From: an uncultured Actinomycetota bacterium
GTDB lineage: Bacteria > Actinomycetota > Thermoleophilia > RBG-16-64-13
Assembly: GCA_963843515.1 (NCBI GenBank)
Contig: CAWJKH010000004.1
Coordinates: forward strand, 35,867-99,866
DNA length: 64,000 nt
Direction of reading: 5' to 3'
Program-made: the position numbers and the translations under genes
The notes under the pieces: model-generated
Told to the model about the DNA's origin: nothing
Databases searched by the model: none
The model's input: the letters and a program-made list of their open reading frames with translations, nothing else
Part shown: positions 1-64,000 of the stretch, piece by piece
Layout: every line of letters begins with the position of its first letter
How positions within the stretch are numbered: the first letter of the stretch is position 1

Positions 1-501
1 CGCCTTGGAAGCTCCGAAGGCCCTCGTGGGTCGGAACCGGCGCTCGCCCTGCAGATCCGTGAAGTCGGGCCTGATCGTGGAAGGCGCGGTCACGTTTATG
101 ACTCGGGCCGGACTCGCCGTCCTGAGCGCAGGGAGGAGGAGGAGGGTCAGCAGGAATGGGGCCAACTGGTTCGTCGCAAACATCAATTCGAGCCCGTCCT
201 CAGTGACCCGCCTTTGCCTCACGAAGATGCCGGCGTCGTTGACCAGCACATTAAGGCGGTCGAAGCGCAGGCAGAAGTTGTCGGCGAGGTTGCGAACGGC
301 CGATTGGGAGGACAGGTCAGCGATGAAGAGATGGATGTCCTCGTTGCCGCTCGCGTTGATAATCTGCCGCACTACCTCGCGGCCACGTTGCTCGCGTCGG
401 GCGACGATAGCCACTGTGGCCCCCCTCCCGGCGAACGTGTGGGCGGTAGCCTCGCCTATCCCCGAGGTGGCACCAGTGACGAGGCAAACCAGGCCGGCCA
501 T
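1..501 (-). CDS. SDR family oxidoreductase (C-terminus beyond window start)
   Basis: Minus-strand translation from ATG at 501 reads MAGLVCLVTGATSGIGEATAHTFAGRGATVAIV... The TGxxxGIG Rossmann motif and NDAGI motif are classical SDR. No stop before the window edge. Confidence 0.7.
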   Translation of the reverse strand, partial: MAGLVCLVTGATSGIGEATAHTFAGRGATVAIVARREQRGREVVRQIINASGNEDIHLFIADLSSQSAVRNLADNFCLRFDRLNVLVNDAGIFVRQRRVTEDGLELMFATNQLAPFLLTLLLLPALRTASPARVINVTAPSTIRPDFTDLQGERRFRPTRAFGASKA

Positions 502-719
502 CGTGGCCGTGGACTTGCCCGTGTTAGCGGCTGAGACCGCATCGAGCTCTACTTGTGTCGACGTCAACCGCAGGCCCCCTGGTCTTTGCTTACCTATTGA
601 CTACCGCCGGGTCGACTGCCGTCGGCCCGGTGGTACCCGGAGATTGGCATCGCCAAGCCTGCGTGCCAATCAGCAGCTCCGCCGGACATTCGATTCACGA
701 CATCCCGCGTGGTCCTCCC

Positions 720-815
720 CGTTTCTGTCCGTCTGCTGGCGACGCGTTTGCCAGATTCCCGGCTTTCTAAAGCGGAGAGGGGGGATTCGAACCCCCGGCA
801 CGGTTCGGACGGGGT
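720..815 (+). repeat. Truncated copy of interspersed tRNA-like repeat family (5' GTCTGCTG..GCGTTTGCC part fused to 3' GCGGAGAGGGGGGATTCGAACCCCCGG module)
   Basis: Matches the family consensus at both ends. The middle ~80 nt are missing. Confidence 0.5.
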
Positions 816-831
816 GCTTGGCCGCCTGGAC

Positions 832-1620
832 CTAGACCTTCTGTAACTCGCGTTCCGCCTGCTCTGAGCGTCTTCGCTGGAGAGCCCATGGCGCAAGTGC
901 AAGCAAACATATAGAGCCGCCCACGATGGCGTCCACCACAAAGTGGTTGCCGGTCACGATGATCGTCAACGCCATGACCAGGGGCAGCGCCAGGACCAGC
1001 ACCTTGCTGACCCGTCGCGAGAGAGCCATACAGAGACACACGCCGCAGAGAAGGACCCAGCCGAAGTGGAAGCTCGGCATCGCCGCGTTCTGATTTGTGA
1101 GCGCACTCGGTCGAGTGACCTCTTCCAGGACCGAGTTACCGAGCTGGGCGGTGTCGAGGATGCCCATTGTCGTAAGACGCGGTGGCGCCACCGGGAAGCT
1201 TGCGAAAATGAAGAAGCCGATGAGCCCGGAGATGATCATGGCGTTGCGCAAGCTGCGGTAGATGTCGCGGTGCCGAAGGTAGAGATAGCCGAGGCTCCCC
1301 GCCAGCATCAGCCAGTAGCCCCAAGCGTAGACGAAATTGAGCAGGTGCACTACCAGCGGTAGGTGACCGAGGAATGCACTCTGCAGCGCAGTCTCCCAGT
1401 CTAGGTGGAGTACAGATTCGAGGCGCAGCAAGGCGGCCGCGTTCGCCGACGGCTCCATTCCCGAGTCGCGGACGAGAAGACGCACGCCGTAGTAGGCGCC
1501 CAGCGCGAGCGCAAGCAGAAGTAGCTCCCTGAGAACGCCCCTCGCTGTGATTCTTTCGGAGCTCAGTCGGACTGAGACGAACCCTAGACGATCCAGCAGT
1601 CTCCGAGACCAGTCAATCAT
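832..1620 (-). CDS. PAP2-superfamily membrane protein (PAP2_3 / inositol-phosphorylceramide-synthase-like)
   Basis: Multi-TM protein with PSFHFGW and NHFVVD motifs resembling the C2/C3 motifs of PAP2_3. Same strand as the GT4 gene and immediately downstream of it. Confidence 0.5.
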   Translation of the reverse strand: MIDWSRRLLDRLGFVSVRLSSERITARGVLRELLLLALALGAYYGVRLLVRDSGMEPSANAAALLRLESVLHLDWETALQSAFLGHLPLVVHLLNFVYAWGYWLMLAGSLGYLYLRHRDIYRSLRNAMIISGLIGFFIFASFPVAPPRLTTMGILDTAQLGNSVLEEVTRPSALTNQNAAMPSFHFGWVLLCGVCLCMALSRRVSKVLVLALPLVMALTIIVTGNHFVVDAIVGGSICLLALAPWALQRRRSEQAERELQKV

Positions 1621-1704
1621 TCTACCCGCAGTCAGGTGGTCTGAGGCAACGGCCGCGCCGTCGCAAGTCAGCGCATAGTTCCCCGAATCACGTGTCCGGC
1701 CAAA

Positions 1705-3219
1705 CTATCTGGACACCGGCGTCATTCTGCCGAGCACGCCGATTTCCGTGTGCTGCGTGAATTGCCACCAGAACTCCCCTGAAAGACGTGCTAGCTCGAG
1801 GTACCGCTCGACGACCGTCCCCCAGGACGCAAAGTGCAGGCGACAGAGATCGTGGAGCCGGTCGCGAAAAGCGGTACTGGCCGTGGGATAGCGGCTGAGA
1901 ACCGCTATCGTCAGGCGCGAGAGCTCCTCGGTAAGACATCGACCGGGGGTGAGGGCCTTCAGCTCGGGGTCCGCCAGGGCGTCCGCCACTACGTCGACTA
2001 CAGAGACGAGGCCGGAGTGGTAGGCCGCGAGGGGCAGCGCACCTGCGGAGAGCGCCTCGACGGTGACGAGCCCGACCGCCTCCGGGAACACAGACGGGGC
2101 AAGCGAGACGTCCGCAGCGGCAAAGAGCCGACCGAGCTCACTTGAGGTGAGATGGCCAAGAAAGTGTATCGGCAATGGGCCGACATGGGGCGTTGTGGAG
2201 GGAACCACCTCCCCGAAGGCTGGCGGACCGTGGAGCTCGTCCGCCTCATGGGCAAGCACATTCGCGGCCGCGACGTCCCCCTCACCGAGAAGTCTAGCCA
2301 GCTCCGTCAATGGCGCCCTGCTCGGGCCCTCACCCGCAATCAGCAAGCGGACAGAAGGAAAGTGCGCGACCACGCGGGGCAGACAACAGATGGCATACTG
2401 GACTCCTTTCGTCCACATGAGCCGACCGGCGAAGACGATGATGCGGTCCTCGGGACGCAATCGAAGCCTCCCAGCCAGCGGGACCTCTCGGCCTAGGGCT
2501 TCAATCGCAGCAGCTCGATCCGATGCAGGCGCAAAAGCCCGCACATCGACCCCCGGGGCGATTACAGAGGTCTTGCCCGCTATCTGCAGGCCCCGCTCGG
2601 CAGCCCAGGTCGTGATGTCGGCGGCGCCTGGTTCTGAGACAGTCACTACGGCCGCGGCGGCCTCGAGACCTTCCACGGTGTAGGGGACGAGACGCGCGTC
2701 CTCCTTGACGCTGAAGTTGAGTTCCGACCCATGAACGGTGACGACGCATGGAGCAGAGGTGAGCGCGTTCTTGACCAGGTACGGGTTCATCATGGCGTGA
2801 TTGGCAAGGATGACGTCAGGGGGCCAGGCCGCGAATACCGCACGTAGGGCAGAAATGTTGTCCCGTACGTATTCATCTATCCACTCAGTGGGACTGTCTT
2901 GAAACGCCCTTACCCGCTCGGCCTCAAAACCGGGGAAAGGACCGTCCACGTACACGAGCAGGCGACGGAGGTGTGGCCGCACGAGCCGGCAGCGTCCTTC
3001 ATAGAATGTCTGTCCCACGTCACCGAGTCGGACGGGCTGGAGATTGTCTTCCCCGAAGGCATAGACGGTGTCGATGAAGTCGCACAAAGCGGGGTTGCGG
3101 TCCTGACAGACCAGAGTGACATCATGACCCTGCCGGACCAGTTCACGCGCCACTTCGCGTACGTATATCCCGCTCCCGGAGTCATGAAGGTAGTACCCAT
3201 GAATAACGGCGACACGCAC
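1705..3219 (-). CDS. Glycosyltransferase family 4 with C-terminal extension
   Basis: RVAVIHGYYLHDSGSGIYV N-terminus and an E..FPEAVGLV..EALSAG GT4 C-domain. The likely start is GTG at 3219, preceded by GGAGG at 5 nt. The ORF track extends to 3417. Confidence 0.75.
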   Translation of the reverse strand: MRVAVIHGYYLHDSGSGIYVREVARELVRQGHDVTLVCQDRNPALCDFIDTVYAFGEDNLQPVRLGDVGQTFYEGRCRLVRPHLRRLLVYVDGPFPGFEAERVRAFQDSPTEWIDEYVRDNISALRAVFAAWPPDVILANHAMMNPYLVKNALTSAPCVVTVHGSELNFSVKEDARLVPYTVEGLEAAAAVVTVSEPGAADITTWAAERGLQIAGKTSVIAPGVDVRAFAPASDRAAAIEALGREVPLAGRLRLRPEDRIIVFAGRLMWTKGVQYAICCLPRVVAHFPSVRLLIAGEGPSRAPLTELARLLGEGDVAAANVLAHEADELHGPPAFGEVVPSTTPHVGPLPIHFLGHLTSSELGRLFAAADVSLAPSVFPEAVGLVTVEALSAGALPLAAYHSGLVSVVDVVADALADPELKALTPGRCLTEELSRLTIAVLSRYPTASTAFRDRLHDLCRLHFASWGTVVERYLELARLSGEFWWQFTQHTEIGVLGRMTPVSR

Positions 3220-3519
3220 TGCGACCTCCAGGACGCCTGGGGCTGGGGCAATCTGACCTCTCGCTCGGAGAACCGAGGGTAGCACTGCTCCCAGGGTACA
3301 ACGAGTCTTCCGAGTGGACCGGCCTCTCGCTGGAACTACGGCCTGTCGGGTTGCGCGTGCGGCGCTCCGAGGCCATGAAGAAGGGCCGCTGGAGTGGCAA
3401 CCGGGAGCCATACCCACTCGAAACCCGTGCGTGTATCGAACTGACGGCGGGCGGGTACTCTCCGAGCGCCGTCGGACGGCAGCTCAAGCGTAGACCATCG
3501 CCGCACAGGGAGAAGTGCC

Positions 3520-3996
3520 ATGGCAGTCATGCAAGATCGGATCGTTCCGCACCTCTGGTATGACAAGGAAGCAAGAGAAGCAGCCGAGTTCTACTGCTCG
3601 GTGTTTCCAGATTCGAGCATCACGAACGTCACAACACTCCACGACACGCCGTCGGGAGATGCCGAGATGGTCTCCTTCGTGCTCGATGGCCGGCCCTTCA
3701 TGGCTATCAGCGCCGGACCCGTGTTCAGGTTCAACGAGTCCATCTCGTTCATCGTGTACTGCGAGAACCAAGAGGAGATCGATTACTATTGGGACAAGCT
3801 CTCCGCGGTTCCCGAGGCCGAGCAGTGCGGCTGGCTCAAGGACAAATATGGGCTCTCCTGGCAGGTCGTTCCCACCGCGATGAATACCATGATGCGGGAC
3901 ACGGACCCTGTGAGATTGGCCCGCGTGACCGAGGCGTTCCTCCAGATGAAGAAGTTCGATCTGGCCGCGCTTCAGAGGGCTTACGACGGGGAGTAG
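3520..3996 (+). CDS. VOC-family (PhnB-like / 3-demethylubiquinone-9 methyltransferase-like domain) protein
   Basis: 158 aa; MAVMQDRIVPHLWYDKEAREAAEFY... matches the PhnB-like glyoxalase fold family. GGGAGAAG lies upstream of the ATG. Confidence 0.8.
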   Translation: MAVMQDRIVPHLWYDKEAREAAEFYCSVFPDSSITNVTTLHDTPSGDAEMVSFVLDGRPFMAISAGPVFRFNESISFIVYCENQEEIDYYWDKLSAVPEAEQCGWLKDKYGLSWQVVPTAMNTMMRDTDPVRLARVTEAFLQMKKFDLAALQRAYDGE

Positions 3997-4164
3997 CCGC
4001 CCGCCGGAGCACATTGCCCGCATACTTTTCGAACGCGCTGCTTGAGGTCGAGTCCGACCGCCGCTTTCTCCCGCGGGTCCCCGGGGATGCACTCCCTGCT
4101 GATGACGGACCATATTCAGGTCGGCGGTGTGGTGCCAGTCTCATCTGACATCGATCCGTCAGTT

Positions 4165-4330
4165 CCGCTCCGTTTGCTGCTGCTGAGCTTGCCCCCGACT
4201 TGCCACCGAACTCGCCCCAAAGACGCGAAAACCCGGCTTTTGCGACCGGGCTCCGATCTGCCGTCCTCGGCTTTCGAAAGCGGAGAGGGGGGATTAGAAC
4301 CCCCGGTCCCGCTTGCGCGGCACAAGCGAG
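4165..4330 (+). repeat. Interspersed tRNA-like repeat family copy
   Basis: Carries TTGCCCCCGACTTGCCACCGAACTCGCC, the ACCCGG/CCGGG hairpin, and GCGGAGAGGGGGGATTAGAACCCCCGG. Confidence 0.7.
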
Positions 4331-4359
4331 ACGGAGGCCCGGCAGCCTTTCGGCCGCCT

Positions 4360-5043
4360 CTACGGCAGGAACTGCTCGTCGATGCTGACTACCAGCGGGC
4401 CGTCCCGCTCGATCCACCAGGGCATCCCGTGCAGGTGGGTGGCGTCGGCCGGGGCCGCAGCGCTCCAGAAGCTCTTGAACTGGGCCCAACTGACAGGGTG
4501 GTCCATTATCCCTTTCCAGGTGGACGTGGTGATGGGGACGGAGTTGGACACCTCGAAGACTCTCTTCTGCGGGTTATCGTTCTGGATCCAGTAGTCGTTC
4601 GGCACGTGGTCGCCCGGCTCTATCTCGCCGGCCGCAACGGCAGCCGCGTCCGCCTCCGCCCCGGTCAGCATCTCGGCATAGTCGATGCTGATGTAGCGCT
4701 TGCCGTCCTTGACGTATACCTTGTCGATGTAGCCCATGGCCTTGATGTGGCCGTTGGAGAGCCGGGTCTCGGCGCTGGAGAGCTTCTCAGTGGTCGTGGT
4801 GGTCCCCTCGAGGCCAGTCGTGGTGGTCTCTTCGAGCATCGACGTGGTGGTTGTGCTCTCGAATATCGCCCCGGTGGTGGTGGTCACCTCGACTGCGCCC
4901 GCGGTGGTCGTGGCCACCTCCGGGGCCGCGGCCGTAGTGTTGGTCGTGCTGTTTCCGCTGCCGCTGCAGCCGGCCACGACCAGCACCGCCGCAAGTAGTG
5001 CGGGGATAAGGACGGCGAGTGCGACGCGTCTCTTAGACTTCAC
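4360..5043 (-). CDS. Secreted lipoprotein with Thr-rich linker
   Basis: Signal peptide with lipobox LVVAGC and a TTTT-rich linker. GTG start with AGGAGGTGG upstream. Confidence 0.6.
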   Translation of the reverse strand: MKSKRRVALAVLIPALLAAVLVVAGCSGSGNSTTNTTAAAPEVATTTAGAVEVTTTTGAIFESTTTTSMLEETTTTGLEGTTTTTEKLSSAETRLSNGHIKAMGYIDKVYVKDGKRYISIDYAEMLTGAEADAAAVAAGEIEPGDHVPNDYWIQNDNPQKRVFEVSNSVPITTSTWKGIMDHPVSWAQFKSFWSAAAPADATHLHGMPWWIERDGPLVVSIDEQFLP

Positions 5044-5395
5044 CGGACCCCCACCTCCTCATTGGAGAGACTAGCGACATGAGAAGCCAGGCGCGGATGT
5101 GAACTAGTGCGAGACCCCTCTCCGGCCGCCCATCTGAGCTTTGAATGGAGGGAAATACTGCCCTCCCTATTAATCGACTATAGGCCGTTTGTGTCTTGCG
5201 TCAACAGGGGAAGTTGCGGCCTCGACCGGCAAGGGCTTCGCGGCAGCCGAACGGGGAACACTGGCTGCTGCTACCGCCAACTCCAAGCGTTGCGCGGCTG
5301 TGGTCATCGCCCCCCGCTCACCCTTGGCGTGATTGGCGCGTCGACGGGCGTGGCGTGAGGGGGGAACTCTCTTCACGTTGATATACTGCTGTCCA

Positions 5396-8290
5396 ATGGA
5401 TAACGACACGCCCCGCAGTTTGCGCGAGCAGCAACCGCGGCTGCACGGGCGTAGCCACGCCTCTCGTTTCCGAACGATTGCCCTCGTTGTGGCGATCGCG
5501 GTCGTCGCCATCATCGCGCTCACGATTTTCATGCGCTACTACGTCGACTGGCTCTGGTTCGGCGAGGTGGCCCTGCGCACAGTCTTCTGGAGGCGGATCG
5601 TCACCGGTCTCATCGTCGGGGTTGTCTTTGCGGTCGTCTTCTTCGCCATCGTGTATGGCAATGTGGAGATCGCTCGCCGGTTAGCCCTCAAATACCACCC
5701 TGTAGACGGCGTTGACATCGTGGAGCCGGTGAACGAGCAGGCGGTTCGGCGGCTCCGGCAGGTGGGGCTGGCGCTCTCAATCGTGATTGGCGTGGCCGTC
5801 GGCTTTTCTACCGCTGGTTCGTGGCTGACGTTCTCCCAGGCTTTCAACGCCGTCCCCTTTGGGATCGACGATCCTATCTTCCATCACGACCTGTCGTTCT
5901 ACGTCTTTGTCGTGCCGGCCTGGCAGTATGTCTACTCGGTCCTGTTCGCCGCGCTGATCGTCGCTCTGGTAGTGACGGTCGCCGCGCATTTCGTGCTCGG
6001 CGGCGTGCAGGTGGAACAGCGCGCCCTGACTGAGTCCAAAGCGGCAGCGCAGGAGCAGGACGCGTTGAAGATGGCCCGTAGCGCGGTGCGAGCGGCCGGC
6101 GTGCACGTCGATCGCCGGACCGTGGCCCACGTCTCCGGGCTCCTTGGGGCGCTGTTCATCCTGGCTGGGGCGGGCTACCTGCTCAAGGCCTGGAACCTCC
6201 TCTATTCCACCTCCGGCGCGGTCTTCGGCGCCGGCTACACCGACGTTCACGTTCGCCTGCCGCTCATCCGCTTCCTGATGGTGGTGGCTTTCCTGCTCGG
6301 CGGAGCGCTCATCTACAACGCCGTGCGGGGCCGGCGCCGCCTCTGGCCGCCTCTGGCTATCGGCGTGTGGATAGTCGCCCTCATCGTCTTCCTGGCCATC
6401 GTGCCGGCGGCATGGCAGGCGCTCAGCGTGAATCCGAACCAACTCACGAAGGAAACCCCTTACATCGCCAACAACATTGCCGCCACCCGCTCGGCCTACG
6501 ACCTGACGGCGATCAGCGAGACCCCCTACTCACTACAGGGTGATCTCACCGCCGCTCAGCTACTCGTGAACAAGGTGACGATAGGCAACGTGCGTCTCTG
6601 GGATCCGGAGATACTGCTCACGAGCTATGGCCAGCTGCAAGAACTCCGGCCGTACTACTCCTTCGGGAGCGTCAGCGTCGATAGATACCTTGTTAACGGC
6701 ACCTACACCCAGACCATGCTCGCTCCGCGCGAGCTACGGGTCGCCGGCCTGCCGGCCCAGGCCCAGACCTGGGTGAACCAGCACATCACCTATACCCACG
6801 GCTACGGGGTGACCGTGTCGGCGGTGAACCAGGTGGCCTCCGGCGGTTCGCCGGACTTCCTCGTGCAAGATGTCCCGCTGGTGTCTTCGACGCCGGCTCT
6901 TGCCGTGACCGAGCCTCGCATCTACTACGGACGCGCCGGCGCCGACTACCTCTTGGTCAAGACCAAGGACCAGGAGTTCGACTACCCGGGCCCCAACGGC
7001 GACGTCTACACCAGCTACACCGGCAACGGCGGCATCCCCGTGGGTTCGTTCCTGAACAAGCTCGCGTTCATGATGCGTTTCGGCAGTCTCAAGTTCTTCA
7101 CAGCGTCGTCGATCACCGCTGACAGCCGGGTGATCATCAAGAACAGTATCGGCGACCGCCTGATCGCGGCCGCGCCGTTCCTCAAGTTCGATGGCAACCC
7201 CTACATGGTGATAGCCGACGGCAAGCTCTACTGGATCGCCGACGCCTACACCACGACCAGCCGCTACCCCTACTCGCAGCCGGACGGTGCGCTCAACTAC
7301 ATCCGTAATTCCGTGAAGGTGGTCATCGACGCCTACAACGGCACGATGAGCTTCTACGTGTTTGACCCGAGTGATCCGCTCATCCAGACCTACGAGAAGA
7401 TCTTTCCCGGCATGTTCAAGGCGGAGGCCGAGATGCCGACCGCCCTCAGCCAGCACGTGCGCTACCCCGAGGACCTGTTCATGACGCAGGCCCGGATGTT
7501 CGCCACCTATCACGTGACCGATCCCGCCGTGCTCTACAGCAAGGGAAACCAGTGGGAGATACCCAGCAACGTGTCGATCTCCGAGGGAGCTCCGATGAGT
7601 CCCTATTACATGATCATGCGGCTGCCGGGCCAGACCCACGAGGAGTTCGTCCTCATTCTGCCCTACGTGCCCAACGATCGAAGCAATATGATCGCCTGGC
7701 TCGGAGCCCAGTCTGACCCCCCGGAGTACGGCAAGGCGGTGAGCTTCGAGTTTCCCTCCAGCCTTAACGTCTACGGCCCGGCCCAAGTCGAGGCCGCCAT
7801 CAACCAGGACCCGGCGATCTCGGCCCAGCGCACCCTCTGGGGTCAGCAGGGTTCCACCGTGGTCTTCGGCAACCTGCTCACGGTGCCGATCGGCAACTCG
7901 CTGCTCTACGTGCAGCCGCTCTACCTGCAGTCCTTGCAAACGCAGTTGCCGCAGATCCAGCGCATCATCGTCTTCTACCGATCGCCGTCGGCGACCCCCA
8001 ACCTGCCCTCCGGCCAACAGCAGAACGTGGTGATGGCGCCGACTCTCGGTGAGGCGCTCACGGCGATCTTCGGCGGCGCCGGAGCTCAGCCCGGAGGGGG
8101 AACCACGCCGCCGCCCACCACCGGAGGGACGAGCGCTGCCGTGGCCCAACTGATCGCCCAAGCCGCTGCCAAATACGCGGACGCCCAGGCGGCGCTGCGC
8201 GCGGGCGACCTGGCCACTTTCGCACAGGATATCCAGGAGCTGGGCACCATACTCACGCAGCTTCAGGCTGCGTCGGGGACGGGCGGCTAG
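5396..8290 (+). CDS. UPF0182-family large membrane protein
   Basis: About 960 aa with an N-terminal polytopic membrane region, a large extracytoplasmic domain and a Gly/Thr-rich C-terminus. This architecture matches actinobacterial UPF0182 (COG1615). The start was chosen at the internal ATG (MDNDT); the ORF track starts at 5333. Confidence 0.6.
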   Translation: MDNDTPRSLREQQPRLHGRSHASRFRTIALVVAIAVVAIIALTIFMRYYVDWLWFGEVALRTVFWRRIVTGLIVGVVFAVVFFAIVYGNVEIARRLALKYHPVDGVDIVEPVNEQAVRRLRQVGLALSIVIGVAVGFSTAGSWLTFSQAFNAVPFGIDDPIFHHDLSFYVFVVPAWQYVYSVLFAALIVALVVTVAAHFVLGGVQVEQRALTESKAAAQEQDALKMARSAVRAAGVHVDRRTVAHVSGLLGALFILAGAGYLLKAWNLLYSTSGAVFGAGYTDVHVRLPLIRFLMVVAFLLGGALIYNAVRGRRRLWPPLAIGVWIVALIVFLAIVPAAWQALSVNPNQLTKETPYIANNIAATRSAYDLTAISETPYSLQGDLTAAQLLVNKVTIGNVRLWDPEILLTSYGQLQELRPYYSFGSVSVDRYLVNGTYTQTMLAPRELRVAGLPAQAQTWVNQHITYTHGYGVTVSAVNQVASGGSPDFLVQDVPLVSSTPALAVTEPRIYYGRAGADYLLVKTKDQEFDYPGPNGDVYTSYTGNGGIPVGSFLNKLAFMMRFGSLKFFTASSITADSRVIIKNSIGDRLIAAAPFLKFDGNPYMVIADGKLYWIADAYTTTSRYPYSQPDGALNYIRNSVKVVIDAYNGTMSFYVFDPSDPLIQTYEKIFPGMFKAEAEMPTALSQHVRYPEDLFMTQARMFATYHVTDPAVLYSKGNQWEIPSNVSISEGAPMSPYYMIMRLPGQTHEEFVLILPYVPNDRSNMIAWLGAQSDPPEYGKAVSFEFPSSLNVYGPAQVEAAINQDPAISAQRTLWGQQGSTVVFGNLLTVPIGNSLLYVQPLYLQSLQTQLPQIQRIIVFYRSPSATPNLPSGQQQNVVMAPTLGEALTAIFGGAGAQPGGGTTPPPTTGGTSAAVAQLIAQAAAKYADAQAALRAGDLATFAQDIQELGTILTQLQAASGTGG

Positions 8291-8481
8291 GAACCTTCCC
8301 CGCGGATACAGGGTGAACTCAGCGAGTCACGCTCCAATCGCCCTCTTCCACCTTCGCCCGACCTTGATCCATTTGGCCCTCTAGACGGCGCAGATAGGTG
8401 GTGGTTACCGCCAGCGATCTGCGCGGACTTAATCCCCGGGCAAACCGGGCAGAAGCATCGGACCGTTAGGACACTGGCCGC

Positions 8482-10338
8482 TTACTCAGGGTTCGTGGGC
8501 GGAATGACCGGCAGAACAACGTGAGATGGGCGGTCTTTGTCATGGTAGATGGTGTCCCGGCCCACCTTTAGCCCGTAGTAGTGACCGCCGAAATCAAAGG
8601 CGTTTGAGTCATAGCACGCCAGATCCACTCTGATCCGATGGCCCTGCGGGAAACAACAGGACGTGGCCCATACCTCGATTGCGAACTCATAGGGCTTTCC
8701 AGGCTCCAGCGGCTGAGGTTTGTCATGGCGGTAGTAGGGGCGGTACGGAACGGACTTTCCCTCATCTTTGGTGGCGGCATGAGAGGCCTTCAGCCATCCG
8801 CGCGTGAGCATCAACGCGCGAGGAGGCATGCCTGGAACCTGCTCCTCATCGGGGAACTGGTCGACGAGCCGCACGAAGAAGTCAGTGTCCGTCTGGTCAG
8901 ACGAGGCCCACAGGTTGAGAACGATGTTCCCGATGACATCGACGTCGTGCTCAAGAGGATCGCTGGCAAATGTGAGGATCTTTTTCACTGGGTTCGGGAT
9001 ACCGTCCTCCATTACAGCCGTGCCCAGGCCCGAGAAGTGTGACCAATCCGGATCAGGATAGTCGTAGCTGGTCCACGCCCGCGTGACATCGGCCTTGGTC
9101 TCGGTTTCGGCGACCTTCTCCGGCGGCCACCCGGTCATTGGAGGTTCGCCGCTGACTTCGCCGGTGAACGTCGGCTTCTCTCGCGGGGCAGGCCCCGGGG
9201 CAGGCTCGGCCGTCGGCGCATCCCATGTAAGGAGGCCGTCGTTCAGGGAATCGACTGCCCCACTCGGCCCTGCGGCGAGATAGAGCCTGCGGTAGTCCGT
9301 ACGGCCAATCGGCCACTCCTTCTCGGTTTGGTAGACCTCCCGGTTGCGGACGAACACTGTCACCGGATCCTCCTGCATGAAGCCGGTGTCGTTGCCCTTC
9401 AGCCAGTGGTCGTACCAGCGTAGATGGAGCAGTTTCATTTCACGGCTGTTGAAGATCGCCATCTCGTCACCTTCGAAATCCCCGTGGCAGAGGAGCAGCT
9501 TCTTCGGCGCCTGGATCTCTTCATAGCCCCGGACGTTGCCGCGAAGGTGAATACCAACTTTGTGAAGGATGCCGATGCTGTAGACCGGGACCTTAATCCT
9601 GGAAAAATCTGGGATGCGGATCTGCCAGAACTCATCGCAGGTGGGATGGTGCATTACGTTCCAAGGCAGGTCCCAGGCCCCGATGCTGTCCGCCGGTCCG
9701 TGCTTGCCCAAGCGATAGTTGGCCCGAATCTCAGCCGTCCACCAGTTCGCCGGGAAGCCCAGAGCCATGTTCCCGCCATGGAACGCCACGTCCCTGTACA
9801 TGTCGGCGCCGCCGTCGAAGGGCGCGATGCACACGAGATGCGGCGGTTGCATGGCTGCAGTGAACCACTGCACCCAAGCGAGCAGCGACTCACCAAGCGA
9901 CCCCACCCTGCCGGTGCACCAAGGCTGGATAGCGATCCATTCAACCATATCGTAGAGGTCGTTCTGTTCCTCTTGGCTGAAGAGTTGGAACTCACCCTCT
10001 ACCGACTTCCCCGTGCCCCGGATGTCCTGATGAACGTACACGTAACCGCGAGATACGAACCACTCGATATCGTTGGTTTCGCGGAAGTGAAAGACGGGCC
10101 ATTGAGGCAGGTACTCGAGGTCCTTCTGATAACCGCTGACTGCGTAAAGGGCTGGGAACTGGCCGGGGGCGTCCGGCCGGAAGATGTCGCAAGCAACCCG
10201 CACCCCATCGCGCACGGTCACCATGACATCGCGCTCGACCACCACCTTGTACTGGGGCTTGCTCAGCTTGTCTTCCGGAAAGTCCTTCGGAAGCATGGTC
10301 GACATGATCTCGGGCTTCAGAATCTTGCTGTACATCAC
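8482..10338 (-). CDS. CocE/NonD family hydrolase (X-Pro dipeptidyl-peptidase-like, S15)
   Basis: RDGVRVACDIFRPDAPGQFPALYAVSGYQKD.. and a C-terminal beta-sandwich region typical of CocE/NonD. Confidence 0.75.
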   Translation of the reverse strand: MMYSKILKPEIMSTMLPKDFPEDKLSKPQYKVVVERDVMVTVRDGVRVACDIFRPDAPGQFPALYAVSGYQKDLEYLPQWPVFHFRETNDIEWFVSRGYVYVHQDIRGTGKSVEGEFQLFSQEEQNDLYDMVEWIAIQPWCTGRVGSLGESLLAWVQWFTAAMQPPHLVCIAPFDGGADMYRDVAFHGGNMALGFPANWWTAEIRANYRLGKHGPADSIGAWDLPWNVMHHPTCDEFWQIRIPDFSRIKVPVYSIGILHKVGIHLRGNVRGYEEIQAPKKLLLCHGDFEGDEMAIFNSREMKLLHLRWYDHWLKGNDTGFMQEDPVTVFVRNREVYQTEKEWPIGRTDYRRLYLAAGPSGAVDSLNDGLLTWDAPTAEPAPGPAPREKPTFTGEVSGEPPMTGWPPEKVAETETKADVTRAWTSYDYPDPDWSHFSGLGTAVMEDGIPNPVKKILTFASDPLEHDVDVIGNIVLNLWASSDQTDTDFFVRLVDQFPDEEQVPGMPPRALMLTRGWLKASHAATKDEGKSVPYRPYYRHDKPQPLEPGKPYEFAIEVWATSCCFPQGHRIRVDLACYDSNAFDFGGHYYGLKVGRDTIYHDKDRPSHVVLPVIPPTNPE

Positions 10339-10596
10339 AAATCTCCTGGTTGCTGGCAGGCAGACGGCGAGAAGATCATTGGTATTTCAGAGGCTCGTTC
10401 ACCGCTTGTGCAACTGCTCCCGGGGCCCCGGCGAAGCTGCAGACTGCAATCTGCGAGTCATACCGATGCGGTGTACGCCCAGCCCCAGATGCCCGTGAAT
10501 ACAGTGTACTGTGTTGTCACCAGCCATGAAGGCCGGAAGAGCGGGGCGGTGGCGCCACCGGTAACGTCTTGGAAGGTGGGCGTATCGCAGGCTGAG

Positions 10597-11263
10597 CTAC
10601 GCCCCCTTGATTCTGAGCACCTCGTCGATCGGCCGCCGCTCGCTCCGGCACGCGTTCACCGGGCTGTCCTCATCCTCATAGCCGATAGCTATCCCCAGGA
10701 CGATCTTGTACTCTCCCGGAATCCCAAGCTGCTGCCGAAGAACGTCTGGGTAGGAGACGGACGAGTATGCCGGGATCGTGCTCAGGCCCTCCTCGACGGC
10801 TCCGAGCATGATGCCCTGAGCAAGAAGGCCGAGGTCGAACAGAGACCAAGGCTCGAGTCCGGGATGGCTGCAAAGGAAGATGGCCGCCGGCGCCCCGAAG
10901 AAGGCCATCTGTCCCTCGGCGGCTGCTTTCTGCCCGGCCGGGTCCGCCGGGTCCACTCCAAGAGCAGCGCAAACCGCGGCTATCCTTTCCGTATACCTTT
11001 GGAGGACGTGCTCAGGCCAGGCCTCGATCGGGCTGTACTCGGGATTCGGCGCGACCTGGTTCTGCATGTTCCCGAGGAATGCAGCGCGGATGGCGTTCAT
11101 GGTGTCCCCGGCCGCAACGAAGATCTCCCAGGGTTGCGTATTCCCCCAGGAGGGGGCTCGGGTGGCGGCCTCAACAATTCGCACCAGCACGTCGCGGGGT
11201 ACGGCTGCCTGCTTGTAGGCGCGGCTGGAGTGTCTGGCGGCAAGGACTTCGCGTACGCCCATG
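10597..11263 (-). CDS. Nitroreductase family protein
   Basis: LAARHSSRAYK...PSWGNTQPW nitroreductase signature. ATG at 11263 is preceded by AGGAGG. The ORF track N-terminal extension runs through a repeat copy. Confidence 0.75.
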
Positions 11264-11351
11264 ACGTTCCTCCTGTGGGTCTTGACAACAATATGAAGCA
11301 TACCGCCGTCAGTCGCAGGGGGCTGACGGTTTGGTGCGATTACGCCCGTCT

Positions 11352-11515
11352 CAGTCCGTCTTGTGGTGACCCGCTTGCCACCGAATTGCCACCGAACTCG
11401 CCCTGAAGACGTCAAGACCCGGCTTCAGCGACGGGTCGCGACATACGATTCTTGGCTTTCCTAAGCGGAGAGGCGGGATTCGAACCTCCGGTACCGTTTG
11501 CACGGCGCAACTCAG
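11352..11515 (+). repeat. Interspersed tRNA-like repeat family copy
   Basis: TTGCCACCGAATTGCCACCGAACTCGCC ... GCGGAGAGGCGGGATTCGAACCTCCGGTACCGTTTGCACGG. Confidence 0.7.
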
Positions 11516-11578
11516 CTAGGAAGTCACACTACGTCACCGTTCCTGTCGGCCGCGGGTGACGGGGACGGCAAGAGGGCG

Positions 11579-12016
11579 CTACACAGCTGGGGCTTTGACG
11601 CCCAACTGCTCCAGCGCTGCAGGAATGCCGCCATCGGCAGGCGACTCGACATGCATGTGGGAGACCTTGTCACCTCGGACGGTTACCACGAAGGCGTCCT
11701 TTACCGATACCTTCTTCCCGGTCGGCGGGAGGGTCGGCATTCCCGGCAGGGGCAGACTCAAGGGACCGGACTGGGTGCCGCTCCACCGCACCTTCACGGT
11801 TGCCTGATCCCCGTTCACTGTGGTCTGCTCTATGTCAAAGCTCAGATCGGGCATGGCAGTGACCAGCGCGTTCACCATTCCCATCGCTTGCATCACCGGG
11901 ATGGCCTGAGGCAGGACTCCACCACTCGCCATGGCGTCCGGGGTGACGAGTCCCTTTAGCCTCTCGGAATCATTCATGTTCTTCACGAAATCCCTGGCGA
12001 CTTGTTCAACGCTCAT
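11579..12016 (-). CDS. SnoaL-like / NTF2-fold protein
   Basis: 145 aa alpha+beta cone-like small protein. Family assignment is by overall resemblance only. Confidence 0.45.
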   Translation of the reverse strand: MSVEQVARDFVKNMNDSERLKGLVTPDAMASGGVLPQAIPVMQAMGMVNALVTAMPDLSFDIEQTTVNGDQATVKVRWSGTQSGPLSLPLPGMPTLPPTGKKVSVKDAFVVTVRGDKVSHMHVESPADGGIPAALEQLGVKAPAV

Positions 12017-12173
12017 CGGGAACTCCTTCCGCAGGACGCCGATCGGGCACGAGCAGAGGCACAGCTGACACTACCCCTTCTTCAGAACTGCAAACTCTCG
12101 CCTCCGAGGCCGTCGGGCTGACCATTCTGCCCTCGAAAGGAGGGAGGGGAAGCGTCGCGAAGATACGGGCTCG

Positions 12174-12584
12174 CTACTCCGGTACGAACTTGAGCGATGC
12201 GGAGTTCATGCAGTATCGCAGACCCGTGGGCGGTGGCCCGTCGTCGAACACATGGCCCAAGTGGCCCTCGCAGCGGGCGCAGCTTACGGCTGTGCGTCTC
12301 ATCCAAAGCGAACGATCCACGTGCTCCTCCACAGCGTCAGGCGAGATAGGTTGCCAAAAACTCGGCCATCCCGTGCCCGAGTGAAACTTCGCCTCCGAAC
12401 CGAACAAGGGCAGGTCACACGCGTAACAAACGTACGTGCCTGGTTCCCAGAAGTCGTCGTATTCGTTATTGAAGGCGGGCTCCGTCCCGTCTTCGAACAA
12501 TACCCGATAGTGGTCGGGCGGCAGGATGCGCCGCCACTCCTCCCTGCTACGGATCAGTTTCTCGACCATCTGGCTCTCCGCCAT
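12174..12584 (-). CDS. msrB: Peptide-methionine (R)-S-oxide reductase
   Basis: CxxC...CxxC zinc motifs and the RYCMNSASL catalytic motif of MsrB. Confidence 0.9.
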   Translation of the reverse strand: MAESQMVEKLIRSREEWRRILPPDHYRVLFEDGTEPAFNNEYDDFWEPGTYVCYACDLPLFGSEAKFHSGTGWPSFWQPISPDAVEEHVDRSLWMRRTAVSCARCEGHLGHVFDDGPPPTGLRYCMNSASLKFVPE

Positions 12585-12816
12585 TCACGGCACGCGGTGT
12601 CGCGGCCACGTTGAGTGTGTCCCCCGGGGCTGTCCGACCCAAACGGCGCGCTGCCAGTGGGAATCGAATCCGGCAGGGGCATGGGCAGATGCGGCTTGAG
12701 AATGGTCATGGAAGGGTAGACGTTTCAGGCAGGTGTCGGAGACCTGCGGATCAAGACAAGGGGGGCACGCCGGTGGGGCGTCACCCGGGGTTACGGGAAC
12801 GGTAGGAGGAGCATCC

Positions 12817-13896
12817 ATGAACGGACAGACCACGCCGAGCGGGGCGGCAGCCCCCAAGAGCACATTTCGTCGCCTGTGGTGGCTCTGGCTCTCAATAGGC
12901 ATCATCGCGGTGTTCCTCATCGCCTTCTTCGTAGGCCGCGCGACGGACGATGAGGCAGCCTCCATACCCGGCGCTGCCGCCCCGACCATGGTCATCACGG
13001 AAAGCCAGAATGGCTCCACGGTCGCCGTGAGCCCCGGCTGGGTGGTTCTTCTGCAACTCACCGGCAATCCCGAGGACGGGTCGGCCTGGAACTTCACCGC
13101 CGTGAACGCCTCCCTGATGCAGGTGTTGCCGGGACCCCAGATCTCTTACGTTACCGAGGAGCCGGTCCCTGCCGCGACCTACACGTACTCCGCCATCGCC
13201 CTTAGCGAGGGCGACGTGCAACTGAAGGCCAACAATGTCAGCCTCGCCGGCGAGACGAAGAAGACTTTCGCCTGCACCATCCGCATCGTCTCTCCCGACC
13301 AGTTGGAGACCACCACCACGGTGGAGCAGACGACTACGACCGCCGAGGCGACCACTACTACCGTGGAAGAAACGACCACGACTACGGAAGCTGCCACCAC
13401 CACGACGGCGGCCTCGACGACCACGACGGCGGCCTCGACGACCACGACGGCGGCCTCGACGACCACGACGGCGGCCTCGACGACCACGACGGCCGAGTCG
13501 ACCACGACTACCACCGCCCCGCCGGCGACCACGACGACGATCCCGATGCCCCCGATCGATATTCCCACGGGTGCCGTCCCTATTGGGCCGAAGGCCAACG
13601 GTCAGATCGTGGTAGTGCCCACTACGGCGACTGCGCTCGTGCTGGGTCTGCCCGATGACACCTCAGACAACTACACCTGGCAACTAGACACCTATGACAC
13701 CGGTGTGATCGACCTGCAGGGAGAACCGACTTTCCATCCCTCCACCGCGGAGAACGTGGGTGCTCTCGTGTGGACGTTCGACGTGGTGGCCGCCGGCGCG
13801 ACTGACCTCAAGCTCGTTTATGCGGATAGTTCCGGAAACGTGAGGCAGCAGTTCTTCGTCTCGATCAGCGTGCAAGAGCAGACGGTCACTCCGTAG
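12817..13896 (+). CDS. Membrane-anchored protein with two chagasin-like (peptidase inhibitor I42-like) domains separated by a Thr-rich tandem-repeat linker
   Basis: ATG preceded by AGGAGG. N-terminal TM anchor. The second domain has a DNYTWQL motif resembling the NPTTGY.W motif of chagasin. Confidence 0.4.
   Translation: MNGQTTPSGAAAPKSTFRRLWWLWLSIGIIAVFLIAFFVGRATDDEAASIPGAAAPTMVITESQNGSTVAVSPGWVVLLQLTGNPEDGSAWNFTAVNASLMQVLPGPQISYVTEEPVPAATYTYSAIALSEGDVQLKANNVSLAGETKKTFACTIRIVSPDQLETTTTVEQTTTTAEATTTTVEETTTTTEAATTTTAASTTTTAASTTTTAASTTTTAASTTTTAESTTTTTAPPATTTTIPMPPIDIPTGAVPIGPKANGQIVVVPTTATALVLGLPDDTSDNYTWQLDTYDTGVIDLQGEPTFHPSTAENVGALVWTFDVVAAGATDLKLVYADSSGNVRQQFFVSISVQEQTVTP
13401..13505 (+). 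repeat. Tandem 21-bp repeat (~4.5 copies) encoding (AASTTTT)n linker
   Basis: cacgacggcggcctcgacgac is repeated perfectly four times, followed by a diverged copy. Confidence 0.85.
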
Positions 13897-14004
13897 TGGG
13901 CCCCGGAGACAGCCATGGACGCACCAGATGTCACCGAAGACGAGTGCCAGGCAGCCTTGTCCTCGCAGACTTGACCCGAGTCTGCTCGACAGGAGTCAGC
14001 GCTT

Positions 14005-14185
14005 CCGCCGTCTGGTCCCTCGCGTCCGTCTGGGTCCGCTTGCCGTTGGCGAGTTTGCCCCCGAAATGCCGCCGAACTCGCCCGACAGACGCGAAGACCC
14101 GGCCTCACCGACCGGGCCTCTACATGCGTTATTGGCTTTCCAGAGCGGAGAGAGGGGATTCGAAAACCCCCGGTACCGTCCTGAG
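14005..14185 (+). repeat. Interspersed tRNA-like repeat family copy
   Basis: GTCCGTCTGGGTCCGCTTGCC..GTTTGCCCCCGAAATGCCGCCGAACTCGCC...GCGGAGAGAGGGGATTCGAAAACCCCCGGTACCG. Confidence 0.7.
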
Positions 14186-14244
14186 GAGGCGAGGGCCGCC
14201 CCGAAGGGCGGCCCTCAAGGTCAGGAGACCGCCGGCAGCACCTC

Positions 14245-15272
14245 AGGCAGCACCTCAATAGGTCACCACCCTGGGCAGGCCCTGGGCAGTCTCGATCCAG
14301 CTCGGCCACCTGGACTTCGGTAGGGAGCCGGCGGACGAGTTGCTTCTGCTCGTTGACCTCCCCCAGCTTCGCCCACAGGTTGTCGGCTCGCCTTTGGGCC
14401 AACTCAGGGACTGTGTCTACTCCGGCTGCTTCCAGCAGATCCGAGTACTGCTCGCCCACTCCTTTGACGCGGAACATGTCGGCCATGTTCACCCAACGCA
14501 AGATCAGCTTGCCGCTGATGCCGGTGGCTGTCGCCAGGTCATCCCGGCCTTTGGGGGTAGCTCCGGCTTGCAGCAGGTCGTCCGTGGTCTTTAATCCAGC
14601 GGCCTCCAGCTTCTCCGCGTATGCCGGGCCGATGCCCTCGATGTCTAAGAGGCCGGAAATCCTCCTCATGTCCGGTGTTGCCACCGGCGTCTCCTCGCTC
14701 ACCGGCGCCACTGACGCTGCCGCCACTGGCGGGGCCGCCACGACCGGAGCCGGCTCGGTGACCGGTGCTGGCGCCACAGCCGGAGCCTGCTCGGTGACCG
14801 CCGCCGCTACCGCCGCTGCCGCCGGGGCCGGGGGCACGTATGCCGGCGCAGCTGGCGGGACGTAAGCGGCCACAGGAGGGGGCGTGTACGCGGGAGGATA
14901 CTGGGGGGCCATCGGCCCCGCTGCCGGCACACGCCTAGAGCCACTTGCGATCTCCAGGATCCCGCCAACGATTAGAAGGATGCCCGGCAGGGTCCAGAAG
15001 GCGCTAATGCAGACAAAGCCGAGGATACCGGGGACGAGAAGAAGGATGATCGACGCGAGCCGGTGACCGTTCGCCAAGGCGCCCCCGACGATCCCAGCTA
15101 TGGCCAGAAGGATGGCGATGACGCTGAGAGTCGTAATTATGCCTCCACCCTCAGCACCTAACGCAATACCGGCTCCGCCTATGGCCATGCCTATGAATCC
15201 GAAGATGATCCCGAATACCCCGCCGACGATCCCCAGCACTTTAGCCGCCGTACGCATTTCGCCCTCCCCCAC
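14245..15272 (-). CDS. Membrane protein with Pro/Ala-rich linker and DUF4332 (HhH-like) domain; 3' end uncertain
   Basis: N-terminal 4-TM Gly-rich region, then a (PPA/APAYVPP)n linker, then DIEGIGPAYAEKL...VKGVGEQYSDLLEAAGV. The open frame continues to 13818 through a repeat copy. A +1 frame gives ...WPSWIETAQGLPRVVTY ending at 14245, so the true stop is ambiguous. Confidence 0.45.
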
Positions 15273-15684
15273 TAATCGCAGTAGCGCCCCAATACCCTAA
15301 CGGATCCTGTTCAGACTGTATAACTTCCCTCATCTGAGCGCCACAGAACCTTCTCCACGAAGACAGGGGGTCTCCCGGGCCAGGCGAGGCAGAAGCGAAG
15401 GATCGTGGCGGCAAGGCTTCCTTGATCTGGGAAGGTGTTGTAAGACCGATGGGAGGGACATGCTGCCGAGTATCACTGCGTTCAAAAACGCCTCGGAAAT
15501 CGCGCGACTTTGTCCGCCACGTATCACTGAGTGCTATTTGGGTAGGGGTAACGGTAGGGTAAGCGTGCGGTGTGGGCCTAGAGTTGGCCGCGAAGAGGGG
15601 GGCGGGGAGGCTCAATGCTGGACACTCCCGCGCGCTCGAGATCGCTTCTGTGGAGACGCCAGCGACTCCGGCGCTGATGGCGGG

Positions 15685-18351
15685 CTACGGTACGAGGCAG
15701 CCCTCTCTTTCTAGGATGTCCCGTCCGCGGCTCTCGAGCTCATTGGCCGCCTCGGCACGGCCCTGCACTCTTCGTAGCTTGGCCAGTTCCAGCAGGATCT
15801 CGCCTGCCCGGGGATGTTCCGGGCGCGTCCTTGCCGTGATGACGTCCAGCGCCTTCTGCAAACGCTCTTCTGCCTCGTTCGGGCGTGCTTGCAGAAGCTC
15901 CAGTTTTCCCCACAAAAGGTAAAGAGCCGAAAACCAGGGGTGGTCTTCGCGCAAGACTTGCCGGGCGAGGGCCAGGCACCGACCGAGCAATCCGGCGCAC
16001 TCCTCGTAGGCGCCTTGCTCCATCGATACCCGGGCGAGCGCCGCCGTGAGGAGGGCCTGAAGCCGTGGTGTTCCTGCTATCTGAAGTCCTTCCTCCGCGC
16101 GCTGCCTGGCCTCCTCGAGCCGGCCTGATTGCGCACACGTCTCGGCGAGGAGCGAGAGCATCTCGGCCCTGGTCCGCGGGTCCTCCCCCAGATCGAGGAA
16201 GCTCAAGCCCCGCCCGGCCAACGAGTAGGCCTCCTCATACCGACGCTGGTCGAGGCGTATCTCCGCCCACGTCGAGAGAGGCAGCCCCAAATTGAAGTTC
16301 TCCTCGGTGTACCGGCTGACGGTCAGCCGGTAACAATCGGCGATGATGCGGTCCGCTTCCCGATAGCAGCCCATCCCCTCCTGGTAGTAAGCGTAGTTGT
16401 TGACCAGCCAGAGATAGTACCGATTACCCGGATCCTCCTGGACCCGGCTGAGAGCTCTGCGGCATACCTCTATGGCTTCTCTGCAGTCGCCGGATTCGTC
16501 GAGGCAGGCGGAGAGCGAAGCGGCGGCGAGGCAGTAGTCGACCTCGTCGAGGATTGGCCCAACCTCGTGACTGGAAAGCGCCTCCTCCAAGAGAGGCCTA
16601 GCCTCTTCGTATCTGTTCTGTCCGAAGAACAGAGTCCGCCCAAGATGCGTGAGAATGCGGGGCACGAGCTTCTCGCCGAAGCTATCGACGGCTCGGGCGC
16701 CCGTCAGTGCTTGCCGCAGCGCGGCCTCGCTTTGCTTCGGGTCTGGCAGGCTAAGCTCGCCCAAACAGGCGAGGGCACGGACGGTCGTAATGTCGAGTAG
16801 ACCGAGCGACTCCCGGGCGTCGGCCGCCAGGGCCCGCGCTGCATCCTGCAGGGGCCGGTCTAGGCCGGCCTCGGCGAACGCCTTCACCCGTAAGGCGAAC
16901 CAATCCACCATCTGCGGCAGCGAGAGACAGCCGCGGCCGTGGAAGTACGCGTCAAGGAAAGCGTGCTGATGATCAGGGGTGACCGAGTGGGGGCCCATTG
17001 CCTGTAGCTTCGCGTCGAAACGCTGGAACAGGAAGGAGTGGATACCGCGCAGCCTTTCTGGATCTCGCCTGGCGAGTCTCGTCCTCAGCGACTCCGCCAT
17101 GATGTCGTGCATCTGATAAACACCGAAAGACCGCTCCAACACAAAGCTGAAGCGGCAGATCTCGCGGAAGTGGCCGAGCGGGAATTGGGTGTTGAACGAG
17201 ACGCAGAGGTCGCGGAACAGTTGGTCGTCGAAGAGGCGCGGCACGGAAAGGACCTCGACGGTATCCTGCTCCGCGGGCGAGAGATAGCGCAGGAAGCGCT
17301 CGGCCATCCTGGCCTCGGCGGTCGCCTCGAAGCCGGTGAAGTCCTCAGGTCCAACGTCCCTGCCGCGCCGCCTGATCTCCTCCATGGTGTCGAGGGCCAG
17401 ATCGAGCAGGAATGGGACGTTGCCGGTCTCCCTCGTTATCCGGTCCTGTAAAGCTGAATCCGTCACCCGGGCGGACACCAGCAACTCTCGGGCATCCTCG
17501 TCGGGAAGGCCCTCTAGTTGGTGTTGCTCGAGCGCCTCACTCCAGTCAGGATCGAGATGCTCCCAGTCGAGCTTCTCCCTACCGCACACGACGCACAGGG
17601 CAAAGGGGAGTTGCAGTGTGAGCTCCCTGACCCATTCATCCCGCAACAGCCTCTGCTCCTCGCTCCGGACGTCGGCAAACAAGGCCTCGTAGGTGTCAAG
17701 GAAGAGGACGCTTACCCTGGGGCACCCCTGCCGATGTTCGACCAGGTCTTCGGCGAAGTATGCCGGCAGACGTTCCTCGATCTCCGCGGCCTCCAATCGG
17801 CTGATGGTTTTCAGATCCTCGCGGCCCCGCTTGACCCACCACGCTTTGAGCGGTCCGCTGGCCTTCTCGACGAGATTGGCAGCCAGGGAGACGAACGGCA
17901 CACCCATGCTGGAGAGCAGGGATGCCGCCATGCTCCCCGCTTCGAAGAGGGGCTTGCCCTCGTCGACCGGGGCGGTGTTGGGTCTCGTCAGTTTCCAGAG
18001 GTAGGCGTAGACCAGGTCGAAGGTCGGAAACGCCACCGAGTGTCGTTCGCTCAGTTGACGCCGCAACGAGAACAGGGCGGTCTGCGGATCCCTCATGGTG
18101 GGAAGGGCGAAATCCACCTCCGCCCATAGGGCGCCGTCGTCCCTCGCCGTCAACCGTTCACGCAACTCTCTCTTGAGCCGAGACTTGCCGATGCCGGCCA
18201 GGCCCCAGTAGACGAGCACTCTTGGCCCCTTGAACGAGGTATCGGCCACGGCGGCGTCGAACGCGGCAAGCAGTTCTTCTCTGTCCACGAACGCCCGAGG
18301 GCCGGGGAGTTCACCACCCGGGCGACGCTGAAATCTGGGTTGCAGCGGCAT
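15685..18351 (-). CDS. STAND-class NTPase (NB-ARC-like) with C-terminal TPR array
   Basis: Walker A VLVYWGLAGIGKSRL and Walker B-like VLFLDTYE, then about 450 aa of TPR-like helical repeats. No recognisable N-terminal effector or DNA-binding domain. Confidence 0.7.
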   Translation of the reverse strand: MPLQPRFQRRPGGELPGPRAFVDREELLAAFDAAVADTSFKGPRVLVYWGLAGIGKSRLKRELRERLTARDDGALWAEVDFALPTMRDPQTALFSLRRQLSERHSVAFPTFDLVYAYLWKLTRPNTAPVDEGKPLFEAGSMAASLLSSMGVPFVSLAANLVEKASGPLKAWWVKRGREDLKTISRLEAAEIEERLPAYFAEDLVEHRQGCPRVSVLFLDTYEALFADVRSEEQRLLRDEWVRELTLQLPFALCVVCGREKLDWEHLDPDWSEALEQHQLEGLPDEDARELLVSARVTDSALQDRITRETGNVPFLLDLALDTMEEIRRRGRDVGPEDFTGFEATAEARMAERFLRYLSPAEQDTVEVLSVPRLFDDQLFRDLCVSFNTQFPLGHFREICRFSFVLERSFGVYQMHDIMAESLRTRLARRDPERLRGIHSFLFQRFDAKLQAMGPHSVTPDHQHAFLDAYFHGRGCLSLPQMVDWFALRVKAFAEAGLDRPLQDAARALAADARESLGLLDITTVRALACLGELSLPDPKQSEAALRQALTGARAVDSFGEKLVPRILTHLGRTLFFGQNRYEEARPLLEEALSSHEVGPILDEVDYCLAAASLSACLDESGDCREAIEVCRRALSRVQEDPGNRYYLWLVNNYAYYQEGMGCYREADRIIADCYRLTVSRYTEENFNLGLPLSTWAEIRLDQRRYEEAYSLAGRGLSFLDLGEDPRTRAEMLSLLAETCAQSGRLEEARQRAEEGLQIAGTPRLQALLTAALARVSMEQGAYEECAGLLGRCLALARQVLREDHPWFSALYLLWGKLELLQARPNEAEERLQKALDVITARTRPEHPRAGEILLELAKLRRVQGRAEAANELESRGRDILEREGCLVP

Positions 18352-18502
18352 GAGGGACCTCGTAGTGGGCCTTCCATGCTCCTGTCACGCAGGCCGGTTG
18401 TCAAGTCCCTTCAAATGCGGCCGTAAGCACGCCATGGGCTATATGGGGAATAGCGCCCAAACGGCCTACGGGGTTCTCCCTGCCAGGTTGTGAGAGAGCA
18501 GA

Positions 18503-19493
18503 TCACGCAAACGCGGTGGCCCTAGTAGGTGACCACCCTGGGTAGGCCCTGGGCAATCTGGATCCAGCTCGGCCACCTGGTCTTGGGTAGGGAGCCTGCG
18601 GACGAGTTGCTTCGTGCTCGTTGACCTCCGCCATCTTCGCCCACAGGTTGTCGGCTCGCCTTTGGGCCAACTCGGGGACTGTGTCCACCCCGGCTGCTTC
18701 TAGCAGGTCGGAGTACTCCTCGCCCACTCCCTTGACGCGTAACATGTCGGCCATGTTCACCCAACGCAGGATCAACAGGCCGCTGATGCCCGTGCTCGCC
18801 GCCAGGTCCTCCCGGCCCTTGGGGTAGCGCCCGGCTTTCAGCAGGTCGTCGGTGGTCTTGAGACCGAGCAGCGCCGAGCTTCTCCGCGTAGGCCGGGCCG
18901 ATACCCTCGATTTCAGCAAGGTCGTAGGCCCGTCTCGCGGCCTGTTCCTCGTCGGCGGACCCGATGGTCGGTGCTGCGACGGGCGTCGCCGCCACTATCG
19001 GGGTTGCCACAGCTGCAGCGACTGCAGCCGGTGCGGCTACACCCGCGGCCGCGCTCGCTCCTGAGGCGGGGGGCAACGCCGGCTCTGCTTCCGTCACCGG
19101 CAACTGTTCTGACCCGTAGGGGCTGGGCCCCCTCCAAGCTATGAACGCCCACAGGACGATGACGTACAGAATGAGCATGATGATGGACCAGATAGGATAG
19201 TAGGGGATCATGAAGAACTCGGAGATGGCGGCGAGACCGGCGGCGACTGCGCCGACCACCCGCCCCAATCTGCTCCCTTGCAGGGCGGCGATACCGCCCA
19301 GAAAGAGGATCGCGCCGACGCATATGTACCAGACGGCCAGCCCAGTGATGTCCACCAACCTGTAGCCGTTGTAGCCCAGTACCAGCCACTGGTCTCTGAA
19401 GAGGCCGATGACCCCCGAGATGATCTTGAACGCCCCCACGATCATCATGAGGACCGACCCAAAGGTGACCCAGCCAGCCCACTTCTGATTCAT
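18503..19493 (-). pseudogene. Frameshifted paralog of the DUF4332 membrane protein
   Basis: The N-terminal TM region plus linker is in one frame (18522..19493) and the DUF4332 domain in another (18503..18919). Relative to the 14245..15272 copy there are two 1-nt insertions, near 18865 and 18606. Confidence 0.55.
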
Positions 19494-19495
19494 CC

Positions 19496-19795
19496 TTACC
19501 CCCTTCGACCGCGTTGCTTTCGCCGCCGTTCTCTACTGTTCTTGCCTCCCCTCCTGCGGAGCAAGATGATCGCGGTGATGATGCCGGCGATCATGACGAC
19601 CAACCCGACGCCCCCACCGATGACCGGAAGCGGCTTCTTGACGTAGAGATCATGCACCCGCGCCGGTACGTCCACCCGGTAGCCGATGGCGTCCAGGTTC
19701 CCGCCCATACGCTCGAGCGTGGCGGTGATGTCTTGACGGATCGCCGCTGACGTCAGTTTGACGGCTTGCTGGCTTTCCCCTGCTCCTTCGCCCAT
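19496..19795 (-). CDS. DUF3618 domain protein (C-terminal TM)
   Basis: MGEGAGESQQAVKLTSAAIRQDITATLERMGGNLDAIGYRV... with a C-terminal hydrophobic helix and basic tail. Partners with the adjacent holin-X-like gene, as is typical in actinobacteria. Confidence 0.5.
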   Translation of the reverse strand: MGEGAGESQQAVKLTSAAIRQDITATLERMGGNLDAIGYRVDVPARVHDLYVKKPLPVIGGGVGLVVMIAGIITAIILLRRRGGKNSRERRRKQRGRRG

Positions 19796-20061
19796 ACGAC
19801 TTCCTCCTTCAGTGACTCGACGGTCTGCTCGGGTACCGGCCCTCCGGCCTTCTTGAGGCGCGAGCGGGCGATCAACACCAGGATCCCGGCGATAGCCAGG
19901 TAGGCGCCGGCCACGATCACGGCGGCCAGCCAGGCGGGTAGCCACAGGTCCACGACCAGGACGATGGCGGCGGTGATGACGCCAAACGCAAACAGTCCCA
20001 GGATGGCCGCGCCCGCGAACAGCCCGGCGACGGTCGCAAGCAGCATGAGCTTCTCATTCAT
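19753..20061 (-). CDS. Phage-holin-family (holin-X-like) small membrane protein; N-terminus probably longer
   Basis: Two TM helices plus an amphipathic C-terminus. The reading frame stays open upstream (..LIHQEIALVKAEMNEKL) but has no start codon before a TAG. A separate frame has AGGAGG-ATG at 20238, which suggests a frameshift. Confidence 0.45.
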   Translation of the reverse strand: MNEKLMLLATVAGLFAGAAILGLFAFGVITAAIVLVVDLWLPAWLAAVIVAGAYLAIAGILVLIARSRLKKAGGPVPEQTVESLKEEVVWAKEQGKASKPSN

Positions 20062-20361
20062 CTCCGCCTTGACGAGCGCGATCTCTTGGTGGATCAGGTG
20101 GTGGACGTCGTGGAGCAGGTCCTTAAGGAGAGTAGCCAGCGACTTATCGAAGGATTCGGGATGCTCCTGCGGCGATTGGGGCGCGTCGGGCGATTCGGGC
20201 GACGTCGGGCGATGCAGGCTGCGCGACTTCTTCCGGCATGATTCCTCCTATCCCAGAACGCTTATCCCCCGGCCCTCGTTGCAGTTCCCCGTATGCCGTT
20301 TTCGAAACACCCGCGCTGGATCCGCTCTACCAGCCAAGGCGAGACCTCCTGGCGTTTGCCC

Positions 20362-20535
20362 GGTCTCCGTCCATCTGCCGGTGGCGCGTTTGCCCCCGAC
20401 CTGCCACCGAACTCGCCTCAGAGACGCGAAAACCCGGCGTCAACAGCCGGGTTCCGATGCGCCATTCTTGGCTTTCCAAAGCGGAGAGGGGGGATTCGGA
20501 CCCCCGGAACTTGGTTGCGGTGCAAACTGGTGGTT
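20362..20535 (+). repeat. Interspersed tRNA-like repeat family copy
   Basis: GCGTTTGCCCCCGACCTGCCACCGAACTCGCC...GCGGAGAGGGGGGATTCGGACCCCCGG. An extra 5' fragment of the family lies at 20590-20630. Confidence 0.7.
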
Positions 20536-20677
20536 TTCCACCGGACCTGGTCCATAGGGAGCGCACCTAGTCTCTACCGCGCTAGTCAGCGGTTCTGCCG
20601 TCTGGTCCCTCGCGTCCAGCATAGATGCCCAGCGCAGCTTCCCGGCGCTATTGCAGGATACACGCCGGCATCGGCAG

Positions 20678-21287
20678 TCACCGCCTCGAGCCCGCTTCGG
20701 GCGACATCCGGTGGGCGGCCCACGTCACGGTCTGTCCGGCCGCCCCTCCCACTATCCCGCCCACGAGGGCGTCACTGGGGTAGTGGACCCCGGTGTGCAC
20801 CCGCGAGTAGGCCACGCAGAGGGCGAGGACCCGCAGCGGGAACGCAAGAGCGGGGAGTTCGGCACCCACGGTGTTCGCGAACGCGAAGCCGGCAGCCGAA
20901 TGGCCCGACGGGAACGACGTCGAGGTCGGCATGTGCACGCGTCGCTCCTCGGGGACGCCGTACTCCTCCCGATCGGGCCGGCGGCGCCCCACGGTCTTGA
21001 GACCGACGTTGAGCACGCCCGTCACGCCGATGGAGGCCACCCCCGCCAGCGCCGCGCGTCGTCTGGTCCGCCCCCCGGCGAGCGCGAGCAGGGCGGCGAT
21101 GGCAAACCAGATTCGGGAGTAGTTCGCAACCGTCGAGAGGATGCGGAGCGGGGCGTCGAGTGAGGGCGTAGGCGTGTCGGCGATGGCAGAATAGACCGCG
21201 CGGTCCACTGCGCCCAGCTCGCCGAAGACCGCCCGCAGGCCGCGGCGCGCCCCCTCAAATCCGTCCGTGTGATACGGAGCAGGCATG
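20678..21287 (-). CDS. PAP2 family phosphatase
   Basis: KTVGRRRP, PSGHSA and SRVHTGVHYPSD are the three PAP2 motifs. ATG at 21287. Confidence 0.75.
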
Positions 21288-21296
21288 GCTCGCAGT

Positions 21297-22655
21297 CTAC
21301 CACGCCGGCCTCGACGGCCGGCCTCGCACGGTGTCCACCAGCCTCCCGATGCTCCAGCCCGGAGTGGCCTTGGCCAGAGCGGCCGCCGACAATCCGAGCG
21401 CGGTCTGCGGTATCCGGATGCGCAGGGCACCCGGCATGATCTTGAAGCGGACGGGCGACGGGACGGTGACCGCCTCCCCGTCGATGGCGATGTCGATGGG
21501 CCCGTCCGAGCGCACTTCGAAGTCGGGTGCCTCCCACTGGATCCACCCAGGGAAACTGCGAATGCGGTGGGCCACTTCGCGGGCTACAAAGTCGACGGCC
21601 TGGGGCGGACCGGCGACCTTGGCGGCGAACAGTCCGAGCCTACCGGTGTCGAGCCGGACCCGGCTGGCGAAGCCGGTGAGGCTCTCCAGCTGATAGGGGT
21701 TGTTCGAGACTTGGATGATCTGCGCGCCGGTCTGCTCGGTGCCATCGGGTCCGGTGAACTTGAGCTTGGAGAGTGCCCCGCCTGCGAGCAGGTCCGGCAG
21801 CATATCGGCCGCCGTCTTCAGCTTGGCGTCCCGATAGGCGGGCGACTGGACGATGGAGCCGTAGACCCCCAGTGATACGTTGTTCACGAACACCTGGTCG
21901 TTGACGCGAGCGAGATCGATGCGCCGCTCCACGCTCTCCTTAAACGCGTCCAGCGACCGGACCGGGTCGACGATGTCCAGACCCAGGTCGCGGGCGAAGT
22001 CCATCCGGGTGCCGACCGGCACGCAGACGAAGGCCACGTCGTACTCGGCGGCGATCGCGGCCACGGCGGCCTGGGACCCGTCGCCCCCAGCCATTCCGAG
22101 GACGTCGGCGCCCCTCTGGACCGCAGCCCGGGCCAATTGCAGCAGATCATCCCCGGGACGGAGCACGACCGCCTCAATGCCCCGCTTCTCGGCCTCCTCG
22201 ACCATATGAAAGCGTTCGACCTTGCCGCCCCCGGACTTCGGGTTCATGATCAGGACCGGGCGCTGGGCGGGGGGGACCACCTCACCGGCCGGTGCGACCT
22301 CCTGCGGGCGGGGTGCGGGCCGGGAGAGGGAGTACCGACCCAGAATAAAGGAGAGGACGACGAGCACGAGGGTGGCGAGGAGCAGGAGCCCGTGGAATTG
22401 GCCCGTGACGAGGATGACCACCGCGGCGCCGACCAGAGCCGCCAGGACGACCACAAGGGCGACGAGGCGGGCTACGCCGCGGTGCACGATCACCTCCCAC
22501 ACGCCCGCGACGGTCATCGCAAAGCAGAGCAACATGAGAAGGGCGGGGCCGATGTTGACCACGATGAACGCGCCGGTGACCAGAGCCAGCAGTCCCGCGA
22601 GCAGCGCTGCAAAGGCCGCCACCCGTTGGGCCGCTGTCGGTCCCGTAGGGTTCAT
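21297..22655 (-). CDS. Diacylglycerol-kinase-catalytic-domain lipid kinase with N-terminal membrane domain
   Basis: VLIMNPKSGGGK...GGDGS DAGK_cat motifs. Four N-terminal TM helices. ATG at 22655 is preceded by GGAGGTG. Immediately upstream of the PAP2 gene on the same strand. Confidence 0.7.
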   Translation of the reverse strand: MNPTGPTAAQRVAAFAALLAGLLALVTGAFIVVNIGPALLMLLCFAMTVAGVWEVIVHRGVARLVALVVVLAALVGAAVVILVTGQFHGLLLLATLVLVVLSFILGRYSLSRPAPRPQEVAPAGEVVPPAQRPVLIMNPKSGGGKVERFHMVEEAEKRGIEAVVLRPGDDLLQLARAAVQRGADVLGMAGGDGSQAAVAAIAAEYDVAFVCVPVGTRMDFARDLGLDIVDPVRSLDAFKESVERRIDLARVNDQVFVNNVSLGVYGSIVQSPAYRDAKLKTAADMLPDLLAGGALSKLKFTGPDGTEQTGAQIIQVSNNPYQLESLTGFASRVRLDTGRLGLFAAKVAGPPQAVDFVAREVAHRIRSFPGWIQWEAPDFEVRSDGPIDIAIDGEAVTVPSPVRFKIMPGALRIRIPQTALGLSAAALAKATPGWSIGRLVDTVRGRPSRPAW

Positions 22656-22939
22656 ACCAGTCACCTCCAGCAGGGACGACGACGCCAATGGCCGCCGGTT
22701 GACTGCGCAAAGCGCGGAGCGCGGTATTAGGGCGCCGACCGCGCTCCGCAGGGCCGCCGATGATCGGAATCACGAAGATCTGGCGCTCACCTCAAGCAGT
22801 GTCATTGTCTAGTACCCCGGTCGCGGCGGTTCCAAGCGCAGTCACTTTTGTCGCTTGACAGCACGGCAGGCCCCCGGGTCGGTTGCCCATCCCCTGGTCT
22901 GTCCACGAGAGCACGGAGACTTGCTGTGGGGTGCCTTCG

Positions 22940-23115
<176 letters not shown>

Positions 23116-23195
23116 AGGTGTTCATCGTAGGCCCGGTTCCAGGCGTCCAGCGTATATGGCCGCGCTTAGAGCGCGCTTGGCGAGTGGGGGCAATC

Positions 23196-24680
23196 ATGAC
23201 GACTGATACTCACCGCACCGGGTATCCCTGCCGTATGCCTTCCGATGAACACAAACCGGAACAGGCGAGATTCGCGGCCGAAGAGCGGCGGCGGGTTGCC
23301 GAACAGGAGCAGGCGGTCGCTGAGCGGCCCCTCGCCGCCACGCCCCCACCACCGGGGGCGCCTCCGCCCCTCGAGCAAACGCAACCAACCGGCGCTTCGC
23401 GTTTCCTCTATATCCTGCGCAGTCGCAACTTTCGCCTCCTCTGGATCGGCGAGTTCGTGTCGCTCGTCGGGGGCCAGCTGTTTGTGGTCGCCCTCCCGTG
23501 GCTCGTCCTGGAGCTCACCGGCAACGGTCTGGCCATCGGGACGGTTCTGGCGGTGAGCACGGCTCCCCGCACTGTGTTCATCCTCGTCGGTGGGGGACTC
23601 ACCGACAGGTTCTCGCCCCGCGCGGTCATGTTGTACTCCAACATCGGCCGTATGGTGCTCGTCATTCTGCTAGCGGTGCTCACCGCGCTCGGTGTCATCC
23701 AACTGTGGATGCTCTACGCCATCGGTCTTCTCCTCGGATTCGGGTTCGCCCTCTACCTGCCCGCGCAATCGGCGATGATCCCCCGCCTGGTTTCCGGCGA
23801 CCGGCTCCAGACCGGCAACGCCATCATCCAGGGGACCGCGCAACTGGCGCTTTTCCTGGGACCGGTCCTGGCCGGCGTCCTGATTGCGTTCGTCGGGAGT
23901 GGGGGGAGTACCGTCCCCTCGGCGGCGGGCATCGCCATCGTGTTCGGGCTCAATGCGGTGAGCTTCGCTGTCTCGGCGGTCACGCTCATGATGATCCGGC
24001 TTCCTCAAGCGCGTCGCTTCAGAGGTGGGCGGGCCGCCAAAGGCGTGCTGCGGTCGGTGGGCGAGGGGTTGGCGAACGTCTGGCGGGACAAGACCCTGCG
24101 TCTCTATTTCTTGCTGATCGGCGTGGTGAATCTCGCGCTTCTCGGGCCGGTGTCCGTGGGCGTCCCCGTCCTGGCAGCCACTGAGCTCGCCGGCGGGGCG
24201 CTCGCGTACGGCGGGATCCTGTCGGGTCTCGGGGCCGGCGCTCTCACCGGAGCATTTGCGGGTGGCGCTCTCCGCCGTCCCCCAGGTCGCCTGTTCGCCG
24301 CGGCAATGCTCGGCTCGACCGCCTTGCTTGGGATCGGTCTCGCTCTTCTCGGCGCGGTTCCCTCGACGGCGGCCGCGATCGCGGCCGCGTTCCTGATCGG
24401 ACTCGCGGAGGGGTACCTGACGGTGGAGTTCATCACATGGCTGCAACTGCGCTCGTCCGAAGAAGAGCTCGGTCGTATGATGAGCATCCTCTTGTTCGTT
24501 TCGGTGGGGATGGCGCCGATATCGAACCTGATCGCCGGGGCTCTGATCGGGATGCAGGCGACCTGGTTGATGATCGGCGCGGGATGTCTGATCGTCCTTG
24601 TGGCGATCGTCGCCGCGTTCAGTCCGTCAGTGTGGCGGCTGAACGAGGTGAAGGAGGAGCTTCCTACCGCGGGCGACTAG
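23196..24680 (+). CDS. MFS transporter with N-terminal cytoplasmic Pro-rich extension
   Basis: 12-TM MFS pattern. The start is chosen after the repeat; the ORF track starts at 23118. Confidence 0.65.
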   Translation: MTTDTHRTGYPCRMPSDEHKPEQARFAAEERRRVAEQEQAVAERPLAATPPPPGAPPPLEQTQPTGASRFLYILRSRNFRLLWIGEFVSLVGGQLFVVALPWLVLELTGNGLAIGTVLAVSTAPRTVFILVGGGLTDRFSPRAVMLYSNIGRMVLVILLAVLTALGVIQLWMLYAIGLLLGFGFALYLPAQSAMIPRLVSGDRLQTGNAIIQGTAQLALFLGPVLAGVLIAFVGSGGSTVPSAAGIAIVFGLNAVSFAVSAVTLMMIRLPQARRFRGGRAAKGVLRSVGEGLANVWRDKTLRLYFLLIGVVNLALLGPVSVGVPVLAATELAGGALAYGGILSGLGAGALTGAFAGGALRRPPGRLFAAAMLGSTALLGIGLALLGAVPSTAAAIAAAFLIGLAEGYLTVEFITWLQLRSSEEELGRMMSILLFVSVGMAPISNLIAGALIGMQATWLMIGAGCLIVLVAIVAAFSPSVWRLNEVKEELPTAGD

Positions 24681-24860
24681 GCGCGCACCAGGTTAGAGCC
24701 GGGCGCGAGCCTCTGACCAGTGTGTTGCTTGTCAGCTAGTTCAAGCCATAGGCCCACACTTCTAGCGCAGCATGTAGCGTCGCTGATATTGTGAACGTGA
24801 GGGTGCTGATGGTGGATTCCGCCAGAGGTAGGATTCACCTGACCATGACGGAGGAAGAGC

Positions 24861-25922
24861 TTGGACGAGAAGCCCGCCATAGAAGACGCGGCTAAGGTGT
24901 CCGAGACGACGGAAGCGCCCACGAGCCCTTCCGCAGCAGGCGATACCGGATCTTCGGGTGGACAGAGGCCCCGGCGGAGGCACCGCCTAAGGACAGCTCT
25001 CATCATTATCGGCGTGGTTGTTGTGGTGCTGGCCGTCGCCTCATTCGCTGCGGCGGAGGCCTTCAGCTCGAACAACGCCTGCAACAGCTGCCACGAGATG
25101 CACCCCTACTACGACAGTTGGGGCGTTTCTACGCATAAGAGCGCCGACTGTGTCCAGTGCCACATCCCGCCGGGGCCCGGTAACTGGATAAAGACGAAGT
25201 TCTTGTCCTACAAAGAGTTATGGACGCATCTTGCCGGGATTGAGGAGCCGCCGGTTGCGGTCACCCGCAAAATCCCGCGCAGCAGCTGTCTGGGCTGCCA
25301 CCCGGACGGCGGCGGGCAGACCAAGGGTACTACCACCTTCCCCCACTCTGCTCATACATCGGTGCCTTGCGTCGACTGCCACGTGCGCTTGGTGCACCGC
25401 ACAGTCAACCCGCCCTATTACCACGACCCCATGCTTATGGCCAAATGTCTCGAGTGTCACAACGGTCAACCAGGGTCGCCGCCGAGCAACTGCAGCACGT
25501 GTCACACTCAGCCGCACGAGTTTCGAGGAGAGTGCGGCAACTGCCACGGGACCAACAGCTTCGCGCAACCCACGCCCCCAGATCATCCTCTCCCCTTGAC
25601 CGGGGGCCATGTAGGCGTGCCCTGTGCCGACTGCCATGTCGCCACGCCGGGCGGCGAGGTCATCCCGGGCACTTCCTTGCCGGTGCCCGCGGGAGATACC
25701 TGCGTTTCCTGCCACGCCGTGCAACACCAGGGATTGACCGACTGCGCTCAGTGCCACACTATAGAGACCTTCGCGGCGCCGACCTTCCAGCACCCACAGA
25801 TAGGACCACATGTCCCGACGGGAGATCGCGGCCTGCCTTGCCAGAGTTGCCACCCGTCGGCCGACTACACGCAATCGAGTTGCACGCCCTGTCACGAGAA
25901 TCCCCCCGAAGGGCAAGACTAG
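24861..25922 (+). CDS. Membrane-anchored multiheme cytochrome c (12 CxxCH), NapC/NirT-like N-terminal module
   Basis: One TM helix followed by CNSCHEM..W..S.H....CVQCH (NapC/NirT signature), and 12 CxxCH motifs in total. The start codon is uncertain (TTG in the ORF track). Confidence 0.8.
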   Translation: MDEKPAIEDAAKVSETTEAPTSPSAAGDTGSSGGQRPRRRHRLRTALIIIGVVVVVLAVASFAAAEAFSSNNACNSCHEMHPYYDSWGVSTHKSADCVQCHIPPGPGNWIKTKFLSYKELWTHLAGIEEPPVAVTRKIPRSSCLGCHPDGGGQTKGTTTFPHSAHTSVPCVDCHVRLVHRTVNPPYYHDPMLMAKCLECHNGQPGSPPSNCSTCHTQPHEFRGECGNCHGTNSFAQPTPPDHPLPLTGGHVGVPCADCHVATPGGEVIPGTSLPVPAGDTCVSCHAVQHQGLTDCAQCHTIETFAAPTFQHPQIGPHVPTGDRGLPCQSCHPSADYTQSSCTPCHENPPEGQD

Positions 25923-26325
25923 CCCCGAGGAAGACTGGCGGCTATCTGAGAGGTGGCTGGGACCCGGACACGACTGGATAGGGGACAGGATTCGCGGCCG
26001 ACGTGCCTGAACGCCGCAGCCAGAGCATCTACGCAGACATCGTCGCTGACTTCATCGCGCAGGGCACCGAGTCAATGCAGGTGACCATCGAGAGGATGAA
26101 GCCGGCGACGCTGGGGGCCGGACTGCGAAGGGCGATTAACAACCGGGAAGAGCAGGACGTGAGACTGGTACGAAGGCGAGAAAAGACATACCTAGTAAGG
26201 CAGGACGCGGGATAGCGTTCATCGCCCGCACTCGAAGGGGGTTCGCCCCGGCTGGCAAGGCTTGGTGGCAGCCAATCCGGGGCGGCTTGCGCCGGCTGCA
26301 GGCCCGGCCAAGGTCAGGGCCCGAG

Positions 26326-26757
26326 CTACATTCCCGGCACGAGACCCAGTTGCGCCAACAGTGACATCGTGTCGAAGTACACGGCGGTGTAAACGATCTT
26401 ACCGTCCTTGAACTGTACGACGTCGGCGCCCGGAGTGGTCGCCCTGCGTCCAGTCGGGGGTATGCTGGCGCCCGCGGGAGTCATCATCGGGCCGGTATGC
26501 GTGCCTGTCCCAATCCAGGTGTCCACAACCCAGTCACCACTGGCGATCCGCTGGGTGACCTGGAAAGACAAGTCGGGGAACGCCGTCCAATTTCCCTCGA
26601 GAAAGGCCCGGTGCCCCGCCTCGCCGACTGGGCCGGGCTGGCCAGGCAGCAGCGATTGGAAGGAATCGGCGTGATAGGCCCGCAAGCGCTCATAGTCGTG
26701 GGCGTTCAATGCCGCCAAGTACTCATCGGTGATACGGACGTTGTCCTGCTCTGACAT
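26326..26757 (-). CDS. SnoaL-like polyketide cyclase / ester cyclase family protein
   Basis: 143 aa; the ...YHADSF..G..GHRAFLEG pattern is typical of ester cyclases. Confidence 0.55.
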   Translation of the reverse strand: MSEQDNVRITDEYLAALNAHDYERLRAYHADSFQSLLPGQPGPVGEAGHRAFLEGNWTAFPDLSFQVTQRIASGDWVVDTWIGTGTHTGPMMTPAGASIPPTGRRATTPGADVVQFKDGKIVYTAVYFDTMSLLAQLGLVPGM

Positions 26758-26869
26758 GGCTTGTTTCCTTCCTCTGGTGATCGTGACACGACGGCGTTCT
26801 TCACCCCGCGTACCTCGAGTATAGGCCGAGGGGTGCCGGGGTCAACGACGAGATAGAAGCGCCCCGGCT

Positions 26870-27130
26870 GGCAAGGGGCTTGGCAAGTGCCGGACGGGGC
26901 GCCTCTGGAATGATCCTGGCGTCACCGGCCCCAGGTTCTCGCTGTCTGGTGGCCTTGGGTCTGTCCTCGTCCGTCGGCTGCTATCGAGTTTGCCCCCGAA
27001 TTCCCCCCGAACTCGCCCCAAATGCGCGAAAACCCGACCATGTCCGTCGGGTCTCGACAAGCCGTTTTTGGCTTTGCTAAGCGGAGAGGCGGGATTCGAA
27101 CCCCCGGTACCGTTTGCACGGCAAATGTCT
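26870..27130 (+). repeat. Full composite copy of repeat family (5' CCCCGGCTGGCAAGG..CTTGGCAAGTGCCGGACGGGG module + core + tRNA-like 3' module)
   Basis: The longest architecture. The internal hairpin here reads ACCCGAC/GTCGGGT, compensatory relative to the ACCCGGC/GCCGGGT copies. A second 5'-module fragment lies at 27158-27205. Confidence 0.7.
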
Positions 27131-27305
27131 CCCGTCGCCGAGTCCCCCAGGAGCCAGCCCCCTTGGCTCGCAAGGCTTGGGAGCAGCCAATCCGGGGAGG
27201 GCAAGTGGTTATCGCGAGGTTTTGTCGATCTCTCTGCTGGATACTTCACTGGGGTGTTGTCGATTCCTCGGCAGCCGCGTGGCTCACGCGGGTCAGGAGG
27301 CTCTC

Positions 27306-27596
27306 ATGTACGCGCGAGTTCCTACCTTCAAGATTGGCGCCCAGCATATGGACGCCTCCATCCGGCACTTTGAAGAGACGAGCTTGCCCCAGCTACGTAA
27401 GCTTGCGGGCTTCAAGGGGGCGACGGTCCTCGCGAGTCGGGAGACGGGAATCCTTCGCGTAATCGCTTACTGGGACACTCAGGAAGCTCTCGAGTCGTCT
27501 TTCGAGCCCACAAGGGCTGTGAGGGCCCAATACACGGATAAGTTCGGTGCAGAACTCGTCTCCCTTGAGGTGTTCGAAGTCGCGGTCCAAGTGTAG
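27306..27596 (+). CDS. Antibiotic-biosynthesis-monooxygenase (ABM) domain protein
   Basis: 97 aa. AGGAGG lies 5 nt before the ATG. Dimeric alpha+beta barrel pattern. Confidence 0.5.
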   Translation: MYARVPTFKIGAQHMDASIRHFEETSLPQLRKLAGFKGATVLASRETGILRVIAYWDTQEALESSFEPTRAVRAQYTDKFGAELVSLEVFEVAVQV

Positions 27597-27627
27597 CCCG
27601 AGGCGACGACCTGAGAGCCCAGGCCAC

Positions 27628-27815
27628 GTCGGCTGGCCCGGCTTGGTGGAGCCAAACTCCACGTTTTGGAGGACGGGGCCGTCCTGTACGGCCACTCACA
27701 GAGGCCCGAAGACTCCGCAGCCCAGGGCCTCGTTCTCGCGGGCTACCAGTATCAGACATGTCAAAAGGAGCAAAAGCGGAGAGAGGGGTTCGAACCCCCG
27801 GTACCTATCTCGTGA
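27628..27815 (+). repeat. Degenerate repeat copy (5' hairpin module fragment + isolated tRNA-like 3' module)
   Basis: CGGCTGGCCCGGCTTGGTGGAGCC ... GCGGAGAGAGGGGTTCGAACCCCCGGTACC with an unrelated middle. Confidence 0.45.
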
Positions 27816-28704
27816 GCGGCTTGTGCGTCGGGTATTCGTGAGCAATCACGTCCTCCAGCGAGAGCGGAGCGAACGTCGGGAAGCGGCGCATCGTCTCTGA
27901 CGGCTCGAAGGTCATATCGGCAGTGTCCATGATGTAGGCCGCCCTGCTCTGCCACGCGCGCATGGGCTTGATCGGTCGGACGACTCGCGACATCAACCGC
28001 AGGGCCGTTCGCGGCACGTGCCGTACGCTTCCTGAGGCGCCTGTCCAGGACTGAAATGCCGCGATGAGCTGGTTGAACGTGAGGTTCTGAGGGCCGCCAA
28101 CCTCGATCACGTGGCCCCGGAGTGCGGGGTCGCTGACCGCGAGTTCCAGGAGGTAGGCGACGTCGCGGACCGAGACGAAGTTGATGGGATTATCGCCGCG
28201 ACCAAAGATCATGGTCTTGCCCGTCCTGAGCAGCGGCTCGCAGACAAGCATGAGCCAAGTCTCGAAGTACGCGTTGGGACGCATGATCGTCCACGAAAGC
28301 CGGCTGGCGAGCAGTTCCTGCTCGGCCCGGTACTTCATGCGAAACAGCTCCATCGGATGATCGGGGGCGGCCCCATGGATGGACACCAGGATGAAGTGCT
28401 CGACGCCGGCAGCTTCTGCCGCATGGATGAGGTTGGCGTTTCCCTTCCAGTCGACCGTCTCCGCGTTCCCCGCGCCTCTGCCGAAAGCAGTCATAGCCGC
28501 TATGACCGTGCTCATGCCAGTTGTGGCCCGCTGGGTCACAGCCGGGTCGCGGACATCTCCTGCAACCGTCTCGATCAGTTCCCCCTCAAGCTTGGCAGCC
28601 TTCGTCGGGTCACGCACCAGGAGGCGCAACCGATGGCCGTGTCCGGCAAGAAGGGGGACCAGCTTGGTGCCGAGGCCGCCGGTGGCGCCGGCGATCAGGA
28701 TCAT
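27805..28704 (-). CDS. NAD(P)H-binding NmrA-like / SDR-a family protein
   Basis: MILIAGATGGLGTKLVPLL Rossmann N-terminus. The start was chosen at this Met; the ORF track extends to 28785. Confidence 0.7.
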   Translation of the reverse strand: MILIAGATGGLGTKLVPLLAGHGHRLRLLVRDPTKAAKLEGELIETVAGDVRDPAVTQRATTGMSTVIAAMTAFGRGAGNAETVDWKGNANLIHAAEAAGVEHFILVSIHGAAPDHPMELFRMKYRAEQELLASRLSWTIMRPNAYFETWLMLVCEPLLRTGKTMIFGRGDNPINFVSVRDVAYLLELAVSDPALRGHVIEVGGPQNLTFNQLIAAFQSWTGASGSVRHVPRTALRLMSRVVRPIKPMRAWQSRAAYIMDTADMTFEPSETMRRFPTFAPLSLEDVIAHEYPTHKPLTR

Positions 28705-29074
28705 TGTCCGCCGGCCTGGCGCCGGACAGGGGCATCGATGTCGGCGCCTTGCCGGTCGACCGGCTCCATGTAGAAGTGCGTCCACGCGATTTGGCCGCCG
28801 CTTACGCCACTGATGGTCACCCCGGCCATGTCAGCGGAAGAACCGTCCGGCCGAGTGCCCTGCCAAGACTCGGCGTCCTCTTGCTGGCACCCACCGCAGG
28901 CTCCCTTCTTGTGCACGACTAGGAGTGGCGCACCCATATATCGTCGCCATGCCCAATCATTCCTGTTCAAACGGCGCCTCAAACAACGGACGTCTGCGTG
29001 GCGAGGAAGCTACTGAAACAGCGTCCGTATTCGGCAACGGGGCCGGGGTGAACCGCGGGTCACCACGCCTGCGT

Positions 29075-29208
29075 TAAGTCCGTCTCGTTCCGTTGCTTGC
29101 CAGCGAGTTTGCCACCGAATTGCCACCGAACTCGCCCGAAAGACGCGAAAACCCGGCCTCAGCGACTAGGTTCCGACCCGCCGTCTTTGCGAAGCGGAGA
29201 GGGGGGTA
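29075..29208 (+). repeat. Repeat family copy, 3' module truncated
   Basis: GAGTTTGCCACCGAATTGCCACCGAACTCGCCCGAAAGACGCGAAAACCCGGCCTCAGCGACTAGG...GCGGAGAGGGGGGTACGAG. Confidence 0.6.
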
Positions 29209-29218
29209 CGAGCAGGCA

Positions 29219-29656
29219 TCAACCTCGTGCATGCCTCCGAGGAGTAATCGCCGTAATGATCAAGGAGCAGGCCACGAGCGCAAGCATCATGAGCACATAG
29301 CCTAGGGCAACATCAGCCCACCCGTGGAACCCCGAGATCACCGCGCACACCAGTGAAGAGAGTGCGGCGGGAAGACAGAAGCCCAGTCCAAGACCTGGGA
29401 AGAATGGAGAAACCTCGGCGGCCAACGCAAGAACGACAGCGATCACGAGACAGAGCGCTGCGAGCCCGCCCAGCAGACGAAGGTCTGTCGCCCCGACGCC
29501 CTCGGCGGTTGCAGTGGTCCAGACGAACCAGGCGCCGACGAGCAACGCGATGATGGCACCGAGAACGAATCCTAGTCTAAAGGCCACTGTCCCTCCGGTC
29601 GGCAAAGCCGCGCTGCGCAGTCGACACACTATTCCCGAGACAGCTGACGAGAACAC
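29219..29656 (-). CDS. Hypothetical 4-TM membrane protein
   Basis: Hydrophobic ORF with no recognisable motifs. Confidence 0.3.
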   Translation of the reverse strand: MFSSAVSGIVCRLRSAALPTGGTVAFRLGFVLGAIIALLVGAWFVWTTATAEGVGATDLRLLGGLAALCLVIAVVLALAAEVSPFFPGLGLGFCLPAALSSLVCAVISGFHGWADVALGYVLMMLALVACSLIITAITPRRHARG

Positions 29657-29774
29657 CGCCCAGTCGGCTGAGCTTGCAGGGTGTTGACGAAGTGGGGCTT
29701 CGCGATCTTAACCTGGGACCCCACTTTGATGCAAAGACGGGCGGTCAGTTGTTAGGCCTCTTCTTGTGCGTTTC

Positions 29775-29835
29775 GGTCCGTTACGTGTTGCCGAGTTTGC
29801 CACCGACCTGCCCCCGCACCCGAGGGCGGACCCTC
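29775..29835 (+). repeat. Repeat family 5' fragment
   Basis: GGTCCGTTACGTGTTGCCGAGTTTGCCACCGACCTGCCCCCG. Confidence 0.4.
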
Positions 29836-29924
29836 CTTTACTTTGACTGACGGGCTCCTAGAATGAGGTGTAGTTGGAACCCCAGCCTCTACGACTCGCA
29901 CCAAGCCCACAAGGAGGATCGGCC

Positions 29925-30377
29925 ATGGTTGCCGACGTCACTCCGCAGGACATCGATTGGGAAGCCGTGATCCATCGGCACCGGGAGTTCTGGGAGACAT
30001 TCGAGGAGGCGAAGATAGAGAGTGTCAAGGAATTGGCCGCGCCCACCATCCGCTATCGGGACCCGATGAGGGAACTTGCAGGGATCGACGCGTACATCGC
30101 CATGTTGCGTCAGCTATGCAAGGCTGCGGATCAGATCCGGACCCAAACCCTGGGCGAGGCCCGAGATGGCAACAGGGCTTACGTTCAGTGGATCATGACC
30201 TTCCGGCCACGGAAGGCCCCCAAGAAGCTGGTCAAGCTCCCGGGAATGTCGGCGTTCAAGTTCGACAAGCAGGGGAGACTACTTGAGCATTTCGACTACT
30301 GGGATTCGGCTGTGGAGCTTGCCATGTTCCCGGTCCTGGGTCGAGTCGTGGGGCTCACGAAGAGGCTCATGACCTAG
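29925..30377 (+). CDS. NTF2-like / SnoaL-like protein
   Basis: AGGAGG precedes the ATG (MVADVTP). About 150 aa. Confidence 0.5.
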   Translation: MVADVTPQDIDWEAVIHRHREFWETFEEAKIESVKELAAPTIRYRDPMRELAGIDAYIAMLRQLCKAADQIRTQTLGEARDGNRAYVQWIMTFRPRKAPKKLVKLPGMSAFKFDKQGRLLEHFDYWDSAVELAMFPVLGRVVGLTKRLMT

Positions 30378-30689
30378 AAGCGTAGGAGGTACGAGATGAC
30401 CTCCTTTGCTTTAGAGCCCGTTGCGACCAGAGTCCCCGACGGCACTCCGTGGAGGCTGGCCCTCTCATCCCATCTTCGAACAAAGCGTGCTGTTCTCGTG
30501 CGAGACGATGGTCACGCTCGCTGCGAACGCTGCCGATAACGCTTCAAGTGAACTTGTTCTCATCGACAGAGAGGGCTTGCCTCGCCGAGCCCAATGAGCA
30601 CTCGGCGTGCTGGAAGGAGCGTGACCGTCTCCGAGTCCACAAAGCCTGCTCGCCGATCCTGTTCCTCGGGGCGACCCCCAGGTGCGGTG

Positions 30690-32005
30690 TGAAACGCGCT
30701 CTCCGGTCTTTGGCTGCGCTCGCAGTGATCTCGATTCTCGCCGTCGCGGGCTGTAGCAACCCCGGAGGGAGTCCGTCAGCATCTAGCACTAAAGTTGTGT
30801 CGCCGCCCAGCCAACCTGGTGGCGCCGGAACCGGCACGGAGGGAACGGTCGCTCCGGCGGTGACTGTCGACACCCGCGCGGGCACGACCACGACGACCCT
30901 GGAGGCGCCGGCGGAGGAAGTCTTACTCTTTCCGGCTGTGCAGGGCGGCGCGGTGGGTTATATCGACAGCGAAGGTCGATGGATCATTCCGCCGCAGTTT
31001 AGCTCCGCTAGCAGATTCTCCGGGGGGCTGGCGATCGCAACGGTAGATGAAGGCCATGGAAGCCTGACCATCCAGAAGTACGGGGTCATCGACTCCACCG
31101 GCACATGGGTCATACAGCCGCGCTTCACGTGGTGCGGTGAGTTTTCCGAGGGCCTGGCCCCGGTGCAGCTGGAATCGCGCGGACGCTACGGTTACATCGA
31201 CCGGACCGGGAAGCTCGTCATCCCGCCCAAGTTCGAGAAACCAGGCCCACTGGATCAGGCCTCCGACGGGCAACTCGTGTTCTCCGATGGTCTAGCCCTG
31301 TTCGCGGCCGAAGGCGGTAGCCCGTGGGGATACATGGATGCCGCGGGCGCGGTCGTGGTGGAACCGCGATTCGACTCCGCCTCGGCCTTTGCCGGCGGCT
31401 ATGCCGCCGTGCGGGGTGGTCAGGAGAGCTACTTCATCGACAAGACGGGCCGTAGAGCGTTCCCGTCTCAAGACTATGCCGCGGCCGGGCCTTTCTCGGA
31501 GGGATTGGCCCCGGTCTCGGTCACGGACACCGATGGCACCCGGTATGGTTTCATCGACACCGCAGGCAGGATGGTGATCGAACCCCAGTTCGGCTTGGTC
31601 GGACAGTTCTCTGAAGGTCTAGCCATGTTCGGGCTCGGCGGCAGGTCTGCCGAAGACGCACTTTACGGCTTCATCAACACGAGCGGCGAGCCGGTCATCC
31701 CGCCGAAGTTTGACTACCTCTACTACTTTGGAAGCAGCGGGATGTCGGATGAGGCTCGGGCGTTCTCTGAGGGGCTGGCGCTCGTTACGTTCGACCACGG
31801 CGAGAGCTGGGCTTACATCGACAAGAATGGAGAGATCACCATCAAGCCCCGGGACAGCGTGTTGCCGGCACCGTTCCGTAACGGACTGGCCCTCCTAGAG
31901 AACGGCGATCTATACCGCACCGCAGGGGAGTGGCGCTGGGAATACATCGACAAGAGCGGCAAGACGGTCTGGGAAGAGGGCAGGCAGGACACTCCTCCAT
32001 CATGA
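30690..32005 (+). CDS. WG-repeat (KWG) lipoprotein
   Basis: GTG start with lipobox ILAVAGCS. Multiple YG[YF]ID..G..VI.P.F WG repeats. Confidence 0.65.
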
Positions 32006-33530
32006 CGCACGTACACCAGAGTCACTGGGGGCATCCCTATGTTTTTGTCAAGCCAGAGTGACCTCGCGAATGGCGGCGCCCTGATCGAATAGGGTGTCAT
32101 CCCGAAGCATGGCGAAGATCACATTGACCCGACGTCTCGCGAGAGCAAGCACCGCTTGATGATGCTTCTTGCCCTCACTTCGTTTCCGGTCATAGAAGGC
32201 CCGGGAGGCGGGGCTCTTAAGACTGGCAAAGGCCGACTGGTAGAGCACCTGCTTGAGCGATCGGTTGCCTCCGTGCGGTCGTCTCAGGCGCCCCTGCACT
32301 TTCCCGGAGTCTAAGGAGACCGGCGCAAGACCGGCATAAGCGGCGAGCTTGTCGGCGCTCCCAAAGGCAGAAAGACTGCCGACCGCCACCAAGAACTCAG
32401 CTCCCAGGCGAGGTCCCATGCCCGGCAGGCTCACGAGGATCTTCGCCTGGGCATGGGAGAAAAAACAGGCTTCGAGCTCCTCGTCTAGCTGGTGTAAGCG
32501 CTCGTTCAGGCGAACCAGTTCCCCGGCGAGCTCGCCCGCCAGGCGGGCACTAAGCTCTTCGGCGGGCAGACGCACCGTCTGTGCTTCGGCGGCCCTAAGG
32601 GCCCGCTCCGCGAGTTCCGCGGCCTTCCACACTCCCTGGCTCTTAAGATAGTCCGTGAGGCGCCGCAGGCCGGCCCGCCGAATCTTAAGCGGGGTCTGAT
32701 AGCGCAGAAGCAGCTTGGGCGCTCCTTGGGTCGTAAGATCAAGCGCACGCTCGAGACCGGGAAAGACCCCGACCAGCACCTCGCGCAGCCGATTGATGAG
32801 CCGGGTGCGGTCAGCCACCAGATCGTGGCGGTGGCCGACCAAGAGCCGAAGAGAGGCGACGGTCTCCTCGGAGGGCGCGTAGCGGGCGAGATTGCGCCTG
32901 AGACGGGCGTTCTCGGCGATGACGAGCGCATCCCGGCGATCGGTCTTGGCCTCGCCGGCCAGAGCGGTGCGGCTACGATTGACGACCAGACCGGGAACGT
33001 AGAAGACCTCTTGGCCCTTGGCGACGAGCAAGGCGAGAGCCAGAGCCGCGGGACCGAAGGTCATGTCAAGGGCCCAGCGGACGTGTTCGGCCAGGGCGGC
33101 CACTTCCGCCATCACGTGAAGGAGGTCCTCTTCAGTGTTCTCGACGCGGCGGGAGAGAAGTTCTTCCCCTTGCTCTCCGACCGTCACCACCCAGTGGAAC
33201 TCCTTGCCCACATCGATCCCGGCGAATGCTCGTTCCACCGTCACCTCCTTTACTTGTGTCAGGAGCATGTCCCAGAAAGACCCTTCGCCGGCATCACCTT
33301 ACGGAGCGAGCGATTCGCCGATCCCTATCAGCGGTCAAAGAGTCCTGGAAGGATCGAGCGGCAATACCCCCATGGCCATGGTGGCAGCTACTGAAAAGCC
33401 ATACTCGATCCACCTGGGAGCCTTGAGAATACGACTCATGGGCTCCCGAAAGAAAGGTAAGGCTACTGGATTTGATCAAAGGGATCTGATGCTGACGGGG
33501 AGTCATGCGCCTCTGCCATCCGGTGCCATT
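32006..33530 (-). mobile_element. IS110-family insertion sequence (approximate ends)
   Basis: Contains the IS110-type transposase gene and about 300 bp of non-coding leader. No terminal inverted repeats, as expected for IS110. It abuts a repeat-family copy at 33533. Confidence 0.55.
32048..33229 (-). CDS. IS110 family transposase (DEDD)
   Basis: AGIDVGK N-terminus and a C-terminal GMGP..AEFLV..G....F......AYAGLAPV..DSGK motif. GTG start with AAGGAGG upstream. Confidence 0.8.
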   Translation of the reverse strand, partial: AFAGIDVGKEFHWVVTVGEQGEELLSRRVENTEEDLLHVMAEVAALAEHVRWALDMTFGPAALALALLVAKGQEVFYVPGLVVNRSRTALAGEAKTDRRDALVIAENARLRRNLARYAPSEETVASLRLLVGHRHDLVADRTRLINRLREVLVGVFPGLERALDLTTQGAPKLLLRYQTPLKIRRAGLRRLTDYLKSQGVWKAAELAERALRAAEAQTVRLPAEELSARLAGELAGELVRLNERLHQLDEELEACFFSHAQAKILVSLPGMGPRLGAEFLVAVGSLSAFGSADKLAAYAGLAPVSLDSGKVQGRLRRPHGGNRSLKQVLYQSAFASLKSPASRAFYDRKRSEGKKHHQAVLALARRRVNVIFAMLRDDTLFDQGAAIREVTLA

Positions 33531-33532
33531 GC

Positions 33533-33695
<163 letters not shown>

Positions 33696-33892
33696 CCACC
33701 CCGATCAAACGGCGCGCGCAAAGCGGGTTTAGCGGCCATACGGAAGGGACCGTCTACTGGCCGATAGACCAGCAAGAATCCCGTGCGCGTGGGGGGCGCC
33801 TCGGGAGTGCCAGCCGCGTAGCATTTATCTTGCAGGCAGCTGTCCATGCAGTGACGAGCCATTACCGTCACACAAGCGGAAGGAGATACGGA

Positions 33893-34648
33893 ATGCCCTC
33901 CTATAGAAGAAACGCCATCGCAGGGGGGGTTCTCTTCATCGCTTGCTCGGCCGCGAGCATACTGAGCGCGGTTCCGTTGGGCTCGATGCTCGACGCCCCG
34001 GCCGATCTCGCCAGGCTGGTGGCAAACGACAACCGGGTGATATTGACAGCGCTCATCGAGTTCGTTTGGGCCGCTACCGGCGCGGGCATCGCCATCGCGC
34101 TGTACCCCGTCTTGAGAAAGCAGAACCGAGCCTTGGCCCTTGGATCGGTCGCGGCCAGGGTCGTCGAGGGTGCTTTCGTCATCATCGGCTCTCTCAGCCT
34201 GCTGGCGCTGCTGACCTTGGGCCAGGAATCGGTAGCGGCCGGCTCGACCGCCGCAGACTCCTATCAGGCGGCCGGAGACGCATTGCTCGCGGTCCGCACT
34301 TGGGCGCTCGGGTTCATCGCCTTCCTCCCGTTTGCCCTAGGTGCTCTCATGTACTACTTCTTGCTGTACAGATCACGGCTCGTCCCCCGCTGGCTGTCGG
34401 GTTGGGGCTTCGTCGGAGCCGGGTTGTGCTTGGTCGCGACCGTCTATTCCGGCTTCACCCAGGAGTTCGGTTTCTCGTCAGTCAATACCGTTCTCAACAT
34501 CCCGATAGGTGTCCAGGAGATGGTCTTGGCGGTGTGGCTGCTAATCAAGGGGTTCAGCACCTCGGCGGTGACTTTTGCTGGGACGGTCGCCTCTGGATCG
34601 GCGGTCACTTCCCAGCCGGCCGCACGGGTCGACGGGTCTATAGCCTGA
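33893..34648 (+). CDS. DUF4386-like membrane protein
   Basis: AAGGAG precedes the ATG. 5-6 TM helices. Confidence 0.45.
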   Translation: MPSYRRNAIAGGVLFIACSAASILSAVPLGSMLDAPADLARLVANDNRVILTALIEFVWAATGAGIAIALYPVLRKQNRALALGSVAARVVEGAFVIIGSLSLLALLTLGQESVAAGSTAADSYQAAGDALLAVRTWALGFIAFLPFALGALMYYFLLYRSRLVPRWLSGWGFVGAGLCLVATVYSGFTQEFGFSSVNTVLNIPIGVQEMVLAVWLLIKGFSTSAVTFAGTVASGSAVTSQPAARVDGSIA

Positions 34649-34952
34649 TCAGCTTCCCGATGATCCCCGGGGTGGGTCGAGGCCAGCGGATGCGGGTGTG
34701 GGGGTGAAGACCCTCGGGCCGCTCGCCTGAACCGCCACGTATTCTCTGGTCTGGAGGCATCCGCCAATGCCATCGGACACCTGGAAGAGAAGCGAGCGAC
34801 TTAGCACTTTTCCGCCTTTTGCTGGGGAAGACCAGAATGAGGCGGACTTTGCACTTCTGCGTCAGAAATGCGGCTGAGCCGGGACTTTCTCGACCATCCG
34901 CAGCGGGACCGCTCGGACCGACCGTGGAGCGTGCCCTGACGCGGCTCGTCAG

Positions 34953-36587
34953 CTAGGCAGGCGCCGCTGAACCCGGTTGCTGCGTGGGGATCCGCCCCGT
35001 GAAGAACAGGGCGATGACTCCCATAATGGCGAGGATGGCGAGGGCCGCGCGGAGACCGTCTATCTGGGAGGCCTCGTTCTGCTTTACCACCTCGGCAGTG
35101 AGTTCGGGTGAGGCACCGGCTGCGGCCATCTGCGCCTCGAGGTCGGCCTGGGAGATGAAAGGTGCACCCGCGGCCAGGCTCACGTTGGCCTGCGTCTTCA
35201 CCTCTTGGGGCACGTTGGGGTTCTGCTGGATCCCGGCTAGGAACGACACGGTCAGGGCCGCGATCAGCACCGAGCCCGCCAGCGCGGTCCCTATGGAGGC
35301 GCCGAGCTGGCAGGCGGTGTTCTGCAGCCCCCCGACCTCGGGGCTCTTGTCGGGAGGTGCTGCCGAGACGGTCACGCTACCCAGCTGCGACGCCAGCGCC
35401 CCCATGCCCAGACCGATGACGAACATGGGGACGATCACGATCGAGGAATCGGCCCCTACCGCGAGGCTCCCGATCAGCGCCAGGATGCCCACGATGATCG
35501 CCAGCAGACCGACGCGCACCACCCGTCGGGGCGAGACCCGGGGCAGCAGCTTGGGTATGCCCACCGCGGCGAGCAACATCGAGACCGAGAGCGGCACCAG
35601 ATGAAGACCGGTGTCGATAGAAGATAGCCCCAGCGCGACCGAGAGAAACAGCGGGATGACGAAGAAGATGCCGGATATGATCAGGAATTGAAAAAGGAAG
35701 GCAATGAGCCCTCCGGTGAGTTGCGGAAGGCGCAGCAGCGCGGGCGGGATGAGGGGATCCTTGTCGGCACGTTCCAGACGGTGTTGCCAGCGCATGAACA
35801 CCCAGATCAAGAAGAGCCCGGCGATCATGAACCAGAAGGTGAGCGAGAGCCCCAGCAAGGACGTGGTGCCGGGCTTAGGTCGGATCCAGCCCCACACCGA
35901 AGACTTGAGCACGCCCATGACAAAGAGGGCCAGGCCGGCGGTCCAGACCGCTGCGCCGATGAGGTCGAGGTGAGGGCGCTTCTCCATTGGCGGGTCGGCG
36001 GCGCGCCGGGCCAGCGCTAGGATGATGAGAACGAGGACCACCTCGCCGGCGAACACATAGCGCCACGAGAAGTACGTGGTCATGAATCCCCCGACCACCG
36101 GGCCGACGGCGATCGCGATCGCACCGGCGGCAGCCACGAGGCCGTAGGCCCTGGGTCGCCCCTCAGGCGGGAAGTTGCCGGCGACAAGCGCGACGATGGC
36201 CGGCATGATCAGCACTGCCCCGAAGCCCTCGAGGAACGACCAGCCGATGATGAGCACCGTGAGGTTGGGCGCCAACGCCGTCGTTAACGACCCGCAGCCG
36301 TAGATGATGCAGCCCAGCGAGAAGGCCCGCTTGCGGCCGATGATGCTGCCGACTTTGCCGCCGAGGACCATGAGGCTGGCCATGACCAGCGTGTAGAGCG
36401 TAATCGCCGTCTGCACGCCGGTTACGGTCGTTCCCAGATCCGCCGCCACGGTAGCGATCGAAACGTTCATGACCGACATGTCGAGAGCCATAAGGAACTG
36501 ACCGGCGGCCAGCGTGAAGAGGATGAGGCCGGCGCCGGAAGCAGCCGCGCTTGCACCGGTCTTGCCGGCGCCCTTCTTCTCCGCCAT
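34953..36587 (-). CDS. MFS transporter, DHA2 (EmrB/QacA 14-TMS) family
   Basis: 14 TM segments with motif A G..GRK. ATG at 36587 is preceded by GGAGGG. Confidence 0.75.
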   Translation of the reverse strand: MAEKKGAGKTGASAAASGAGLILFTLAAGQFLMALDMSVMNVSIATVAADLGTTVTGVQTAITLYTLVMASLMVLGGKVGSIIGRKRAFSLGCIIYGCGSLTTALAPNLTVLIIGWSFLEGFGAVLIMPAIVALVAGNFPPEGRPRAYGLVAAAGAIAIAVGPVVGGFMTTYFSWRYVFAGEVVLVLIILALARRAADPPMEKRPHLDLIGAAVWTAGLALFVMGVLKSSVWGWIRPKPGTTSLLGLSLTFWFMIAGLFLIWVFMRWQHRLERADKDPLIPPALLRLPQLTGGLIAFLFQFLIISGIFFVIPLFLSVALGLSSIDTGLHLVPLSVSMLLAAVGIPKLLPRVSPRRVVRVGLLAIIVGILALIGSLAVGADSSIVIVPMFVIGLGMGALASQLGSVTVSAAPPDKSPEVGGLQNTACQLGASIGTALAGSVLIAALTVSFLAGIQQNPNVPQEVKTQANVSLAAGAPFISQADLEAQMAAAGASPELTAEVVKQNEASQIDGLRAALAILAIMGVIALFFTGRIPTQQPGSAAPA

Positions 36588-36895
36588 CAGGATCACCCTC
36601 CTATCGCGGTCACGCGTGCAGCGCTCCATGGACCGGCGGCCACGCTGGGCCAGATTGTATCCTGGCGCGGCCTTCCGGGTGCACCTGTAGGCTACCGACC
36701 TACCAGGATGTCTCGGACCCGCCCGGGTGCCTCGGTAGCGGGAATCACGCCCGGCGATGACGTTTCCGCACTGTACGGCCTCCTTCAATGAATAGCGACT
36801 AGAAGACTGCAATAGCGGGAATAGGAGCTTTTCGATCACCCATGTTGGATTGATCGACGATTCCAGCGCCCCCCACAATGGCACAGGAGGAACCC

Positions 36896-37432
36896 ATGGC
36901 AATCGGACCGGTACAGCTGCTTGTGATCGGATTCGAGTCCCCGGAATTCAGGGGCGAGGCTCTCGACGAACTCGCACGGCTCCGCGAGAGCAACGCGGTG
37001 AGGGTCATAGACGCGCTCACGCTCTACAAGGACCCTGAGGGTGTCATGAACATCATACGGATGAGCAACCTGACCGAGGATGAGTCCATCGAGTTCGGCG
37101 CCAAAGTGGGCGCGCTCATCGGCCTGGGTGCGGCCGGCGAGGAAGGATTCGTCGTAGGAGCCGAACTGGGCGCTCTGGCCGGCGAGGAGGGCATCGAGAT
37201 CTTCTCCGACGACACAGGGGCGGACATCCTTGAGAACATCCCCAACGACTCGGCCGTGGCCCTCGTGCTTCTCGAGCATCACTGGGCGATCCCCCTACGG
37301 GACGCGATATGGCGTGCCGGCGGCTTCAATCTGGCGAGTTCCTTCATCAGGCCGCGCGACCTCATTGCCATCGGTCTCGTCAGTGCTGCCGAGGCCGACG
37401 AGCTGGCGGCGCTCGAGAAAGCTGCCGGCTAA
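36896..37432 (+). CDS. Hypothetical protein with Gly-rich segment (DUF1269-like)
   Basis: GGAGGA precedes the ATG. A GxxxG-rich central stretch. Confidence 0.4.
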   Translation: MAIGPVQLLVIGFESPEFRGEALDELARLRESNAVRVIDALTLYKDPEGVMNIIRMSNLTEDESIEFGAKVGALIGLGAAGEEGFVVGAELGALAGEEGIEIFSDDTGADILENIPNDSAVALVLLEHHWAIPLRDAIWRAGGFNLASSFIRPRDLIAIGLVSAAEADELAALEKAAG

Positions 37433-37502
37433 GGCGACAAGGACTAGGCAGAGGCTTGACGAGACGACCGGGCGGCAGGCGCCGTCCGGTCGTCTTCAGC
37501 CA

Positions 37503-38133
37503 CGTGGCCCGAAACTACAAACTCTTGCCCAAGCAGCGCCTCGAGGCGTTCTCCGATGGCGTCTTGGCCATCGTCATCACGCTGCTGGTGCTCGACCTCA
37601 AGGTCCCGACCGGCTCCAAGGGTCTCGGCGCCGCCCTGCTCGCAGAGTGGCGCGTATATCTCTCTTACCTGGTCAGCTTCGCCTTCGTCGGGGGCTGGTG
37701 GGTGGCTCACAGCAATCTCACCAGGTTCCTAAGGTCCGGCAACGGGCCTCTCTTTCGACTGAATCTGCTCGCCCTCCTCTTCGTCTCTGTCACGCCGTTC
37801 ACGACAAGCTTGATGGGAGAGCACAGCGGCGATGAGTCCGCGCGCGTCGCCACCCTCGTCTTCGGCATCAACCTCCTGCTGGCCTCCCTCGCACTCAGCT
37901 TGCTGGGGCGGTATGTCGCGAGCCACAGGGAGATGGTCGAAGACCAGATCGCCGAAGATGACATTCGCGCCCTCGTCCGGGGGCGGTGGTGGTCGGTGGG
38001 CCTGCTCGCCTTCGCCGTTGCCATCGCCGTGGTCTCATCGGAGGCCGCCATTATTCTCTATCTGGCCTGCACGGTCCTCTTCATCGTGGAGCCCCTCGTT
38101 CCCCGCCGGTCGCAAAGAGGGCGCGCGTCCTAA
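37503..38133 (+). CDS. TMEM175-family (DUF1211) putative K+ channel
   Basis: RLEAFSDGVLAIVITLLV is the RxxxFSDGV signature of helix 1. About 210 aa with 6 TM helices. Confidence 0.65.
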
Positions 38134-38607
38134 GCAGCCGGAGGAGATGGGCGTCCGTGTGCTGTCGCCTGCAGCACCTTGGGTGTTCGCATGCAGGAGG
38201 TTCCGAATGCTTCGGTGGAAAAGACTGGAACGAGGCCGATTTCTTCCGCATCAAGGCATGGAACTCCCAGGCCAAAAATTCGGACCGACGGTCCGATCGC
38301 GGCCGCCAGACCCGTCTGTTTGCGAGGGCTTCTCTCCGTGGCTGCCATCGGCTCGCCAACATCTTGAGCGCGGCGCTTTGAGCATCACAAGCAGGGTGCG
38401 GACTCACGGCGGTAGAGGGTTGTTTCAGGCCGCTGGCGGAGAGGACCCGCAAAACGTAGGTGTGGTGCCGGGGGTTAAGGTCCGACGTAACCTGTCCGCC
38501 GGGGTCCGGGGAGTTCGTCACCAGAATGGCACCAAGGACCCTCCAGCCGCTGGATGACTGTCTCCTGCTGTCGAGCCAGGGTGCCGATAGTCGTGGTAGG
38601 TGAGGCC

Positions 38608-39021
38608 ATGATGAATACCCCCTGGCAATATGACGGCGAGCGGAACCAGCCCGAAAGCAAGCTGCCCACTTTCAGCATCTCCATCGATAGGGACCAGCGG
38701 AACGGCAACCTACTGGTGTGGGTATCGAGAGAGTCGGATTGGACTCTCTTCGACCAGATCACAGCCTTGCTTGCCGAAGCCTTTCGGGGCCGCTGGTCAG
38801 AGCAGGCTGACGGCCTCGACCAGAGGAACTGGGACTTGGTCGTCGGCGATGTGAAGGCCACTCTTCACTTGGAACACTACCTCGGCATCTCCCTGTTCCC
38901 GGCCAAAGGCAACAAGGAGACGGAGAAGGCTAACGAGCTGGTCCTCAGAATGGGTCGGTATCTGGAGGCTTCTAGGCGCTTCGCTCCCTCAGATTTCGAG
39001 TACCACCTCCCGCTGATATAG
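38608..39021 (+). CDS. Hypothetical protein
   Basis: Open frame with ordinary codon usage but no recognisable domain. Partly overlapped by an antisense ORF. Confidence 0.3.
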   Translation: MMNTPWQYDGERNQPESKLPTFSISIDRDQRNGNLLVWVSRESDWTLFDQITALLAEAFRGRWSEQADGLDQRNWDLVVGDVKATLHLEHYLGISLFPAKGNKETEKANELVLRMGRYLEASRRFAPSDFEYHLPLI

Positions 39022-39132
39022 GCAGCGATTAACAGGCACTGGAGCAGCTCGTCGCGCTCCTCGGGGGACAGCGACTCGTAGAGGTGGTTCAGTTCGTCGA
39101 GGGGGAGGCTACTTGCCATCGACTTCAGGTAG

Positions 39133-39170
<38 letters not shown>

Positions 39171-39689
39171 CGCACTCGGGCAAGACCGTTGCCGATATAC
39201 TGAAGGCAGGGAGGTATCCCCAAGTGCGCGCATTCGCCTCTTGGCCTCGTCGTTCGCGGTGGCCACGGCTTCTTGGTCTGGCCTCGCTCCTTGCGGCTGT
39301 GGGCTGCGCCGCATACCTGCTCTTCGGCGGCATCTATTCCAGCACAACTGAAGACGCCTCCGATACCGAAGGCGGAGTGGTTGACGTTACCACCACCCAG
39401 GGCTGGCAGGACTACGCCATCGTCGGCTGGGCTTTGTTCATAGTCTTGCTCGGGGTGGTAACCGTTTTCGCCGCCTGGCGGGGCCGCTCTGGGCCTGTTT
39501 GGGTGTCGGCTTTCCTGCTGCTCATATTGACGGTCCTTGGAGTTGTGAGCATCGGTCTGTTCGTGGCGCCAGTGGCGCTCCTGTTCGCCCTCACCGCTTA
39601 CACGCTTAGTGTTTCTCGGCGTCGAGGCCGGGCTGCTGCGTAACCGCGATCGGAAAGACGGAGACATGCCTTCAAGTACGCGTGCGTCC

Positions 39690-39785
39690 GTTCGGGCCCG
39701 TCCGCTGGTGACGAGTTCGTCACCAGGATGTCACCACGAGAGCCCCGAAGACGCGAGAACCCGGCCGCCTGAGCCGGGTCTGACT
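39690..39785 (+). repeat. Repeat family variant fragment
   Basis: CGCTGGTGACGAGTTCGTCACC...AGAACCCGGCCGCCTGAGCCGGGTCT. The hairpin ACCCGGC/GCCGGGT is retained and there is no 3' module. Confidence 0.4.
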
Positions 39786-40039
39786 AACCCGCCTTCCCGT
39801 CGCGGGCGCGATCGCCTTCTTCGAGGGCGCTGAATCCTTCCGTCTCTTCGACGATGACGGGCCACCCATCGAGGCCTTGAGGAATCGCCTCCAGCAACTG
39901 TCCCCTCTTCCGCTCGACGAAGACCCGGATGCAGGGCCTGCCGTCGGCTTCGCCTTCGGCAATGCCGACGACGCCCGGCAAAGAGGTTATCCCGCGCGCA
40001 TGCCTCTTCAGGGCCGAATCTACGGTCTCATCCGCCACC

Positions 40040-40420
40040 CTATCCCTCGACTGCCACCTCAAATCCCCCGTATGCCATTCTCTTCATGTCAAACGGCATT
40101 GGCAATGCCTCTTGTCCCTCATATCTTTCGTTCATTTGTGCCATGACTTTTCCATTGACATCATCTCGATGGTGCTTCGAGCCAAAGACAATGAAAGAAA
40201 ACCATACGTCTTCATCAGTTGCTGCGCCTGCCATTTCCGGGAAAGCTCGTGTCTTCTCCTCTCCCATCTCCTGCTGCTTTAAGTCATCCCCCCTGCACTC
40301 AAAGTATTCAAGCGCGCCATTCTCCACCCACATAGCGCGTCCCTGCTCTGCCATTTGCCTGTAATCATCTTCCTTGTCTTTAGGTACCACAATCACAAAA
40401 CCATCAACATACTTTGACAT
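40040..40420 (-). CDS. DUF1428 domain protein
   Basis: MSKYVDGFVIVVPKDKEDDYR... It lies in a conspicuously AT-rich (~45% GC) island at about 39990-40450. Confidence 0.6.
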   Translation of the reverse strand: MSKYVDGFVIVVPKDKEDDYRQMAEQGRAMWVENGALEYFECRGDDLKQQEMGEEKTRAFPEMAGAATDEDVWFSFIVFGSKHHRDDVNGKVMAQMNERYEGQEALPMPFDMKRMAYGGFEVAVEG

Positions 40421-40897
40421 TTCATTTACCCCTTTTTTAGCCGTGATATCGCGTGCCGGATGCCGAAGAGATCAGAGAGCCTTGTTCTAAGCATCAACGT
40501 CCTCCGCGACCGACCGATTCCAGAGGTATCTTCCCAGGCCGGCGCCCATGACAAACGGACGTCGCTTGTGATTACAGCAAAGGGCGGGCGCACGGGCCCG
40601 CAGGCCGCGAACACGGCCGGCTTACTGCCCGCTCTTGTGGCCTCGCCCTGGAAGAGCGACGAGCAGAACGAGGCACCTCTGCGGTACCTGGTCGAGTCAC
40701 GCGACGGTAGGCCCGCCGTCGCCGCCCTCCTCTACACCGGCTACTCGTTCGAACCGGAGTTGCTTGGGCTAGGTATGCCATCCACGCCTACAGTTCAGCG
40801 GGTGCCCGGCGATCTCTCGTACGGATCTGGCCGGCCTTCTCGGTAGGCACTCCTCCGCACTTCAAGCAGGCTTCGAGCGTGCTGTCGGGTGCTCTCC

Positions 40898-41072
40898 CGT
40901 CCGTACCGGCCCGTCCGCTGGTGACGAGTTTGCCACCGACTTGCCACCGAACTCGCTCGAAAGGCACGAGAAGCTCGACCTCAGTGGTCGAGCTTCGCCT
41001 CACGAAACCCCTGGAAATGAGCGGAGAGGGGGGATTCGAACCCCCGGTACCGCTTGCGCGGCACAACGGTCA
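40898..41072 (+). repeat. Interspersed tRNA-like repeat family copy
   Basis: GACGAGTTTGCCACCGACTTGCCACCGAACTCGC...GAGCGGAGAGGGGGGATTCGAACCCCCGGTACCGCTTGCGCGGCACAACGG. The internal hairpin is replaced by GAAGCTCGACC/GGTCGAGCTTC, a different sequence with the same fold. Confidence 0.7.
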
Positions 41073-41386
41073 TGGAGGTTTCTGATGCGGACCACCCTTG
41101 CGCGGTTGGCCGTTCGCCGCCGCCCCTACTGCGAGTAGTAGAGGCCGCCCGCATAGGTACCCTGCATGCCCTGCGCGTCGAAGCTGAGATCCCAATTCAT
41201 TGTTCCCTGGAGATCAGCCAGCCGGCCCGTGCCGCTGAGGATCGTTGTCGTGCCAGATCGTCTCCAGTCCTTGGTCGAGACTATCGCCGCTGCGGGGGTC
41301 AACGTGGCAGTCGAAGTGTAACTCGAACCATCTTCGAGTCGCCACCGCCCGGACCTCCGCCCCGCGCTGTCTGGCGCACCTCAAAG

Positions 41387-43381
41387 CTAGGGCGAGTGGC
41401 TCACCCCGAGGTCTTCATCGAGTTCGGCAAGATCTTTCATCTTGCACAGCGCGTGATTCCAGAGCACGTCGTGGATGAACGCGGGGAAGATCAAGCGCGC
41501 GGCGCGCCAGCCCAGGCGCCCGAAGATGCTCTTCCCTCGGGGAAAGTTGAAGCCGACATATATCGTGAGCAAACTCACCCCGGGTCGCACGGTGTCCACG
41601 TCGAAATTCAGGATCCCCCCTCGAGCGAAGCCATCGACCACCCGGTATAGGAGATACCTGTTGTCTGCAAACTTCTCTAGGACGAGCTCGAGCGACAGCA
41701 ACGAAGGCGTCACGTGGTAGCGGATGGACGTTCCCACCACGTTTGGCGCGCCGCGGGTGCGCCGCACCTGGATGAACCGCGGGGTGAAGTATTCGTTGTC
41801 GGGGTCGCCGAATTTTCCGAGCTGTCGGAGGATCGCCTGAGTCCCAGCTCTCATCTTTATCGAGTACATCTTCTCCCATCTGGGCCGGTCGCTTGGGAGC
41901 AGATACATCCAGATCTCCTGGCGTTTGCTCTTGACCGTTTCGACCGCTACGGCTGTCGGATAACGCCCGAAACCCTCCCAGGAAAGCCCGAACAACCGCT
42001 CGGTAAGGTAGTTCCGAACCGTGGCCAGCAGGCCACCCACGACGATGGACCAGATCGAGGCGGGCCGGATCATTATCCCGAAAATGCGGCGATAGCTGTC
42101 GTCTCCGCTGGCGATCTTCCAGAGCACGCTGTTCAGCTGGCGCCGTGGCTGCCGCTTGGTTTCTCGCTCGGTGATGAGCGCTTGGTAGACGACCCGGCTC
42201 AGCTGGGGGTTCGAAAGGACCACTCGGCTGAGCGTGAAGACCACCCGTCCGAAGCGATTATCCAGGTCGAAGCGCTTTACGATCGGCGCGTATTGTTTCT
42301 TCAGACTCGCGCGGTCGCCGCCTGTGCTCAAGATGCAGTCGGCCAAGGCGGAACTGGTCACGTACGCTGAGAACAGACCATCTTGGTGAAGGCGAGACAC
42401 GACGGCGTCGCCGACAAGCGCGATGCCATCGGAGAAGTAGTGCTTGGCCGCCTGCACGGACATGTTGGCATGGCGGGCGCAGACCGTTTGAAGATGGGCG
42501 CCGCGAGGGAGTACCCGCCTGATGTGAGGCAAGGCCATGAAGCGGTCGACGATCTCTGGATACTCGGTGCGGTCGGCCCGGTCGACGCTCTTGCCCAAGA
42601 TCACTACCTCTATCACTTTGCTCCTCGGTGTGAGCGAAGACATCTCGACGGGTAGATCGCGTGAGCCGTATTGAGCAAAGTGGACTTCTCCCTCCATGCT
42701 CCGGAGAAGGTCTTCCTCGGCCAGCATTTCCGAAATAGCGGCCTTGCGCAGCTTGGGCGGACGAAGCTTGGGCATCATTCTGGCCAAAGATCCAAGAAGC
42801 GGGTCGGCCCTGAGTTCCATTCCAGGACTCGCGTTGACACCTGCCGCGACTGCGAGAAAGTCGGCTTCGATCTCGTTTTCGGACTCCCGTGTCGCCAGAC
42901 GGTAGCTGACAACAGGTCTGCCGCTGGCCGATCGCCGGACTTCCCGGACCTCGGCGGTCAGAACCTGTGCGCCTTCCTCGACCGCTCGGTCAAGTAGGAA
43001 GGAGTCCAGATTCGTGTACCGCCTTTCGCGTTGCCTAGGGCTTGACCCACGGAACACCGTCAACATCTCGCGCCCAGCGGGAACAGGTATTCGGATGCTG
43101 TTCCAGTCCCCATGTACGGTGATCTCGGTTGCTCGTGTCTCGATGATCTCCTCTGGGATCGAGATGCCATTCTCTTTGAGAACGTCGACCAACTGGGGGG
43201 ATATGCCGCCGGCGCAATGGTTGCAGCCCTCCCACGAGTAGAAAGCCACCGGCTGAAAGAGGCAAACCTCAGACTTCTTTTCGAGGATGGTTAAGTCGAG
43301 TGTCCGGCCCAACTCCCGAGCGCGCTTGAGCGCCCGAATGGCAAAGAAGGACCCGACTGGACCGCCGCCGATCACGACCAC
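41387..43381 (-). CDS. FAD-dependent oxidoreductase fused to ~280-aa C-terminal domain of unknown function
   Basis: GTG start is preceded by GGAGAGG. VVVIGGGPVGSFFA is a GxGxxG FAD-binding motif and the N-terminal half is geranylgeranyl-reductase-like. The C-terminal half is unassigned. Confidence 0.6.
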   Translation of the reverse strand: MVVIGGGPVGSFFAIRALKRARELGRTLDLTILEKKSEVCLFQPVAFYSWEGCNHCAGGISPQLVDVLKENGISIPEEIIETRATEITVHGDWNSIRIPVPAGREMLTVFRGSSPRQRERRYTNLDSFLLDRAVEEGAQVLTAEVREVRRSASGRPVVSYRLATRESENEIEADFLAVAAGVNASPGMELRADPLLGSLARMMPKLRPPKLRKAAISEMLAEEDLLRSMEGEVHFAQYGSRDLPVEMSSLTPRSKVIEVVILGKSVDRADRTEYPEIVDRFMALPHIRRVLPRGAHLQTVCARHANMSVQAAKHYFSDGIALVGDAVVSRLHQDGLFSAYVTSSALADCILSTGGDRASLKKQYAPIVKRFDLDNRFGRVVFTLSRVVLSNPQLSRVVYQALITERETKRQPRRQLNSVLWKIASGDDSYRRIFGIMIRPASIWSIVVGGLLATVRNYLTERLFGLSWEGFGRYPTAVAVETVKSKRQEIWMYLLPSDRPRWEKMYSIKMRAGTQAILRQLGKFGDPDNEYFTPRFIQVRRTRGAPNVVGTSIRYHVTPSLLSLELVLEKFADNRYLLYRVVDGFARGGILNFDVDTVRPGVSLLTIYVGFNFPRGKSIFGRLGWRAARLIFPAFIHDVLWNHALCKMKDLAELDEDLGVSHSP

Positions 43382-43627
43382 GGTCGCCCTCTCCGGTAGC
43401 TCCCGGCCAGGCGCGTTTTCGCACTTCCGGATCCCCAATCGGCTGCCGAGCTCCTTTACGAGCCCCAACTCAGATCACCCATGATAATCGGGGTGCCGGC
43501 AGAAGCGAAATCAGAGTGAGTCTAGCCATTTCGCGCTCGCAGGCCCCGCCCGCTACACGGGCGCCGACCATTCCAAGCTCCGGCCTGACCGGCCGCATTG
43601 GACATCTTCCTCACGAAGGGCCGTGGA

Positions 43628-43912
43628 TCAGGCGTCCATCGTAACGAACTCGTCTATGACCTCCGGCTTCACATCGCCACGGTCGCCGGCCCAGCCGATG
43701 AGCTCTCGCAGCTCGGTGGAATCTGCGAATTTTCGCGCTTTGGCGAGATCGTCGAATTCCAGCAGAGCAACATAAAGAGTCGAATCCGCGGGATCGCGGA
43801 ACAGCCGAGCGCTCTTGCATCCGTTCACCCGACGCCGCGAGGAGTCTGCCTCGAATATCTCCCTCAGCTGCTCGATGCTCTTCACCTTGTGATGAATCAG
43901 AACGTATGGCAT
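43628..43912 (-). CDS. Small ABM/Dabb-like alpha+beta barrel protein
   Basis: 94 aa; MPYVLIHHKV...YVALLEFDD pattern. Confidence 0.4.
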   Translation of the reverse strand: MPYVLIHHKVKSIEQLREIFEADSSRRRVNGCKSARLFRDPADSTLYVALLEFDDLAKARKFADSTELRELIGWAGDRGDVKPEVIDEFVTMDA

Positions 43913-44187
43913 TGTCCTACCCCTTTCGTGAACTGACTGCGGTCCTGTGCAAACCCCCCGTCCGGACCCCTTCCTTTGGTCCGCACTGATAGCAGGACCA
44001 TAACAGGTGGGAGCCTGAGGGGTGGGCCGGTGGTAGGGCTTTGTCTGTCAAGTTGTGCGAGAACTAGCCACGGTGTCAATGGTGTAGCCTTGATAGTGGA
44101 AGAGACGCGCATTCTCTCCCCAGTCGCCTCACCGATCTCCATCCCCACTGAAACGTAGGAGCCCGGCCGGTTTTTCCGCCGGCCGGG

Positions 44188-44511
44188 TCAGTGCTTCGCC
44201 ATGCCGCTGATCATGGCTTCGAGGGCCTTCGAAGCGGTGTCAAGCGCCTTATTCAAGTCCACCAAACCGTAGATCTGTATGTCCGCAAAAGCTCCGAAGG
44301 GGAACTCCGCCATGATCTCATCAAGTTCCTCCAGAGAGCCGACGTTAAGGATGGCGCCGCCCGCGCTCAGGCCTGCGAAGCCCCACGACTGTTCTACCTT
44401 GCCCGCTGCGGTGTAACGGGCGTTAAACGCCTTCATCGCTGCGAGCAGGCCCAGCGTCATCTCCGGTGGCGCAGGGGTCTTTTGATTCGTGACAACCAGA
44501 TACTTCATGGG
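44188..44511 (-). CDS. DUF3303-like small protein
   Basis: MKYLVVTNQK..., about 107 aa. Confidence 0.35.
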   Translation of the reverse strand, partial: PMKYLVVTNQKTPAPPEMTLGLLAAMKAFNARYTAAGKVEQSWGFAGLSAGGAILNVGSLEELDEIMAEFPFGAFADIQIYGLVDLNKALDTASKALEAMISGMAKH

Positions 44512-44747
44512 GCACCTCCCCGATGCGCGCGTTGCTGACGGCCGGGGAGTACCCGTGCTAGGCAGATAGGAAACGACCACGGCAGCAGTTTTACCTCTTT
44601 CTTCCCGAGTCTTTCTCCTTTCTGCACCCCCGCCTTGCGCTCGCTCCCTAGACTGAAGAACTCGACGGACCGCAATCTTGAACTCGTCCAGGCGGCGAGG
44701 TCAAAGGCGACGAGGTTGATGCAGCCGCGTGATTACCCGAGACAAGT

Positions 44748-44950
44748 CCCCCCGGCTGACAAGGCTTGGCAAGTGCCGAACGGGGCACCCCTGGAATGAT
44801 CCTACCGTCACCAGCCAGACTCTTGTTGTCCGGTGAGTTCCCGTCCGTTTGCTGCTGACGAGTTTGCCACCGAATTGCCACCGAACTCGCCCGAAAAACG
44901 CGAAAACCCGACCTCAGTGACCCGGTTCAACAAGGCGTTCTTGGTTGACT
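44748..44950 (+). repeat. Composite repeat copy with 5' module, lacking 3' tRNA-like module
   Basis: CCCCCGGCTGACAAGGCTTGGCAAGTGCCGAACGGGGCACCCCTGGAATGATCC ... GTTTGCTGCTGACGAGTTTGCCACCGAATTGCCACCGAACTCGCC. Confidence 0.65.
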
Positions 44951-44951
44951 G

Positions 44952-45476
44952 CTACGACGATGGGACAGTCGCTTGGATGAGATTGCCCCACTCATTGGTC
45001 GCGGCATCGAACGCGGTCGAGAGTGTGGCGGCGAACGAGCTGCCCATGTCAAACGCGGCTTGGTCTCGGTTTTCGGCGGAAATAACGATCTTGTCGATCA
45101 TGGCGAGCAGCGCGTCCATACTACCCACCAGTTTCTGGTGAGCCGCGACGAGAGCCGCCGGGGCCGTCGTCGGGACCTGGATGGCGTGGAGTTGGTCGAC
45201 GGCGCTGTGGAGGGCGGCGTTGGACGCCCTTACTACCTGGATCTCGGCATCGGTGAGCCTCGTAACGTCGCCCAACACGGGCGCCTCTGGTAGCTCGCTG
45301 ACCGCCTCGCCCCAGGCCTTCATCTCTGCGGCGTACTTCCTTAGGTCCTCACTGATTGCAGCGGTTACGGTGGGTGACCCCGTGGCGCTGGTGGTGCTCG
45401 TCGTGGCTGGTGCGGCCGTAGCGGTGGTCGTCACCGGCTGGGTCGTGGTGGTGCTCTCTCCTCCGCACGCGGCCAC
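44952..45476 (-). CDS. Lipoprotein (true start upstream, ~45545)
   Basis: The same frame upstream encodes SLVLLLLALAVAAC just before MAACGG. Thr-rich linker. Confidence 0.45.
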   Translation of the reverse strand: MAACGGESTTTTQPVTTTATAAPATTSTTSATGSPTVTAAISEDLRKYAAEMKAWGEAVSELPEAPVLGDVTRLTDAEIQVVRASNAALHSAVDQLHAIQVPTTAPAALVAAHQKLVGSMDALLAMIDKIVISAENRDQAAFDMGSSFAATLSTAFDAATNEWGNLIQATVPSS

Positions 45477-45675
45477 CGCCAGAGCTAGCAGCAGCAGGAC
45501 AAGGGACCTACCTCCTAGTCGGGCGACCCGGCATCCGATAAGAGGCGGAGGCGCTCGTGGACCCGCGCATACCCCTCACTGGCTGCCGTCCTGAGCTGTC
45601 CATGAGGGGAGCTACGAACCCCCGCATAGTAACTTCACTATATGCCAGTCGCATTCCATGTCAACAGAGAGAGCA

Positions 45676-45945
<270 letters not shown>

Positions 45946-46062
45946 TCGCGGATTGTGCCTGGGAGCGTCTTTTTCGTACCGGCGCCTGGGAGCAGGTTTC
46001 ACCCCCCGCCTTCCAGGGGATGACCAAGACACAGTTGTCGACCGCTCAAAGGAGGTAGAGAG

Positions 46063-46275
46063 ATGAGTGATGAGACTCCTGTACTGCGGGAAATGCGTCT
46101 TGACCATGATCTCAACGAGCGCCTGACGCACACAAAGGTCGATCCGGCATTCCGTCAGATGAGCGAGGGTCTCCGCCGGGAGGTCGTCGACCTCATCGCG
46201 AACCCGGGCAGGATGGGACTATCTTGCTGTATTGAGGGATGCTGCGTGAGTTGGTGCTGCATTAGGATCACCTGA
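46063..46275 (+). CDS. Putative RiPP precursor peptide, Cys-pair-rich C-terminus (SCIFF/ranthipeptide-like)
   Basis: 70 aa. AAGGAGGT lies 6 nt before the ATG. Helical leader with core ...GLSCCIEGCCVSWCCIRIT. Directly upstream of the rSAM/SPASM gene. Confidence 0.6.
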   Translation: MSDETPVLREMRLDHDLNERLTHTKVDPAFRQMSEGLRREVVDLIANPGRMGLSCCIEGCCVSWCCIRIT

Positions 46276-46299
46276 GCTACTGCGTGACCGATAGGCCTT

Positions 46300-46329
46300 G
46301 AAGCGGGCGTCCCCAGGGGTGCCCGCTTC
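46300..46329 (+). promoter_or_regulatory. Strong stem-loop between precursor and maturase (attenuator/partial terminator candidate)
   Basis: GAAGCGGGC gtccccaggggt GCCCGCTTC: a 9-bp GC-rich stem 25 nt after the precursor stop. Confidence 0.45.
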
Positions 46330-46338
46330 AGTAACTGA

Positions 46339-47790
46339 GTGGCGCATGTCTGGGGAAAGGACCACCCCGTGGGTACGATCGTCTACCCGAGCCGATACAA
46401 CCATCTCGTCCGGATAGCCACCTCAAACCGAGACTCCGTTCCCGTTGTGTGCAATCTGTTGTTCGGCGCTGCTGACGTCACCAACGAGGAGGTCTATCAG
46501 CTGTTTTGGCGAGGGGCGGAGACTGGAGTCATCGATACCGAGGGTCTGACACCAGAGACTCTTGCTCATTTCGTGGACCATGGCTTCCTTTGGTATGAAG
46601 CGTCCGCAGAGGAGGAGGTGGTAGCCAAGCTCGGCGCTTCCTTCGGCGGAAGGGACGAGATCGCAGCTGGCCTTGGCGGGGGGCATTACGGATTCATCAC
46701 CTCACTCGACTGCAACCTTGCTTGCCCGTACTGTTTCCAGCGGGAGAGGGCTGACTCTGTCGGCTTCCTGACTAGCCGGCAGGTCGACCTAGCAATAGAG
46801 GCAATACGAGAGTGCGAGGCTCGCGTGGAGGCTCTGGCTGGGAAGCCTACGCTGCCCAAGATCTCGATCACGGGGGGCGAACCCCTTCTCCAGAACGGAC
46901 TCAGTGTCGAGGTGCTCGACTATCTGATGCTTCGGCTGGACGAGTTGGGGTGGCCCTTCAGCCTCACTACCAATGGGACAGAGCTTGGGCGGTTTGTGGA
47001 CCGGCATGATGTGACGCCACGTTGCCGTAACATCCAAGTCACACTCGATGGGCCCAGGAACATCCACGACCTCCGACGATGCTTCCGAGGCGGCCAGCCC
47101 TCCTTTGATAGGATCGTTGCTGGCATGGATAGCGCCCTTGCCGCTGGCTGGAATATCACACTCCGGGTGAACTTGGATCTGTCGAATGTGGCGCACCTTC
47201 CCGAGTTGGGGTTCTTCATCCGTGATGAGAAACAGTGGGCACGGAATTCCAAGTTCTCAGCCTACGTCTCTCCGGTTACGGACCACGGGCCTCTTGAGTG
47301 CGATGTGGGCGCGTCCGACGAGGCTGACCTGCTCAAAGAGCTGCTAGGGGTAGTAGACGGCGCACCCTGGCTCCGCGATGTGTTCGATATCCGGCACTTC
47401 CGAGGCTTCAACTATGTGGAGCAAATGCTTGTCGGCCAGACCCCTCGGTTCCCAGTAATTACCAGGTGCGAGGCAATCTCAGGGATGTACATCTTCGACC
47501 CAGGGGGGAATATCTACGTTTGCTTGGAGTCCGTTGGTGAGCCCTTGCGGCGGGTCGGGCGATACGATCCCAGGTTAGAGATCGACCATGCGCTGGCAAC
47601 GCGTTGGTCGGACCGCCAAGTCCTCAAGATCCCCGAGTGTGGGGAGTGCAAGATCCGCTTCGTATGCGCGGGTGGGTGCGCCATCGAAGCCTCCAACAAA
47701 GGGCGAGATGCGGCGTGCATGCCGTTCTTGGAGGAAATGGAGACAGCCTGGGATTACTTCGGCCGCACCAGGCCCGATCTGATCCCCTAG
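46339..47790 (+). CDS. Radical SAM / SPASM-domain peptide maturase with N-terminal RRE-like region
   Basis: CNLACPYC (Cx3Cx2C) and a C-terminal CGECKIRFVCAGGC SPASM motif. About 110 aa precede the rSAM core. GTG start. Confidence 0.8.
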   Translation: MAHVWGKDHPVGTIVYPSRYNHLVRIATSNRDSVPVVCNLLFGAADVTNEEVYQLFWRGAETGVIDTEGLTPETLAHFVDHGFLWYEASAEEEVVAKLGASFGGRDEIAAGLGGGHYGFITSLDCNLACPYCFQRERADSVGFLTSRQVDLAIEAIRECEARVEALAGKPTLPKISITGGEPLLQNGLSVEVLDYLMLRLDELGWPFSLTTNGTELGRFVDRHDVTPRCRNIQVTLDGPRNIHDLRRCFRGGQPSFDRIVAGMDSALAAGWNITLRVNLDLSNVAHLPELGFFIRDEKQWARNSKFSAYVSPVTDHGPLECDVGASDEADLLKELLGVVDGAPWLRDVFDIRHFRGFNYVEQMLVGQTPRFPVITRCEAISGMYIFDPGGNIYVCLESVGEPLRRVGRYDPRLEIDHALATRWSDRQVLKIPECGECKIRFVCAGGCAIEASNKGRDAACMPFLEEMETAWDYFGRTRPDLIP

Positions 47791-47822
47791 CGAGTGCCAA
47801 ACTCCGAATCTCGCCTATCTAG

Positions 47823-48269
47823 AACCGGCGGACCCCAGAAGGGCCTTTACTAGCCTGGTTCTCCGCTCCCATCGAGAAGGTCTGGGAGGCCTTGACCACA
47901 CCAGACGTGATCAAGCAGTGGTTCTTCGGTGTCGACACCGAGACTGACTGGAAAGTCGGGAGCCGTCTAATTCATCGGGGCCGGTAGCAGGGCAGGCCTT
48001 ACGAGGCCAGAGGCGAGATTGTCCGGTTCGATCCTCCCGAACTCCTAGTGCATACCCACTGGAGCGAACTATCGGGCAAGTCCGATAGCCCGGAGCACTA
48101 TCAAGAGGTGTCCTGGGTGCTATCTAGGGGCGGCGCGGCGACGGAACTCACGATTAGGGAGCGCAATCTTCCGTCGGAGGAGGTGAGAGCCGTTTCGGAA
48201 GAAACCTGGCGGATCGTTCTCAAGAACATCAAGGACCTGGTTGAGAGCGAGGTAGGCAGGGCCGGCTGA
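47823..48269 (+). pseudogene. SRPBCC / AHSA1-domain protein, disrupted (no start codon, in-frame TAG)
   Basis: AWFSAPIEKVWEALTTPDVIKQWFF...GSRLIHRGR*QGRPYEARGEIVRFDPPELLVHTHW. There is an in-frame TAG at about 47986 and no initiator after the upstream stop. Confidence 0.5.
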
Positions 48270-48349
48270 TCCCCAGCACTTGCCGCCGACGATTGGGGCC
48301 TGACTGTCACGCGGTGTTCGGGTCCGCCTCAGTCCGTCTGCTGCTGACG
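48270..48349 (+). repeat. 5' part of a repeat copy split by IS481 insertion
   Basis: Ends ...CAGTCCGTCTGCTGCTGACG immediately before the IS. Confidence 0.6.
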
Positions 48350-50084
48350 TGTCAAGTCCCAGTACCCGCTTTACACTCTGGCTCCGGTTCCTTCTTTACA
48401 GTCAATTCGGCCCCGATCGGGAATGTCGATTTCTCTAGGAGGCTTTGAGCTTCCTCGGTCTGCCTTTGCGAACGCCGAAGGCGCCGTGCTCCTTCTCCTT
48501 GTCGTGCCGAGCGGGATGGGTGCGGATGAGCTTGCCCCCGGCCCAGATCTGGACCGTGTCTCCCGCCAGGCGCACCTCCACCTGCTTGCCGGCGAAAGCC
48601 GTGCCCACCCGATAGGCGGTGCCGGCGAAGCTCAGGTCACCCCGGGAGTCCACTTGGCGAAGGACGGCTGGGTGAGCCAGCTGCGACCTGACTCCCGTCC
48701 CGTGCTGCCGCCTTCTGAGCGCCGGCTCTTCCGCCTCCTCCCGGTGCTTGCGGGCAAGCGTGGCCACGAGCACGTCGTGGTGGAAGATGTTGACCAGGCC
48801 GTCAGGGCCGAACTCGATCTCCACCGTTTTCCCACCTAGGAACCGGCCCACGGTATAGTCAGCCCCCGCCAGGCGCAGGCGCCCGTTCTCGCTCACCTTG
48901 CGGATGGCTCGAGGACCATGAGGCGGGAGGTGGTCCGCCTGTTCCCACTCGGGAGCTTCCTCGGGAAGGAGCGGCCAGAGCCCCTCGGAAGCCGCAGCGG
49001 CGAAGCGATCATGGGGTGAGGCCATACCGATGCCCTGGTGGGGCCGCTCGGTGTTATAGAAGGCCACCCAGGCGTCCAGTTCGGTCTGGGCTTCCTCGAG
49101 CGAGGCGAAGACCCTCCCCGCTAAGAACTCCTTCCGGACGGTCTTGTGGAAGCGCTCCACCTTGCCGGTCGTCGTCGGGGAGCGGGGAGCGGTGAGCAGA
49201 TGCCGGATGCCGTTCTCCCGACAGATGCGGTCGAAGAGCACCTCACCGCGGCTGGGACCGAAGCGGCTCGTGAACACCTTGCCGTTGTCGGTGAGGATCT
49301 GGTCGGGGACGCCATAGCGGCGAAGAGCGAGAGCGAGAGCTTCGCATACCGGCCGGGCCGTGGCCCGGGGCACACAAAGCGCCGAGACGCAGAAGCGGGA
49401 GTGATCATCCAATCCGGTGATGATCTTGAGCTCGGAGCCGTCTTCAAGCTTCACCCCGCCCATGATGTCCATCTGCCAGAGCTCCATGGACCTGCTCCTT
49501 TCCCAGCGCTTATAGTGCTCCCGGCGCCTTCGCCTTTTCGTGGGGTCGATGAGTCCGTGGCGGACGAGACAGCGATAGATGGAGGAACGCCCCGGCAGAG
49601 GTTCCACCCCAGCTCGGGCCAGCTCATGACGGATAGTGCGCGGGCCCCATAAGGGGTGAGTCCGGCGGAGCCCAAGCACCTGGGCTATCACTTCGGGTGG
49701 CATCTGGTGGGGGCAGGATGCTGGCCGGCAGGGGTGGTCCAGAAGACCGGCGATGCCTGATGCTGCATAGCGCCGGAGCCAGGTGTGCACCGTCTGACGG
49801 GTCACCCCATAGCGACGAGCCACGTCGGTGATCGGGGTGCCGCCCATGACCTCGAGGACCGCTTTGTGCCGTTGTTCCACCAGTCCCAGCTTGACGAGCA
49901 TGGTGTCGACCTCCCTCGATACGAGCCATTTCTGACCGTATCGGAGGGATTGGGACCGGAGGCAAAGAGAAGGCAAGTGTCAAATAGGTACCGGAGCCAG
50001 TGTCGCCCAGGTACCGGAGCCGCGTCCTGAAACTGTCAAGCACCTACCGGAGCCAATGTGTCAAGTATCTACCGGGACAACACA
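48350..50084 (-). mobile_element. IS481-family insertion sequence
   Basis: Both termini begin TGT (TGTCAAGTCCC / TGTGTTGTCCC). It is flanked by a 14-bp direct repeat GTCTGCTGCTGACG. The transposase-proximal end carries three copies of an ~25-bp motif (TGTCAA[AG]...TACCGGAGCC). Confidence 0.7.
48435..49901 (-). CDS. IS481 family transposase (DDE, rve core)
   Basis: N-terminal HTH, ITGLDDHSRF...LTDNG...YNTERPHQG. Start at MLVKLG. Confidence 0.8.
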   Translation of the reverse strand: MLVKLGLVEQRHKAVLEVMGGTPITDVARRYGVTRQTVHTWLRRYAASGIAGLLDHPCRPASCPHQMPPEVIAQVLGLRRTHPLWGPRTIRHELARAGVEPLPGRSSIYRCLVRHGLIDPTKRRRRREHYKRWERSRSMELWQMDIMGGVKLEDGSELKIITGLDDHSRFCVSALCVPRATARPVCEALALALRRYGVPDQILTDNGKVFTSRFGPSRGEVLFDRICRENGIRHLLTAPRSPTTTGKVERFHKTVRKEFLAGRVFASLEEAQTELDAWVAFYNTERPHQGIGMASPHDRFAAAASEGLWPLLPEEAPEWEQADHLPPHGPRAIRKVSENGRLRLAGADYTVGRFLGGKTVEIEFGPDGLVNIFHHDVLVATLARKHREEAEEPALRRRQHGTGVRSQLAHPAVLRQVDSRGDLSFAGTAYRVGTAFAGKQVEVRLAGDTVQIWAGGKLIRTHPARHDKEKEHGAFGVRKGRPRKLKAS

Positions 50085-50245
<161 letters not shown>

Positions 50246-50439
50246 TCGAGACCGCCGCATTAAGCCAGCTCTGCCACCTCTCCAAAGCGCAACCGGGATT
50301 GTAGCGGATAGACCGCGCTGGCGCGCCTCGGATGGGGCCGAGCCCCTGTGTGGGACTCGCCCCTCTCGTCTGGGCCCATGCGCGGAAGAGTGGCCCAGCT
50401 CATAGGGCAGCTCGGCCACGTTCCGCCTGCCGCGGCGTC

Positions 50440-51232
50440 TCAGTCGCTATCGGGGGGCCTGGCTCGGGGCGGGTCGTAGCAGATCGCGTCGTCGCTCCAG
50501 TACGCCTGCCTGCAGTAGTGGCTGTAGAGTTCGGTCTCGTACTCTCTCGTGACGGGAGCGTCCACGTCGTAGGCCGGCGCGCCCTTGATGGCCTCCCGGG
50601 TCATTTCCACCGACAGGGTGAAGTGCTCCCAGTCCACTGTCGTCCACTGCGGGGGCAGTAGGACGTGCTTGCTCGAGAACCAACCCCGAGTGTCGATCAC
50701 CAGATAGCGGATGGCCCAGTCCTCAGCCGAGAGCAGGAGGTCGGTGATGCGGCCGACCTCGCCGTCTGTGGCGGTAACCGAATATCCGCCGAAACCGGCG
50801 ACGTCCTTGGCGCTGTAAAGGTTGCTGTCCCAGGACGCTCTCTCCTCGAGCGACACGGCGGCCTCGGGCGGCAGCGGCGCGGTCAGCGTCCCCCAGGCGA
50901 AGGGCCCCACCCAGTAGGGCGAATAGCCGTAGTATTCGTTGTAGGCGATCTCGAACTGGCGCGAGACAGGGGGATGCTCGTCCGGGGCAGGACTGCGCTC
51001 CATCTGCGCTTTGGTCAAGATGCTCTCGATCGTCTTGGTGTCTCGGTCGACGCCGGAGAGCGCACGAGGAGACACCAGCATTCGCTTCTGCACCAGCCAG
51101 CCGCCGGTGTCCACCACGAGATACCGGACCGTCCAGAAACGGTCGTCGAAGTAGAGGTCCTCGATCGTACCGGTCTTGCCGTCACGTGAGTGGAATGCGT
51201 ATCCCCGTAGCTCCTCGGCTTTGTACAGCATG
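50440..51232 (-). CDS. Tandem PRC-barrel domain protein
   Basis: Two repeats of the G..G.I.DL..D....IRYLV.D..GW pattern. Confidence 0.6.
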
Positions 51233-51361
51233 GCTCGTTCCTCTCTCCGCGGTGCCCGCGCGGGCGGGGTTGGGAAAGCCGGGCCGGCTTCCAAGGCAGG
51301 CATACCCGGGGCAGGGAGGACACAAACGAAAGACGGGGAGGGAAGGCTCGGCCGAGTCCAG

Positions 51362-52111
51362 CTAGCCCCGCACGAGCCGCCGGAGCGCGTCCCGGGCTGC
51401 CCGGCGCACGCGATCGTCGGGGTCCGCGGCCAGGATGTGCAGCGCGTCGATCGCCTGCCCGGCGAGGTCGGCGATACGGCCTATGAGCTCCAGACGCGCC
51501 CGGCTGGAGAGTGCGGGAGCCTCGCGCAGCACGAGGACCGAGGCCGCCTCCGAGGCCTCCCTGGCGGCCCGCAGCACTCGCTCGGTGGCGGGGTCGATCT
51601 CGGAACCCTCTTCGACCGGCGGCACCGGACGGCGCGGGCCTCGCGCTTGGAGCGCTGCCCGGATGTCCATCTCTTCGAACAACCCGTACGTGCGGGGCCG
51701 GGCCTGCGACCGCGAGCGCGGCGAGACGCGCAGGTCCTCGACGGCGCCGACCCCTCCGGCCGCTCCGGCCTCTCCGATTTCACCACTCCCTCCGACTTCG
51801 TCATAGTCCGGGGCGAACAGTCCCAGGTCCACGGGCTCTCGCGACAGATGCTCGGCGGCCCGACTGGTGCTCTCCTCGCCGTAGCGATTCACCATGCGGT
51901 TGGCGATGGTCTCGCTCATGAGGTAGTCGACGGGCAAATCGAAGTGCCGGGCGAGAGCCTCAACCGACTCGGGGGAGGGAAGTCTTTCCCCGCGCTCGAT
52001 GCGGGACAGCATCGCCACGGACAGCCCAGTGGCGTCCGAGACCTGCTCGAGAGTCTCGTCCCGGCTGTGCCGCAGCTTCCTGAGAATGTATCCGAAGTTG
52101 ACCCTGGCCAT
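51362..52111 (-). CDS. XRE-family HTH transcriptional regulator with C-terminal HEAT-like helical domain
   Basis: LRKLRHSRDETLEQVSDATGLSVAMLSRIERGERLPS is an HTH_XRE motif. The C-terminus carries a DPDDRVRRAARDAL HEAT/PBS-type repeat. Confidence 0.65.
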   Translation of the reverse strand: MARVNFGYILRKLRHSRDETLEQVSDATGLSVAMLSRIERGERLPSPESVEALARHFDLPVDYLMSETIANRMVNRYGEESTSRAAEHLSREPVDLGLFAPDYDEVGGSGEIGEAGAAGGVGAVEDLRVSPRSRSQARPRTYGLFEEMDIRAALQARGPRRPVPPVEEGSEIDPATERVLRAAREASEAASVLVLREAPALSSRARLELIGRIADLAGQAIDALHILAADPDDRVRRAARDALRRLVRG

Positions 52112-52149
52112 CGTCGTTCCTCCGGCGTCCATTCTACACCATTGTCAAT

Positions 52150-52235
52150 GTACTTGACAGAGTTGGCAATGCTGATATGATGCTATTTGACACATATGGC
52201 AAAGCCTTTGCCTTTCCTGTCCACTGCGGGGAGTA
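52150..52235 (+). promoter_or_regulatory. AT-rich divergent promoter/operator region
   Basis: TTGACA-16nt-TATGAT, a second TTTGACA, and a perfect palindrome GGCAAAGCCTTTGCC. Confidence 0.4.
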
Positions 52236-52270
52236 GAGTCGGGGGAGGGCTGAACAAAAGGGGGTTCGAG

Positions 52271-53056
52271 ATGGACGAGCAGATCAAGGAGCAGGAAGAC
52301 AGGACCATCCTCATCAACTTCGTGCTGGACAAGTCGGGGTCTATGGAGGTCATCCGCGAGGCGACCATCGCCGGGTTCAACCAGTTCCTCCGTGATCAGC
52401 GGGAAGAGGGCGGGTCCGCGTTCATGACCCTCACCCTGTTCGACACGAGGTTTCAGACCGTGACACAGGCGATCCCCCTGGCGGAGGTGCAACCGCTCGA
52501 CCGCCGGAGCTACGTTCCCGGCGGCACGACCGCCCTCTACGACGCCATCGCCCACACCATGACCGTCACCGACCAGTACGTGGCCGCGAACAATCCCGAC
52601 CAGGTGCTGTTCGTGATCATGACCGATGGGCAGGAGAACTCCAGTCGCGGATTCGATCGGCAGCAGATCATGGAGCTGATCGAAGAGCGGCAGCGCACTG
52701 CTGACTACGAGTTCGTCTACCTGGGCGCCAACCAGGACGCCTACGCCGCGGGTGACGGCATCGGCATCCGTGGCGGCCGGACGCTGGACTACTCCGCGTC
52801 ACCCGCGGCGACCCGCGCGACCATGGAGAAGCTGTCGTGGAACGTCAAGGCTCATCGCCGGCTGGGGGAGAAGAAGCTCGCCAGCCACGAGTTCTTCTCT
52901 GACGCCTTCGAAGGCCTGGGCAAGGACTCCTGGGACGAGCACAAGACCAAGCGGGACCAAGCGGCCGACGAGCAGCCCGCGGCGGGTGCGGCCGAGGGCG
53001 CGGCTCCCGATCGTGAGTCGGCGCCCGCCGCGGCACCCGACGGGCGGGAGGTGTAG
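52271..53056 (+). CDS. von Willebrand factor A (vWA) domain protein
   Basis: MIDAS motif DKSGSM...T...D. About 260 aa with an acidic tail. Confidence 0.7.
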   Translation: MDEQIKEQEDRTILINFVLDKSGSMEVIREATIAGFNQFLRDQREEGGSAFMTLTLFDTRFQTVTQAIPLAEVQPLDRRSYVPGGTTALYDAIAHTMTVTDQYVAANNPDQVLFVIMTDGQENSSRGFDRQQIMELIEERQRTADYEFVYLGANQDAYAAGDGIGIRGGRTLDYSASPAATRATMEKLSWNVKAHRRLGEKKLASHEFFSDAFEGLGKDSWDEHKTKRDQAADEQPAAGAAEGAAPDRESAPAAAPDGREV

Positions 53057-53058
53057 GC

Positions 53059-54063
53059 ATGAGCAGCGCGATTCCCACGCTGGTGGAGCGGCTCCGGCTC
53101 GGGGATCCGGTGACCGACGGAGGGCTGACCATGGTCCCCGTGTTCGGCCGGTTCGACAAGGTGCCTCCGGTCGTGACCATGGAGGAGGCCATTGCTTCCC
53201 GCATCCTCGAGGTCACCGAGGTCTCCGAAGGCGGAGCTGTACCGTCTCTGCGCGCCCGTAACACCGGGAGCATCGGCATCCTCATCCTGGACGGGGAGGA
53301 GTTGGCCGGCGCCAAGCAGAACCGGGTGCTGAACACCTCGGTGTTCATCAAGCCCGGGCAGGAGATCATCATCCCGGTCAGCTGCACTGAGGCCGGGCGA
53401 TGGAGCTACCGCACCACCACGTTCGACGACTCCGGCCATGTGGCCGCCCCAGCCATCCGGCTGGCGGCGGCTCGGTCGGTCACCGCGAACGTGCGACGTG
53501 GCGGCGCCTATCACTCCGACCAGGACGCAGTATGGAAGGAAGTCTCCTCTCTTCAGGAACGGCACAGACTGGTGTCGCCCACGTCGGCGGCCCGGGATGT
53601 GTACGAAGGTCGCAAGTCCGACATGGAGCGCCGTGAGGCGGCCTTCGCGTGCCTACCCGAGCAGACTGGCCTGGTGGCTCTGTGGTCCGGCCGCGTCGCC
53701 GGGATGGATGTGATCGCGAGCGACCGGGCGTACGCCAGATTGCACGGCCGGCTGGTGCGGTCATATGCACTGGATGCGCCCATCGGCACTCCCTCGTCGG
53801 TGGAGCATGATCGACATGCCGCTCAGGAGTGGGTAGCTGCACTGGCCAGGGTGCAGGCCACCGAGCACGAGTCGCCTGGGAACGGGATCAGCTATCGGTT
53901 CACGGGGAACGGCGTGGTCGGGTCGGCACTGGCGGTCGATGGGGCGGTGCTCCACGCAGTGGCGTTCGCGACGCCGGGCGGCCGGACTGAACCGGACGGG
54001 TCTGACTCGCGCGCAAGCCGGTACCCGGGGTTCTTCGAACGGCGGGCGCAGTTCCCCTGGTAG
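53059..54063 (+). CDS. Hypothetical protein translationally coupled to vWA gene
   Basis: The ATG lies 2 nt after the vWA stop. 334 aa with no recognisable motif. Confidence 0.5.
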   Translation: MSSAIPTLVERLRLGDPVTDGGLTMVPVFGRFDKVPPVVTMEEAIASRILEVTEVSEGGAVPSLRARNTGSIGILILDGEELAGAKQNRVLNTSVFIKPGQEIIIPVSCTEAGRWSYRTTTFDDSGHVAAPAIRLAAARSVTANVRRGGAYHSDQDAVWKEVSSLQERHRLVSPTSAARDVYEGRKSDMERREAAFACLPEQTGLVALWSGRVAGMDVIASDRAYARLHGRLVRSYALDAPIGTPSSVEHDRHAAQEWVAALARVQATEHESPGNGISYRFTGNGVVGSALAVDGAVLHAVAFATPGGRTEPDGSDSRASRYPGFFERRAQFPW

Positions 54064-54136
54064 AAACGATGGTCGCCAAACGACGGACGCCGACAGGCCA
54101 CGGGCCCGCCGCCGTGGGGGCTGACCCGTGGCGCGC

Positions 54137-54900
54137 TTACTCCAGCAGCAGCCGGTCCACCGCCAGTGTCTCTCCACTGGCTTCGTGGAACTTGCGGACC
54201 AGGGAGCCCACCGTCAGGGTCTCTTTATCGGTGCCGCTGACGTCAAGAATGATCTTGCCGGCGTGCATCATGATGAGGCGGTTGCCCCACTGCAGGGCGA
54301 TCTCCATATTGTGCGTGACCATGACGGTGGTCAGGTTGCGTTGCCGGACGATCTTGCCGGTGAGGTCCATGATCGTGGCGGCCACCTTGGGATCGAGCGC
54401 GGCGGTGTGTTCGTCCAGGAGCAGCAGCCGGGGCTCGGCCACGGTGGCCATGAGCAAGGACACTGCCTGGCGCTGACCCCCGGACAGCTTGTTCACCTGG
54501 GTCGGTGAGCCGGGTCTCCAGGCCCATGCAGAGCTCGGCCAAGGCCTCTTTCATCTGCCTCTTGAGCCGGGCCGGCACGCCGGGCCGCAGGCCGCGCCGG
54601 CGGCCCCGCAGGTAGGCCATGGCCATGTTTTCCTGGATGGACATCGAAGGCGCCGTCCCTGCCCGGGGGTCCTGGAACACCCGGCCGATCGATCGCGCGC
54701 CTCGCAGGTACTCGGCGAGGTGGGTGATGTCCTCGTCCGTCCGAGCGCAGATGGTGCCCGCGGTGAGCAGGGATGCGTGCCGGCGATGACGTTCAGGAGG
54801 GTCGACTTGCCCGAGCCGTTGGAGCCGATCACGGTGACGAAGTCGCCGGGCTCCACCTGAAGGTTGATGTCGTTCAGGGCCACGACCTCGTTGACCGTGC
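54137..54900 (-). pseudogene. ABC transporter ATP-binding protein (COG1101-like), multiply frameshifted
   Basis: Walker A GSNGSGKSTL, Q-loop/FQDP region and LSGGQRQ-LLLDE lie in three different frames. Confidence 0.6.
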
Positions 54901-54957
54901 GCGGGAAGAAGACCTTCCTGCAGGTCCTGTGACAGCGGTCAGCCCGGCCGGAGTCGC

Positions 54958-55817
54958 TCACATCCTTATCACTTTCCGTCTGCACGGTGGGCAGCGACAG
55001 CGCCACGACCACCAGGAGGGCGGTGAAGCAGCTTGAGGTCGGTCGGGAGCGATCCCCAGCCTCAGGCTGATCGAGATGAGCAGCCGGAACACGATCGAGC
55101 CGCCGATGACGCTGAAGAGGACCCAACTGATGCTTCTGGTCCCGAACAGCACCTCGCCGATGATGACGCCGGCCAGGCCGGCCACGATCGTGCCGATGCC
55201 CATGCCCACGTCGGCGAACCCTTGGTACTGGGCGACCAGCGAGCCGCTCAGCGCGACGAGGGCGTTCGCCAGACCAAGTCCGAGCACCCGCACCAGGTTC
55301 GTGTTGACCCCGAGCGAACGGAGCATCTGCTCGTTGTCGCCGGTGGCCTGCATGGCCAGGCCCAGCTCGGTGTGAAGGAACCAGTCGAGAACGTATTTGA
55401 TGATGAGCATGAGTACGGCAAGCATGCAGGATGAGCCACCAGCCGGTCATGTGCACCGCCGAACCAGCTGCCGATCTGGTCGAAGACGTTGTCCTTGCCC
55501 AGGAGCGGGACGTTGCTGCCTCCCATGATGCGCAGGTTGATGGTGTAGAGCGCCGGTCATCACCAGGATGCCCGCGAGCAGCTTGGGTCCGTAGTTGGTG
55601 GAATCCCGTCACCGACTTTGAGGAGCAGGTGGAGACCACCGGTCACGAGTCCGGCGAGCAGGCCCGCTGCGGTCCCGGCGATGGTCGGCCAGCCAGGGAG
55701 AATGGCCTCCGCGGTGATGATGGCGGCCGTCACCGCCGCCCCCAGGGGGAGGCTCCCGTCCACGGTCAGGTCGGGGAAGTCGAGGACCCGGAAGGTCATG
55801 AAGACCCCGAGGACCAT
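54958..55817 (-). pseudogene. ABC transporter permease (COG4120-like), frameshifted
   Basis: The N-terminal FRVLDFPDLTVDGS segment and the C-terminal TM segments are in different frames, and the middle is unreadable. Confidence 0.55.
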
Positions 55818-56074
55818 GAAGCCGTAGAGAAGGCCTTGCTCGCAGGGCCTGGTGATAGTACGGTCTCCACTGGTTCCTTACCTCACGCCCGTCACGCCGC
55901 CGCGGACGGCGAGCGCCGTCTCGTGACGCCGACAATGCGACGATGGCGGGGCCTGAAGGCCCCGCCATCGAATGCGATCGGATCACGTGATCGCTCACGC
56001 CGGTTCACACGTCGCTCGGGACTTCGGCGCTAGAAGGTCTGTATCGGCCTTGGCTTTGAGATCGTCGGGGATGG

Positions 56075-57126
56075 TCACGCCCATGCGCGGTGGCGGCGGC
56101 CATGTTGATGGCCAACTGGAGGTTCTGGGCGTACTCGACCGGGATCTGCGCGATCGGGGTGCCCTTGAGCACCTGCGCGGCCACCATGTCCGGCCTGCAT
56201 GCCGTGATCTTTGTAGTCGAACGCGTAGGCGGCGACGGCTCCGCGCTTGACGCTGTCGGTGTCACCGGCGATCAGGGGGATCTTGTTGTCTTGGCAGACC
56301 TTGACCACGCTCTCCAGCGCGGAGACGACGGTGTTGTCGGTGAGCACCGAGATCGCGTCGACCCTGCCCACCAGGGACTGGGCGGCCGCAAGCACTTCTG
56401 CCGAGCTCGCGGCCGTGGCTTCGACGACCTTGAGGCCCATGGCCTCGGCAGCCGCTTTCTCTTTCTCGACCAGCGACACCGAGTTCGTCTCGCCCGCGTT
56501 GTAGAGCAGGCCGATGGTCTTGACGTTGGGCACCAGCTCTTGATGAGGTCGAGGTGCGGCTGGACCGGCAGCATGTCGGAGACGCCGGTGACGTTGGCCT
56601 CAGGGGCGTCCGGGTTCTTCACCAGGCCGGCCGCCACCGGATCGGTGACCGCGGCGAAGACGATGGGGATGGTCGTGGTGGCCTTGACAGCGGCCTGGCT
56701 GGTGGGCGTGGCCACCGAGAGGATCAGGTCGACTTTGTCGCCCACGAACTTCTGGGCGATGGTGGTGGCGTTGGCCATGTCGCCCTGAGCGTTCTGCTTG
56801 TCGTAGGTGACGTTCTTGCCCTCGACGAAGCCCGCTGCGGCGAGGGCGTCGATGAAGCCCTCGACGGTCGCGTCGAGCGCAGGGTGGCTGACGATCTGGG
56901 TGATGCCGACCTTGTAGGTCTTGCCGGCGGTGGTCTCCGTAGAGGCAGCGGTGGTCTCAGATGACGGTGCCGCGGTGGTCTCGGTCGAGGGCGCCGCTGT
57001 CGTCTCCGTGGATGGAGCCGCAGTGGTCGTCGTGGTGGAGCTGCCGCACCCCGCCGCAAAGACGGCGAAGAGGGCGACTGCCACGACGAGCCCGAGAACG
57101 ATCAGTGTCTTTGCCTTCACTTGCAT
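56075..57126 (-). pseudogene. ABC transporter substrate-binding lipoprotein (COG2984/BMP-like), frameshifted
   Basis: Lipobox FAAGCGSS, a Thr-rich linker and an SBP fold in one frame up to ..DLIKS, continuing in another frame (..MPNVKTIGLLYNAGE..) and then breaking again. Confidence 0.55.
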
Positions 57127-57336
57127 TGCTACCCCCCAGGTAGTCGGTTGATGAGGCATTGTATGCGGTCCTTCCGCGGGTTGGCAAGTTGGGGCGCCCT
57201 CCTGCCGCCCAATGGGCCGAAGGTTGCAGTGGTGCTCCCGGGGTCAGCCGCTAGCATGGCGGCGATGAGGTTGCGCGAGGACCGCCATGTACGATAGATT
57301 GAAACCATTATGAAACCATAATGGTTGGAGAGGACT

Positions 57337-57585
57337 GTGCCCACCACGCTCACCCTGAAGAACATCCCTGATGAAGTCTACGAACGGCTCAAGGCCTCCG
57401 CTGCGGCGCACCGGCGGAGCCTGAACAGCGAAGCCATCGTGTGCCTCGAGAGCGCCCTTCAGCCGGTGAAAAGAATAAGTGCGGAAGAACGCATTGCTCG
57501 GGCGCGTGTCCTACGATCGACGCTGCGCCGAGGTGATCTGACCGCTGAGGAGATAACCGCATTCAAGAACGAGGGGCACCCGTGA
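57337..57585 (+). CDS. vapB: VapB-type antitoxin (FitA/Arc-like RHH)
   Basis: GTG preceded by GGAGAGG. LTLKNIPDEVYERLKASAAAHRRSLNSE pattern. Overlaps the vapC start by 4 nt (ATGA). An upstream palindrome AACCATTATG..CATAATGGTT is present. Confidence 0.65.
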   Translation: MPTTLTLKNIPDEVYERLKASAAAHRRSLNSEAIVCLESALQPVKRISAEERIARARVLRSTLRRGDLTAEEITAFKNEGHP

Positions 57586-57974
57586 TCGTCGTCGATGCCA
57601 ACATTCTGGCATATCTCTACCTGGGGGGCGGTCACGGTCTCGCAGTCGAGGCGCTCTTGAAAGAAGACGAGGAGTGGGCGGCGCCAAGCCTCTGGCGAAG
57701 CGAGATGAGGAACACCTTGGCCGGCTGCCTTAGGCGCGGAGATCTCGGGCCGGCGGAAGCTCTGAGCATCCAGTCCGAAGCCGAGAACCTGATGGGGGGG
57801 GCCGAGTACGAGGTGAGCTCAGGCGCCGTACTCGAATTGGTGGCGATCAGCGACTGCACCGCCTACGATTGCGAGTATGTCGCGGTCGCGATCGGATTGG
57901 GGGTCAGATTGGTGACGATGGATGCCGCGGTGTTGAAGGCGTTCCCGGATGTCGCCGTCCCGCTCGTCGGCTGA
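57582..57974 (+). CDS. vapC: PIN-domain ribonuclease toxin VapC
   Basis: MIVVDANIL... with PIN acidic residues. 130 aa. Confidence 0.7.
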   Translation: MIVVDANILAYLYLGGGHGLAVEALLKEDEEWAAPSLWRSEMRNTLAGCLRRGDLGPAEALSIQSEAENLMGGAEYEVSSGAVLELVAISDCTAYDCEYVAVAIGLGVRLVTMDAAVLKAFPDVAVPLVG

Positions 57975-58007
57975 CACGGGTCGCAGGAGGTCGAGCAGGA
58001 GGTCGAA

Positions 58008-59228
58008 GTGGAAGCAAGAGGTCCGCAGTCCGGCGCCGGCCCTCCGCTGGGCGGGGGCCCCCTGTCGGGGGTCACCATCGTCGATCTCAGCCGAGTGCTC
58101 GCCGGCCCCTACTGCACGATGGTGCTGGCCGACCTCGGTGCCCGGGTGATCAAGGTCGAGGCGCCGGGCGCGGGGGACGATTCTCGGGCCTACGGTCCGT
58201 TCGTCAAGGGCAAGTCGGCCTACTTCATGTCGCTCAACCGAGGCAAGGAGAGCATCGCCCTCGATCTGAAGGCGGAGAGCGATCGCGAGGTGTTCGACGC
58301 TCTTCTCGATCACGCCGACGTGGTGGTGGAGAATTTCAGGGCCGGCACCATGGACCGCCTCGGCTTCGGCTGGGACGAGCTCCACGCGGGCCACCCCCGC
58401 TTGATCTGCGCGTCGGTCTCGGGCTTCGGGCGGACCGGCCCCTACTCCTCCCGCGCCGCTTACGACATCATCGTCCAAGCCATGGGTGGGGTAATGAGCC
58501 TCACCGGCCACCCCGATTCGCCGCCGGTGAGAGTGGGCGCCTCCATCGGCGACATCGTGGCGGCTCTCTTTCTCTCCACCGGCATCAACGCCGCCCTCTA
58601 CCAGCGGTCGCTCACCGGGGAGGGGATGCTGATCGACCTGGCTATGCTCGATGCCCAGGTGGCCATCCTCGAGAACGCCATCGCCCGCTATGTGACGACG
58701 GGTTCCGTGCCGGGGCCTCTCGGCGCCCGGCACCCCTCCATCACTCCGTTCGACGCCTTTGCCGCTGCGGACGGCTACCTGGTGATCGCGGCCGGCAACG
58801 ACGTGCTGTTCCGGCGCGCATGCGCGCTACTCGAGCGGCCCGATCTCGCCGACAACCCGCTGTTCACCAGCAATGACCTGCGCACCCGGCACCAGGCCGC
58901 ACTCAAGGACGAACTGGAGTCGGCGCTGCGGCTTCACCCGGTCGCTTACTGGCTCCAGGCGTTCGAGGAGGCCGGGATCCCGTGCGGCCCCATCAACACG
59001 GTGGACAAGGTTCTGGCAGACCCACAGGTGATCGCCCGGAACATGGTGGTGTCTACCGATGACCGGGTCGCGGGGCCATTGACGTTGGCCGGCAATCCGC
59101 TCAAGTTCTCGGCCTTCCTCGACCCCTCCACCCGCCCTCCGGCACCGGAACTCGACGGCGACCGAGCCGCTATCCTGGAGATGCTGGGTATCAGTGATGG
59201 TGCCCCGCGTGGGCGTCATTCTGCTTGA
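58008..59228 (+). CDS. CaiB/BaiF family (class III) CoA-transferase
   Basis: LSGVTIVDLSRVLAGPYCTMVLADLGARVIKVE N-terminal signature. Confidence 0.8.
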   Translation: MEARGPQSGAGPPLGGGPLSGVTIVDLSRVLAGPYCTMVLADLGARVIKVEAPGAGDDSRAYGPFVKGKSAYFMSLNRGKESIALDLKAESDREVFDALLDHADVVVENFRAGTMDRLGFGWDELHAGHPRLICASVSGFGRTGPYSSRAAYDIIVQAMGGVMSLTGHPDSPPVRVGASIGDIVAALFLSTGINAALYQRSLTGEGMLIDLAMLDAQVAILENAIARYVTTGSVPGPLGARHPSITPFDAFAAADGYLVIAAGNDVLFRRACALLERPDLADNPLFTSNDLRTRHQAALKDELESALRLHPVAYWLQAFEEAGIPCGPINTVDKVLADPQVIARNMVVSTDDRVAGPLTLAGNPLKFSAFLDPSTRPPAPELDGDRAAILEMLGISDGAPRGRHSA

Positions 59229-60162
59229 GCCCGGCAGGGACGATGTCGCAACTGCTCCCCGCGCACTCGGCCCCCCTCGTTCTCCAGTCTCGACGGTGAC
59301 GTGGCCGACGCCGAACTCCCGGGCGAGCATCGTCCTTGAGCTGGGTCATGAGCTCGCCCAACTCGGACAGGGCAGCGTCCTCCACCACGACGTGGGCCGA
59401 CAGGGCCATGTCGCTGGACGAGATGGACCAAATGTGCAGATCGTGGACGCCCTTGACCCCAGGGACGGCGAGCATCGCCTGGTCGACCTCGCTGAACTCC
59501 ACCCCCTCCGGCGTGCCCTCCATGAGCACGTTGACGGTCTTCTTGACGATCACGACGGCTTCTCGGCCGATCCATATTGAGACCAAGATCGACACGATGG
59601 GGTCCGCGTAGTTCCAGCCGCTCAGATACACGATCAGGCCGCTGACCATGACCCCCAAACTGGTGACAGCGTCGCCGATGAGATGCAGGAAGGCGCTCCG
59701 CAGGTTGAGGTCGTTGCCGTGGGAGCGGAGCAGCAGCGCCGCCACCCCGTTGATGACGAGGCCGGCCGCGGCGAAAGCCACTACCAGCAGACCTTCGACC
59801 GGCTCCGGCGATAGGAGGCGCTTCACGGCTTCCACGATGATGTACACGGAGATGGCGATGAGCACGGCCGCGTTGAACATGGCCACCAGGATCTCGGCCC
59901 GCTTGTAGGCGAAGGTGCGGCGGGGGGTGGCCGGCCGCCGGCCCAGGCGGACCGCCCACAGACTCAGACCCAGAGCCACCACGTCGCTGAGGTTGTGCGC
60001 TGCGTCGGAGAGCAGACCCAGGCTGTTCGCCAGGATGCCACCGGCCACCTGCAGCAGGGTGATTACTAGGTTGAGCCCCAGGCTGACGATAAGGCGGGCG
60101 TCGGGGGCCGCGGGGATGGTGGTCCCGCGGGGCGCAGAGGGTGGGGGAGTGCGTTCGTCCAT
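59191..60162 (-). CDS. Cation diffusion facilitator (CzcD-like) transporter; 3' end probably frameshifted
   Basis: Six TM helices with HxxxD motifs. The expected C-terminal ..FGVGHVTVE lies in a different frame (ORF 58827..59330) after ..LMTQLKDDAR. Confidence 0.65.
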   Translation of the reverse strand: MDERTPPPSAPRGTTIPAAPDARLIVSLGLNLVITLLQVAGGILANSLGLLSDAAHNLSDVVALGLSLWAVRLGRRPATPRRTFAYKRAEILVAMFNAAVLIAISVYIIVEAVKRLLSPEPVEGLLVVAFAAAGLVINGVAALLLRSHGNDLNLRSAFLHLIGDAVTSLGVMVSGLIVYLSGWNYADPIVSILVSIWIGREAVVIVKKTVNVLMEGTPEGVEFSEVDQAMLAVPGVKGVHDLHIWSISSSDMALSAHVVVEDAALSELGELMTQLKDDARPGVRRRPRHRRDWRTRGAECAGSSCDIVPAGLKQNDAHAGHHH

Positions 60163-60166
60163 AGGG

Positions 60167-60643
60167 TCAGCGCCGGGCGGCGAAGAACTCCTGCAGCACG
60201 TCGGCCGCTTCCGCCGCCATGACCCCAGCGAGCACCGCCGGGCGGTGGTTAAGCGCGGGATGATCGACTATGTTGAAGATGCTCCCGGCGGCCCCGGCTT
60301 TGGGGTCGTCGGCCCCGTACACCAGGCGCTCGATGCGCGCAAGGATAATGGCGCCTGCGCACATGGCGCACGGCTCCAGGGTCACGTAGAGGGTGGCCTC
60401 CGCCAGTCTCCACCCTCCCACGATGGCGGCCGCGTCGCGAAGCACCAGCATCTCGGCGTGGGCGGTAGGGTCATGGCGCCGCTCCCGCTCGTTACCCCGC
60501 GCGGAGACGATCTCACCGGAGAGCACCAGCACTGCGCCGATGGGCACCTCGCCCTGCTCGCCCGCCCTTCGCGCCTCGGCGAGGGCAAGCGCCATGAAAC
60601 GGCGGTCCTCAGAGGGCGTCAAACCCCGCCGTCTCCTCGACAC
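60167..60643 (-). CDS. tadA: tRNA adenosine(34) deaminase
   Basis: HAEMLVLR...LYVTLEPCAMCAGAI CDA zinc motifs. Confidence 0.85.
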   Translation of the reverse strand: MSRRRRGLTPSEDRRFMALALAEARRAGEQGEVPIGAVLVLSGEIVSARGNERERRHDPTAHAEMLVLRDAAAIVGGWRLAEATLYVTLEPCAMCAGAIILARIERLVYGADDPKAGAAGSIFNIVDHPALNHRPAVLAGVMAAEAADVLQEFFAARR

Positions 60644-60914
60644 CCTCGATCATGGCCGGCTCTTCGGGCTTGCAGCAAGGGCACGAGGCCCAGATGGGCT
60701 TCCTGCGTCCGTAGGCGAAATAGGCGATGGGGCCGATCCAGTTGACGAACATGAAGCCCGTCCAGAAGCGGCGGTCGCCGCGCACATCCTCGGGCTTCTG
60801 GTGCCACAGGTCCCAAAGGCCGCCTACCAGCAGGCAGAACTGTATGGTGGCCGCGATGATGACACCGATTCTCTGCGGGGCCGACAGGTCGGCCCACCGT
60901 TTCTTCTGCATCAT
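60609..60914 (-). CDS. PLDc_N-domain small membrane protein
   Basis: W...NWIGPIAYFAYGRR motif. Confidence 0.6.
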   Translation of the reverse strand: MMQKKRWADLSAPQRIGVIIAATIQFCLLVGGLWDLWHQKPEDVRGDRRFWTGFMFVNWIGPIAYFAYGRRKPIWASCPCCKPEEPAMIEGVEETAGFDAL

Positions 60915-61099
60915 GTCTTCCTCCGGTCTGTGCCCGCACTATGACTGTTGGACCTCTCTCATGATACAGCGGGCAGGCCGCCGAAGGGCGGGCGGACGAA
61001 GGGTGACGGGGCGCTTGGCGCGCGCCGAGCGCCCTCGGGCAGCACTGCGCACTGCGAGCGGGGCGAAACTCGGTTTCGCCGAAAGCGGACCCGGCCGGT

Positions 61100-61321
61100 T
61101 CAGGCCGCGTCGAGCTGGCGCAGTTCGCTAACGGTGCCGTCGGCGAAGTAGATGCGCAGGCTGCGCACCACGTCGTCATGGATGTCGAGATGGATGGCCG
61201 CGACGCCGTCCTGCGGAGCGGCGAACTCGATCTCCTGCCGGACGACCGAGAACTGGCGGTAGGCCACATAGGCGATGGGCACCATGAGTGCGACGACTGC
61301 GACGATGGCTGCTACTAGCAT
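61100..61321 (-). CDS. Small single-TM hypothetical protein
   Basis: MLVAAIVAVVALMVPIAYVAY... Followed on its strand by the perfect hairpin GGCGAAAC-tcg-GTTTCGCC (61055-61075). Confidence 0.35.
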   Translation of the reverse strand: MLVAAIVAVVALMVPIAYVAYRQFSVVRQEIEFAAPQDGVAAIHLDIHDDVVRSLRIYFADGTVSELRQLDAA

Positions 61322-61467
61322 GCCCCCTCCGTTCCCGGCGCCCTGACGGCGCGCTCTCTCTTCTGCAACAAGCATAGCGCGGGGTCCGGACAGGAAATCT
61401 TCCGCACCTCGTTACTTTGCCTCGCGCCAATCGTTTGTTAAAATAGATATAATTTTTAAATGGAAAT

Positions 61468-61950
61468 GTGATGGACGACATACGAACAGGCACTGATGCA
61501 GAGGCGATCGCTGGGCTCATCGAGCACTGTGGGCGATCCTTCGACCGGGTCGCAGCCCTGACCAAGGCCCAAGACTCAGAGTGGCTGGCCCTCGACCTTG
61601 GGATGGGCCAGCTCAAAGCCATGATGGTGCTGGTCAAGCAGCGGCAGCTGGCCGTGGGAGGCCTCGCGCGCGCCCTGGGCCTGTCGGAGCCCGCGGCCAG
61701 CCTACTGGTGGACAAGCTGGTCGGCAGGGGCCTCGTGGTCCGCATGACCGATCCAACCGACCGGCGCCGCACGCTGGTGCTCCCCTCGGAAGAGGGCGAC
61801 TTGCTGGTGGAGCGCCTGCGTCGCAGCCGGAGGGAGTCGCTCTCGGGGTGGCTGGAGCAGGTGGAAGAGCGCGACCTCGAGGCGTTGGCGCGAGGGCTGG
61901 ACGCCCTTGCCGACGTCATCGAGCGGGGAGCAGGCCTTGAGAACGCCTGA
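61468..61950 (+). CDS. MarR family transcriptional regulator
   Basis: Winged-helix MarR pattern (..LKAMMVLVKQRQLAVGGLARALGLSEPAASLLVDKLVGRGLVVR..). An extremely AT-rich promoter with TATAAT lies at 61400-61465. Confidence 0.8.
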   Translation: MMDDIRTGTDAEAIAGLIEHCGRSFDRVAALTKAQDSEWLALDLGMGQLKAMMVLVKQRQLAVGGLARALGLSEPAASLLVDKLVGRGLVVRMTDPTDRRRTLVLPSEEGDLLVERLRRSRRESLSGWLEQVEERDLEALARGLDALADVIERGAGLENA

Positions 61951-62015
61951 ACCCGCGCCGGTCCCCGCTCGTGTGCAGACCGGGTCAGCCACTGCGGTGG
62001 TCGCCGCGCCGGCCG

Positions 62016-63652
62016 CCATGCCGGCAGCCGCGGCACCCTGGGGGGAGACCCTCAGCCGGAAGCGCATTGTCTTCGTGCTCATCAGCGTCATGCTGGGGAT
62101 GCTGCTCAGCGCTCTCGACCAGACGGTGGTCGGCACGGCCATGCCTCGGGTCATCGCCGACCTCAATGGCCTGCCGCACTACGCCTGGGTGGCCACGGCG
62201 TACTTGCTGGCTTCCGCGGTCTCGATGCCCATCTGGGGCAAGCTGTCCGATGCCTACGGCCGCAAACGCTTCTTCATGGCGGGGATGGCGGTGTTCATCG
62301 TGGGATCGGTGCTCTGCGGACAGAGCCAGTCGATGACGGAGCTTATCGCCTTCCGGGCCCTGCAAGGCCTGGGCGCCGGGGCCATGATGCCCATCAACCA
62401 GGCCATTATCGGCGACATCTTCCCTCCCGCCGAGCGGGCCAAATGGTCGGGGATCCTCATGAGCGTCTTCGGCTTCGCCACCATCGTGGGCCCGCTGTTG
62501 GGCGGCTGGATAACCGACAACGTCGGTTGGCGCTGGACCTTCTACGTCAACCTTCCCGTCGGGATCGTGGCCCTCGCTTTCGCCGCCTGGGCGCTCCCCG
62601 GGCACGTGCAACTGCGCAAGCATTCCATCGACTGGCTGGGGAGCGGCTTTCTCGTCGTAGCTGCGGTGCCGCTGCTACTCGCCTTCAGCTGGGCGGGGAC
62701 AGAGTATGCCTGGTCGTCTCCGGTCATCATCGGGCTGTTCGTGTTCTCCGCCGCCATGTGGGGCATCTTCTACCTCCGTGAGATGCGGACCGACGAGCCG
62801 GTGCTCAACCCCCGCCTGTTCCAGAACAGCATCTTCACGGTTTCGACGGTGGCGAGCGCCATCCAGTCGGCCGCGATGTTCGGGGCCATCATGTTCTTGC
62901 CGCTGTATGTCCAGGGCGTCATGGGCAAGACGGCGACGAACTCCGGGACCATCCTCATGCCCATGATGCTGGCGGCCATCGTCAGCAGCATCGGTGCCGG
63001 GCAGCTCATTTCCCGCACCGGAAAGTACAAGGCGGTCACGGTGGCCGGTTTTGTCGCCGTGTGCGTGGGAGGGTTCCTGCTCTCCCGGATGACGATCGAC
63101 ACGACGGCTGCGCGTCTCCTCAGCTACATGATCATCATGGGTCTGGGACTCGGCATCGCGATCAGCACCTTCACGGTGATCGTCCAGAACCAGTACCCCT
63201 CTCATCGCCTTGGCGAGGTGAGCGCCGGCCTGCAGTTCTTCCGGACCATCGGGACGACGGTGGGACTGGCGATCTTCGGGACCATCCTCAACACCCGATT
63301 TGCCGAGTCGCTCACTTCCACCCTGCCGGACCAGCTGAAGGTGGTGGCGACCGACCCAGCCTATGCCGGACAGCTGAACAACCCGCAGGTGCTCCTCTCG
63401 GCCCAGGCGAAGACCCATCTGCTCCAGCTCTTCGGCCAGTTCGGCGAGCAGGGCCAGAAGCTGTTCGACTCCTTCATGGAGGCGGTGCGGCGAAGCCTGG
63501 ACCTCGCAATCAGCGACGTCTTCTTCCTGGGATTCCTCATCTCGGTGGCGGGTCTGGTGGTGGTGCTCTTCCTGAAGGAGGTGCCGCTGCGGCGGAGTCA
63601 TTCGCAGACCGTCGAGGAGGCCGGCGAGCTTCAGCCTGAGCCTGAGGCTTAG
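62016..63652 (+). CDS. MFS transporter, DHA2 family
   Basis: 14 TM segments. Located downstream of marR. The start is uncertain: GTG at 61973 or ATG at 62016. Confidence 0.75.
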
Positions 63653-63841
63653 GAGGCTGCGAGGGGTCACTTTTCAGCAGCCTGCCAGCTCGGCATACTC
63701 GCTCTTGACAGGTAAGGGTAGTGAGTGCTCACCTAGTTAGGTGAGCCGAGGCGGCGCCAGGCGCGCAAGGCCTGTCGCCGGCGCCCCGAGGGTGCCGTCT
63801 CGCCGCTCTCAGTTGATGCCCGTCTACGTAGGAGGCGCCGG

Positions 63842-64000
63842 ATGTTCACCGAGATCCTCATCCCCGAGGTCATGCAGTCCATGATTCCCGAAGGCTTCCC
63901 CTTCGATCGGCTCAGTCAGCCCCAGTACAAGGTCAAGGTCGAGAAGGACGTCTTCATCGAGATGCGGGACGGCGTTCACGTGGCCGTCGACGTCTACCGG
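63842..64000 (+). CDS. CocE/NonD family hydrolase paralog (N-terminal fragment, continues beyond window)
   Basis: MFTEILIPEV...SQPQYKVKVEKDVFIEMRDGVHVAVDVYR parallels the N-terminus of the 8482..10338 protein. Confidence 0.6.
   Translation, partial: MFTEILIPEVMQSMIPEGFPFDRLSQPQYKVKVEKDVFIEMRDGVHVAVDVYR

Follow-up and report, generated by a model that had tools for sequence, protein, structure and literature searches.

NrfH of Desulfovibrio vulgaris (PDB 2J7A and 2VR0) is a protein of about 150-160 residues that carries four hemes behind one N-terminal helix. It is encoded with NrfA and forms a tight complex with this protein, which gives a ligand to heme 4. GSU1996 of Geobacter is a dodecaheme poly-c7 cytochrome; the Geobacter c7 proteins, which include PpcA, are soluble and periplasmic, and they have no quinol module. 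CymA, NapC and TorC have a membrane-anchored tetraheme quinol-dehydrogenase core, carry four or five hemes and occur in the periplasm of diderm bacteria, the Proteobacteria. The roles of the quinol-site residues of NrfH and CymA have been described (PMC3279761; PMC2762525). CymA lacks equivalents of NrfH Met49 and Asp89 (PMC3279761), and it serves reductases that are encoded away from it (PMC6295460). In the Gram-positive Thermincola, ImdcA (Tfer_0070/TherJR_1117) is a membrane-bound, redox-active protein with a probable high-spin heme, and it has been proposed to oxidise menaquinol and to supply electrons to a route through the wall (PMC7911101).

We found that positions 24861 to 25922 of the forward strand of the window (the whole 64-kb stretch of DNA that was analysed) are a real and intact gene for a membrane-anchored twelve-heme c-type cytochrome. 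The gene fills the maximal open reading frame, stop codon included, and encodes 353 residues. CxxCH motifs start at residues 74, 97, 143, 170, 196, 211, 225, 255, 281, 295, 327 and 341, and all 24 cysteines of the protein sit inside them, which amounts to one heme per 29.4 residues. When the sequence was shuffled 200,000 times, no more than four motifs ever appeared and 89% of the shuffles had none. No other reading frame of the window held more than four CxxCH motifs, and those present were scattered. The GC3 of the gene (0.75) is close to that of the neighbouring genes.

The start codon of the cytochrome is a TTG at 24861, with a Shine-Dalgarno sequence (GGAGGA, 24850-24855) five bases 5' of it. 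We placed the start here because a 1-nt indel relative to L001, an 81%-identical relative, puts the ATG at 24845-24847 out of frame. Similarity to L001 starts about 110-120 nt before the cytochrome start and stops at the stop codon. The conserved upstream region (24742 to 24860, forward strand) is a probable promoter and 5'UTR. The dN/dS ratio between the two genes is 0.205; thus, the cytochrome gene is under purifying selection. Additionally, a protein identical to the cytochrome (P0001) is present in public data from an independent sequencing run.

The protein begins with a low-complexity tail (residues 1-43, 24861 to 24989) that ends in the arginine-rich stretch RPRRRHRLR. Its length and sequence differ among family members, its dN exceeds that of the heme domain, and its pLDDT is below 50 in an AF2 model, which is heme-free and of middling confidence overall (pLDDT 76.6). 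The positive-inside rule would place this tail in the cytoplasm. A single transmembrane anchor helix follows directly after the arginines (residues 44-66, 24990 to 25058). Its Kyte-Doolittle maximum over 19 residues is 2.99, in the window from residue 46, and the AF2 model has a helix at residues 38-70 with pLDDT above 90. A hydrophobic segment ahead of heme 1 is present in 114 of 115 homologues.

Residues 68-185 (25062 to 25415) form a tetraheme module of the NrfH/NapC type, in which hemes 1-4 start at nucleotides 25080, 25149, 25287 and 25368. The Pfam model PF03264 (NapC/NirT) scores 48.4 bits (cut-off 24.1) and covers residues 44-182 (profile positions 8-172 of 174). The NrfH equivalog model TIGR03153 reaches 56.1 bits, far under its cut-off of 134.2, so we call the module NrfH-like and not NrfH; the NCBIfam NapC and TorC models also score far under cut-off. 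Among known cytochromes, NrfH is nonetheless the best match in both sequence and fold. The alignment to PDB 2j7a_C (E=1.5e-15) spans the helix and pairs all four heme motifs one-to-one. Structure prediction had been suggested earlier; a Foldseek search with the AF2 model returned NrfH (2vr0_F) as the best match with a probability of 0.99. The E-values were weak, which was to be expected from a model that lacks hemes and shows little secondary structure, and we took the Foldseek matches as support only.

The residues of the NrfH quinol site are retained or conservatively replaced. The first motif reads C74NSCH78-E-M80 (CxxCHxM), a form kept in 87 of 120 homologues. In the alignment Met80 corresponds to NrfH Met49, Lys113 to Lys82 and Glu119 to Asp89, the last being a conservative change from aspartate to glutamate. 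Met80, Lys113 and Glu119 were invariant in a set of 18 family sequences and in one of 84.

The remainder of the protein (residues 186-353, 25416 to 25919) is a probable c7-like wire of eight hemes, which appear to be arranged as triheme, triheme and diheme units; hemes 5-12 start at nucleotides 25446, 25491, 25533, 25623, 25701, 25743, 25839 and 25881. PF14522 (Cytochrome_C7) matches over five stretches with 51.5 bits against a cut-off of 24.8, and PF14537 also matches. TIGR04257 (nanowire_3heme) scores 24.9 against a cut-off of 40. Structures of PpcA and other c7 proteins were matched by sequence; the Foldseek matches to PpcA had probabilities of only 0.2-0.3. Outside the motifs, 11 histidines are invariant or nearly so, and together with Met80 they are consistent with 11 bis-His hemes and one heme of the NrfH type. 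From the dimensions of c7 polymers we estimate that the eight-heme extension is about 8 nm long, which alone may not span a thick wall. These results agree with the original prediction of one transmembrane helix and 12 CxxCH motifs in 353 residues, roughly 29 residues per heme, as judged by reading frame, motif count and hydropathy. They also agree that the first four motifs are arranged as in NapC, NirT and NrfH, and that a quinol-dehydrogenase module is joined to a heme wire.

The cytochrome belongs to a large uncharacterised family that is already labelled 'NapC/NirT family cytochrome c'. It is matched by 648 protein clusters, and no fewer than 241 GTDB species have a relative; most of these species are uncultured Actinomycetota and Thermoleophilia. 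Close relatives are present in Danish soil samples. The host is actinobacterial, as had been predicted. Our literature searches returned no paper on this actinobacterial family. Relatives have 9, 12, 14, 15, 17 or 21-23 hemes, and the longer ones contain additional triheme blocks of about 70 residues. This variable heme number fits a wire of adjustable length. SLH-anchored and very large multiheme proteins also share a module with the cytochrome. For instance, the contig of the MAG that carries the relative L031 also encodes an 18-heme protein with an SLH anchor to the cell wall (P0052), in which the C-terminal five-heme unit of the cytochrome (hemes 8-12) occurs three times. The gene for this protein is flanked by ccm and heme-biosynthesis operons.

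The gene had been regarded as an orphan, and the scanned open reading frames of the window bear out the observation behind this: they contain no second multiheme cytochrome, no Ccm/Res maturation gene and no respiratory reductase, nrfA included. A tBLASTn search of the window with the Ccm proteins of locus L004 gave only a generic ABC ATPase. The special status that was attached to this observation does not hold, given the size of the family and the surroundings of its other members. We called open reading frames in 82 loci of relatives with a picker that relies on GC3, and BLASTP was used to group them. No conserved partner gene emerged; instead, the loci fell into four unrelated synteny groups. 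Across about 45 actinobacterial loci in these groups, no reductase adjoined the cytochrome gene, and a solitary gene is therefore the norm of the family. In particular, nrfA did not adjoin the relatives in these loci. A ccmCBAFE cluster adjoins the cytochrome relative in five loci.

A search with Thermincola ImdcA, whose sequence was taken from a machine-read supplement, aligned residues 38-331 of the cytochrome, from the helix to the C-terminus (BLASTP, E=7e-15, 24% identity). Judged by this alignment, the cytochrome is a distant full-length homologue of ImdcA. Similarity to Thermincola PdcA (E=2e-10) was limited to the dodecaheme cytochrome itself.

Based on these results, we propose that the cytochrome probably takes electrons from quinols in the membrane and delivers them to the exterior of the cell in an uncultured soil actinobacterium. 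The quinol-site residues, the homology to ImdcA, the variable heme number and the SLH-anchored relative together fit an extracytoplasmic electron conduit. The first part of our model concerns the placement of the protein. The cytochrome would be a type-II membrane protein with its N-terminus inside, one helix, and all hemes outside. The second part is the entry of electrons. At the surface of the membrane, menaquinol would bind beside heme 1 of the NrfH-type module. This heme is predicted to be high-spin, with methionine as a ligand, Lys113 and Glu119 would hold the quinol, and electrons would enter the heme chain from there. The final part involves their exit. Hemes 5-12, c7-like and presumably bis-His, would carry electrons from the membrane into the wall zone of a host that is probably monoderm. 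The acceptors may be soluble or solid (Fe(III), Mn(IV) or humics), or they may be wall-anchored cytochromes encoded elsewhere. We infer the topology, the oxidation of quinol, the outward course of the electrons and their acceptor, and the same holds for the respiration of metals or electrodes in the original prediction and for the identity of any partner.

The same N-terminal module could instead belong to a donor dedicated to one conventional reductase outside the cytoplasm, whose gene would lie elsewhere and whose substrate would be nitrite, nitrate, TMAO/DMSO, tetrathionate or the like. The cytochrome would then be an NrfH-, NapC- or TorC-like protein with an extended adaptor. This possibility draws on the homology of the module to NrfH, NapC and TorC, on the precedent of CymA, a single NapC-type protein that can feed unlinked reductases (PMC6295460), and on the scope of our analysis, which covers the 64-kb window and has the remainder of the genome outside it. 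However, we consider it fairly unlikely. No reductase adjoins the gene in about 45 actinobacterial loci of the four unrelated synteny groups, and the number of heme modules differs widely among close relatives, which is unusual for a protein with a fixed docking partner. The occurrence of the same module in SLH-anchored and very large multiheme proteins also speaks against it.

It is also conceivable that electrons flow through the cytochrome in reverse and enter the quinone pool from an external donor, which may be Fe(II), reduced humics, a cathode or another cell as partner; this has been proposed for ImoA and CymA-type proteins of iron oxidisers. NapC/NirT proteins have reportedly been proposed as quinone reductases in Fe(II) oxidisers (bioRxiv 10.1101/2022.01.10.475773), multiheme chains are intrinsically bidirectional, and one relative (L082) has a cupredoxin a few kb away. 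We regard this direction as unlikely because nothing specific supports it. The loci that we examined have no Cyc2-like or other known iron-oxidation gene, and the NrfH-type site of methionine, lysine and an acidic residue has been characterised for quinol oxidation (PMC3279761; PMC2762525).

The genes upstream of the cytochrome raise the question of metal assimilation. In the window, the upstream neighbour encodes an MFS_3/DHA3-type transporter (23118 to 24680, forward strand; PF07690 and PF05977) that shares a cassette with the cytochrome. The pair recurs on an independent contig of 2967 nt, and the transporter is missing beside L001. In 15 Thermoleophilia loci an Nramp/MntH gene lies upstream of the cytochrome relative on the same strand, and in the loci of synteny group B this position is taken by a BtuF/FecCD-type ABC importer. 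Thus, a co-stranded transporter stands just upstream in three independent contexts, of which the EntS-like MFS protein of the window is the third, and close by in L001 there are an FtrD-like gene and genes for heme biosynthesis. The cytochrome could therefore be an assimilatory surface metal reductase that acts on extracellular Fe(III) or Mn(IV), with the adjacent transporters importing the reduced ion. We find this improbable for several reasons. The MFS protein matches the NCBIfam models for Tet(V), EntS and an H+ antiporter, all under cut-off, and scores best against drug exporters. The importer of group B could be one for B12, heme or siderophores. Within a clade, a shared gene order may simply have been inherited, and the closest relatives are located between RNase R and smpB, without a transporter. 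Finally, twelve hemes would be costly for iron scavenging.

Downstream, a SnoaL-like gene (26326 to 26757, reverse strand; PF07366, 97.5 bits) is the last gene of the cassette. The original prediction had named an MFS transporter and a SnoaL protein as the neighbours, and both are present; it had missed an open reading frame of 70 residues (26003 to 26215, forward strand) that lies between the cytochrome and the SnoaL gene. This small reading frame has no Pfam or NCBIfam match. Copies of it with 62-67% identity are cargo of metagenome array contigs (L138, L182, L159 and L150), and an 89%-identical copy of the SnoaL-like protein is on array contig L173. We also considered whether the ancestral rnr-cyt-smpB locus is retained in the window, in which case 60167-60643 would be smpB. 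This was rejected, as the translation is unlike SmpB and resembles a CMP/dCMP-type deaminase, with HAE and PCAMC motifs read by eye.

The cassette is bounded by two att-like repeats on the reverse strand, one on the side distal to a tRNA gene (22914 to 23111; nhmmer E=5e-57) and one on the proximal side (26933 to 27128; E=1.6e-57). Each repeat consists of a displaced 3' half of tRNA-Ser(CGA), whose first nucleotides are those of the 3' side of the anticodon stem, and a conserved tail that is about 130 nt long. The full copies number at least 12 and, with additional fragments, are spread over roughly 50 kb (about 700 to 50234), all on one strand. At the head of this array is an intact tRNA-Ser(CGA) (50193 to 50283, reverse strand; ARAGORN and Rfam RF00005); the last repeat copy (50085-50234) overlaps the 3' end of the tRNA, and no copy lies beyond it. 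In metagenomes, all 55 of 55 contigs with multiple copies had them co-oriented, and about 20 contigs had the tRNA at the head. Within these boundaries the cytochrome gene is accessory cargo in one cassette of a variable island anchored at tRNA-Ser(CGA), and this position explains why its neighbours are unrelated to it. The cassette array is a more unusual feature than the cytochrome itself.

The repeats do not appear to be a structured RNA. Rfam returned nothing besides the tRNA, RNAalifold gave only a terminator-like hairpin with covariation in 2 of 17 pairs, and we rejected this reading in favour of DNA sites. No tyrosine or serine recombinase was found in the scanned open reading frames of the window or in 10 cargo reading frames from metagenomes; the scanned frames contained only DDE transposases of the IS110 and IS481-like types. 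Among the loci L001-L081 of cytochrome relatives, the att-like repeat was absent save for one weak match in L078. As a possible but doubtful extension of our model, we suggest that a single gene with its own promoter combines a quinol oxidase and an extracellular wire, and that the cytochrome would thus act as a respiratory 'plug-in' module, complete in itself and able to move horizontally. It would be cargo of an integrase-less tRNA-Ser(CGA) array that captures genes as integrons do in uncultured soil and sediment Actinomycetota, with tRNA-derived repeats of about 190 nt as the sites, each with the near-invariant box GCGAGTTCGGnGGCAAnTCGGnGGCAAACTCG, and a recombinase encoded elsewhere, for which two TTCGGnGGCAA half-sites are putative binding sites.

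Although the place in a cassette array, the IS110 and IS481-like elements nearby and the displacement of an ancestral ATG start by the 1-nt indel might suggest a decaying or unexpressed passenger gene of a variable island with no current function, this is very improbable for a gene with 12 intact motifs, all distal histidines and quinol-site residues in place, a dN/dS of 0.205, a good Shine-Dalgarno sequence ahead of the TTG, a conserved upstream region and an identical protein from an independent run.

We return to the cytochrome as a probable conduit from membrane quinols to the exterior. Soils are rich in uncultured Actinomycetota and Thermoleophilia, and little is known of how these bacteria gain energy in the absence of oxygen. 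The family unites an NrfH-type quinol site with a heme wire of variable length, and the presence of this fusion in 241 or more GTDB species makes it a plausible electron route to iron minerals or humics in Gram-positive-type cells. A single gene for 353 residues makes the cytochrome handy to express and to study by heme-aware structural methods, and if it is active alone, it could be a compact part for bioelectrochemical engineering. It is not surprising in kind. Its value lies in being a well-defined representative of an uncharacterised family and a pointer to the tRNA-Ser cassette array.

How does this locus compare with known systems? For gene context only, the array can be likened to tRNA-anchored variable islands that arise by serial integration, such as the tycheposon islands of Prochlorococcus (bioRxiv 10.1101/2020.12.28.424599) and those formed by accretion of cis-mobilisable elements. 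As in these, an intact tRNA stands at the head, cargo segments are bounded by co-oriented partial tRNA copies, core genome lies on one flank, and the cargo varies among genomes. Unlike those islands, the present one is in a member of the Actinomycetota and packs its dozen or more full copies and fragments into 50 kb. Moreover, a near-invariant box, about 130 nt in length, is an additional part of each copy, and an integrase was not found in any cassette examined here.

With respect to the protein, the cytochrome resembles PpcA and GSU1996 in what are probably small triheme units with c7-like spacing, set in tandem as a wire, and it has as many hemes as GSU1996; what the soluble Geobacter proteins lack is the quinol module. 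It shares a Pfam family and the anchored tetraheme core with CymA, NapC and TorC, and the essential Lys91 of CymA is conserved. Like NrfH, it has one N-terminal helix and four hemes of equal order and spacing, with the CxxCHxM motif of heme 1, the quinol-binding lysine and an acidic residue at matching positions. However, it is longer by eight hemes, has glutamate in place of Asp89 and is encoded without nrfA. ImdcA, like the cytochrome, is anchored by an N-terminal helix and continues as a multiheme domain, and its host is Gram-positive. The two proteins differ in that ImdcA has 10 hemes and not 12, a first motif of CHDAM (methionine three after the histidine) and not CHEM (two after it), and a C-terminal part without the c7-like repeat units. 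In Thermincola, PdcA, CwcA and OcwA are the proposed partners of ImdcA, whereas the present window has no other cytochrome. Nevertheless, we propose that in role and in distant ancestry the cytochrome would correspond to Thermincola ImdcA.

The dodecaheme cytochrome is encoded by an ORF at 24861..25922 (+), maximal in its frame, whose 353-residue product carries twelve CxxCH motifs (residues 74, 97, 143, 170, 196, 211, 225, 255, 281, 295, 327 and 341). These motifs account for all 24 cysteines of the protein; more than four motifs arose in 0 of 200,000 shuffles of its sequence, and the remaining frames of the window hold four scattered CxxCH at most. One strongly hydrophobic helix (about residues 44-66) is preceded by an Arg-rich stretch and thus, by the positive-inside rule, the heme domain would lie outside the membrane. 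The original prediction had described such a protein, with a single transmembrane helix and a NapC/NirT-type module for its first four hemes, and both parts of the description hold. Residues 44-182 match NapC/NirT (Pfam PF03264) at 48.4 bits against a cut-off of 24.1, and the rest consists of c7/c3-type multiheme domains (PF14522, 51.5 bits in five stretches, with PF14537 and PF02085). The top NCBIfam match is NrfH, at 56 bits far under the equivalog cut-off of 134 bits; the NapC, TorC and DmsE models score lower. A PDB search with the family profile returned D. vulgaris NrfH (2j7a_C, E=1.5e-15), in an alignment that covers the anchor helix and the whole set of four heme motifs, and c7 proteins next. 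Structure prediction, which had been proposed as a check, points the same way: an AlphaFold2 model based on an alignment of 84 family members (mean pLDDT 76.6) finds NrfH best in Foldseek (2vr0_F, probability 0.99) and then PpcA, with weak E-values that are expected because the model is heme-free.

The NrfH alignment pairs Met80, Lys113 and Glu119 of the dodecaheme cytochrome with Met49, Lys82 and Asp89, and all three are invariant in family alignments of 18 and of 84 sequences. Met80 lies two residues past the His of the first motif (CxxCHxM). Heme 1 of NrfH is high-spin and has Met49 as its only axial ligand, and quinol is bound by Asp89; CymA is without equivalents of either residue (PMC3279761). 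NrfH Lys82, which corresponds to CymA Lys91, touches the quinol analogue, and this lysine is indispensable to CymA (PMC2762525). Additionally, 11 invariant or near-invariant His outside the motifs are kept across the family, a number that would fit 11 bis-His hemes and one Met-ligated heme. The C-terminal part is modular: among 120 homologues, 36 proteins have 12 hemes, 18 have 14, 10 have 17 and 10 have 9, with a maximum of 23, and the longer ones contain additional blocks of ~70 aa, one triheme unit each. Because homologues vary by such blocks, the dodecaheme cytochrome reads as 4 + 3 + 3 + 2 hemes.

We think it fairly probable that the protein joins an NrfH-type menaquinol dehydrogenase to a c7-like wire and makes up the stretch of an extracytoplasmic electron path nearest the membrane. 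The sequence data establish its architecture, its homologies and the invariant residues, from which topology, activity, direction of electron flow and acceptor are inferred. The NrfH-type module (hemes 1-4) would oxidise menaquinol at the membrane, and the wire would carry electrons onward along this path towards the presumed acceptor.

The family is large and already annotated, and it is uncharacterised. A word-indexed search retrieved 648 clusters at E<=1e-3, the named ones labelled 'NapC/NirT family cytochrome c' or 'nitrate/TMAO reductase-like tetraheme cytochrome c subunit'. When 50%-identity representatives were searched exhaustively, 2251 matched at E<=1e-3, of which 716 reached E<=1e-10 and 35 reached E<=1e-30; among the weaker matches are many very large multiheme proteins in which the C-terminal unit recurs as often as 23 times. 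Relatives are encoded in 241 stretches of GTDB species genomes, where the best matches are MAGs of uncultured Actinomycetes, Actinomycetota and Thermoleophilia, many of the MFD series. Genes in the public loci fetched for comparison (L numbers) were called with our own GC3-based ORF picker and then clustered, and precomputed Pfam contexts were used as well. Across some 45 actinobacterial loci, the cytochrome has no nitrite, nitrate, DMSO or other reductase beside it; the case foreseen against the original prediction, a NrfH/NapC paralogue sitting beside nrfA or nap elsewhere, was not seen in these loci. Donation of electrons to a conventional reductase that is not linked to the cytochrome gene is, in our judgement, unlikely.

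On one MAG contig, a family member (L031) and an SLH-domain 18-heme protein (in L192) lie ~150 kb apart. The 18-heme protein (510 aa) carries a signal peptide as well as an SLH domain for cell-wall binding, and is built of three copies of a five-heme unit matching residues 242-345 of the dodecaheme cytochrome. A second SLH multiheme cytochrome (215 aa) adjoins it. With a ccm operon on one side of the pair (L192 8001-10418) and a heme-biosynthesis operon (hemA/C/D/B/E/Y-like) on the other, this MAG of an uncultured Actinomycetes member holds a 'cytochrome island'. This is how a membrane-to-wall electron conduit would be expected to look, in a relative and not in the organism of the window. Electrons could also flow in reverse, being taken up into the quinone pool; we regard this as quite unlikely.

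Four unrelated synteny groups occur among the ~45 loci. The neighbour names purF, purL, leuA, Usp and HAD and, in the window, deaminase are our reading of the sequences. Group A, with the closest relatives (66-74% identity), has the order dnaJ-prmA-RNase R-cytochrome-smpB-tmRNA (L002, L006, L035, L082 and L083) and is a core housekeeping locus. In group B (14 loci), a BtuF/FecCD-type ABC importer lies upstream and a putative purF downstream, and a divergent ccmC-B-A-F-E operon directly adjoins the cytochrome in five of the 14; ccmC/B/A/F were named there from motif reading and ccmE alone was profile-tested. Group C comprises Thermoleophilia 9-heme forms in the order Nramp-Usp-cytochrome-HAD (~15 loci; Usp and HAD putative), and in the four loci of group D the cytochrome adjoins a putative leuA-like gene. 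Tandem cytochrome paralogues are found in L008, L017 and L032. It seems very unlikely that the protein is an assimilatory metal reductase working for adjacent importers.

System I maturation genes (ccmC, B, A, F and E) in Actinomycetota MAGs adjoin either the cytochrome, as in L004 (5278-9820, minus strand) and likewise L003, L005, L016 and L025, or SLH cytochromes, as at L192 1312-5937, where the operon carries precomputed Pfam labels. The canonical heme-binding residue of CcmE is a His; the L004 CcmE C-terminus (...TKCPSKYE) has Cys at this position, a CxxxY variant.

The gene of the predicted menaquinol dehydrogenase is real and under selection. Its start codon is TTG, with its own Shine-Dalgarno (GGAGGA at 24850-24855, five bases 5'). 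Compared with L001, a locus that encodes an 81%-identical relative with a LysR regulator on one side and a MacB-type ABC system on the other, a 1-nt insertion (window 24845-24861 against L001 9985-10003) places the ancestral ATG out of frame, and the gene must therefore start at the TTG 16 nt past the old ATG. Its GC3 of 0.75 is like that of neighbouring genes. A passenger gene without function is scarcely credible, because dN/dS against the L001 relative is 0.205 for the whole gene (0.17 for the heme domain). Similarity to L001 is limited to the cytochrome gene and ~110 nt upstream; thus, the moved unit is a single gene with its own upstream region.

In the window, this gene lies in a cassette between two copies (22914-23111 and 26933-27128) of a ~190-nt intergenic repeat, together with an MFS transporter, a 70-aa ORF and a SnoaL protein. 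Such a setting explains why the gene seems an orphan here. The MFS and SnoaL neighbours had been named correctly, and the reported lack of a nearby partner is borne out: no other cytochrome, maturation gene or respiratory reductase was found among ORFs scanned over the full length of the window, the 64 kb of the genome that the analysis covered.

The cassette array is a more unusual feature of the window than the cytochrome. The array is roughly 50 kb long (about 700 to 50283), and the repeat occurs in it on one strand, between about 700 and 50234, as at least 12 near-full copies and about six fragments. The other near-full copies are at 4154-4321, 11324-11505, 14017-14185, 20332-20527, 29054-29234, 33515-33695, 40878-41062, 44824-44945, 45765-45938 and 50085-50234, and fragments are at 718-807, 27773-27817, 29756-29821, 39134-39173 and 39685-39783. 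The final copy extends into the 3' end of the window's sole tRNA gene, tRNA-Ser(CGA) at 50193-50283 (-), and no copies occur past this gene in the window. Each copy begins at the 3' half of the tRNA anticodon stem, takes in the variable arm, T-arm and acceptor end, continues for ~130 nt through a terminator-like hairpin and ends in a near-invariant box, GCGAGTTCGGnGGCAAnTCGGnGGCAAACTCG. Because RNAalifold found little covariation, the repeats look like DNA sites and not structured RNA. The box is present in 108 metagenome contigs; copies are co-oriented in 55/55 multi-copy contigs, typically spaced 0.6-3 kb apart, and an intact tRNA-Ser(CGA) heads the array in ~20 contigs. The tRNA 5' flank in the window (a putative deaminase-like gene, a CDF transporter, an MFS and a CoA-transferase) shares its gene order with the tRNA-headed contigs, at 64-81% protein identity. 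Cargo varies between array genomes, yet single cargo genes recur, and the cassettes examined yielded no integrase. This pattern matches what serial site-specific insertion at a tRNA gene would produce.

The array cargo is enriched in small SnoaL/alpha+beta-barrel enzymes: SnoaL-family genes occupy three separate cassettes (11579-12016 (-), 26326-26757 (-) and 29874-30377 (+)), and ABM and muconolactone-isomerase-like proteins are encoded at 43628-43912 (-) and 44188-44580 (-). WG-repeat (PF14903) proteins also recur, at 30449-32005 (+) in the window and as cargo in arrays of other genomes (L106 5488-6384 and L107 4027-5169). An IS110-family transposase (32048-33268 (-)) lies inside the array, as does an IS481/Mu-like DDE transposase (rve + Mu-transpos_C_2; 48435-49976 (-)) that directly adjoins the tRNA-Ser gene. 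A UPF0182 protein (5333-8290 (+), 985 aa, 933 bits) stands between copies 4154-4321 and 11324-11505, which is unexpected among accessory cassettes because UPF0182 members are normally membrane proteins conserved among actinobacteria. Beyond the tRNA, towards the core genome (51362-54063), an XRE-type HTH protein (256 aa), a weak VWA/CoxE-like protein and an ARPP-1 domain protein (290 bits) form a cluster syntenic with metagenome contig L123 that may be a conflict or regulatory system.

The closest described analogue of the array is the tycheposon-type island (bioRxiv 10.1101/2020.12.28.424599), and the array resembles an island for gene capture, tycheposon-like or integron-like, in Actinomycetota. 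The dodecaheme cytochrome itself would not surprise a specialist; our literature searches found no paper on this actinobacterial family. It scores as a NapC/NirT member and has the quinol-site residues distinctive of NrfH, but it differs from NrfH proper in equivalog score, nrfA linkage and size. It is a predicted membrane multiheme quinol dehydrogenase in a Gram-positive lineage. The sequence of Thermincola ferriacetica ImdcA, machine-read from the supplement of PMC7911101, aligns with it from anchor helix to C-terminus (E=7e-15, 24% identity); Thermincola PdcA aligns more weakly (E=2e-10). ImdcA carries ten hemes, is bound to the membrane and probably has a high-spin heme; its proposed role is to take electrons from menaquinol and pass them into a pathway across the Gram-positive cell wall (PMC7911101). 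For the predicted quinol dehydrogenase of the window, ImdcA is the closest functional analogue and a distant homologue.

What the first reader, a model, noticed from the sequence alone, without database searches (positions are those of the whole stretch)
46063..47790. Compact RiPP-like locus: Cys-pair-rich 70-aa precursor plus radical SAM/SPASM maturase
The precursor has an excellent ribosome-binding site and encodes a 50-aa helical leader (..LREMRLDHDLNERLTHTKVDPAFRQMSEGLRREVVDLIANPGRM) followed by the core GLSCCIEGCCVSWCCIRIT. The core holds six Cys in three CC pairs within its last 17 residues. 63 nt downstream, an rSAM enzyme carries CNLACPYC, a C-terminal SPASM or twitch cluster (CGECKIRFVCAGGC plus further Cys), and an about 110-aa N-terminal extension of the kind that forms RRE leader-binding domains. 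This matches the logic of SCIFF/ranthipeptide or sactipeptide systems (thioether crosslinks from Cys to acceptor carbons). However, the vicinal Cys-pair core and the long leader differ from canonical SCIFF peptides, and such loci are mostly described in Firmicutes rather than in a high-GC actinobacterial-type genome. No protease or exporter is adjacent, so the locus is a minimal two-gene cluster.
Basis: partly seen in the sequence, partly recalled or inferred. Interest (0 to 1): 0.85.

Follow-up and report, generated by a model that had tools for sequence, protein, structure and literature searches.

The report
Cys-pair peptide plus radical-SAM maturase
A real two-gene cassette encodes a small peptide ending in three cysteine pairs and, next to it, a dedicated radical-SAM enzyme that most likely cross-links it. 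The pair belongs to a rare, unnamed family scattered across bacterial phyla and Methanosarcina, and its chemistry and purpose are untested.

Summary

The pair is conserved. About 55 maturases share at least 39% identity with it, and a matching peptide lies upstream in all 12 such loci examined. Forty distinct precursors share an invariant core, CC-φ-[EQ]-G-CC-V-S-[WFHY]-CC-[IV]-[QRK]-φ. Core identity is 79% against 23% for the leader, with many synonymous codon changes.

Hosts include Ilumatobacter, Chloroflexi, cyanobacteria, Thiodiazotropha and Methanosarcina. Neighbouring genes differ between loci, so the conserved unit is two genes.

The enzyme reaches no curated NCBIfam family cut-off. 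Its best matches are Cys-rich-peptide maturases; anaerobic sulfatase maturase scores far lower. CteB, the SCIFF thioether synthase, is the closest solved structure.

Thioether cross-linking is the most likely chemistry, but this is inferred. I rate it a new variant of a known kind, of moderate interest. In this window the cassette sits with an IS481-type transposase between duplicated tRNA-Ser 3' segments.

The parts
46050..46055 (+). Shine-Dalgarno sequence AGGAGG, 7 nt upstream of the precursor ATG
   Evidence: Read directly from the sequence.
46063..46224 (+). Leader region of the precursor (residues 1-54). It contains the family motif KVDPAFRxxSEGL, which I infer to be the recognition sequence for the RRE.
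   Evidence: The motif DPAF[RK]xx[TS]xG[LIV] is conserved in most precursors. Mean leader identity is only 23%. Binding to the RRE is inferred.
46225..46275 (+). Core of the precursor (residues 55-70, CCIEGCCVSWCCIRIT) plus the stop codon. It reads as three pentads, CC-aliphatic-polar-x.
   Evidence: Six Cys and the Ser are invariant in 40 of 40 distinct precursors. Core identity is 79%. Synonymous codon changes are common at invariant residues.
46298..46331 (+). A 15-bp G+C-rich hairpin between the precursor and the maturase. It may be an attenuator or an mRNA-stabilising or processing structure.
   Evidence: Predicted fold. Strong intergenic hairpins occur in about half of the homologous loci, so they are not universal. 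There is no U-tract, and the pattern scan reported no terminator here. The function is inferred.
46369..46683 (+). N-terminal RiPP recognition element (RRE) of the maturase, a βββααα winged helix-turn-helix
46684..47466 (+). Radical SAM core (partial TIM barrel) with the CX3CX2C motif CNLACPYC at 46711-46734
   Evidence: PF04055 scores 54 bits. The full-length AF2 model has pLDDT 91.6. The closest structures are CteB, then anSME, then ChlB.
47467..47790 (+). SPASM domain with seven conserved Cys (C367, C385, C424, C427, C433, C437, C450), the C-terminal tail and the stop codon
   Evidence: TIGR04085 scores 40.1 bits against a cut-off of 27. Six of the seven Cys are invariant and C450 is at least 90% conserved in the 60-sequence alignment. 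No eighth conserved Cys was found.
45788..45946 (.). Left copy of a 159-nt direct repeat. It holds a remnant of the 3' 51 nt of tRNA-Ser (about 45897-45950, minus strand) plus the tRNA's downstream flank.
   Evidence: 91% identical to 50085-50243. Partial tRNA-like hits were found at 45897-45950.
48435..49976 (-). IS481-type transposase (rve, LZ_Tnp_IS481 and Mu-transposase C domains) inside the repeat-bounded segment. This is context for the cassette's mobility, not part of the RiPP system.
   Evidence: Pfam hits.
50085..50283 (-). Intact tRNA-Ser(cga) at 50193-50283 and the right copy of the 159-nt direct repeat at 50085-50243
   Evidence: ARAGORN, Rfam tRNA at 55.8 bits and the repeat search.

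Best explanation
This is a self-contained two-gene RiPP cassette.

Shown:
- The 70-aa peptide is a translated, conserved partner of the enzyme.
- The enzyme is a three-domain maturase: an RRE, a radical SAM core and a seven-Cys SPASM domain.

Inferred:
- The RRE binds the leader, probably through the DPAFRxxSEGL motif, and feeds the C-terminal 16-residue core into the active site.
- There, 5'-deoxyadenosyl radicals abstract hydrogen atoms from carbon atoms of non-Cys core residues.
- The resulting carbon radicals are captured by Cys thiolates, possibly held on the open iron of auxiliary cluster I as in CteB. This would give several intramolecular thioether (sactionine- or ranthionine-type) rings.
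- The period-5 layout CC-φ-[E/Q | S | Q/R/K]-x suggests one or two short rings per pentad.
- The core is far more conserved than the leader, and no protease or exporter travels with the pair. The product therefore probably has one fixed molecular partner or physiological role, as is thought for SCIFF, rather than being an arms-race bacteriocin.
- The cassette spreads horizontally. In this window it lies with an IS481-type transposase between duplicated tRNA-Ser 3' segments.

My confidence that this is a genuine precursor and maturase pair is about 0.9. My confidence that the chemistry is thioether formation is about 0.55. The single confidence value given (0.6) is for the whole statement, chemistry included.
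For: Pairing and translation:
- A CC-CC-CC peptide lies upstream of the maturase in all 12 loci examined whose enzyme is at least 41% identical, including one from Methanosarcina.
- Forty distinct precursors have an invariant Cys6/Ser core. Core identity is 79% against 23% for the leader.
- Synonymous codon changes outnumber non-synonymous ones in the core, 277 to 160.

Enzyme class:
- It has the CX3CX2C motif and passes the SPASM model.
- Seven Cys are conserved in the SPASM domain.

Thioether lead:
- The best NCBIfam matches are all maturases of Cys-rich peptides. Several of these are proven thioether synthases: CefB 100.9 bits, TIGR04463 89.2, Clo7bot 85.9, PapB 81.1, geopeptide 80.4, QhpD 67.1 and SCIFF 66.9.
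- The closest solved structure, by sequence profile and by fold, is the SCIFF thioether synthase CteB over its full length, including the RRE.
- The GYW signature of cyclopropyl synthases is absent (sequence; PMC10878394).

Two-gene unit: neighbouring genes differ in every locus.

Mobility:
- The cassette is bounded by direct repeats that include a tRNA-Ser 3' part, and an IS481-type transposase lies inside.
- Cassette GC is 59.3% against 63.7% for the window.
- The Thiodiazotropha locus lies among relaxase, integrase and transposase genes.
Against: - No product was observed, so the cross-link type, number and topology are unknown.
- All family HMM scores are far below their curated cut-offs. 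Function is therefore extrapolated across roughly 20-30% identity.
- rSAM/SPASM enzymes with an RRE also catalyse C-C, C-O, cyclopropane and epimerisation chemistry. TigE, SuiB and YhhB/FxsB-type enzymes also appear among the matches.
- Six Cys against about ten other residues leaves few obvious acceptors. Vicinal Cys pairs are not a known thioether donor pattern.
- The open Aux I site is inferred only from counting conserved Cys.
- The hairpin and the island boundaries are suggestive, not proven.
Confidence: 0.6

Rival explanations
1. The pair is the same precursor and maturase, but the radical chemistry is not thioether formation. Candidates are a cyclophane C-C link from the conserved aromatic residue (a [WFHY]-C-C triad, triceptide-like), cyclopropanation or epimerisation of the conserved Ile/Val, or oxidation of Cys or Ser to formylglycine. 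In this reading the six Cys are left free to bind a metal or to form vicinal disulfides.
For: - The single aromatic position varies only among W, F, H and Y. From my own knowledge, that is the residue set used by three-residue cyclophane enzymes.
- The YhhB and FxsB models give weak hits of 52.9 and 38.1 bits.
- TigE, an Ile cyclopropyl synthase, is the third-best PDB sequence match and the top RRE structural match (PMC10878394).
- anSME is the second-closest structure.
- Ile/Val and Ser positions in the core are strongly conserved.
Against: - Thioether-associated and Cys-rich-peptide maturase models outscore the cyclophane, ryptide and anSME models.
- CteB is the best match by both sequence and fold.
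- The GYW motif that defines cyclopropyl synthases is absent.
- Six invariant Cys make up the dominant conserved feature of the core.
- anSME has no RRE.
Confidence: 0.25
2. The mature peptide is not a secreted antimicrobial. It is an intracellular or cell-associated functional peptide, such as a metal-binding (Cu, Zn or Fe-S), redox or signalling molecule. This rival concerns purpose and is compatible with either chemistry.
For: - The core is almost invariant across phyla and domains while the leader drifts, 79% against 23% identity. From my own knowledge this resembles SCIFF, PqqA and MftA rather than bacteriocins.
- No exporter, immunity gene or dedicated protease is conserved with the pair.
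- Six Cys in CC pairs resemble metallothionein-like ligand sets (my own knowledge).
Against: - No metal-handling or redox partner genes are consistently nearby.
- The cassette is rare, patchy and mobile, which fits an accessory or competitive trait better than a core cofactor.
- Some loci have peptidases within about 1 kb: three C1 peptidases, an S8 subtilase, and a TldD/PmbA pair. These could process a secreted product.
Confidence: 0.35
3. The enzyme is a non-RiPP radical SAM protein, such as an anaerobic sulfatase maturase or a cofactor-biosynthesis enzyme, and the small ORF is a chance reading frame.
For: - anSME is the second-best solved structure match.
- Weak hits to the MoaA and NirJ models exist.
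Against: - TIGR03942 scores 44.6 bits against a cut-off of 349.
- The enzyme has an RRE, which anSME lacks.
- The peptide is co-conserved with the enzyme in 12 of 12 close loci and is under purifying selection.
- No sulfatase is encoded nearby.
Confidence: 0.02

Closest known systems
SCIFF peptides and their maturase ScfB/CteB (TIGR03973/TIGR03974; PDB 5WGG)
   Same: - Six Cys in a short peptide.
- A two-gene unit without a dedicated protease or exporter.
- A core that is more conserved than the leader.
- A maturase with RRE, rSAM and seven-Cys SPASM architecture.
- CteB is the closest solved structure by profile (E 7e-24) and by fold (E 6e-16).
   Different: - The maturase scores 66.9 bits against a cut-off of 425.
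- The precursor matches no NCBIfam model at E up to 0.1, which would include the SCIFF model if the library holds it.
- The Cys are arranged as three vicinal pairs with period 5 at the extreme C-terminus.
- The peptide is longer, 62-102 aa.
- The hosts are Actinobacteria, Chloroflexi, Cyanobacteria, Gammaproteobacteria and Methanosarcina rather than Clostridia.
PapB/freyrasin-type ranthipeptides (NF047865) and QhpD/QhpC
   Same: - A repeated short Cys-containing motif in the core.
- rSAM/SPASM chemistry that links Cys S to the Cβ or Cγ of Asp or Glu.
- The conserved E/Q and Q/R/K residues three positions after the first Cys of a pair could play the acceptor role.
   Different: - PapB scores 81.1 bits against a cut-off of 340, and QhpD 67.1 against 453.
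- There is no CxxxD motif.
- The middle pentad has Ser instead of an acidic or amide residue.
- The donors are vicinal pairs.
- PapB as modelled (330 positions) lacks the N-terminal region that is matched here.
CefB 'Cys-every-fifth' maturase (NF038107), TIGR04463 and Clo7bot (TIGR04334): computationally defined Cys-rich-peptide maturase families
   Same: - These are the best-scoring HMMs, at 100.9, 89.2 and 85.9 bits.
- By their names they target Cys-rich or periodic-Cys peptides.
- The core here also has a period of five residues.
   Different: - All scores are far below the cut-offs of 600, 525 and 600 bits.
- The periodic unit here is a Cys pair.
- I found no paper in the held library describing these families or their chemistry, so they offer no mechanistic anchor.
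TigE/TvgB cyclopropylglycine synthases (PDB 8VPO)
   Same: - The same RRE, rSAM and SPASM architecture.
- The substrates are short repeated motifs containing Ile or Val.
   Different: - The GYW motif, whose Tyr ligates Aux I and which defines this group (PMC10878394), is absent.
- The substrate here is dominated by Cys.

Membership tests
rSAM/SPASM RiPP maturase (general class) | CX3CX2C radical SAM cluster motif | tested here: met
   CNLACPYC at 46711-46734. PF04055 scores 54 bits against a cut-off of 29.5. The motif is invariant in 60 homologues.
rSAM/SPASM RiPP maturase (general class) | C-terminal SPASM domain with seven Cys, including CX2CX5CX3C | tested here: met
   TIGR04085 scores 40.1 bits against a cut-off of 27. 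C367, C385, C424-x2-C427-x5-C433-x3-C437 and C450 are conserved.
rSAM/SPASM RiPP maturase (general class) | RiPP recognition element (βββααα winged helix-turn-helix) | tested here: met
rSAM/SPASM RiPP maturase (general class) | Adjacent, co-conserved small precursor peptide | tested here: met
   Found in 12 of 12 loci examined with a maturase at least 41% identical. Forty distinct precursors were collected.
SCIFF / ScfB system | Maturase reaches the TIGR03974 cut-off of 425 bits | tested here: not met
   66.9 bits.
SCIFF / ScfB system | Precursor matches the SCIFF peptide model | tested here: not met
   No NCBIfam or Pfam family matches the 70-aa peptide at E up to 0.1. I did not confirm separately that TIGR03973 is in the NCBIfam library used.
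Ranthipeptide (PapB family) | Maturase reaches the NF047865 cut-off of 340 bits | tested here: not met
   81.1 bits.
Ranthipeptide / sactipeptide (chemical classes) | Cys S linked to Cβ or Cγ (ranthionine) or to Cα (sactionine) of an acceptor residue | not testable with these tools
   This needs MS/MS and NMR of the modified peptide.
Cys-every-fifth CefB (NF038107) | Maturase reaches the cut-off of 600 bits | tested here: not met
   100.9 bits. This is the best hit of all families but is far below the threshold.
Anaerobic sulfatase-maturating enzyme | Reaches the TIGR03942 cut-off of 349 bits, has no RRE, and acts on a sulfatase substrate | tested here: not met
   44.6 bits. An RRE is present. 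No sulfatase gene lies nearby.
Cyclopropylglycine synthases (TvgB/TigE) | Strictly conserved GYW motif, whose Tyr ligates Aux I | tested here: not met
   There is no GYW in the 473-aa sequence (translation). The motif definition comes from PMC10878394.
Three-residue cyclophane (triceptide) maturases YhhB/FxsB | Reaches the NF041707 cut-off of 445 bits or the TIGR04269 cut-off of 370 bits | tested here: not met
   52.9 and 38.1 bits.

The most novel reading that the evidence does not exclude
The triple vicinal-Cys core is the substrate for a cross-link pattern not yet described for radical SAM RiPPs. One example would be both sulfurs of a CC pair bridged to the same or neighbouring acceptor carbons, giving a rigid ladder of fused small rings. 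Another would be a scaffold that holds a metal or Fe-S centre. Because the core is almost invariant from Actinobacteria to Methanosarcina and travels as a bare two-gene mobile cassette, the product would be a conserved functional peptide (cofactor-like, metal-binding or signalling) rather than an antibiotic.
Probability: 0.2. Interest if true: 0.8.

Novelty: new variant of a known kind. Interest (0 to 1): 0.55.

Why it matters
Radical SAM/SPASM maturases are a main source of new peptide chemistry. This family combines several useful properties:
- It has a sharply defined, tiny substrate: a 16-residue core with six invariant Cys.
- It needs only two genes.
- It is not covered by any curated family model.
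- The full-text searches I ran in the held library found no description of it.

It is therefore an easy target for heterologous co-expression and mass spectrometry.

If the chemistry is ordinary thioether formation, the result adds one more ranthipeptide- or sactipeptide-like family and extends such systems to Acidimicrobiia-like Actinobacteria, Chloroflexi, cyanobacteria and a methanogen.

If the vicinal Cys pairs are used in a new way, or if the product is a conserved physiological peptide, it would bear on the unresolved question of what SCIFF-like, exporter-less Cys-rich RiPPs are for.

Tried and rejected
- **Scans of genome and metagenome collections.** Only four close loci came back (L001, L081, L082, L083); the rest were 22-38% relatives.
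- **Naming the roughly 30%-identical relatives** (Thiorhodococcus, Theionarchaea, Rheinheimera, Bacillus, Acidobacteria and others). None reaches any NCBIfam cut-off. Their partners differ or are unclear, so they give no mechanistic anchor.
- **Full-text searches.** I searched for the core strings (CCVSWCC and similar), 'Cys-every-fifth', TIGR04463, Clo7bot, geopeptide, 'vicinal cysteine' with radical SAM, and ranthipeptide with the host taxa. None found a description of this family. The supplement of the 15,000-rSAM compendium (PMC10288494) is not held.
- **A conserved protease or exporter.** Rejected. Peptidases appear near only three loci and are of three unrelated types.
- **A canonical intrinsic terminator or sigma-70 promoter around the cassette.** None was found.
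- **Taxonomic origin of the window.** I did not establish it. The contig carries no name in the protein collection. The nearest maturase, at 64% identity, is from an Ilumatobacter MAG.
Full report
**1. Observation**

The small ORF runs from ATG 46063 to TGA 46275 and encodes 70 aa. AGGAGG lies 7 nt upstream, at 46050-46055. The peptide ends in CCIEGCCVSWCCIRIT, with Cys at residues 55, 56, 60, 61, 65 and 66. The pattern CCx3CCx3CC occurs once in the six-frame translation of the whole window.

The downstream ORF ends at 47790. It carries CNLACPYC at 46711-46734 and, near its C-terminus, C-x17-C ... CGECKIRFVCAGGC ... C.

The mechanical ORF starts at GTG 46339. Every homologue starts 3-4 residues before the conserved YPSxYNHL, and the database gene call is 473 aa (P0001). 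I therefore take GTG 46369 as the start, which gives a 93-nt gap to the precursor stop.

**2. The enzyme**

Pfam finds Radical_SAM (54 bits) and Fer4_12. NCBIfam finds the SPASM domain above its cut-off, at 40.1 bits against 27. No named family is reached:

| Model | Bits | Cut-off |
|---|---|---|
| CefB 'Cys-every-fifth' | 100.9 | 600 |
| TIGR04463 | 89.2 | 525 |
| Clo7bot | 85.9 | 600 |
| PapB | 81.1 | 340 |
| Geopeptide | 80.4 | 400 |
| QhpD | 67.1 | 453 |
| SCIFF maturase | 66.9 | 425 |
| Anaerobic sulfatase maturase | 44.6 | 349 |

That condition is not met.

A family profile searched against PDB sequences puts CteB first (5WGG, the SCIFF thioether synthase, E 7e-24). Next come anSME, TigE (8VPO) and ChlB. 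A 60-sequence AlphaFold model has mean pLDDT 91.6. Foldseek again ranks CteB first, over the full length (E 6e-16), followed by anSME, ChlB, SuiB, BlsE and SkfB.

Across 60 homologues the three radical SAM Cys and six SPASM Cys are invariant (C367, C385, C424, C427, C433, C437). C450 is conserved in at least 90%. I found no eighth conserved Cys. From my own knowledge of CteB, that is the situation in which auxiliary cluster I keeps an open iron that can bind a substrate Cys. This point is an inference.

**3. The N-terminal domain is an RRE**

Both models give β(11-17)-β(23-29)-β(34-37)-α(40-52)-α(62-70)-α(80-91).

- Pfam PqqD is not hit.
- Foldseek on the isolated domain is not significant.
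- A profile of 15 N-terminal domains hits TigE residues 9-124 with E 4.5e-5. The TigE crystal structure paper defines residues 3-85 as its RRE (PMC10878394).

Many of these are the reference RRE structures listed in PMC12710340.

**4. The peptide is real and belongs to the enzyme**

The word-indexed protein search found about 55 maturases that are 39-65% identical. Their sources are named as Ilumatobacter, Chloroflexi, Methanosarcina, Candidatus Thiodiazotropha and the cyanobacterium Roseofilum, plus many unnamed metagenome contigs.

In every locus I could read, a small ORF with the same C-terminus lies 26-600 nt upstream on the same strand. These loci were the window, L001, L081, L082, L083, L161, L163, L165, L166, L167, L169, L170 and L171.

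A precursor profile searched against 1.84 billion representative proteins found 29 hits. Twenty-eight are 62-102-aa peptides of this type.

Pooling gives 40 distinct precursors:
- The six Cys and the Ser are invariant in 40 of 40.
- The consensus is CC-[IVFL]-[EQ]-G-CC-V-S-[WFHY]-CC-[IV]-[QRK]-[ILV], followed by 1-3 residues (up to nine in single cases).
- Mean pairwise identity is 79% in the core and 23% in the leader.
- The leader keeps a motif DPAF[RK]xx[TS]xG[LIV].

Across 10 loci, the last 16 codons differ by 277 synonymous and 160 non-synonymous codon pairs. TGC/TGT, GTN, AGT/AGC and GGN alternate at invariant residues. The frame is therefore under purifying selection as protein.

A 33%-identical enzyme from a Korobacteraceae MAG is paired with a diverged peptide...DCCFQACKCCLQITISRG, plus a follower sequence. 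This suggests that enzyme and core co-vary. Enzymes at 28-32% identity have other partners.

**5. Neighbourhood**

Genes around the pair differ in every locus.
- Exporters or peptidases appear only sporadically and are of unrelated types. Examples are MatE or ABC transporters in two loci, three C1 peptidases in L167, an S8 subtilase in L165, and a convergent TldD/PmbA pair in L083.
- A 15-bp G+C-rich hairpin at 46298-46331 separates the genes. Comparable hairpins exist in about half of the loci. I list it as a possible attenuator or mRNA-processing element, and its function is inferred.

**6. Context in this window**

The cassette lies between two 91%-identical 159-nt direct repeats, 45788-45946 and 50085-50243. 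Each repeat comprises the 3' 51 nt of tRNA-Ser(cga) plus about 108 nt of its downstream flank. The intact tRNA is at 50193-50283 on the minus strand.

The same segment holds a truncated AHSA1-like fragment (48048-48269) and an IS481-type transposase (48435-49976, minus strand).

Cassette GC is 59.3% against 63.7% for the window, and GC3 is about 0.70 against 0.74-0.88 for other long genes.

In the Thiodiazotropha contig the pair sits among relaxase, integrase and transposase genes.

Together with the patchy distribution across phyla and domains, this points to horizontal spread of a bare two-gene module. It is not proven that the repeats are att sites.

**7. Mechanism**

Shown:
- a translated, conserved peptide;
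- an enzyme built from an RRE, a radical SAM core and a seven-Cys SPASM domain;
- strict pairing of the two.

Inferred:
- The RRE binds the leader motif.
- The core enters the active site.
- 5'-deoxyadenosyl radicals abstract hydrogen from non-Cys residues.
- Cys thiolates capture the carbon radicals to give thioether rings.

The inference rests on which families and structures are nearest, on the dominance of invariant Cys in the core, and on the absence of the GYW motif of cyclopropyl synthases.

The core reads as three pentads: CC-I-E-G, CC-V-S-W and CC-I-[Q/R]-I. The polar residue three positions after the first Cys of each pair (E/Q, S, Q/R/K) is a candidate acceptor, by analogy with the Cys-to-Asp/Glu links made by PapB and QhpD (PMC10114670). 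This is speculation.

The main rival is other radical chemistry. A cyclophane at the [WFHY]-C-C triad is the most attractive option, with the Cys left free for metal binding or disulfides.

The core is more conserved than the leader, and no exporter, immunity gene or protease is conserved with the pair. To me this argues for a fixed molecular partner or a physiological role, as is suspected for SCIFF, rather than a diversifying bacteriocin.

**8. Comparison and novelty**

In architecture the system resembles SCIFF/CteB most closely. It fails every membership test by HMM cut-off, and the peptide matches no curated model.

Full-text searches for the core strings, and for the names of the best-hitting computational families, found no description. 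One 2026 preprint reports pipeline-called ranthipeptide clusters in Acidimicrobiia without detail. An rSAM RiPP in such genomes is therefore not surprising in itself.

I rate it a new variant of a known kind: an unnamed precursor and maturase family within the rSAM/SPASM Cys-rich RiPPs. Interest is moderate, at 0.55.

The reading that would raise it is a new way of using vicinal Cys pairs, or a conserved cofactor-like function. I give that about 0.2 probability.

Noticed in passing
window 45788-45946 and 50085-50243; weaker third copy at 44749-44928: A 159-nt direct repeat (91% identical) comprises the 3' 51 nt of tRNA-Ser(cga) plus about 108 nt of its downstream flank. A third, weaker copy of the flank alone lies about 940 nt further left. 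The repeats bracket the RiPP cassette, a gene fragment and an IS element. They could be att-like island ends or a local duplication.
   Followed up: partly
window 48435-49976 (-) and 49973-50076: An IS481-type transposase (rve, LZ_Tnp_IS481 and Mu-transposase C domains) has four tandem imperfect repeats of about 23 nt (GCAAGTGTCAAATAGGTACCGGA-like) next to its 5' end. No inverted copy was found at the other end at up to 3 mismatches.
   Followed up: partly
window 48048-48269 (+): A 73-aa ORF matches only the C-terminal part of the AHSA1/SRPBCC domain (profile positions 70-125 of 125). It is probably a truncated gene remnant next to the IS element.
   Followed up: partly
window 23118-24680, 34953-36902, 61907-63652: There are three MFS efflux transporter genes in one 64-kb window (two DHA2/EmrB-type, one of another MFS subfamily). 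None is adjacent to the RiPP cassette, and I saw no evidence that they are linked to it.
   Followed up: no
window 15685-18351 (-): An 888-aa protein has a C-terminal half with weak similarity to the FxSxx-COOH system TPR protein (61.6 bits against a cut-off of 300). Its significance is unknown.
   Followed up: no
L173 1445-6568 (metagenome contig, maturase 28% identical): This is a different unnamed system. It has two rSAM/SPASM genes, two 170-194-aa partner proteins with a shared N-terminal region and Cys-bearing C-terminal parts, and a C1 peptidase directly downstream of the first rSAM.
   Followed up: partly
L168 7674-7889 (Korobacteraceae MAG, maturase 33% identical): A diverged precursor, ...DCCFQACKCCLQITISRG, carries a 19-residue follower. 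It has five Cys and the middle pentad is shortened. It may mark the edge of the family and could help to map which core positions are essential.
   Followed up: partly
L083 4601-7335 (-), L167 9880-14293 (+), L165 10391-11581 (+): Peptidase genes of three unrelated types lie within about 1 kb downstream of the maturase in three loci: a TldD/PmbA pair, three papain-like C1 peptidases, and an S8 subtilase. They may be lineage-specific leader peptidases, or the proximity may be coincidental.
   Followed up: partly

Follow-up and report, generated by a model that had tools for sequence, protein, structure and literature searches.

The locus analysed here lies in a 64,000-nucleotide stretch of DNA from an uncultured Actinomycetota bacterium (the window). 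It consists of an XRE-family regulator gene and, divergent to it, a gene for a small vWA protein followed by a gene for a protein of the ARPP-1 family. The genes and the candidate control elements between them are listed in Table 1.

Table 1. Genes and candidate control elements of the XRE-vWA-ARPP locus (window positions)
Feature	Position	Strand	Description
XRE-family regulator gene	51362..52132	-	HTH_3 match, E=6e-12; divergent to the vWA gene
Putative XRE promoter	52131..52160	-	CTGTCA, 18 nt, TAGAAT; from a consensus scan
P1, sigma70-like candidate promoter of the vWA operon	52154..52181	+	TTGACA, 16 nt, TATGAT; 11/12 matches, TG before the -10
Candidate operator O1	52154..52169	+	TTGACAGAGTTGGCAA; exact TTGACA-N4-TGGCAA; overlaps the -35 of P1 and of the XRE promoter
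Candidate operator O2	52187..52202	+	TTGACACATATGGCAA; just 3' of the P1 -10; conserved in relatives
Perfect palindrome	52198-52212		GGCAAAGCCTTTGCC; junction of O2 and inverted O3
Candidate operator O3	52208..52223	-	Inverted copy, reads TGGACAGGAAAGGCAA; 2 mismatches; overlaps the -26-type element of P2
P2, candidate promoter	52218..52239	+	TGTCCA, 10 nt, TAGAGT; PafBC/RecA-NDp layout
vWA gene	52271..53056	+	Small cytoplasmic vWA protein, 261 aa, complete MIDAS; member of the phage-rich family phrog_7371
ARPP gene	53059..54063	+	ARPP-1 family protein, 334 aa, PF20208; translationally coupled to the vWA gene

The initial annotation had placed a divergent XRE gene upstream of the vWA gene, and its HTH_3 match indeed scores 45.8 bits, above the gathering score of 23. 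An alignment of 20 orthologues divides the protein into an N-terminal HTH, a low-complexity linker in which the short motif YGxFxEMDIxAAL is conserved and, at the C-terminus, a helical segment. The last of these had been described as HEAT-like. We found the motif DPDxRVRxAAxxAL and one sub-threshold repeat (E=0.025, 15.2 bits, cut-off 23.5); HEAT-repeat membership requires tandem significant matches, and the single weak match does not place the protein in that group. The C-terminal part is missing from some orthologues (L012 and L014), and domain profile searches recognised no ligand-binding domain in the protein. The true start is probably Met 8, at position 52111: this residue is kept across the 20 aligned orthologues, and the first ATG overlaps a conserved -10-like TAGAAT.

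The second gene does encode a small MIDAS-containing vWA protein, as had been proposed. Its MIDAS residues (D20-x-S22-x-S24, T87 and D119) are invariant among 42 homologues, and its AF2 model (pLDDT 89.4) gave 326 Foldseek matches in PDB at E<=1e-3. The best of them include ITIH1, integrin I domains, the anthrax-receptor vWA and TRAP, all with a probability of 1.00. Neither Pfam VWA-family profile reached its gathering score (VWA_CoxE, 21.4 bits against 26.4; VWA, 17.9 bits against 23.8) and a profile search against PDB sequences returned no match, so the assignment rests on the fold and the MIDAS. Translation most likely begins at ATG 52271 rather than at TTG 52187, since database protein P0121 starts there and the N-termini of relatives align at the same point. 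The protein matches phrog_7371 over its full length (E=1.8e-54). Phage relatives, found in 219 phage records and 487 IMG/VR contigs, are 36-48% identical to it, and their genes sit among replication, nucleotide-metabolism or terminase genes, with neither an XRE gene nor a TGTC promoter. Between distant members of the window's own clade, Coriobacteriia MAGs included, about 55-60% identity is kept.

The 334-aa product of the third gene had been reported to contain no recognisable domain. In fact it is a full-length ARPP-1 protein: residues 12-303 match positions 2-297 of the 297-position PF20208 profile (E=2.2e-86, 290.3 bits, cut-off 27). In a 65-sequence alignment the invariant residues include E80, E81, Q87, N88, R89, N92, C109, E111, R114, W115, Q155, Q202 and H299, with Q87 and C109 falling in the motifs DGEELxGAKQNRVLN and PVSCTExGRW. 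The family was described in 2022 by Iyer, Burroughs, Anantharaman and Aravind (Viruses 14:1977), who reported its absolutely conserved cysteine and glutamine and proposed ribose or another sugar moiety as its target; a literature search for ARPP-1, PF20208 and DUF6569 found only this paper. The structural analysis suggested by the initial annotation yielded a confident AF2 model (pLDDT 91.5); structure searches found no solved or characterised relative. ARPP is predicted to be an enzyme with an invariant Cys, Gln and His. Because of the missing relative, its chemistry, for example on ADP-ribose adducts or abasic sugars, is conjecture. The family is widespread: it comprises more than 1,800 clusters at 90% identity, and one scan found it in at least 568 species. 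None of 50,697 phage genomes carries ARPP, and plasmids almost never do. As for the coupling of the two genes, the sequence confirms the 2-nt gap noted before: the vWA stop codon TAG (53054-53056) is followed by GC and the ATG of ARPP, and at the other trio loci the genes are likewise separated by 2 nt or overlap.

Is the three-gene arrangement conserved? The trio is present in 9/9 species-level relatives (uncultured Actinomycetota/Gaiellales, ARPP at least 63% identical), always at the same syntenic locus, and recurs in metagenomic contigs (L093-L095, L098, L116 and L117). The intergenic control region is conserved as well, which bears out the idea of a self-contained, dedicated and regulated unit. 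The suggested island or accessory context is contradicted by the same data. The order ARPP, PIN, CoA-transferase, cation efflux, deaminase and MFS is the same in relatives only 63-72% identical, and since all nine relatives share the position of the trio, it does not form an island. The ABC genes beside it, which had been described as decayed, are fragmented, whether as true pseudogenes or through long-read indel errors: two ORFs together make up the substrate-binding protein (profile positions 1-130 and 128-243), and the permease and ATPase are represented by pieces only. An RHH-PIN pair and an IS also lie near the trio in the window.

Beyond this lineage the third gene shows a different picture. 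Among 80 species, 71 have an ARPP homologue with neither a vWA nor an XRE partner, a pattern that had been named in advance as counting against the module, and at none of these loci is a vWA gene the immediate neighbour. Such homologues are solo genes or stand beside WYL regulators; the commonest immediate neighbour is a WYL-WCX-HTH regulator, which has the PafB/PafC architecture (13 loci). Judged from gene neighbourhoods, the truly conserved core is the XRE/vWA pair, not vWA/ARPP. Within the clade whose vWA proteins are at least 50% identical, the pair occurs at all but one assessable locus, whereas the gene downstream of it varies, ARPP being one of several. Since most members of the vWA clade lack ARPP, we rejected vWA-ARPP as an ancestral pair. 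No XRE gene was found at the distant metagenomic vWA loci.

We then considered the XRE-vWA spacer, where two TTGACA boxes and a perfect palindrome had been pointed out. Both boxes (at 52154 and 52187) and the palindrome are present. The boxes appear to be parts of a candidate three-copy operator, TTGACA-N4-TGGCAA, that brackets the sigma70-like promoter P1. Two exact copies, O1 and O2, form a direct repeat 33 bp apart, and the third, O3, is inverted; the three copies are found only in this spacer. Their positions are kept across about 20 loci. O1 is retained in group-A loci, which at O3 have conserved TTGCCA-N4-TGTCAG or TTGCCT-TTCC-TGTCC, and in relatives the palindrome reads GGCAA-N5-7-TTGCC, with the arms kept and the centre variable. 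The P1 -10 (TATAGT, TATGAT or TATACT) does not change position in relatives. Similarly, the block of the putative XRE promoter, GTGTAGAATG, is kept at nearly all orthologous loci, with CATTCTACAC conserved on the + strand. These promoter and operator features exceed chance: the 16-nt operator pattern has 8 matches against 2.3 expected, 5 of the 8 inside the 140-bp spacer, and 3 promoter-like sites were found against 0.2 expected. A second XRE subgroup has another operator, which would fit co-evolution of regulator and operator.

The most strongly conserved part of the vWA leader is P2. Among 20 diverged leaders, the only invariant columns are those of TGTC and, in the -10, of the A and the last T. 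RNAalifold predicts no pairs in these leaders, so that we rejected an RNA element; the TGTC/A/T pattern is that of a promoter, and an Rfam scan matched only a nearby tRNA-Ser. Written as TGTC-N12-TAnnnT (also written TTCCTGTCC-N11-A-N3-T), the motif occurs at 28/34 vWA loci of the window clade, compared with 1/38 distant and 0/61 viral loci. The PafBC/RecA-NDp consensus is tGTCgg(N10)tA(N3)T, with GTC strictly conserved (PMC8635444), and the RecA-NDp motif has been reported beyond mycobacteria. P2 has this layout, with the conserved GTC, a canonical -10 and no -35, although in the window's own subclade the element is TGTCC, not the TGTCA/G-G typical of RecA-NDp. A degenerate 22-nt motif of this kind can mislead. 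In the 64-kb window the loose pattern is found 8 times against 6.7 expected, which is chance frequency in a single window, and the argument for P2 therefore rests on conservation. No pafBC or other WYL gene is encoded in the window.

Could TGTC be a mere half-site of the XRE operator? In group-A loci it is half of O3, and part of its conservation could thus be due to XRE. Nonetheless, the half-site explanation was rejected, because the motif is also kept in the XRE subgroup that has the other operator, at solo ARPP genes and at a further, operator-free promoter 9 kb away. The presence of the motif without XRE operators suggests that it belongs to a global factor rather than to XRE. The genes behind this further promoter, for small membrane proteins and a TadA-like deaminase, have no obvious role in repair. 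The motif was also found in 15/70 regions upstream of distant ARPP genes, compared with about 2 expected. TGTCAGACC-type motifs lie 54 to 65 nt 5' of the ARPP start at loci without vWA (L003/L016, L024, L048, L255 and L256). Eight ARPP loci, six of them with a WYL-WCX-HTH regulator, have TGTCA-N11-TAnnnT, including the conserved CTGCTGTCAC-N10-TATACT. With or without vWA, ARPP thus appears to be tied by its promoter motif to damage- or phage-responsive activators of the WYL/PafBC class.

Taken together, we propose, with moderate confidence, that the locus is a chromosomally fixed, doubly controlled stress operon, subject to XRE repression and WYL/PafBC-type activation. The gene identities, the folds, the synteny and the conservation of the trio, the operators and the promoter motifs are observations; who binds where, the inducing signal, the partnership of vWA and ARPP and their chemistry we infer as follows. 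The XRE protein would bind the three operator copies. At O1 it would cover the -35 boxes of both the XRE promoter and P1, at O2 the P1 start region and at the inverted O3 the upstream element of P2; both the vWA-ARPP operon and the XRE gene itself would then be off. P2 would be of the type at which RNA polymerase depends on an activator of the WYL family, for example PafBC. The signal that switches on PafBC in Actinobacteria is single-stranded DNA arising after DNA damage. With XRE repression and a PafBC-type P2 combined, expression would probably need both relief of repression and a global damage signal. The spacing of stop and start codons suggests that vWA and ARPP are made in fixed proportion. 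For their roles we follow Iyer et al. 2022: the MIDAS vWA may be an adaptor or chaperone that holds a partner protein by an acidic residue in a metal-dependent way, and ARPP is a candidate enzyme on ribose or another sugar moiety. A bolder extension, possible but rather doubtful, is that WYL/PafBC-type DNA-damage regulons of several phyla include ARPP-1 as a member so far unrecognised, joined in one lineage of Actinobacteria by a phage-related MIDAS vWA. ARPP would then act in a Cys-dependent, SRAP/HMCES-like manner on damaged or ADP-ribosylated DNA sugars to which vWA delivers it, with XRE as a second lock over the -26 element. In an M. smegmatis pafBC mutant, MSMEG_5511 ('von Willebrand factor') is 1.6-fold lower, a gene tied to the window vWA by description only.

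Several other explanations deserve consideration. The initial annotation likened the locus to mobile stress, defence or toxin-like modules; on this view it would be a self-contained unit whose effector pair XRE silences until stress or a phage attack occurs. Cassettes under XRE control are frequent in defence islands, the XRE HTH resembles the CapH and RmrA HTH models of PADLOC (a generic HTH match only), and the vWA family is abundant in phages. Moreover, Coriobacteriia-like MAGs place the XRE/vWA pair among TIR-WD40, SLFN-like helicase, PhdYefM-GNAT, Fic and ORF6N genes, one ARPP homologue is flanked by a PDDEXK_7/DUF2357 gene on one side and a gene for a calcineurin-like phosphoesterase on the other, and the RHH-PIN pair and IS are close by. 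However, PADLOC v2 matched 0 families for vWA and ARPP, NCBIfam likewise gave no match for either, and neither protein has a nuclease, pore, NADase, toxin-like or other effector domain. Given also the synteny in relatives only 63-72% identical, the absence of ARPP from 50,697 phage genomes, its near-absence from plasmids and the many ARPP genes without both partners, we consider a mobile defence module improbable. The phage relatives of vWA could instead mark a domesticated remnant of prophage immunity, with a CI-like repressor divergent from an early phage gene (vWA), ARPP captured later and the TGTC promoter providing damage-linked induction. A classical immunity region is indeed laid out in this way, with a divergent repressor, several operators and back-to-back promoters that overlap; XRE matches phage repressor PHROGs, and the downstream gene varies. 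This origin nevertheless seems highly improbable: phage vWA proteins are only 36-48% identical, the TGTC promoter is missing from all 61 viral loci and XRE from the distant metagenomic vWA loci, and no other phage genes accompany the pair in the window clade, where the identity kept between distant vWA proteins argues for a selected host function.

A further possibility is suggested by the ARG-centred systems that have been proposed to counter viral ADP-ribosylation. A vWA peptide-binding chaperone and ARPP are both listed among their components (Iyer et al. 2022, section 3.8), and a negative one-component regulator controls these systems (Iyer et al. 2022, Viruses 14:1977). The trio might accordingly be a pared-down version, in which vWA binds the modified protein and ARPP processes ADP-ribose; calcineurin-like phosphoesterases do follow one vWA relative (L126) and one ARPP relative (L256). 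On the other hand, no ADP-ribosylglycohydrolase was found within 6-8 kb of the trio in the window or its relatives, ARG being seen only at L005, 5 kb from a distant ARPP. The window clade also has neither a coupled phosphatase nor a Nudix- or WYL-HTH regulator over this distance; its regulator is an XRE protein without a recognisable ligand-binding domain. We therefore regard this explanation, too, as unlikely, and retain the doubly controlled stress operon as our preferred reading.

Whichever reading holds, ARPP-1 is a widespread family with a confident but unmatched predicted fold, and the locus offers an experimental handle on it: a compact operon with a clear repressor, three mapped operator candidates and a promoter motif. 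If the WYL/PafBC link is true, the operon would add new effectors to the actinobacterial RecA-independent damage response and would place ARPP, as well as the small vWA proteins that are frequent in phages, in a physiological context for the first time. Without that link, the locus would remain a clear case of a two-gene operon under XRE control.

How does the locus compare with known systems? With vWA-MoxR and vWA ternary systems, to which it had been likened, it shares a MIDAS-bearing vWA in a small operon. The likeness goes no further: the absence of a MoxR ATPase noted before is borne out, no AAA+ ATPase being encoded over 6-8 kb around the trio, either among the scanned window ORFs or in the relatives L001 and L002, there is no third conserved partner, and the vWA protein is stand-alone and phrog_7371/YegL-like. 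The small vWA proteins of phages agree with it in size, MIDAS and full-length match, but differ in their 36-48% identity and in having neither XRE nor a TGTC promoter. The ARG-centred systems, too, have a vWA 'chaperone' together with ARPP, both as accessory components controlled by a repressor; unlike them, the window trio has no ARG, rhodanese, calcineurin-like or HD phosphatase, or Nudix/WYL sensor. Published two-gene contexts of ARPP involve HIRAN, WYL and deacetylase partners, with no vWA-ARPP pair (Iyer et al. 2022, Viruses 14:1977). The window ARPP resembles the members of ARPP-1/WYL neighbourhoods in being full-length with the invariant Cys and Gln, and the sampled ARPPs mostly neighbour WYL-WCX-HTH. 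Here, however, the local regulator is XRE, vWA is coupled upstream and the WYL input would enter only as a promoter motif.

The locus can also be compared with PafBC/RecA-NDp control. The differences are that a dedicated XRE replaces LexA, that the window subclade has TGTCC, that PafBC control is a candidate assignment and that vWA and ARPP are not among the recognised repair proteins. The promoter itself is laid out as in PafBC/RecA-NDp promoters: TGTC sits near -26, the hexamer is followed by 10 nt and then a canonical -10, and a -35 is lacking. Moreover, the combination of an activator-type promoter with a repressor operator recalls dual-control genes such as recA, in which the RecA-NDp promoter is joined to an SOS box.

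All three open reading frames (ORFs) proposed in the initial annotation, for an XRE regulator, a vWA protein and a 334-aa protein, are present in the region. The third, which had been considered to have no recognisable domain, encodes a member of a known family: its product matches ARPP-1 (PF20208) end to end (E=2.2e-86). Iyer, Burroughs, Anantharaman and Aravind, who described the family in 2022 (PMC9503650), placed it both among the accessories of ADP-ribosylglycohydrolase (ARG)-centred systems, which also use vWA 'chaperones', and in two-gene neighbourhoods whose other member is HIRAN, a WYL regulator or a deacetylase; they proposed an enzyme that acts on sugar moieties via an invariant cysteine. 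Residues that do not vary across 65 homologues include C109 and Q87 together with E80, E81, N88, R89, N92, E111, R114, W115, Q155, Q202 and H299. The AF2 model, at pLDDT 91.5, is confident; searches of solved structures by sequence and with Foldseek (best E=0.06, TM<=0.17) gave no relative. ARPP is a large family (>1,840 clusters, at least 568 species) with no member in 50,697 phage genomes and hardly any on plasmids.

The second gene encodes a vWA protein. Its start is most likely the ATG at 52271, not the TTG listed by the ORF finder, because the identical database protein has 261 aa, the N-termini of relatives align there and the mapped promoters lie upstream. Pfam matches were below threshold, and a profile search of PDB sequences gave no match. 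The MIDAS residues (D20, S22, S24, T87 and D119) are invariant in the homologue alignment, and the AlphaFold model (pLDDT 89.4) resembles vWA and integrin I domains, with 326 PDB matches at E<=1e-3. The homologue search returned 804 close clusters; relatives at 55–63% identity belong to Coriobacteriia and other actinobacterial MAGs, and those at 49% identity or below are without XRE and in many cases viral. With a match to phrog_7371 at E=1.8e-54 (219 phage records, 487 IMG/VR contigs), the protein represents a known fold within an uncharacterised, phage-rich family. This family of small MIDAS vWA proteins is widespread in phages of Streptomyces (Samistivirus and relatives), Microbacterium and Pseudomonas (Otagovirus VCM) and also occurs in jumbo phages; the phage genes (L173–L252; H1–H25) sit amid replication and nucleotide-metabolism genes or adjoin terminase or HNH genes.

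An alignment of 20 XRE orthologues revealed three conserved modules: the HTH, a low-complexity linker containing the short motif YGxFxEMDIxAAL, and a C-terminal helical segment, absent from L012 and L014, that terminates in DPDxRVRxAAxxAL. 'HEAT-like' is fair wording for this C-terminus and not a demonstrated domain, because the terminal motif gives a single sub-threshold HEAT match (E=0.025). The true start of the gene is probably 52111, since a strongly conserved GTGTAGAATG block with a -10-like TAGAAT overlaps the first ATG, and Met at position 8 is conserved and preceded by GGAGGA.

We fetched 80 species-level ARPP loci and used the window's XRE, vWA and ARPP proteins as queries against each. 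Every one of the nine loci with ARPP at least 63% identical, all uncultured Actinomycetota/Gaiellales MAGs, has the complete trio, identically arranged. The remaining 71 of the 80 have neither vWA nor an adjacent XRE, so that an obligatory vWA–ARPP pair is not upheld by the refutation criterion set initially. Among 102 immediate neighbours of distant ARPP genes, the commonest families were WYL, WCX and HTH_11 (13 loci), HTH_3 with an M78 peptidase adjoined ARPP in four loci, and vWA did not occur; look-ups of individual loci concurred with these counts.

The vWA relatives at 55–63% identity keep the divergent XRE, which an HTH profile detects at all assessable loci of the clade apart from L118, while the downstream gene differs or is absent. 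The alternatives include a 138-aa unknown protein followed by a TIR-WD40 gene, NTP_transf_8, RecQ and rhodanese; some relatives have convergent Fic or lipoprotein genes instead of ARPP. Because XRE stays beside vWA while the downstream gene varies, the XRE/vWA pair is the conserved core, to which ARPP was joined in one sublineage. ARPP is also the only downstream gene translationally coupled to vWA, and the reported 2-nt gap was confirmed, two bases separating the vWA stop codon from the ARPP ATG.

Loci from Coriobacteriia/Actinobacteria MAGs (L087–L092) carry XRE/vWA pairs without ARPP amid defence-island-like genes, including a 1,035-aa TIR-WD40 protein, an SLFN-like helicase, PhdYefM with a GNAT toxin, ORF6N and DUF6036; NTP_transf_8 lies downstream of vWA in L089/L090 and upstream in L091/L092. 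Separately, an ARPP homologue with 54% identity (L256; JGI Ga0528792_000802, 1-5764) is flanked by a DUF2357/PDDEXK_7 (McrC-like) gene with a 1,135-aa partner and by a calcineurin-like phosphoesterase.

Gene order after ARPP is identical in the window and its relatives: PIN, CoA-transferase III, cation efflux, TadA-like deaminase, then two small membrane proteins and MarR-MFS. This order is retained even though the syntenic proteins are only 63–85% identical; therefore, the trio is vertically inherited at a fixed site, and the island or mobile context initially envisaged does not hold. Upstream, the PRC-barrel gene is conserved in L011, L014 and L093. The RHH-PIN pair directly follows ARPP in several relatives (L008, L010, L012, L014 and L015); an RHH-PIN pair was also seen upstream of solo ARPP in L003/L016. 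The ABC uptake operon, split by frameshifts into at least five ORFs, is specific to the window, relatives having none between ARPP and the RHH-PIN pair; its fragments are either a decaying insertion/pseudogenes or long-read assembly indels. The transposase and tRNA-Ser are likewise found only in the window, neither being at the same position in syntenic relatives.

Features of the trio and its surroundings (window coordinates)
Feature	Position	Strand	Description
Radical SAM protein	46339-47790	+	483 aa; upstream of IS element, unrelated to trio
IS481/Mu-like transposase	48435-49976	-	Intact (rve, Mu-transpos_C_2); adjoins tRNA-Ser(CGA)
tRNA-Ser(CGA)	50193-50283	-	
PRC-barrel protein	50440-51303	-	Two domains (PuhA-like); adjoins XRE gene
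XRE-type regulator ORF	51362-52132	-	HTH_3, E=6e-12
O1	52154-52169		Exact candidate operator copy
O2	52187-52202		Exact candidate operator copy
O3	52208-52223		Inverted candidate operator copy, two mismatches
P2 promoter	52218-52239		TGTCCA-N10-TAGAGT
vWA gene	52271-53056	+	
ARPP-1 gene	53059-54063	+	
ABC uptake operon	54137-57159	-	Fragmented: ABC_sub_bind substrate-binding protein, BPD_transp_2 permease, ATPase
RHH antitoxin and PIN toxin	57325-57974	+	FitA-like; 4-nt overlap

The two TTGACA boxes described between the divergent genes are present, each as part of a 16-nt candidate operator, TTGACA-N4-TGGCAA. The two exact copies are 33 bp apart, with none elsewhere in the 64-kb window, and the previously noted palindrome corresponds to the O2/O3 junction. 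O1 also supplies the -35 box of P1, a near-consensus promoter (TTGACA-16-TATGAT). This arrangement is conserved in ~20 loci; a second XRE subgroup (HTH 33–44% identical) carries a different operator. The layout resembles the classical signature of an autoregulated repressor on divergent promoters. XRE probably represses P1 and its own gene, and O3 would let it block P2 too.

In the stretch that follows O2, 20 leaders have diverged so far that invariance is limited to TGTC and to two bases, the A and the final T, of a -10 hexamer located 12 nt beyond TGTC (P2). The layout is that of PafBC-dependent (RecA-NDp) promoters, tGTCgg(N10)tA(N3)T, in which GTC is strictly conserved and a canonical -10 stands without a -35, and which are used by RNA polymerase through 'sigma adaptation' after DNA damage activates PafBC (PMC8635444; PMC8223512). 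The window subclade differs in reading TGTCC instead of TGTCAG. The TGTC motif is present in 28 of 34 non-redundant XRE-linked vWA loci, 1 of 38 distant vWA loci and 0 of 61 viral loci; in the single window, the loose pattern is at chance frequency. An RNA element was tested as an alternative for this leader and rejected.

As to which factor the motif serves, it is kept in the XRE subgroup with the other operator, and an exact second copy, TTCCTGTCC-N11-A-N3-T (TTCCTGTCCGGACCCCGCGCTATGCT), lies at 61371-61396 (minus strand) without operators. This persistence indicates that the motif belongs to a global factor, not to XRE. The second copy precedes a minus-strand string of genes (a 74-aa membrane protein, a PLDc_N-like small protein, the TadA-like deaminase and the cation-efflux gene) and is at the same place in five relatives (L007, L008, L009, L011 and L015), which brings a regulon into view within 9 kb of the trio; the small-membrane-protein operon behind it is not obviously repair-related. 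P2 probably needs a WYL-family activator; the 64-kb window contains no WYL gene.

The TGTC pattern also precedes other ARPP genes, occurring in 15 of 70 upstream regions of distant members versus ~2 expected (the nominal P of 1e-9 is overstated because the loci are related). Motifs of the TGTCAGACC type lie 54 to 65 nt upstream of solo ARPP starts in high-GC loci (L003/L016, L024, L048, L255 and L256), several from Actinomycetota MAGs; L256 keeps its own TGTCAGACC-N9-CATACT 54 nt upstream of the start codon. In other phyla, TGTCA-N11-TAnnnT was found at eight ARPP loci, six of them beside a WYL regulator and four sharing CTGCTGTCAC-N10-TATACT. Together, these sites suggest that WYL/PafBC-type promoters drive ARPP across contexts. 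In Deltaproteobacteria-like MAGs, the conserved promoter-like CTGCTGTCAC-N10-TATACT precedes ARPP; in L022, L043 and L055, it lies ~90-215 nt upstream, and a CxxC-rich small ORF of ~55 aa (e.g. MGNRTGKDPGDGICCDWCKIAEALGTFFVPGKGILNLCGRCRLLLMAV...) stands between it and ARPP. A WYL regulator is adjacent in L022 and L043. This ORF may be an unannotated Zn-ribbon partner.

How the products act can be suggested only tentatively. The inducing signal might be DNA damage, single-stranded DNA or phage infection; the vWA MIDAS might hold a partner, for which ARPP, the XRE's acidic linker motif and a target protein are candidates; and ARPP might process a sugar adduct via C109. The proposed likeness to vWA ternary systems is not upheld, as the trio is not a vWA-MoxR system; nor is it an ARG-centred or a catalogued defence system. 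Neither an XRE-gated vWA–ARPP operon with a PafBC-type promoter nor a recurrent TGTC-N12-TAnnnT before ARPP genes is among the ARPP contexts in Iyer et al. 2022 (PMC9503650), the one paper on the family that literature searches turned up. With its function predicted, this architecture makes the orphan ARPP family testable.
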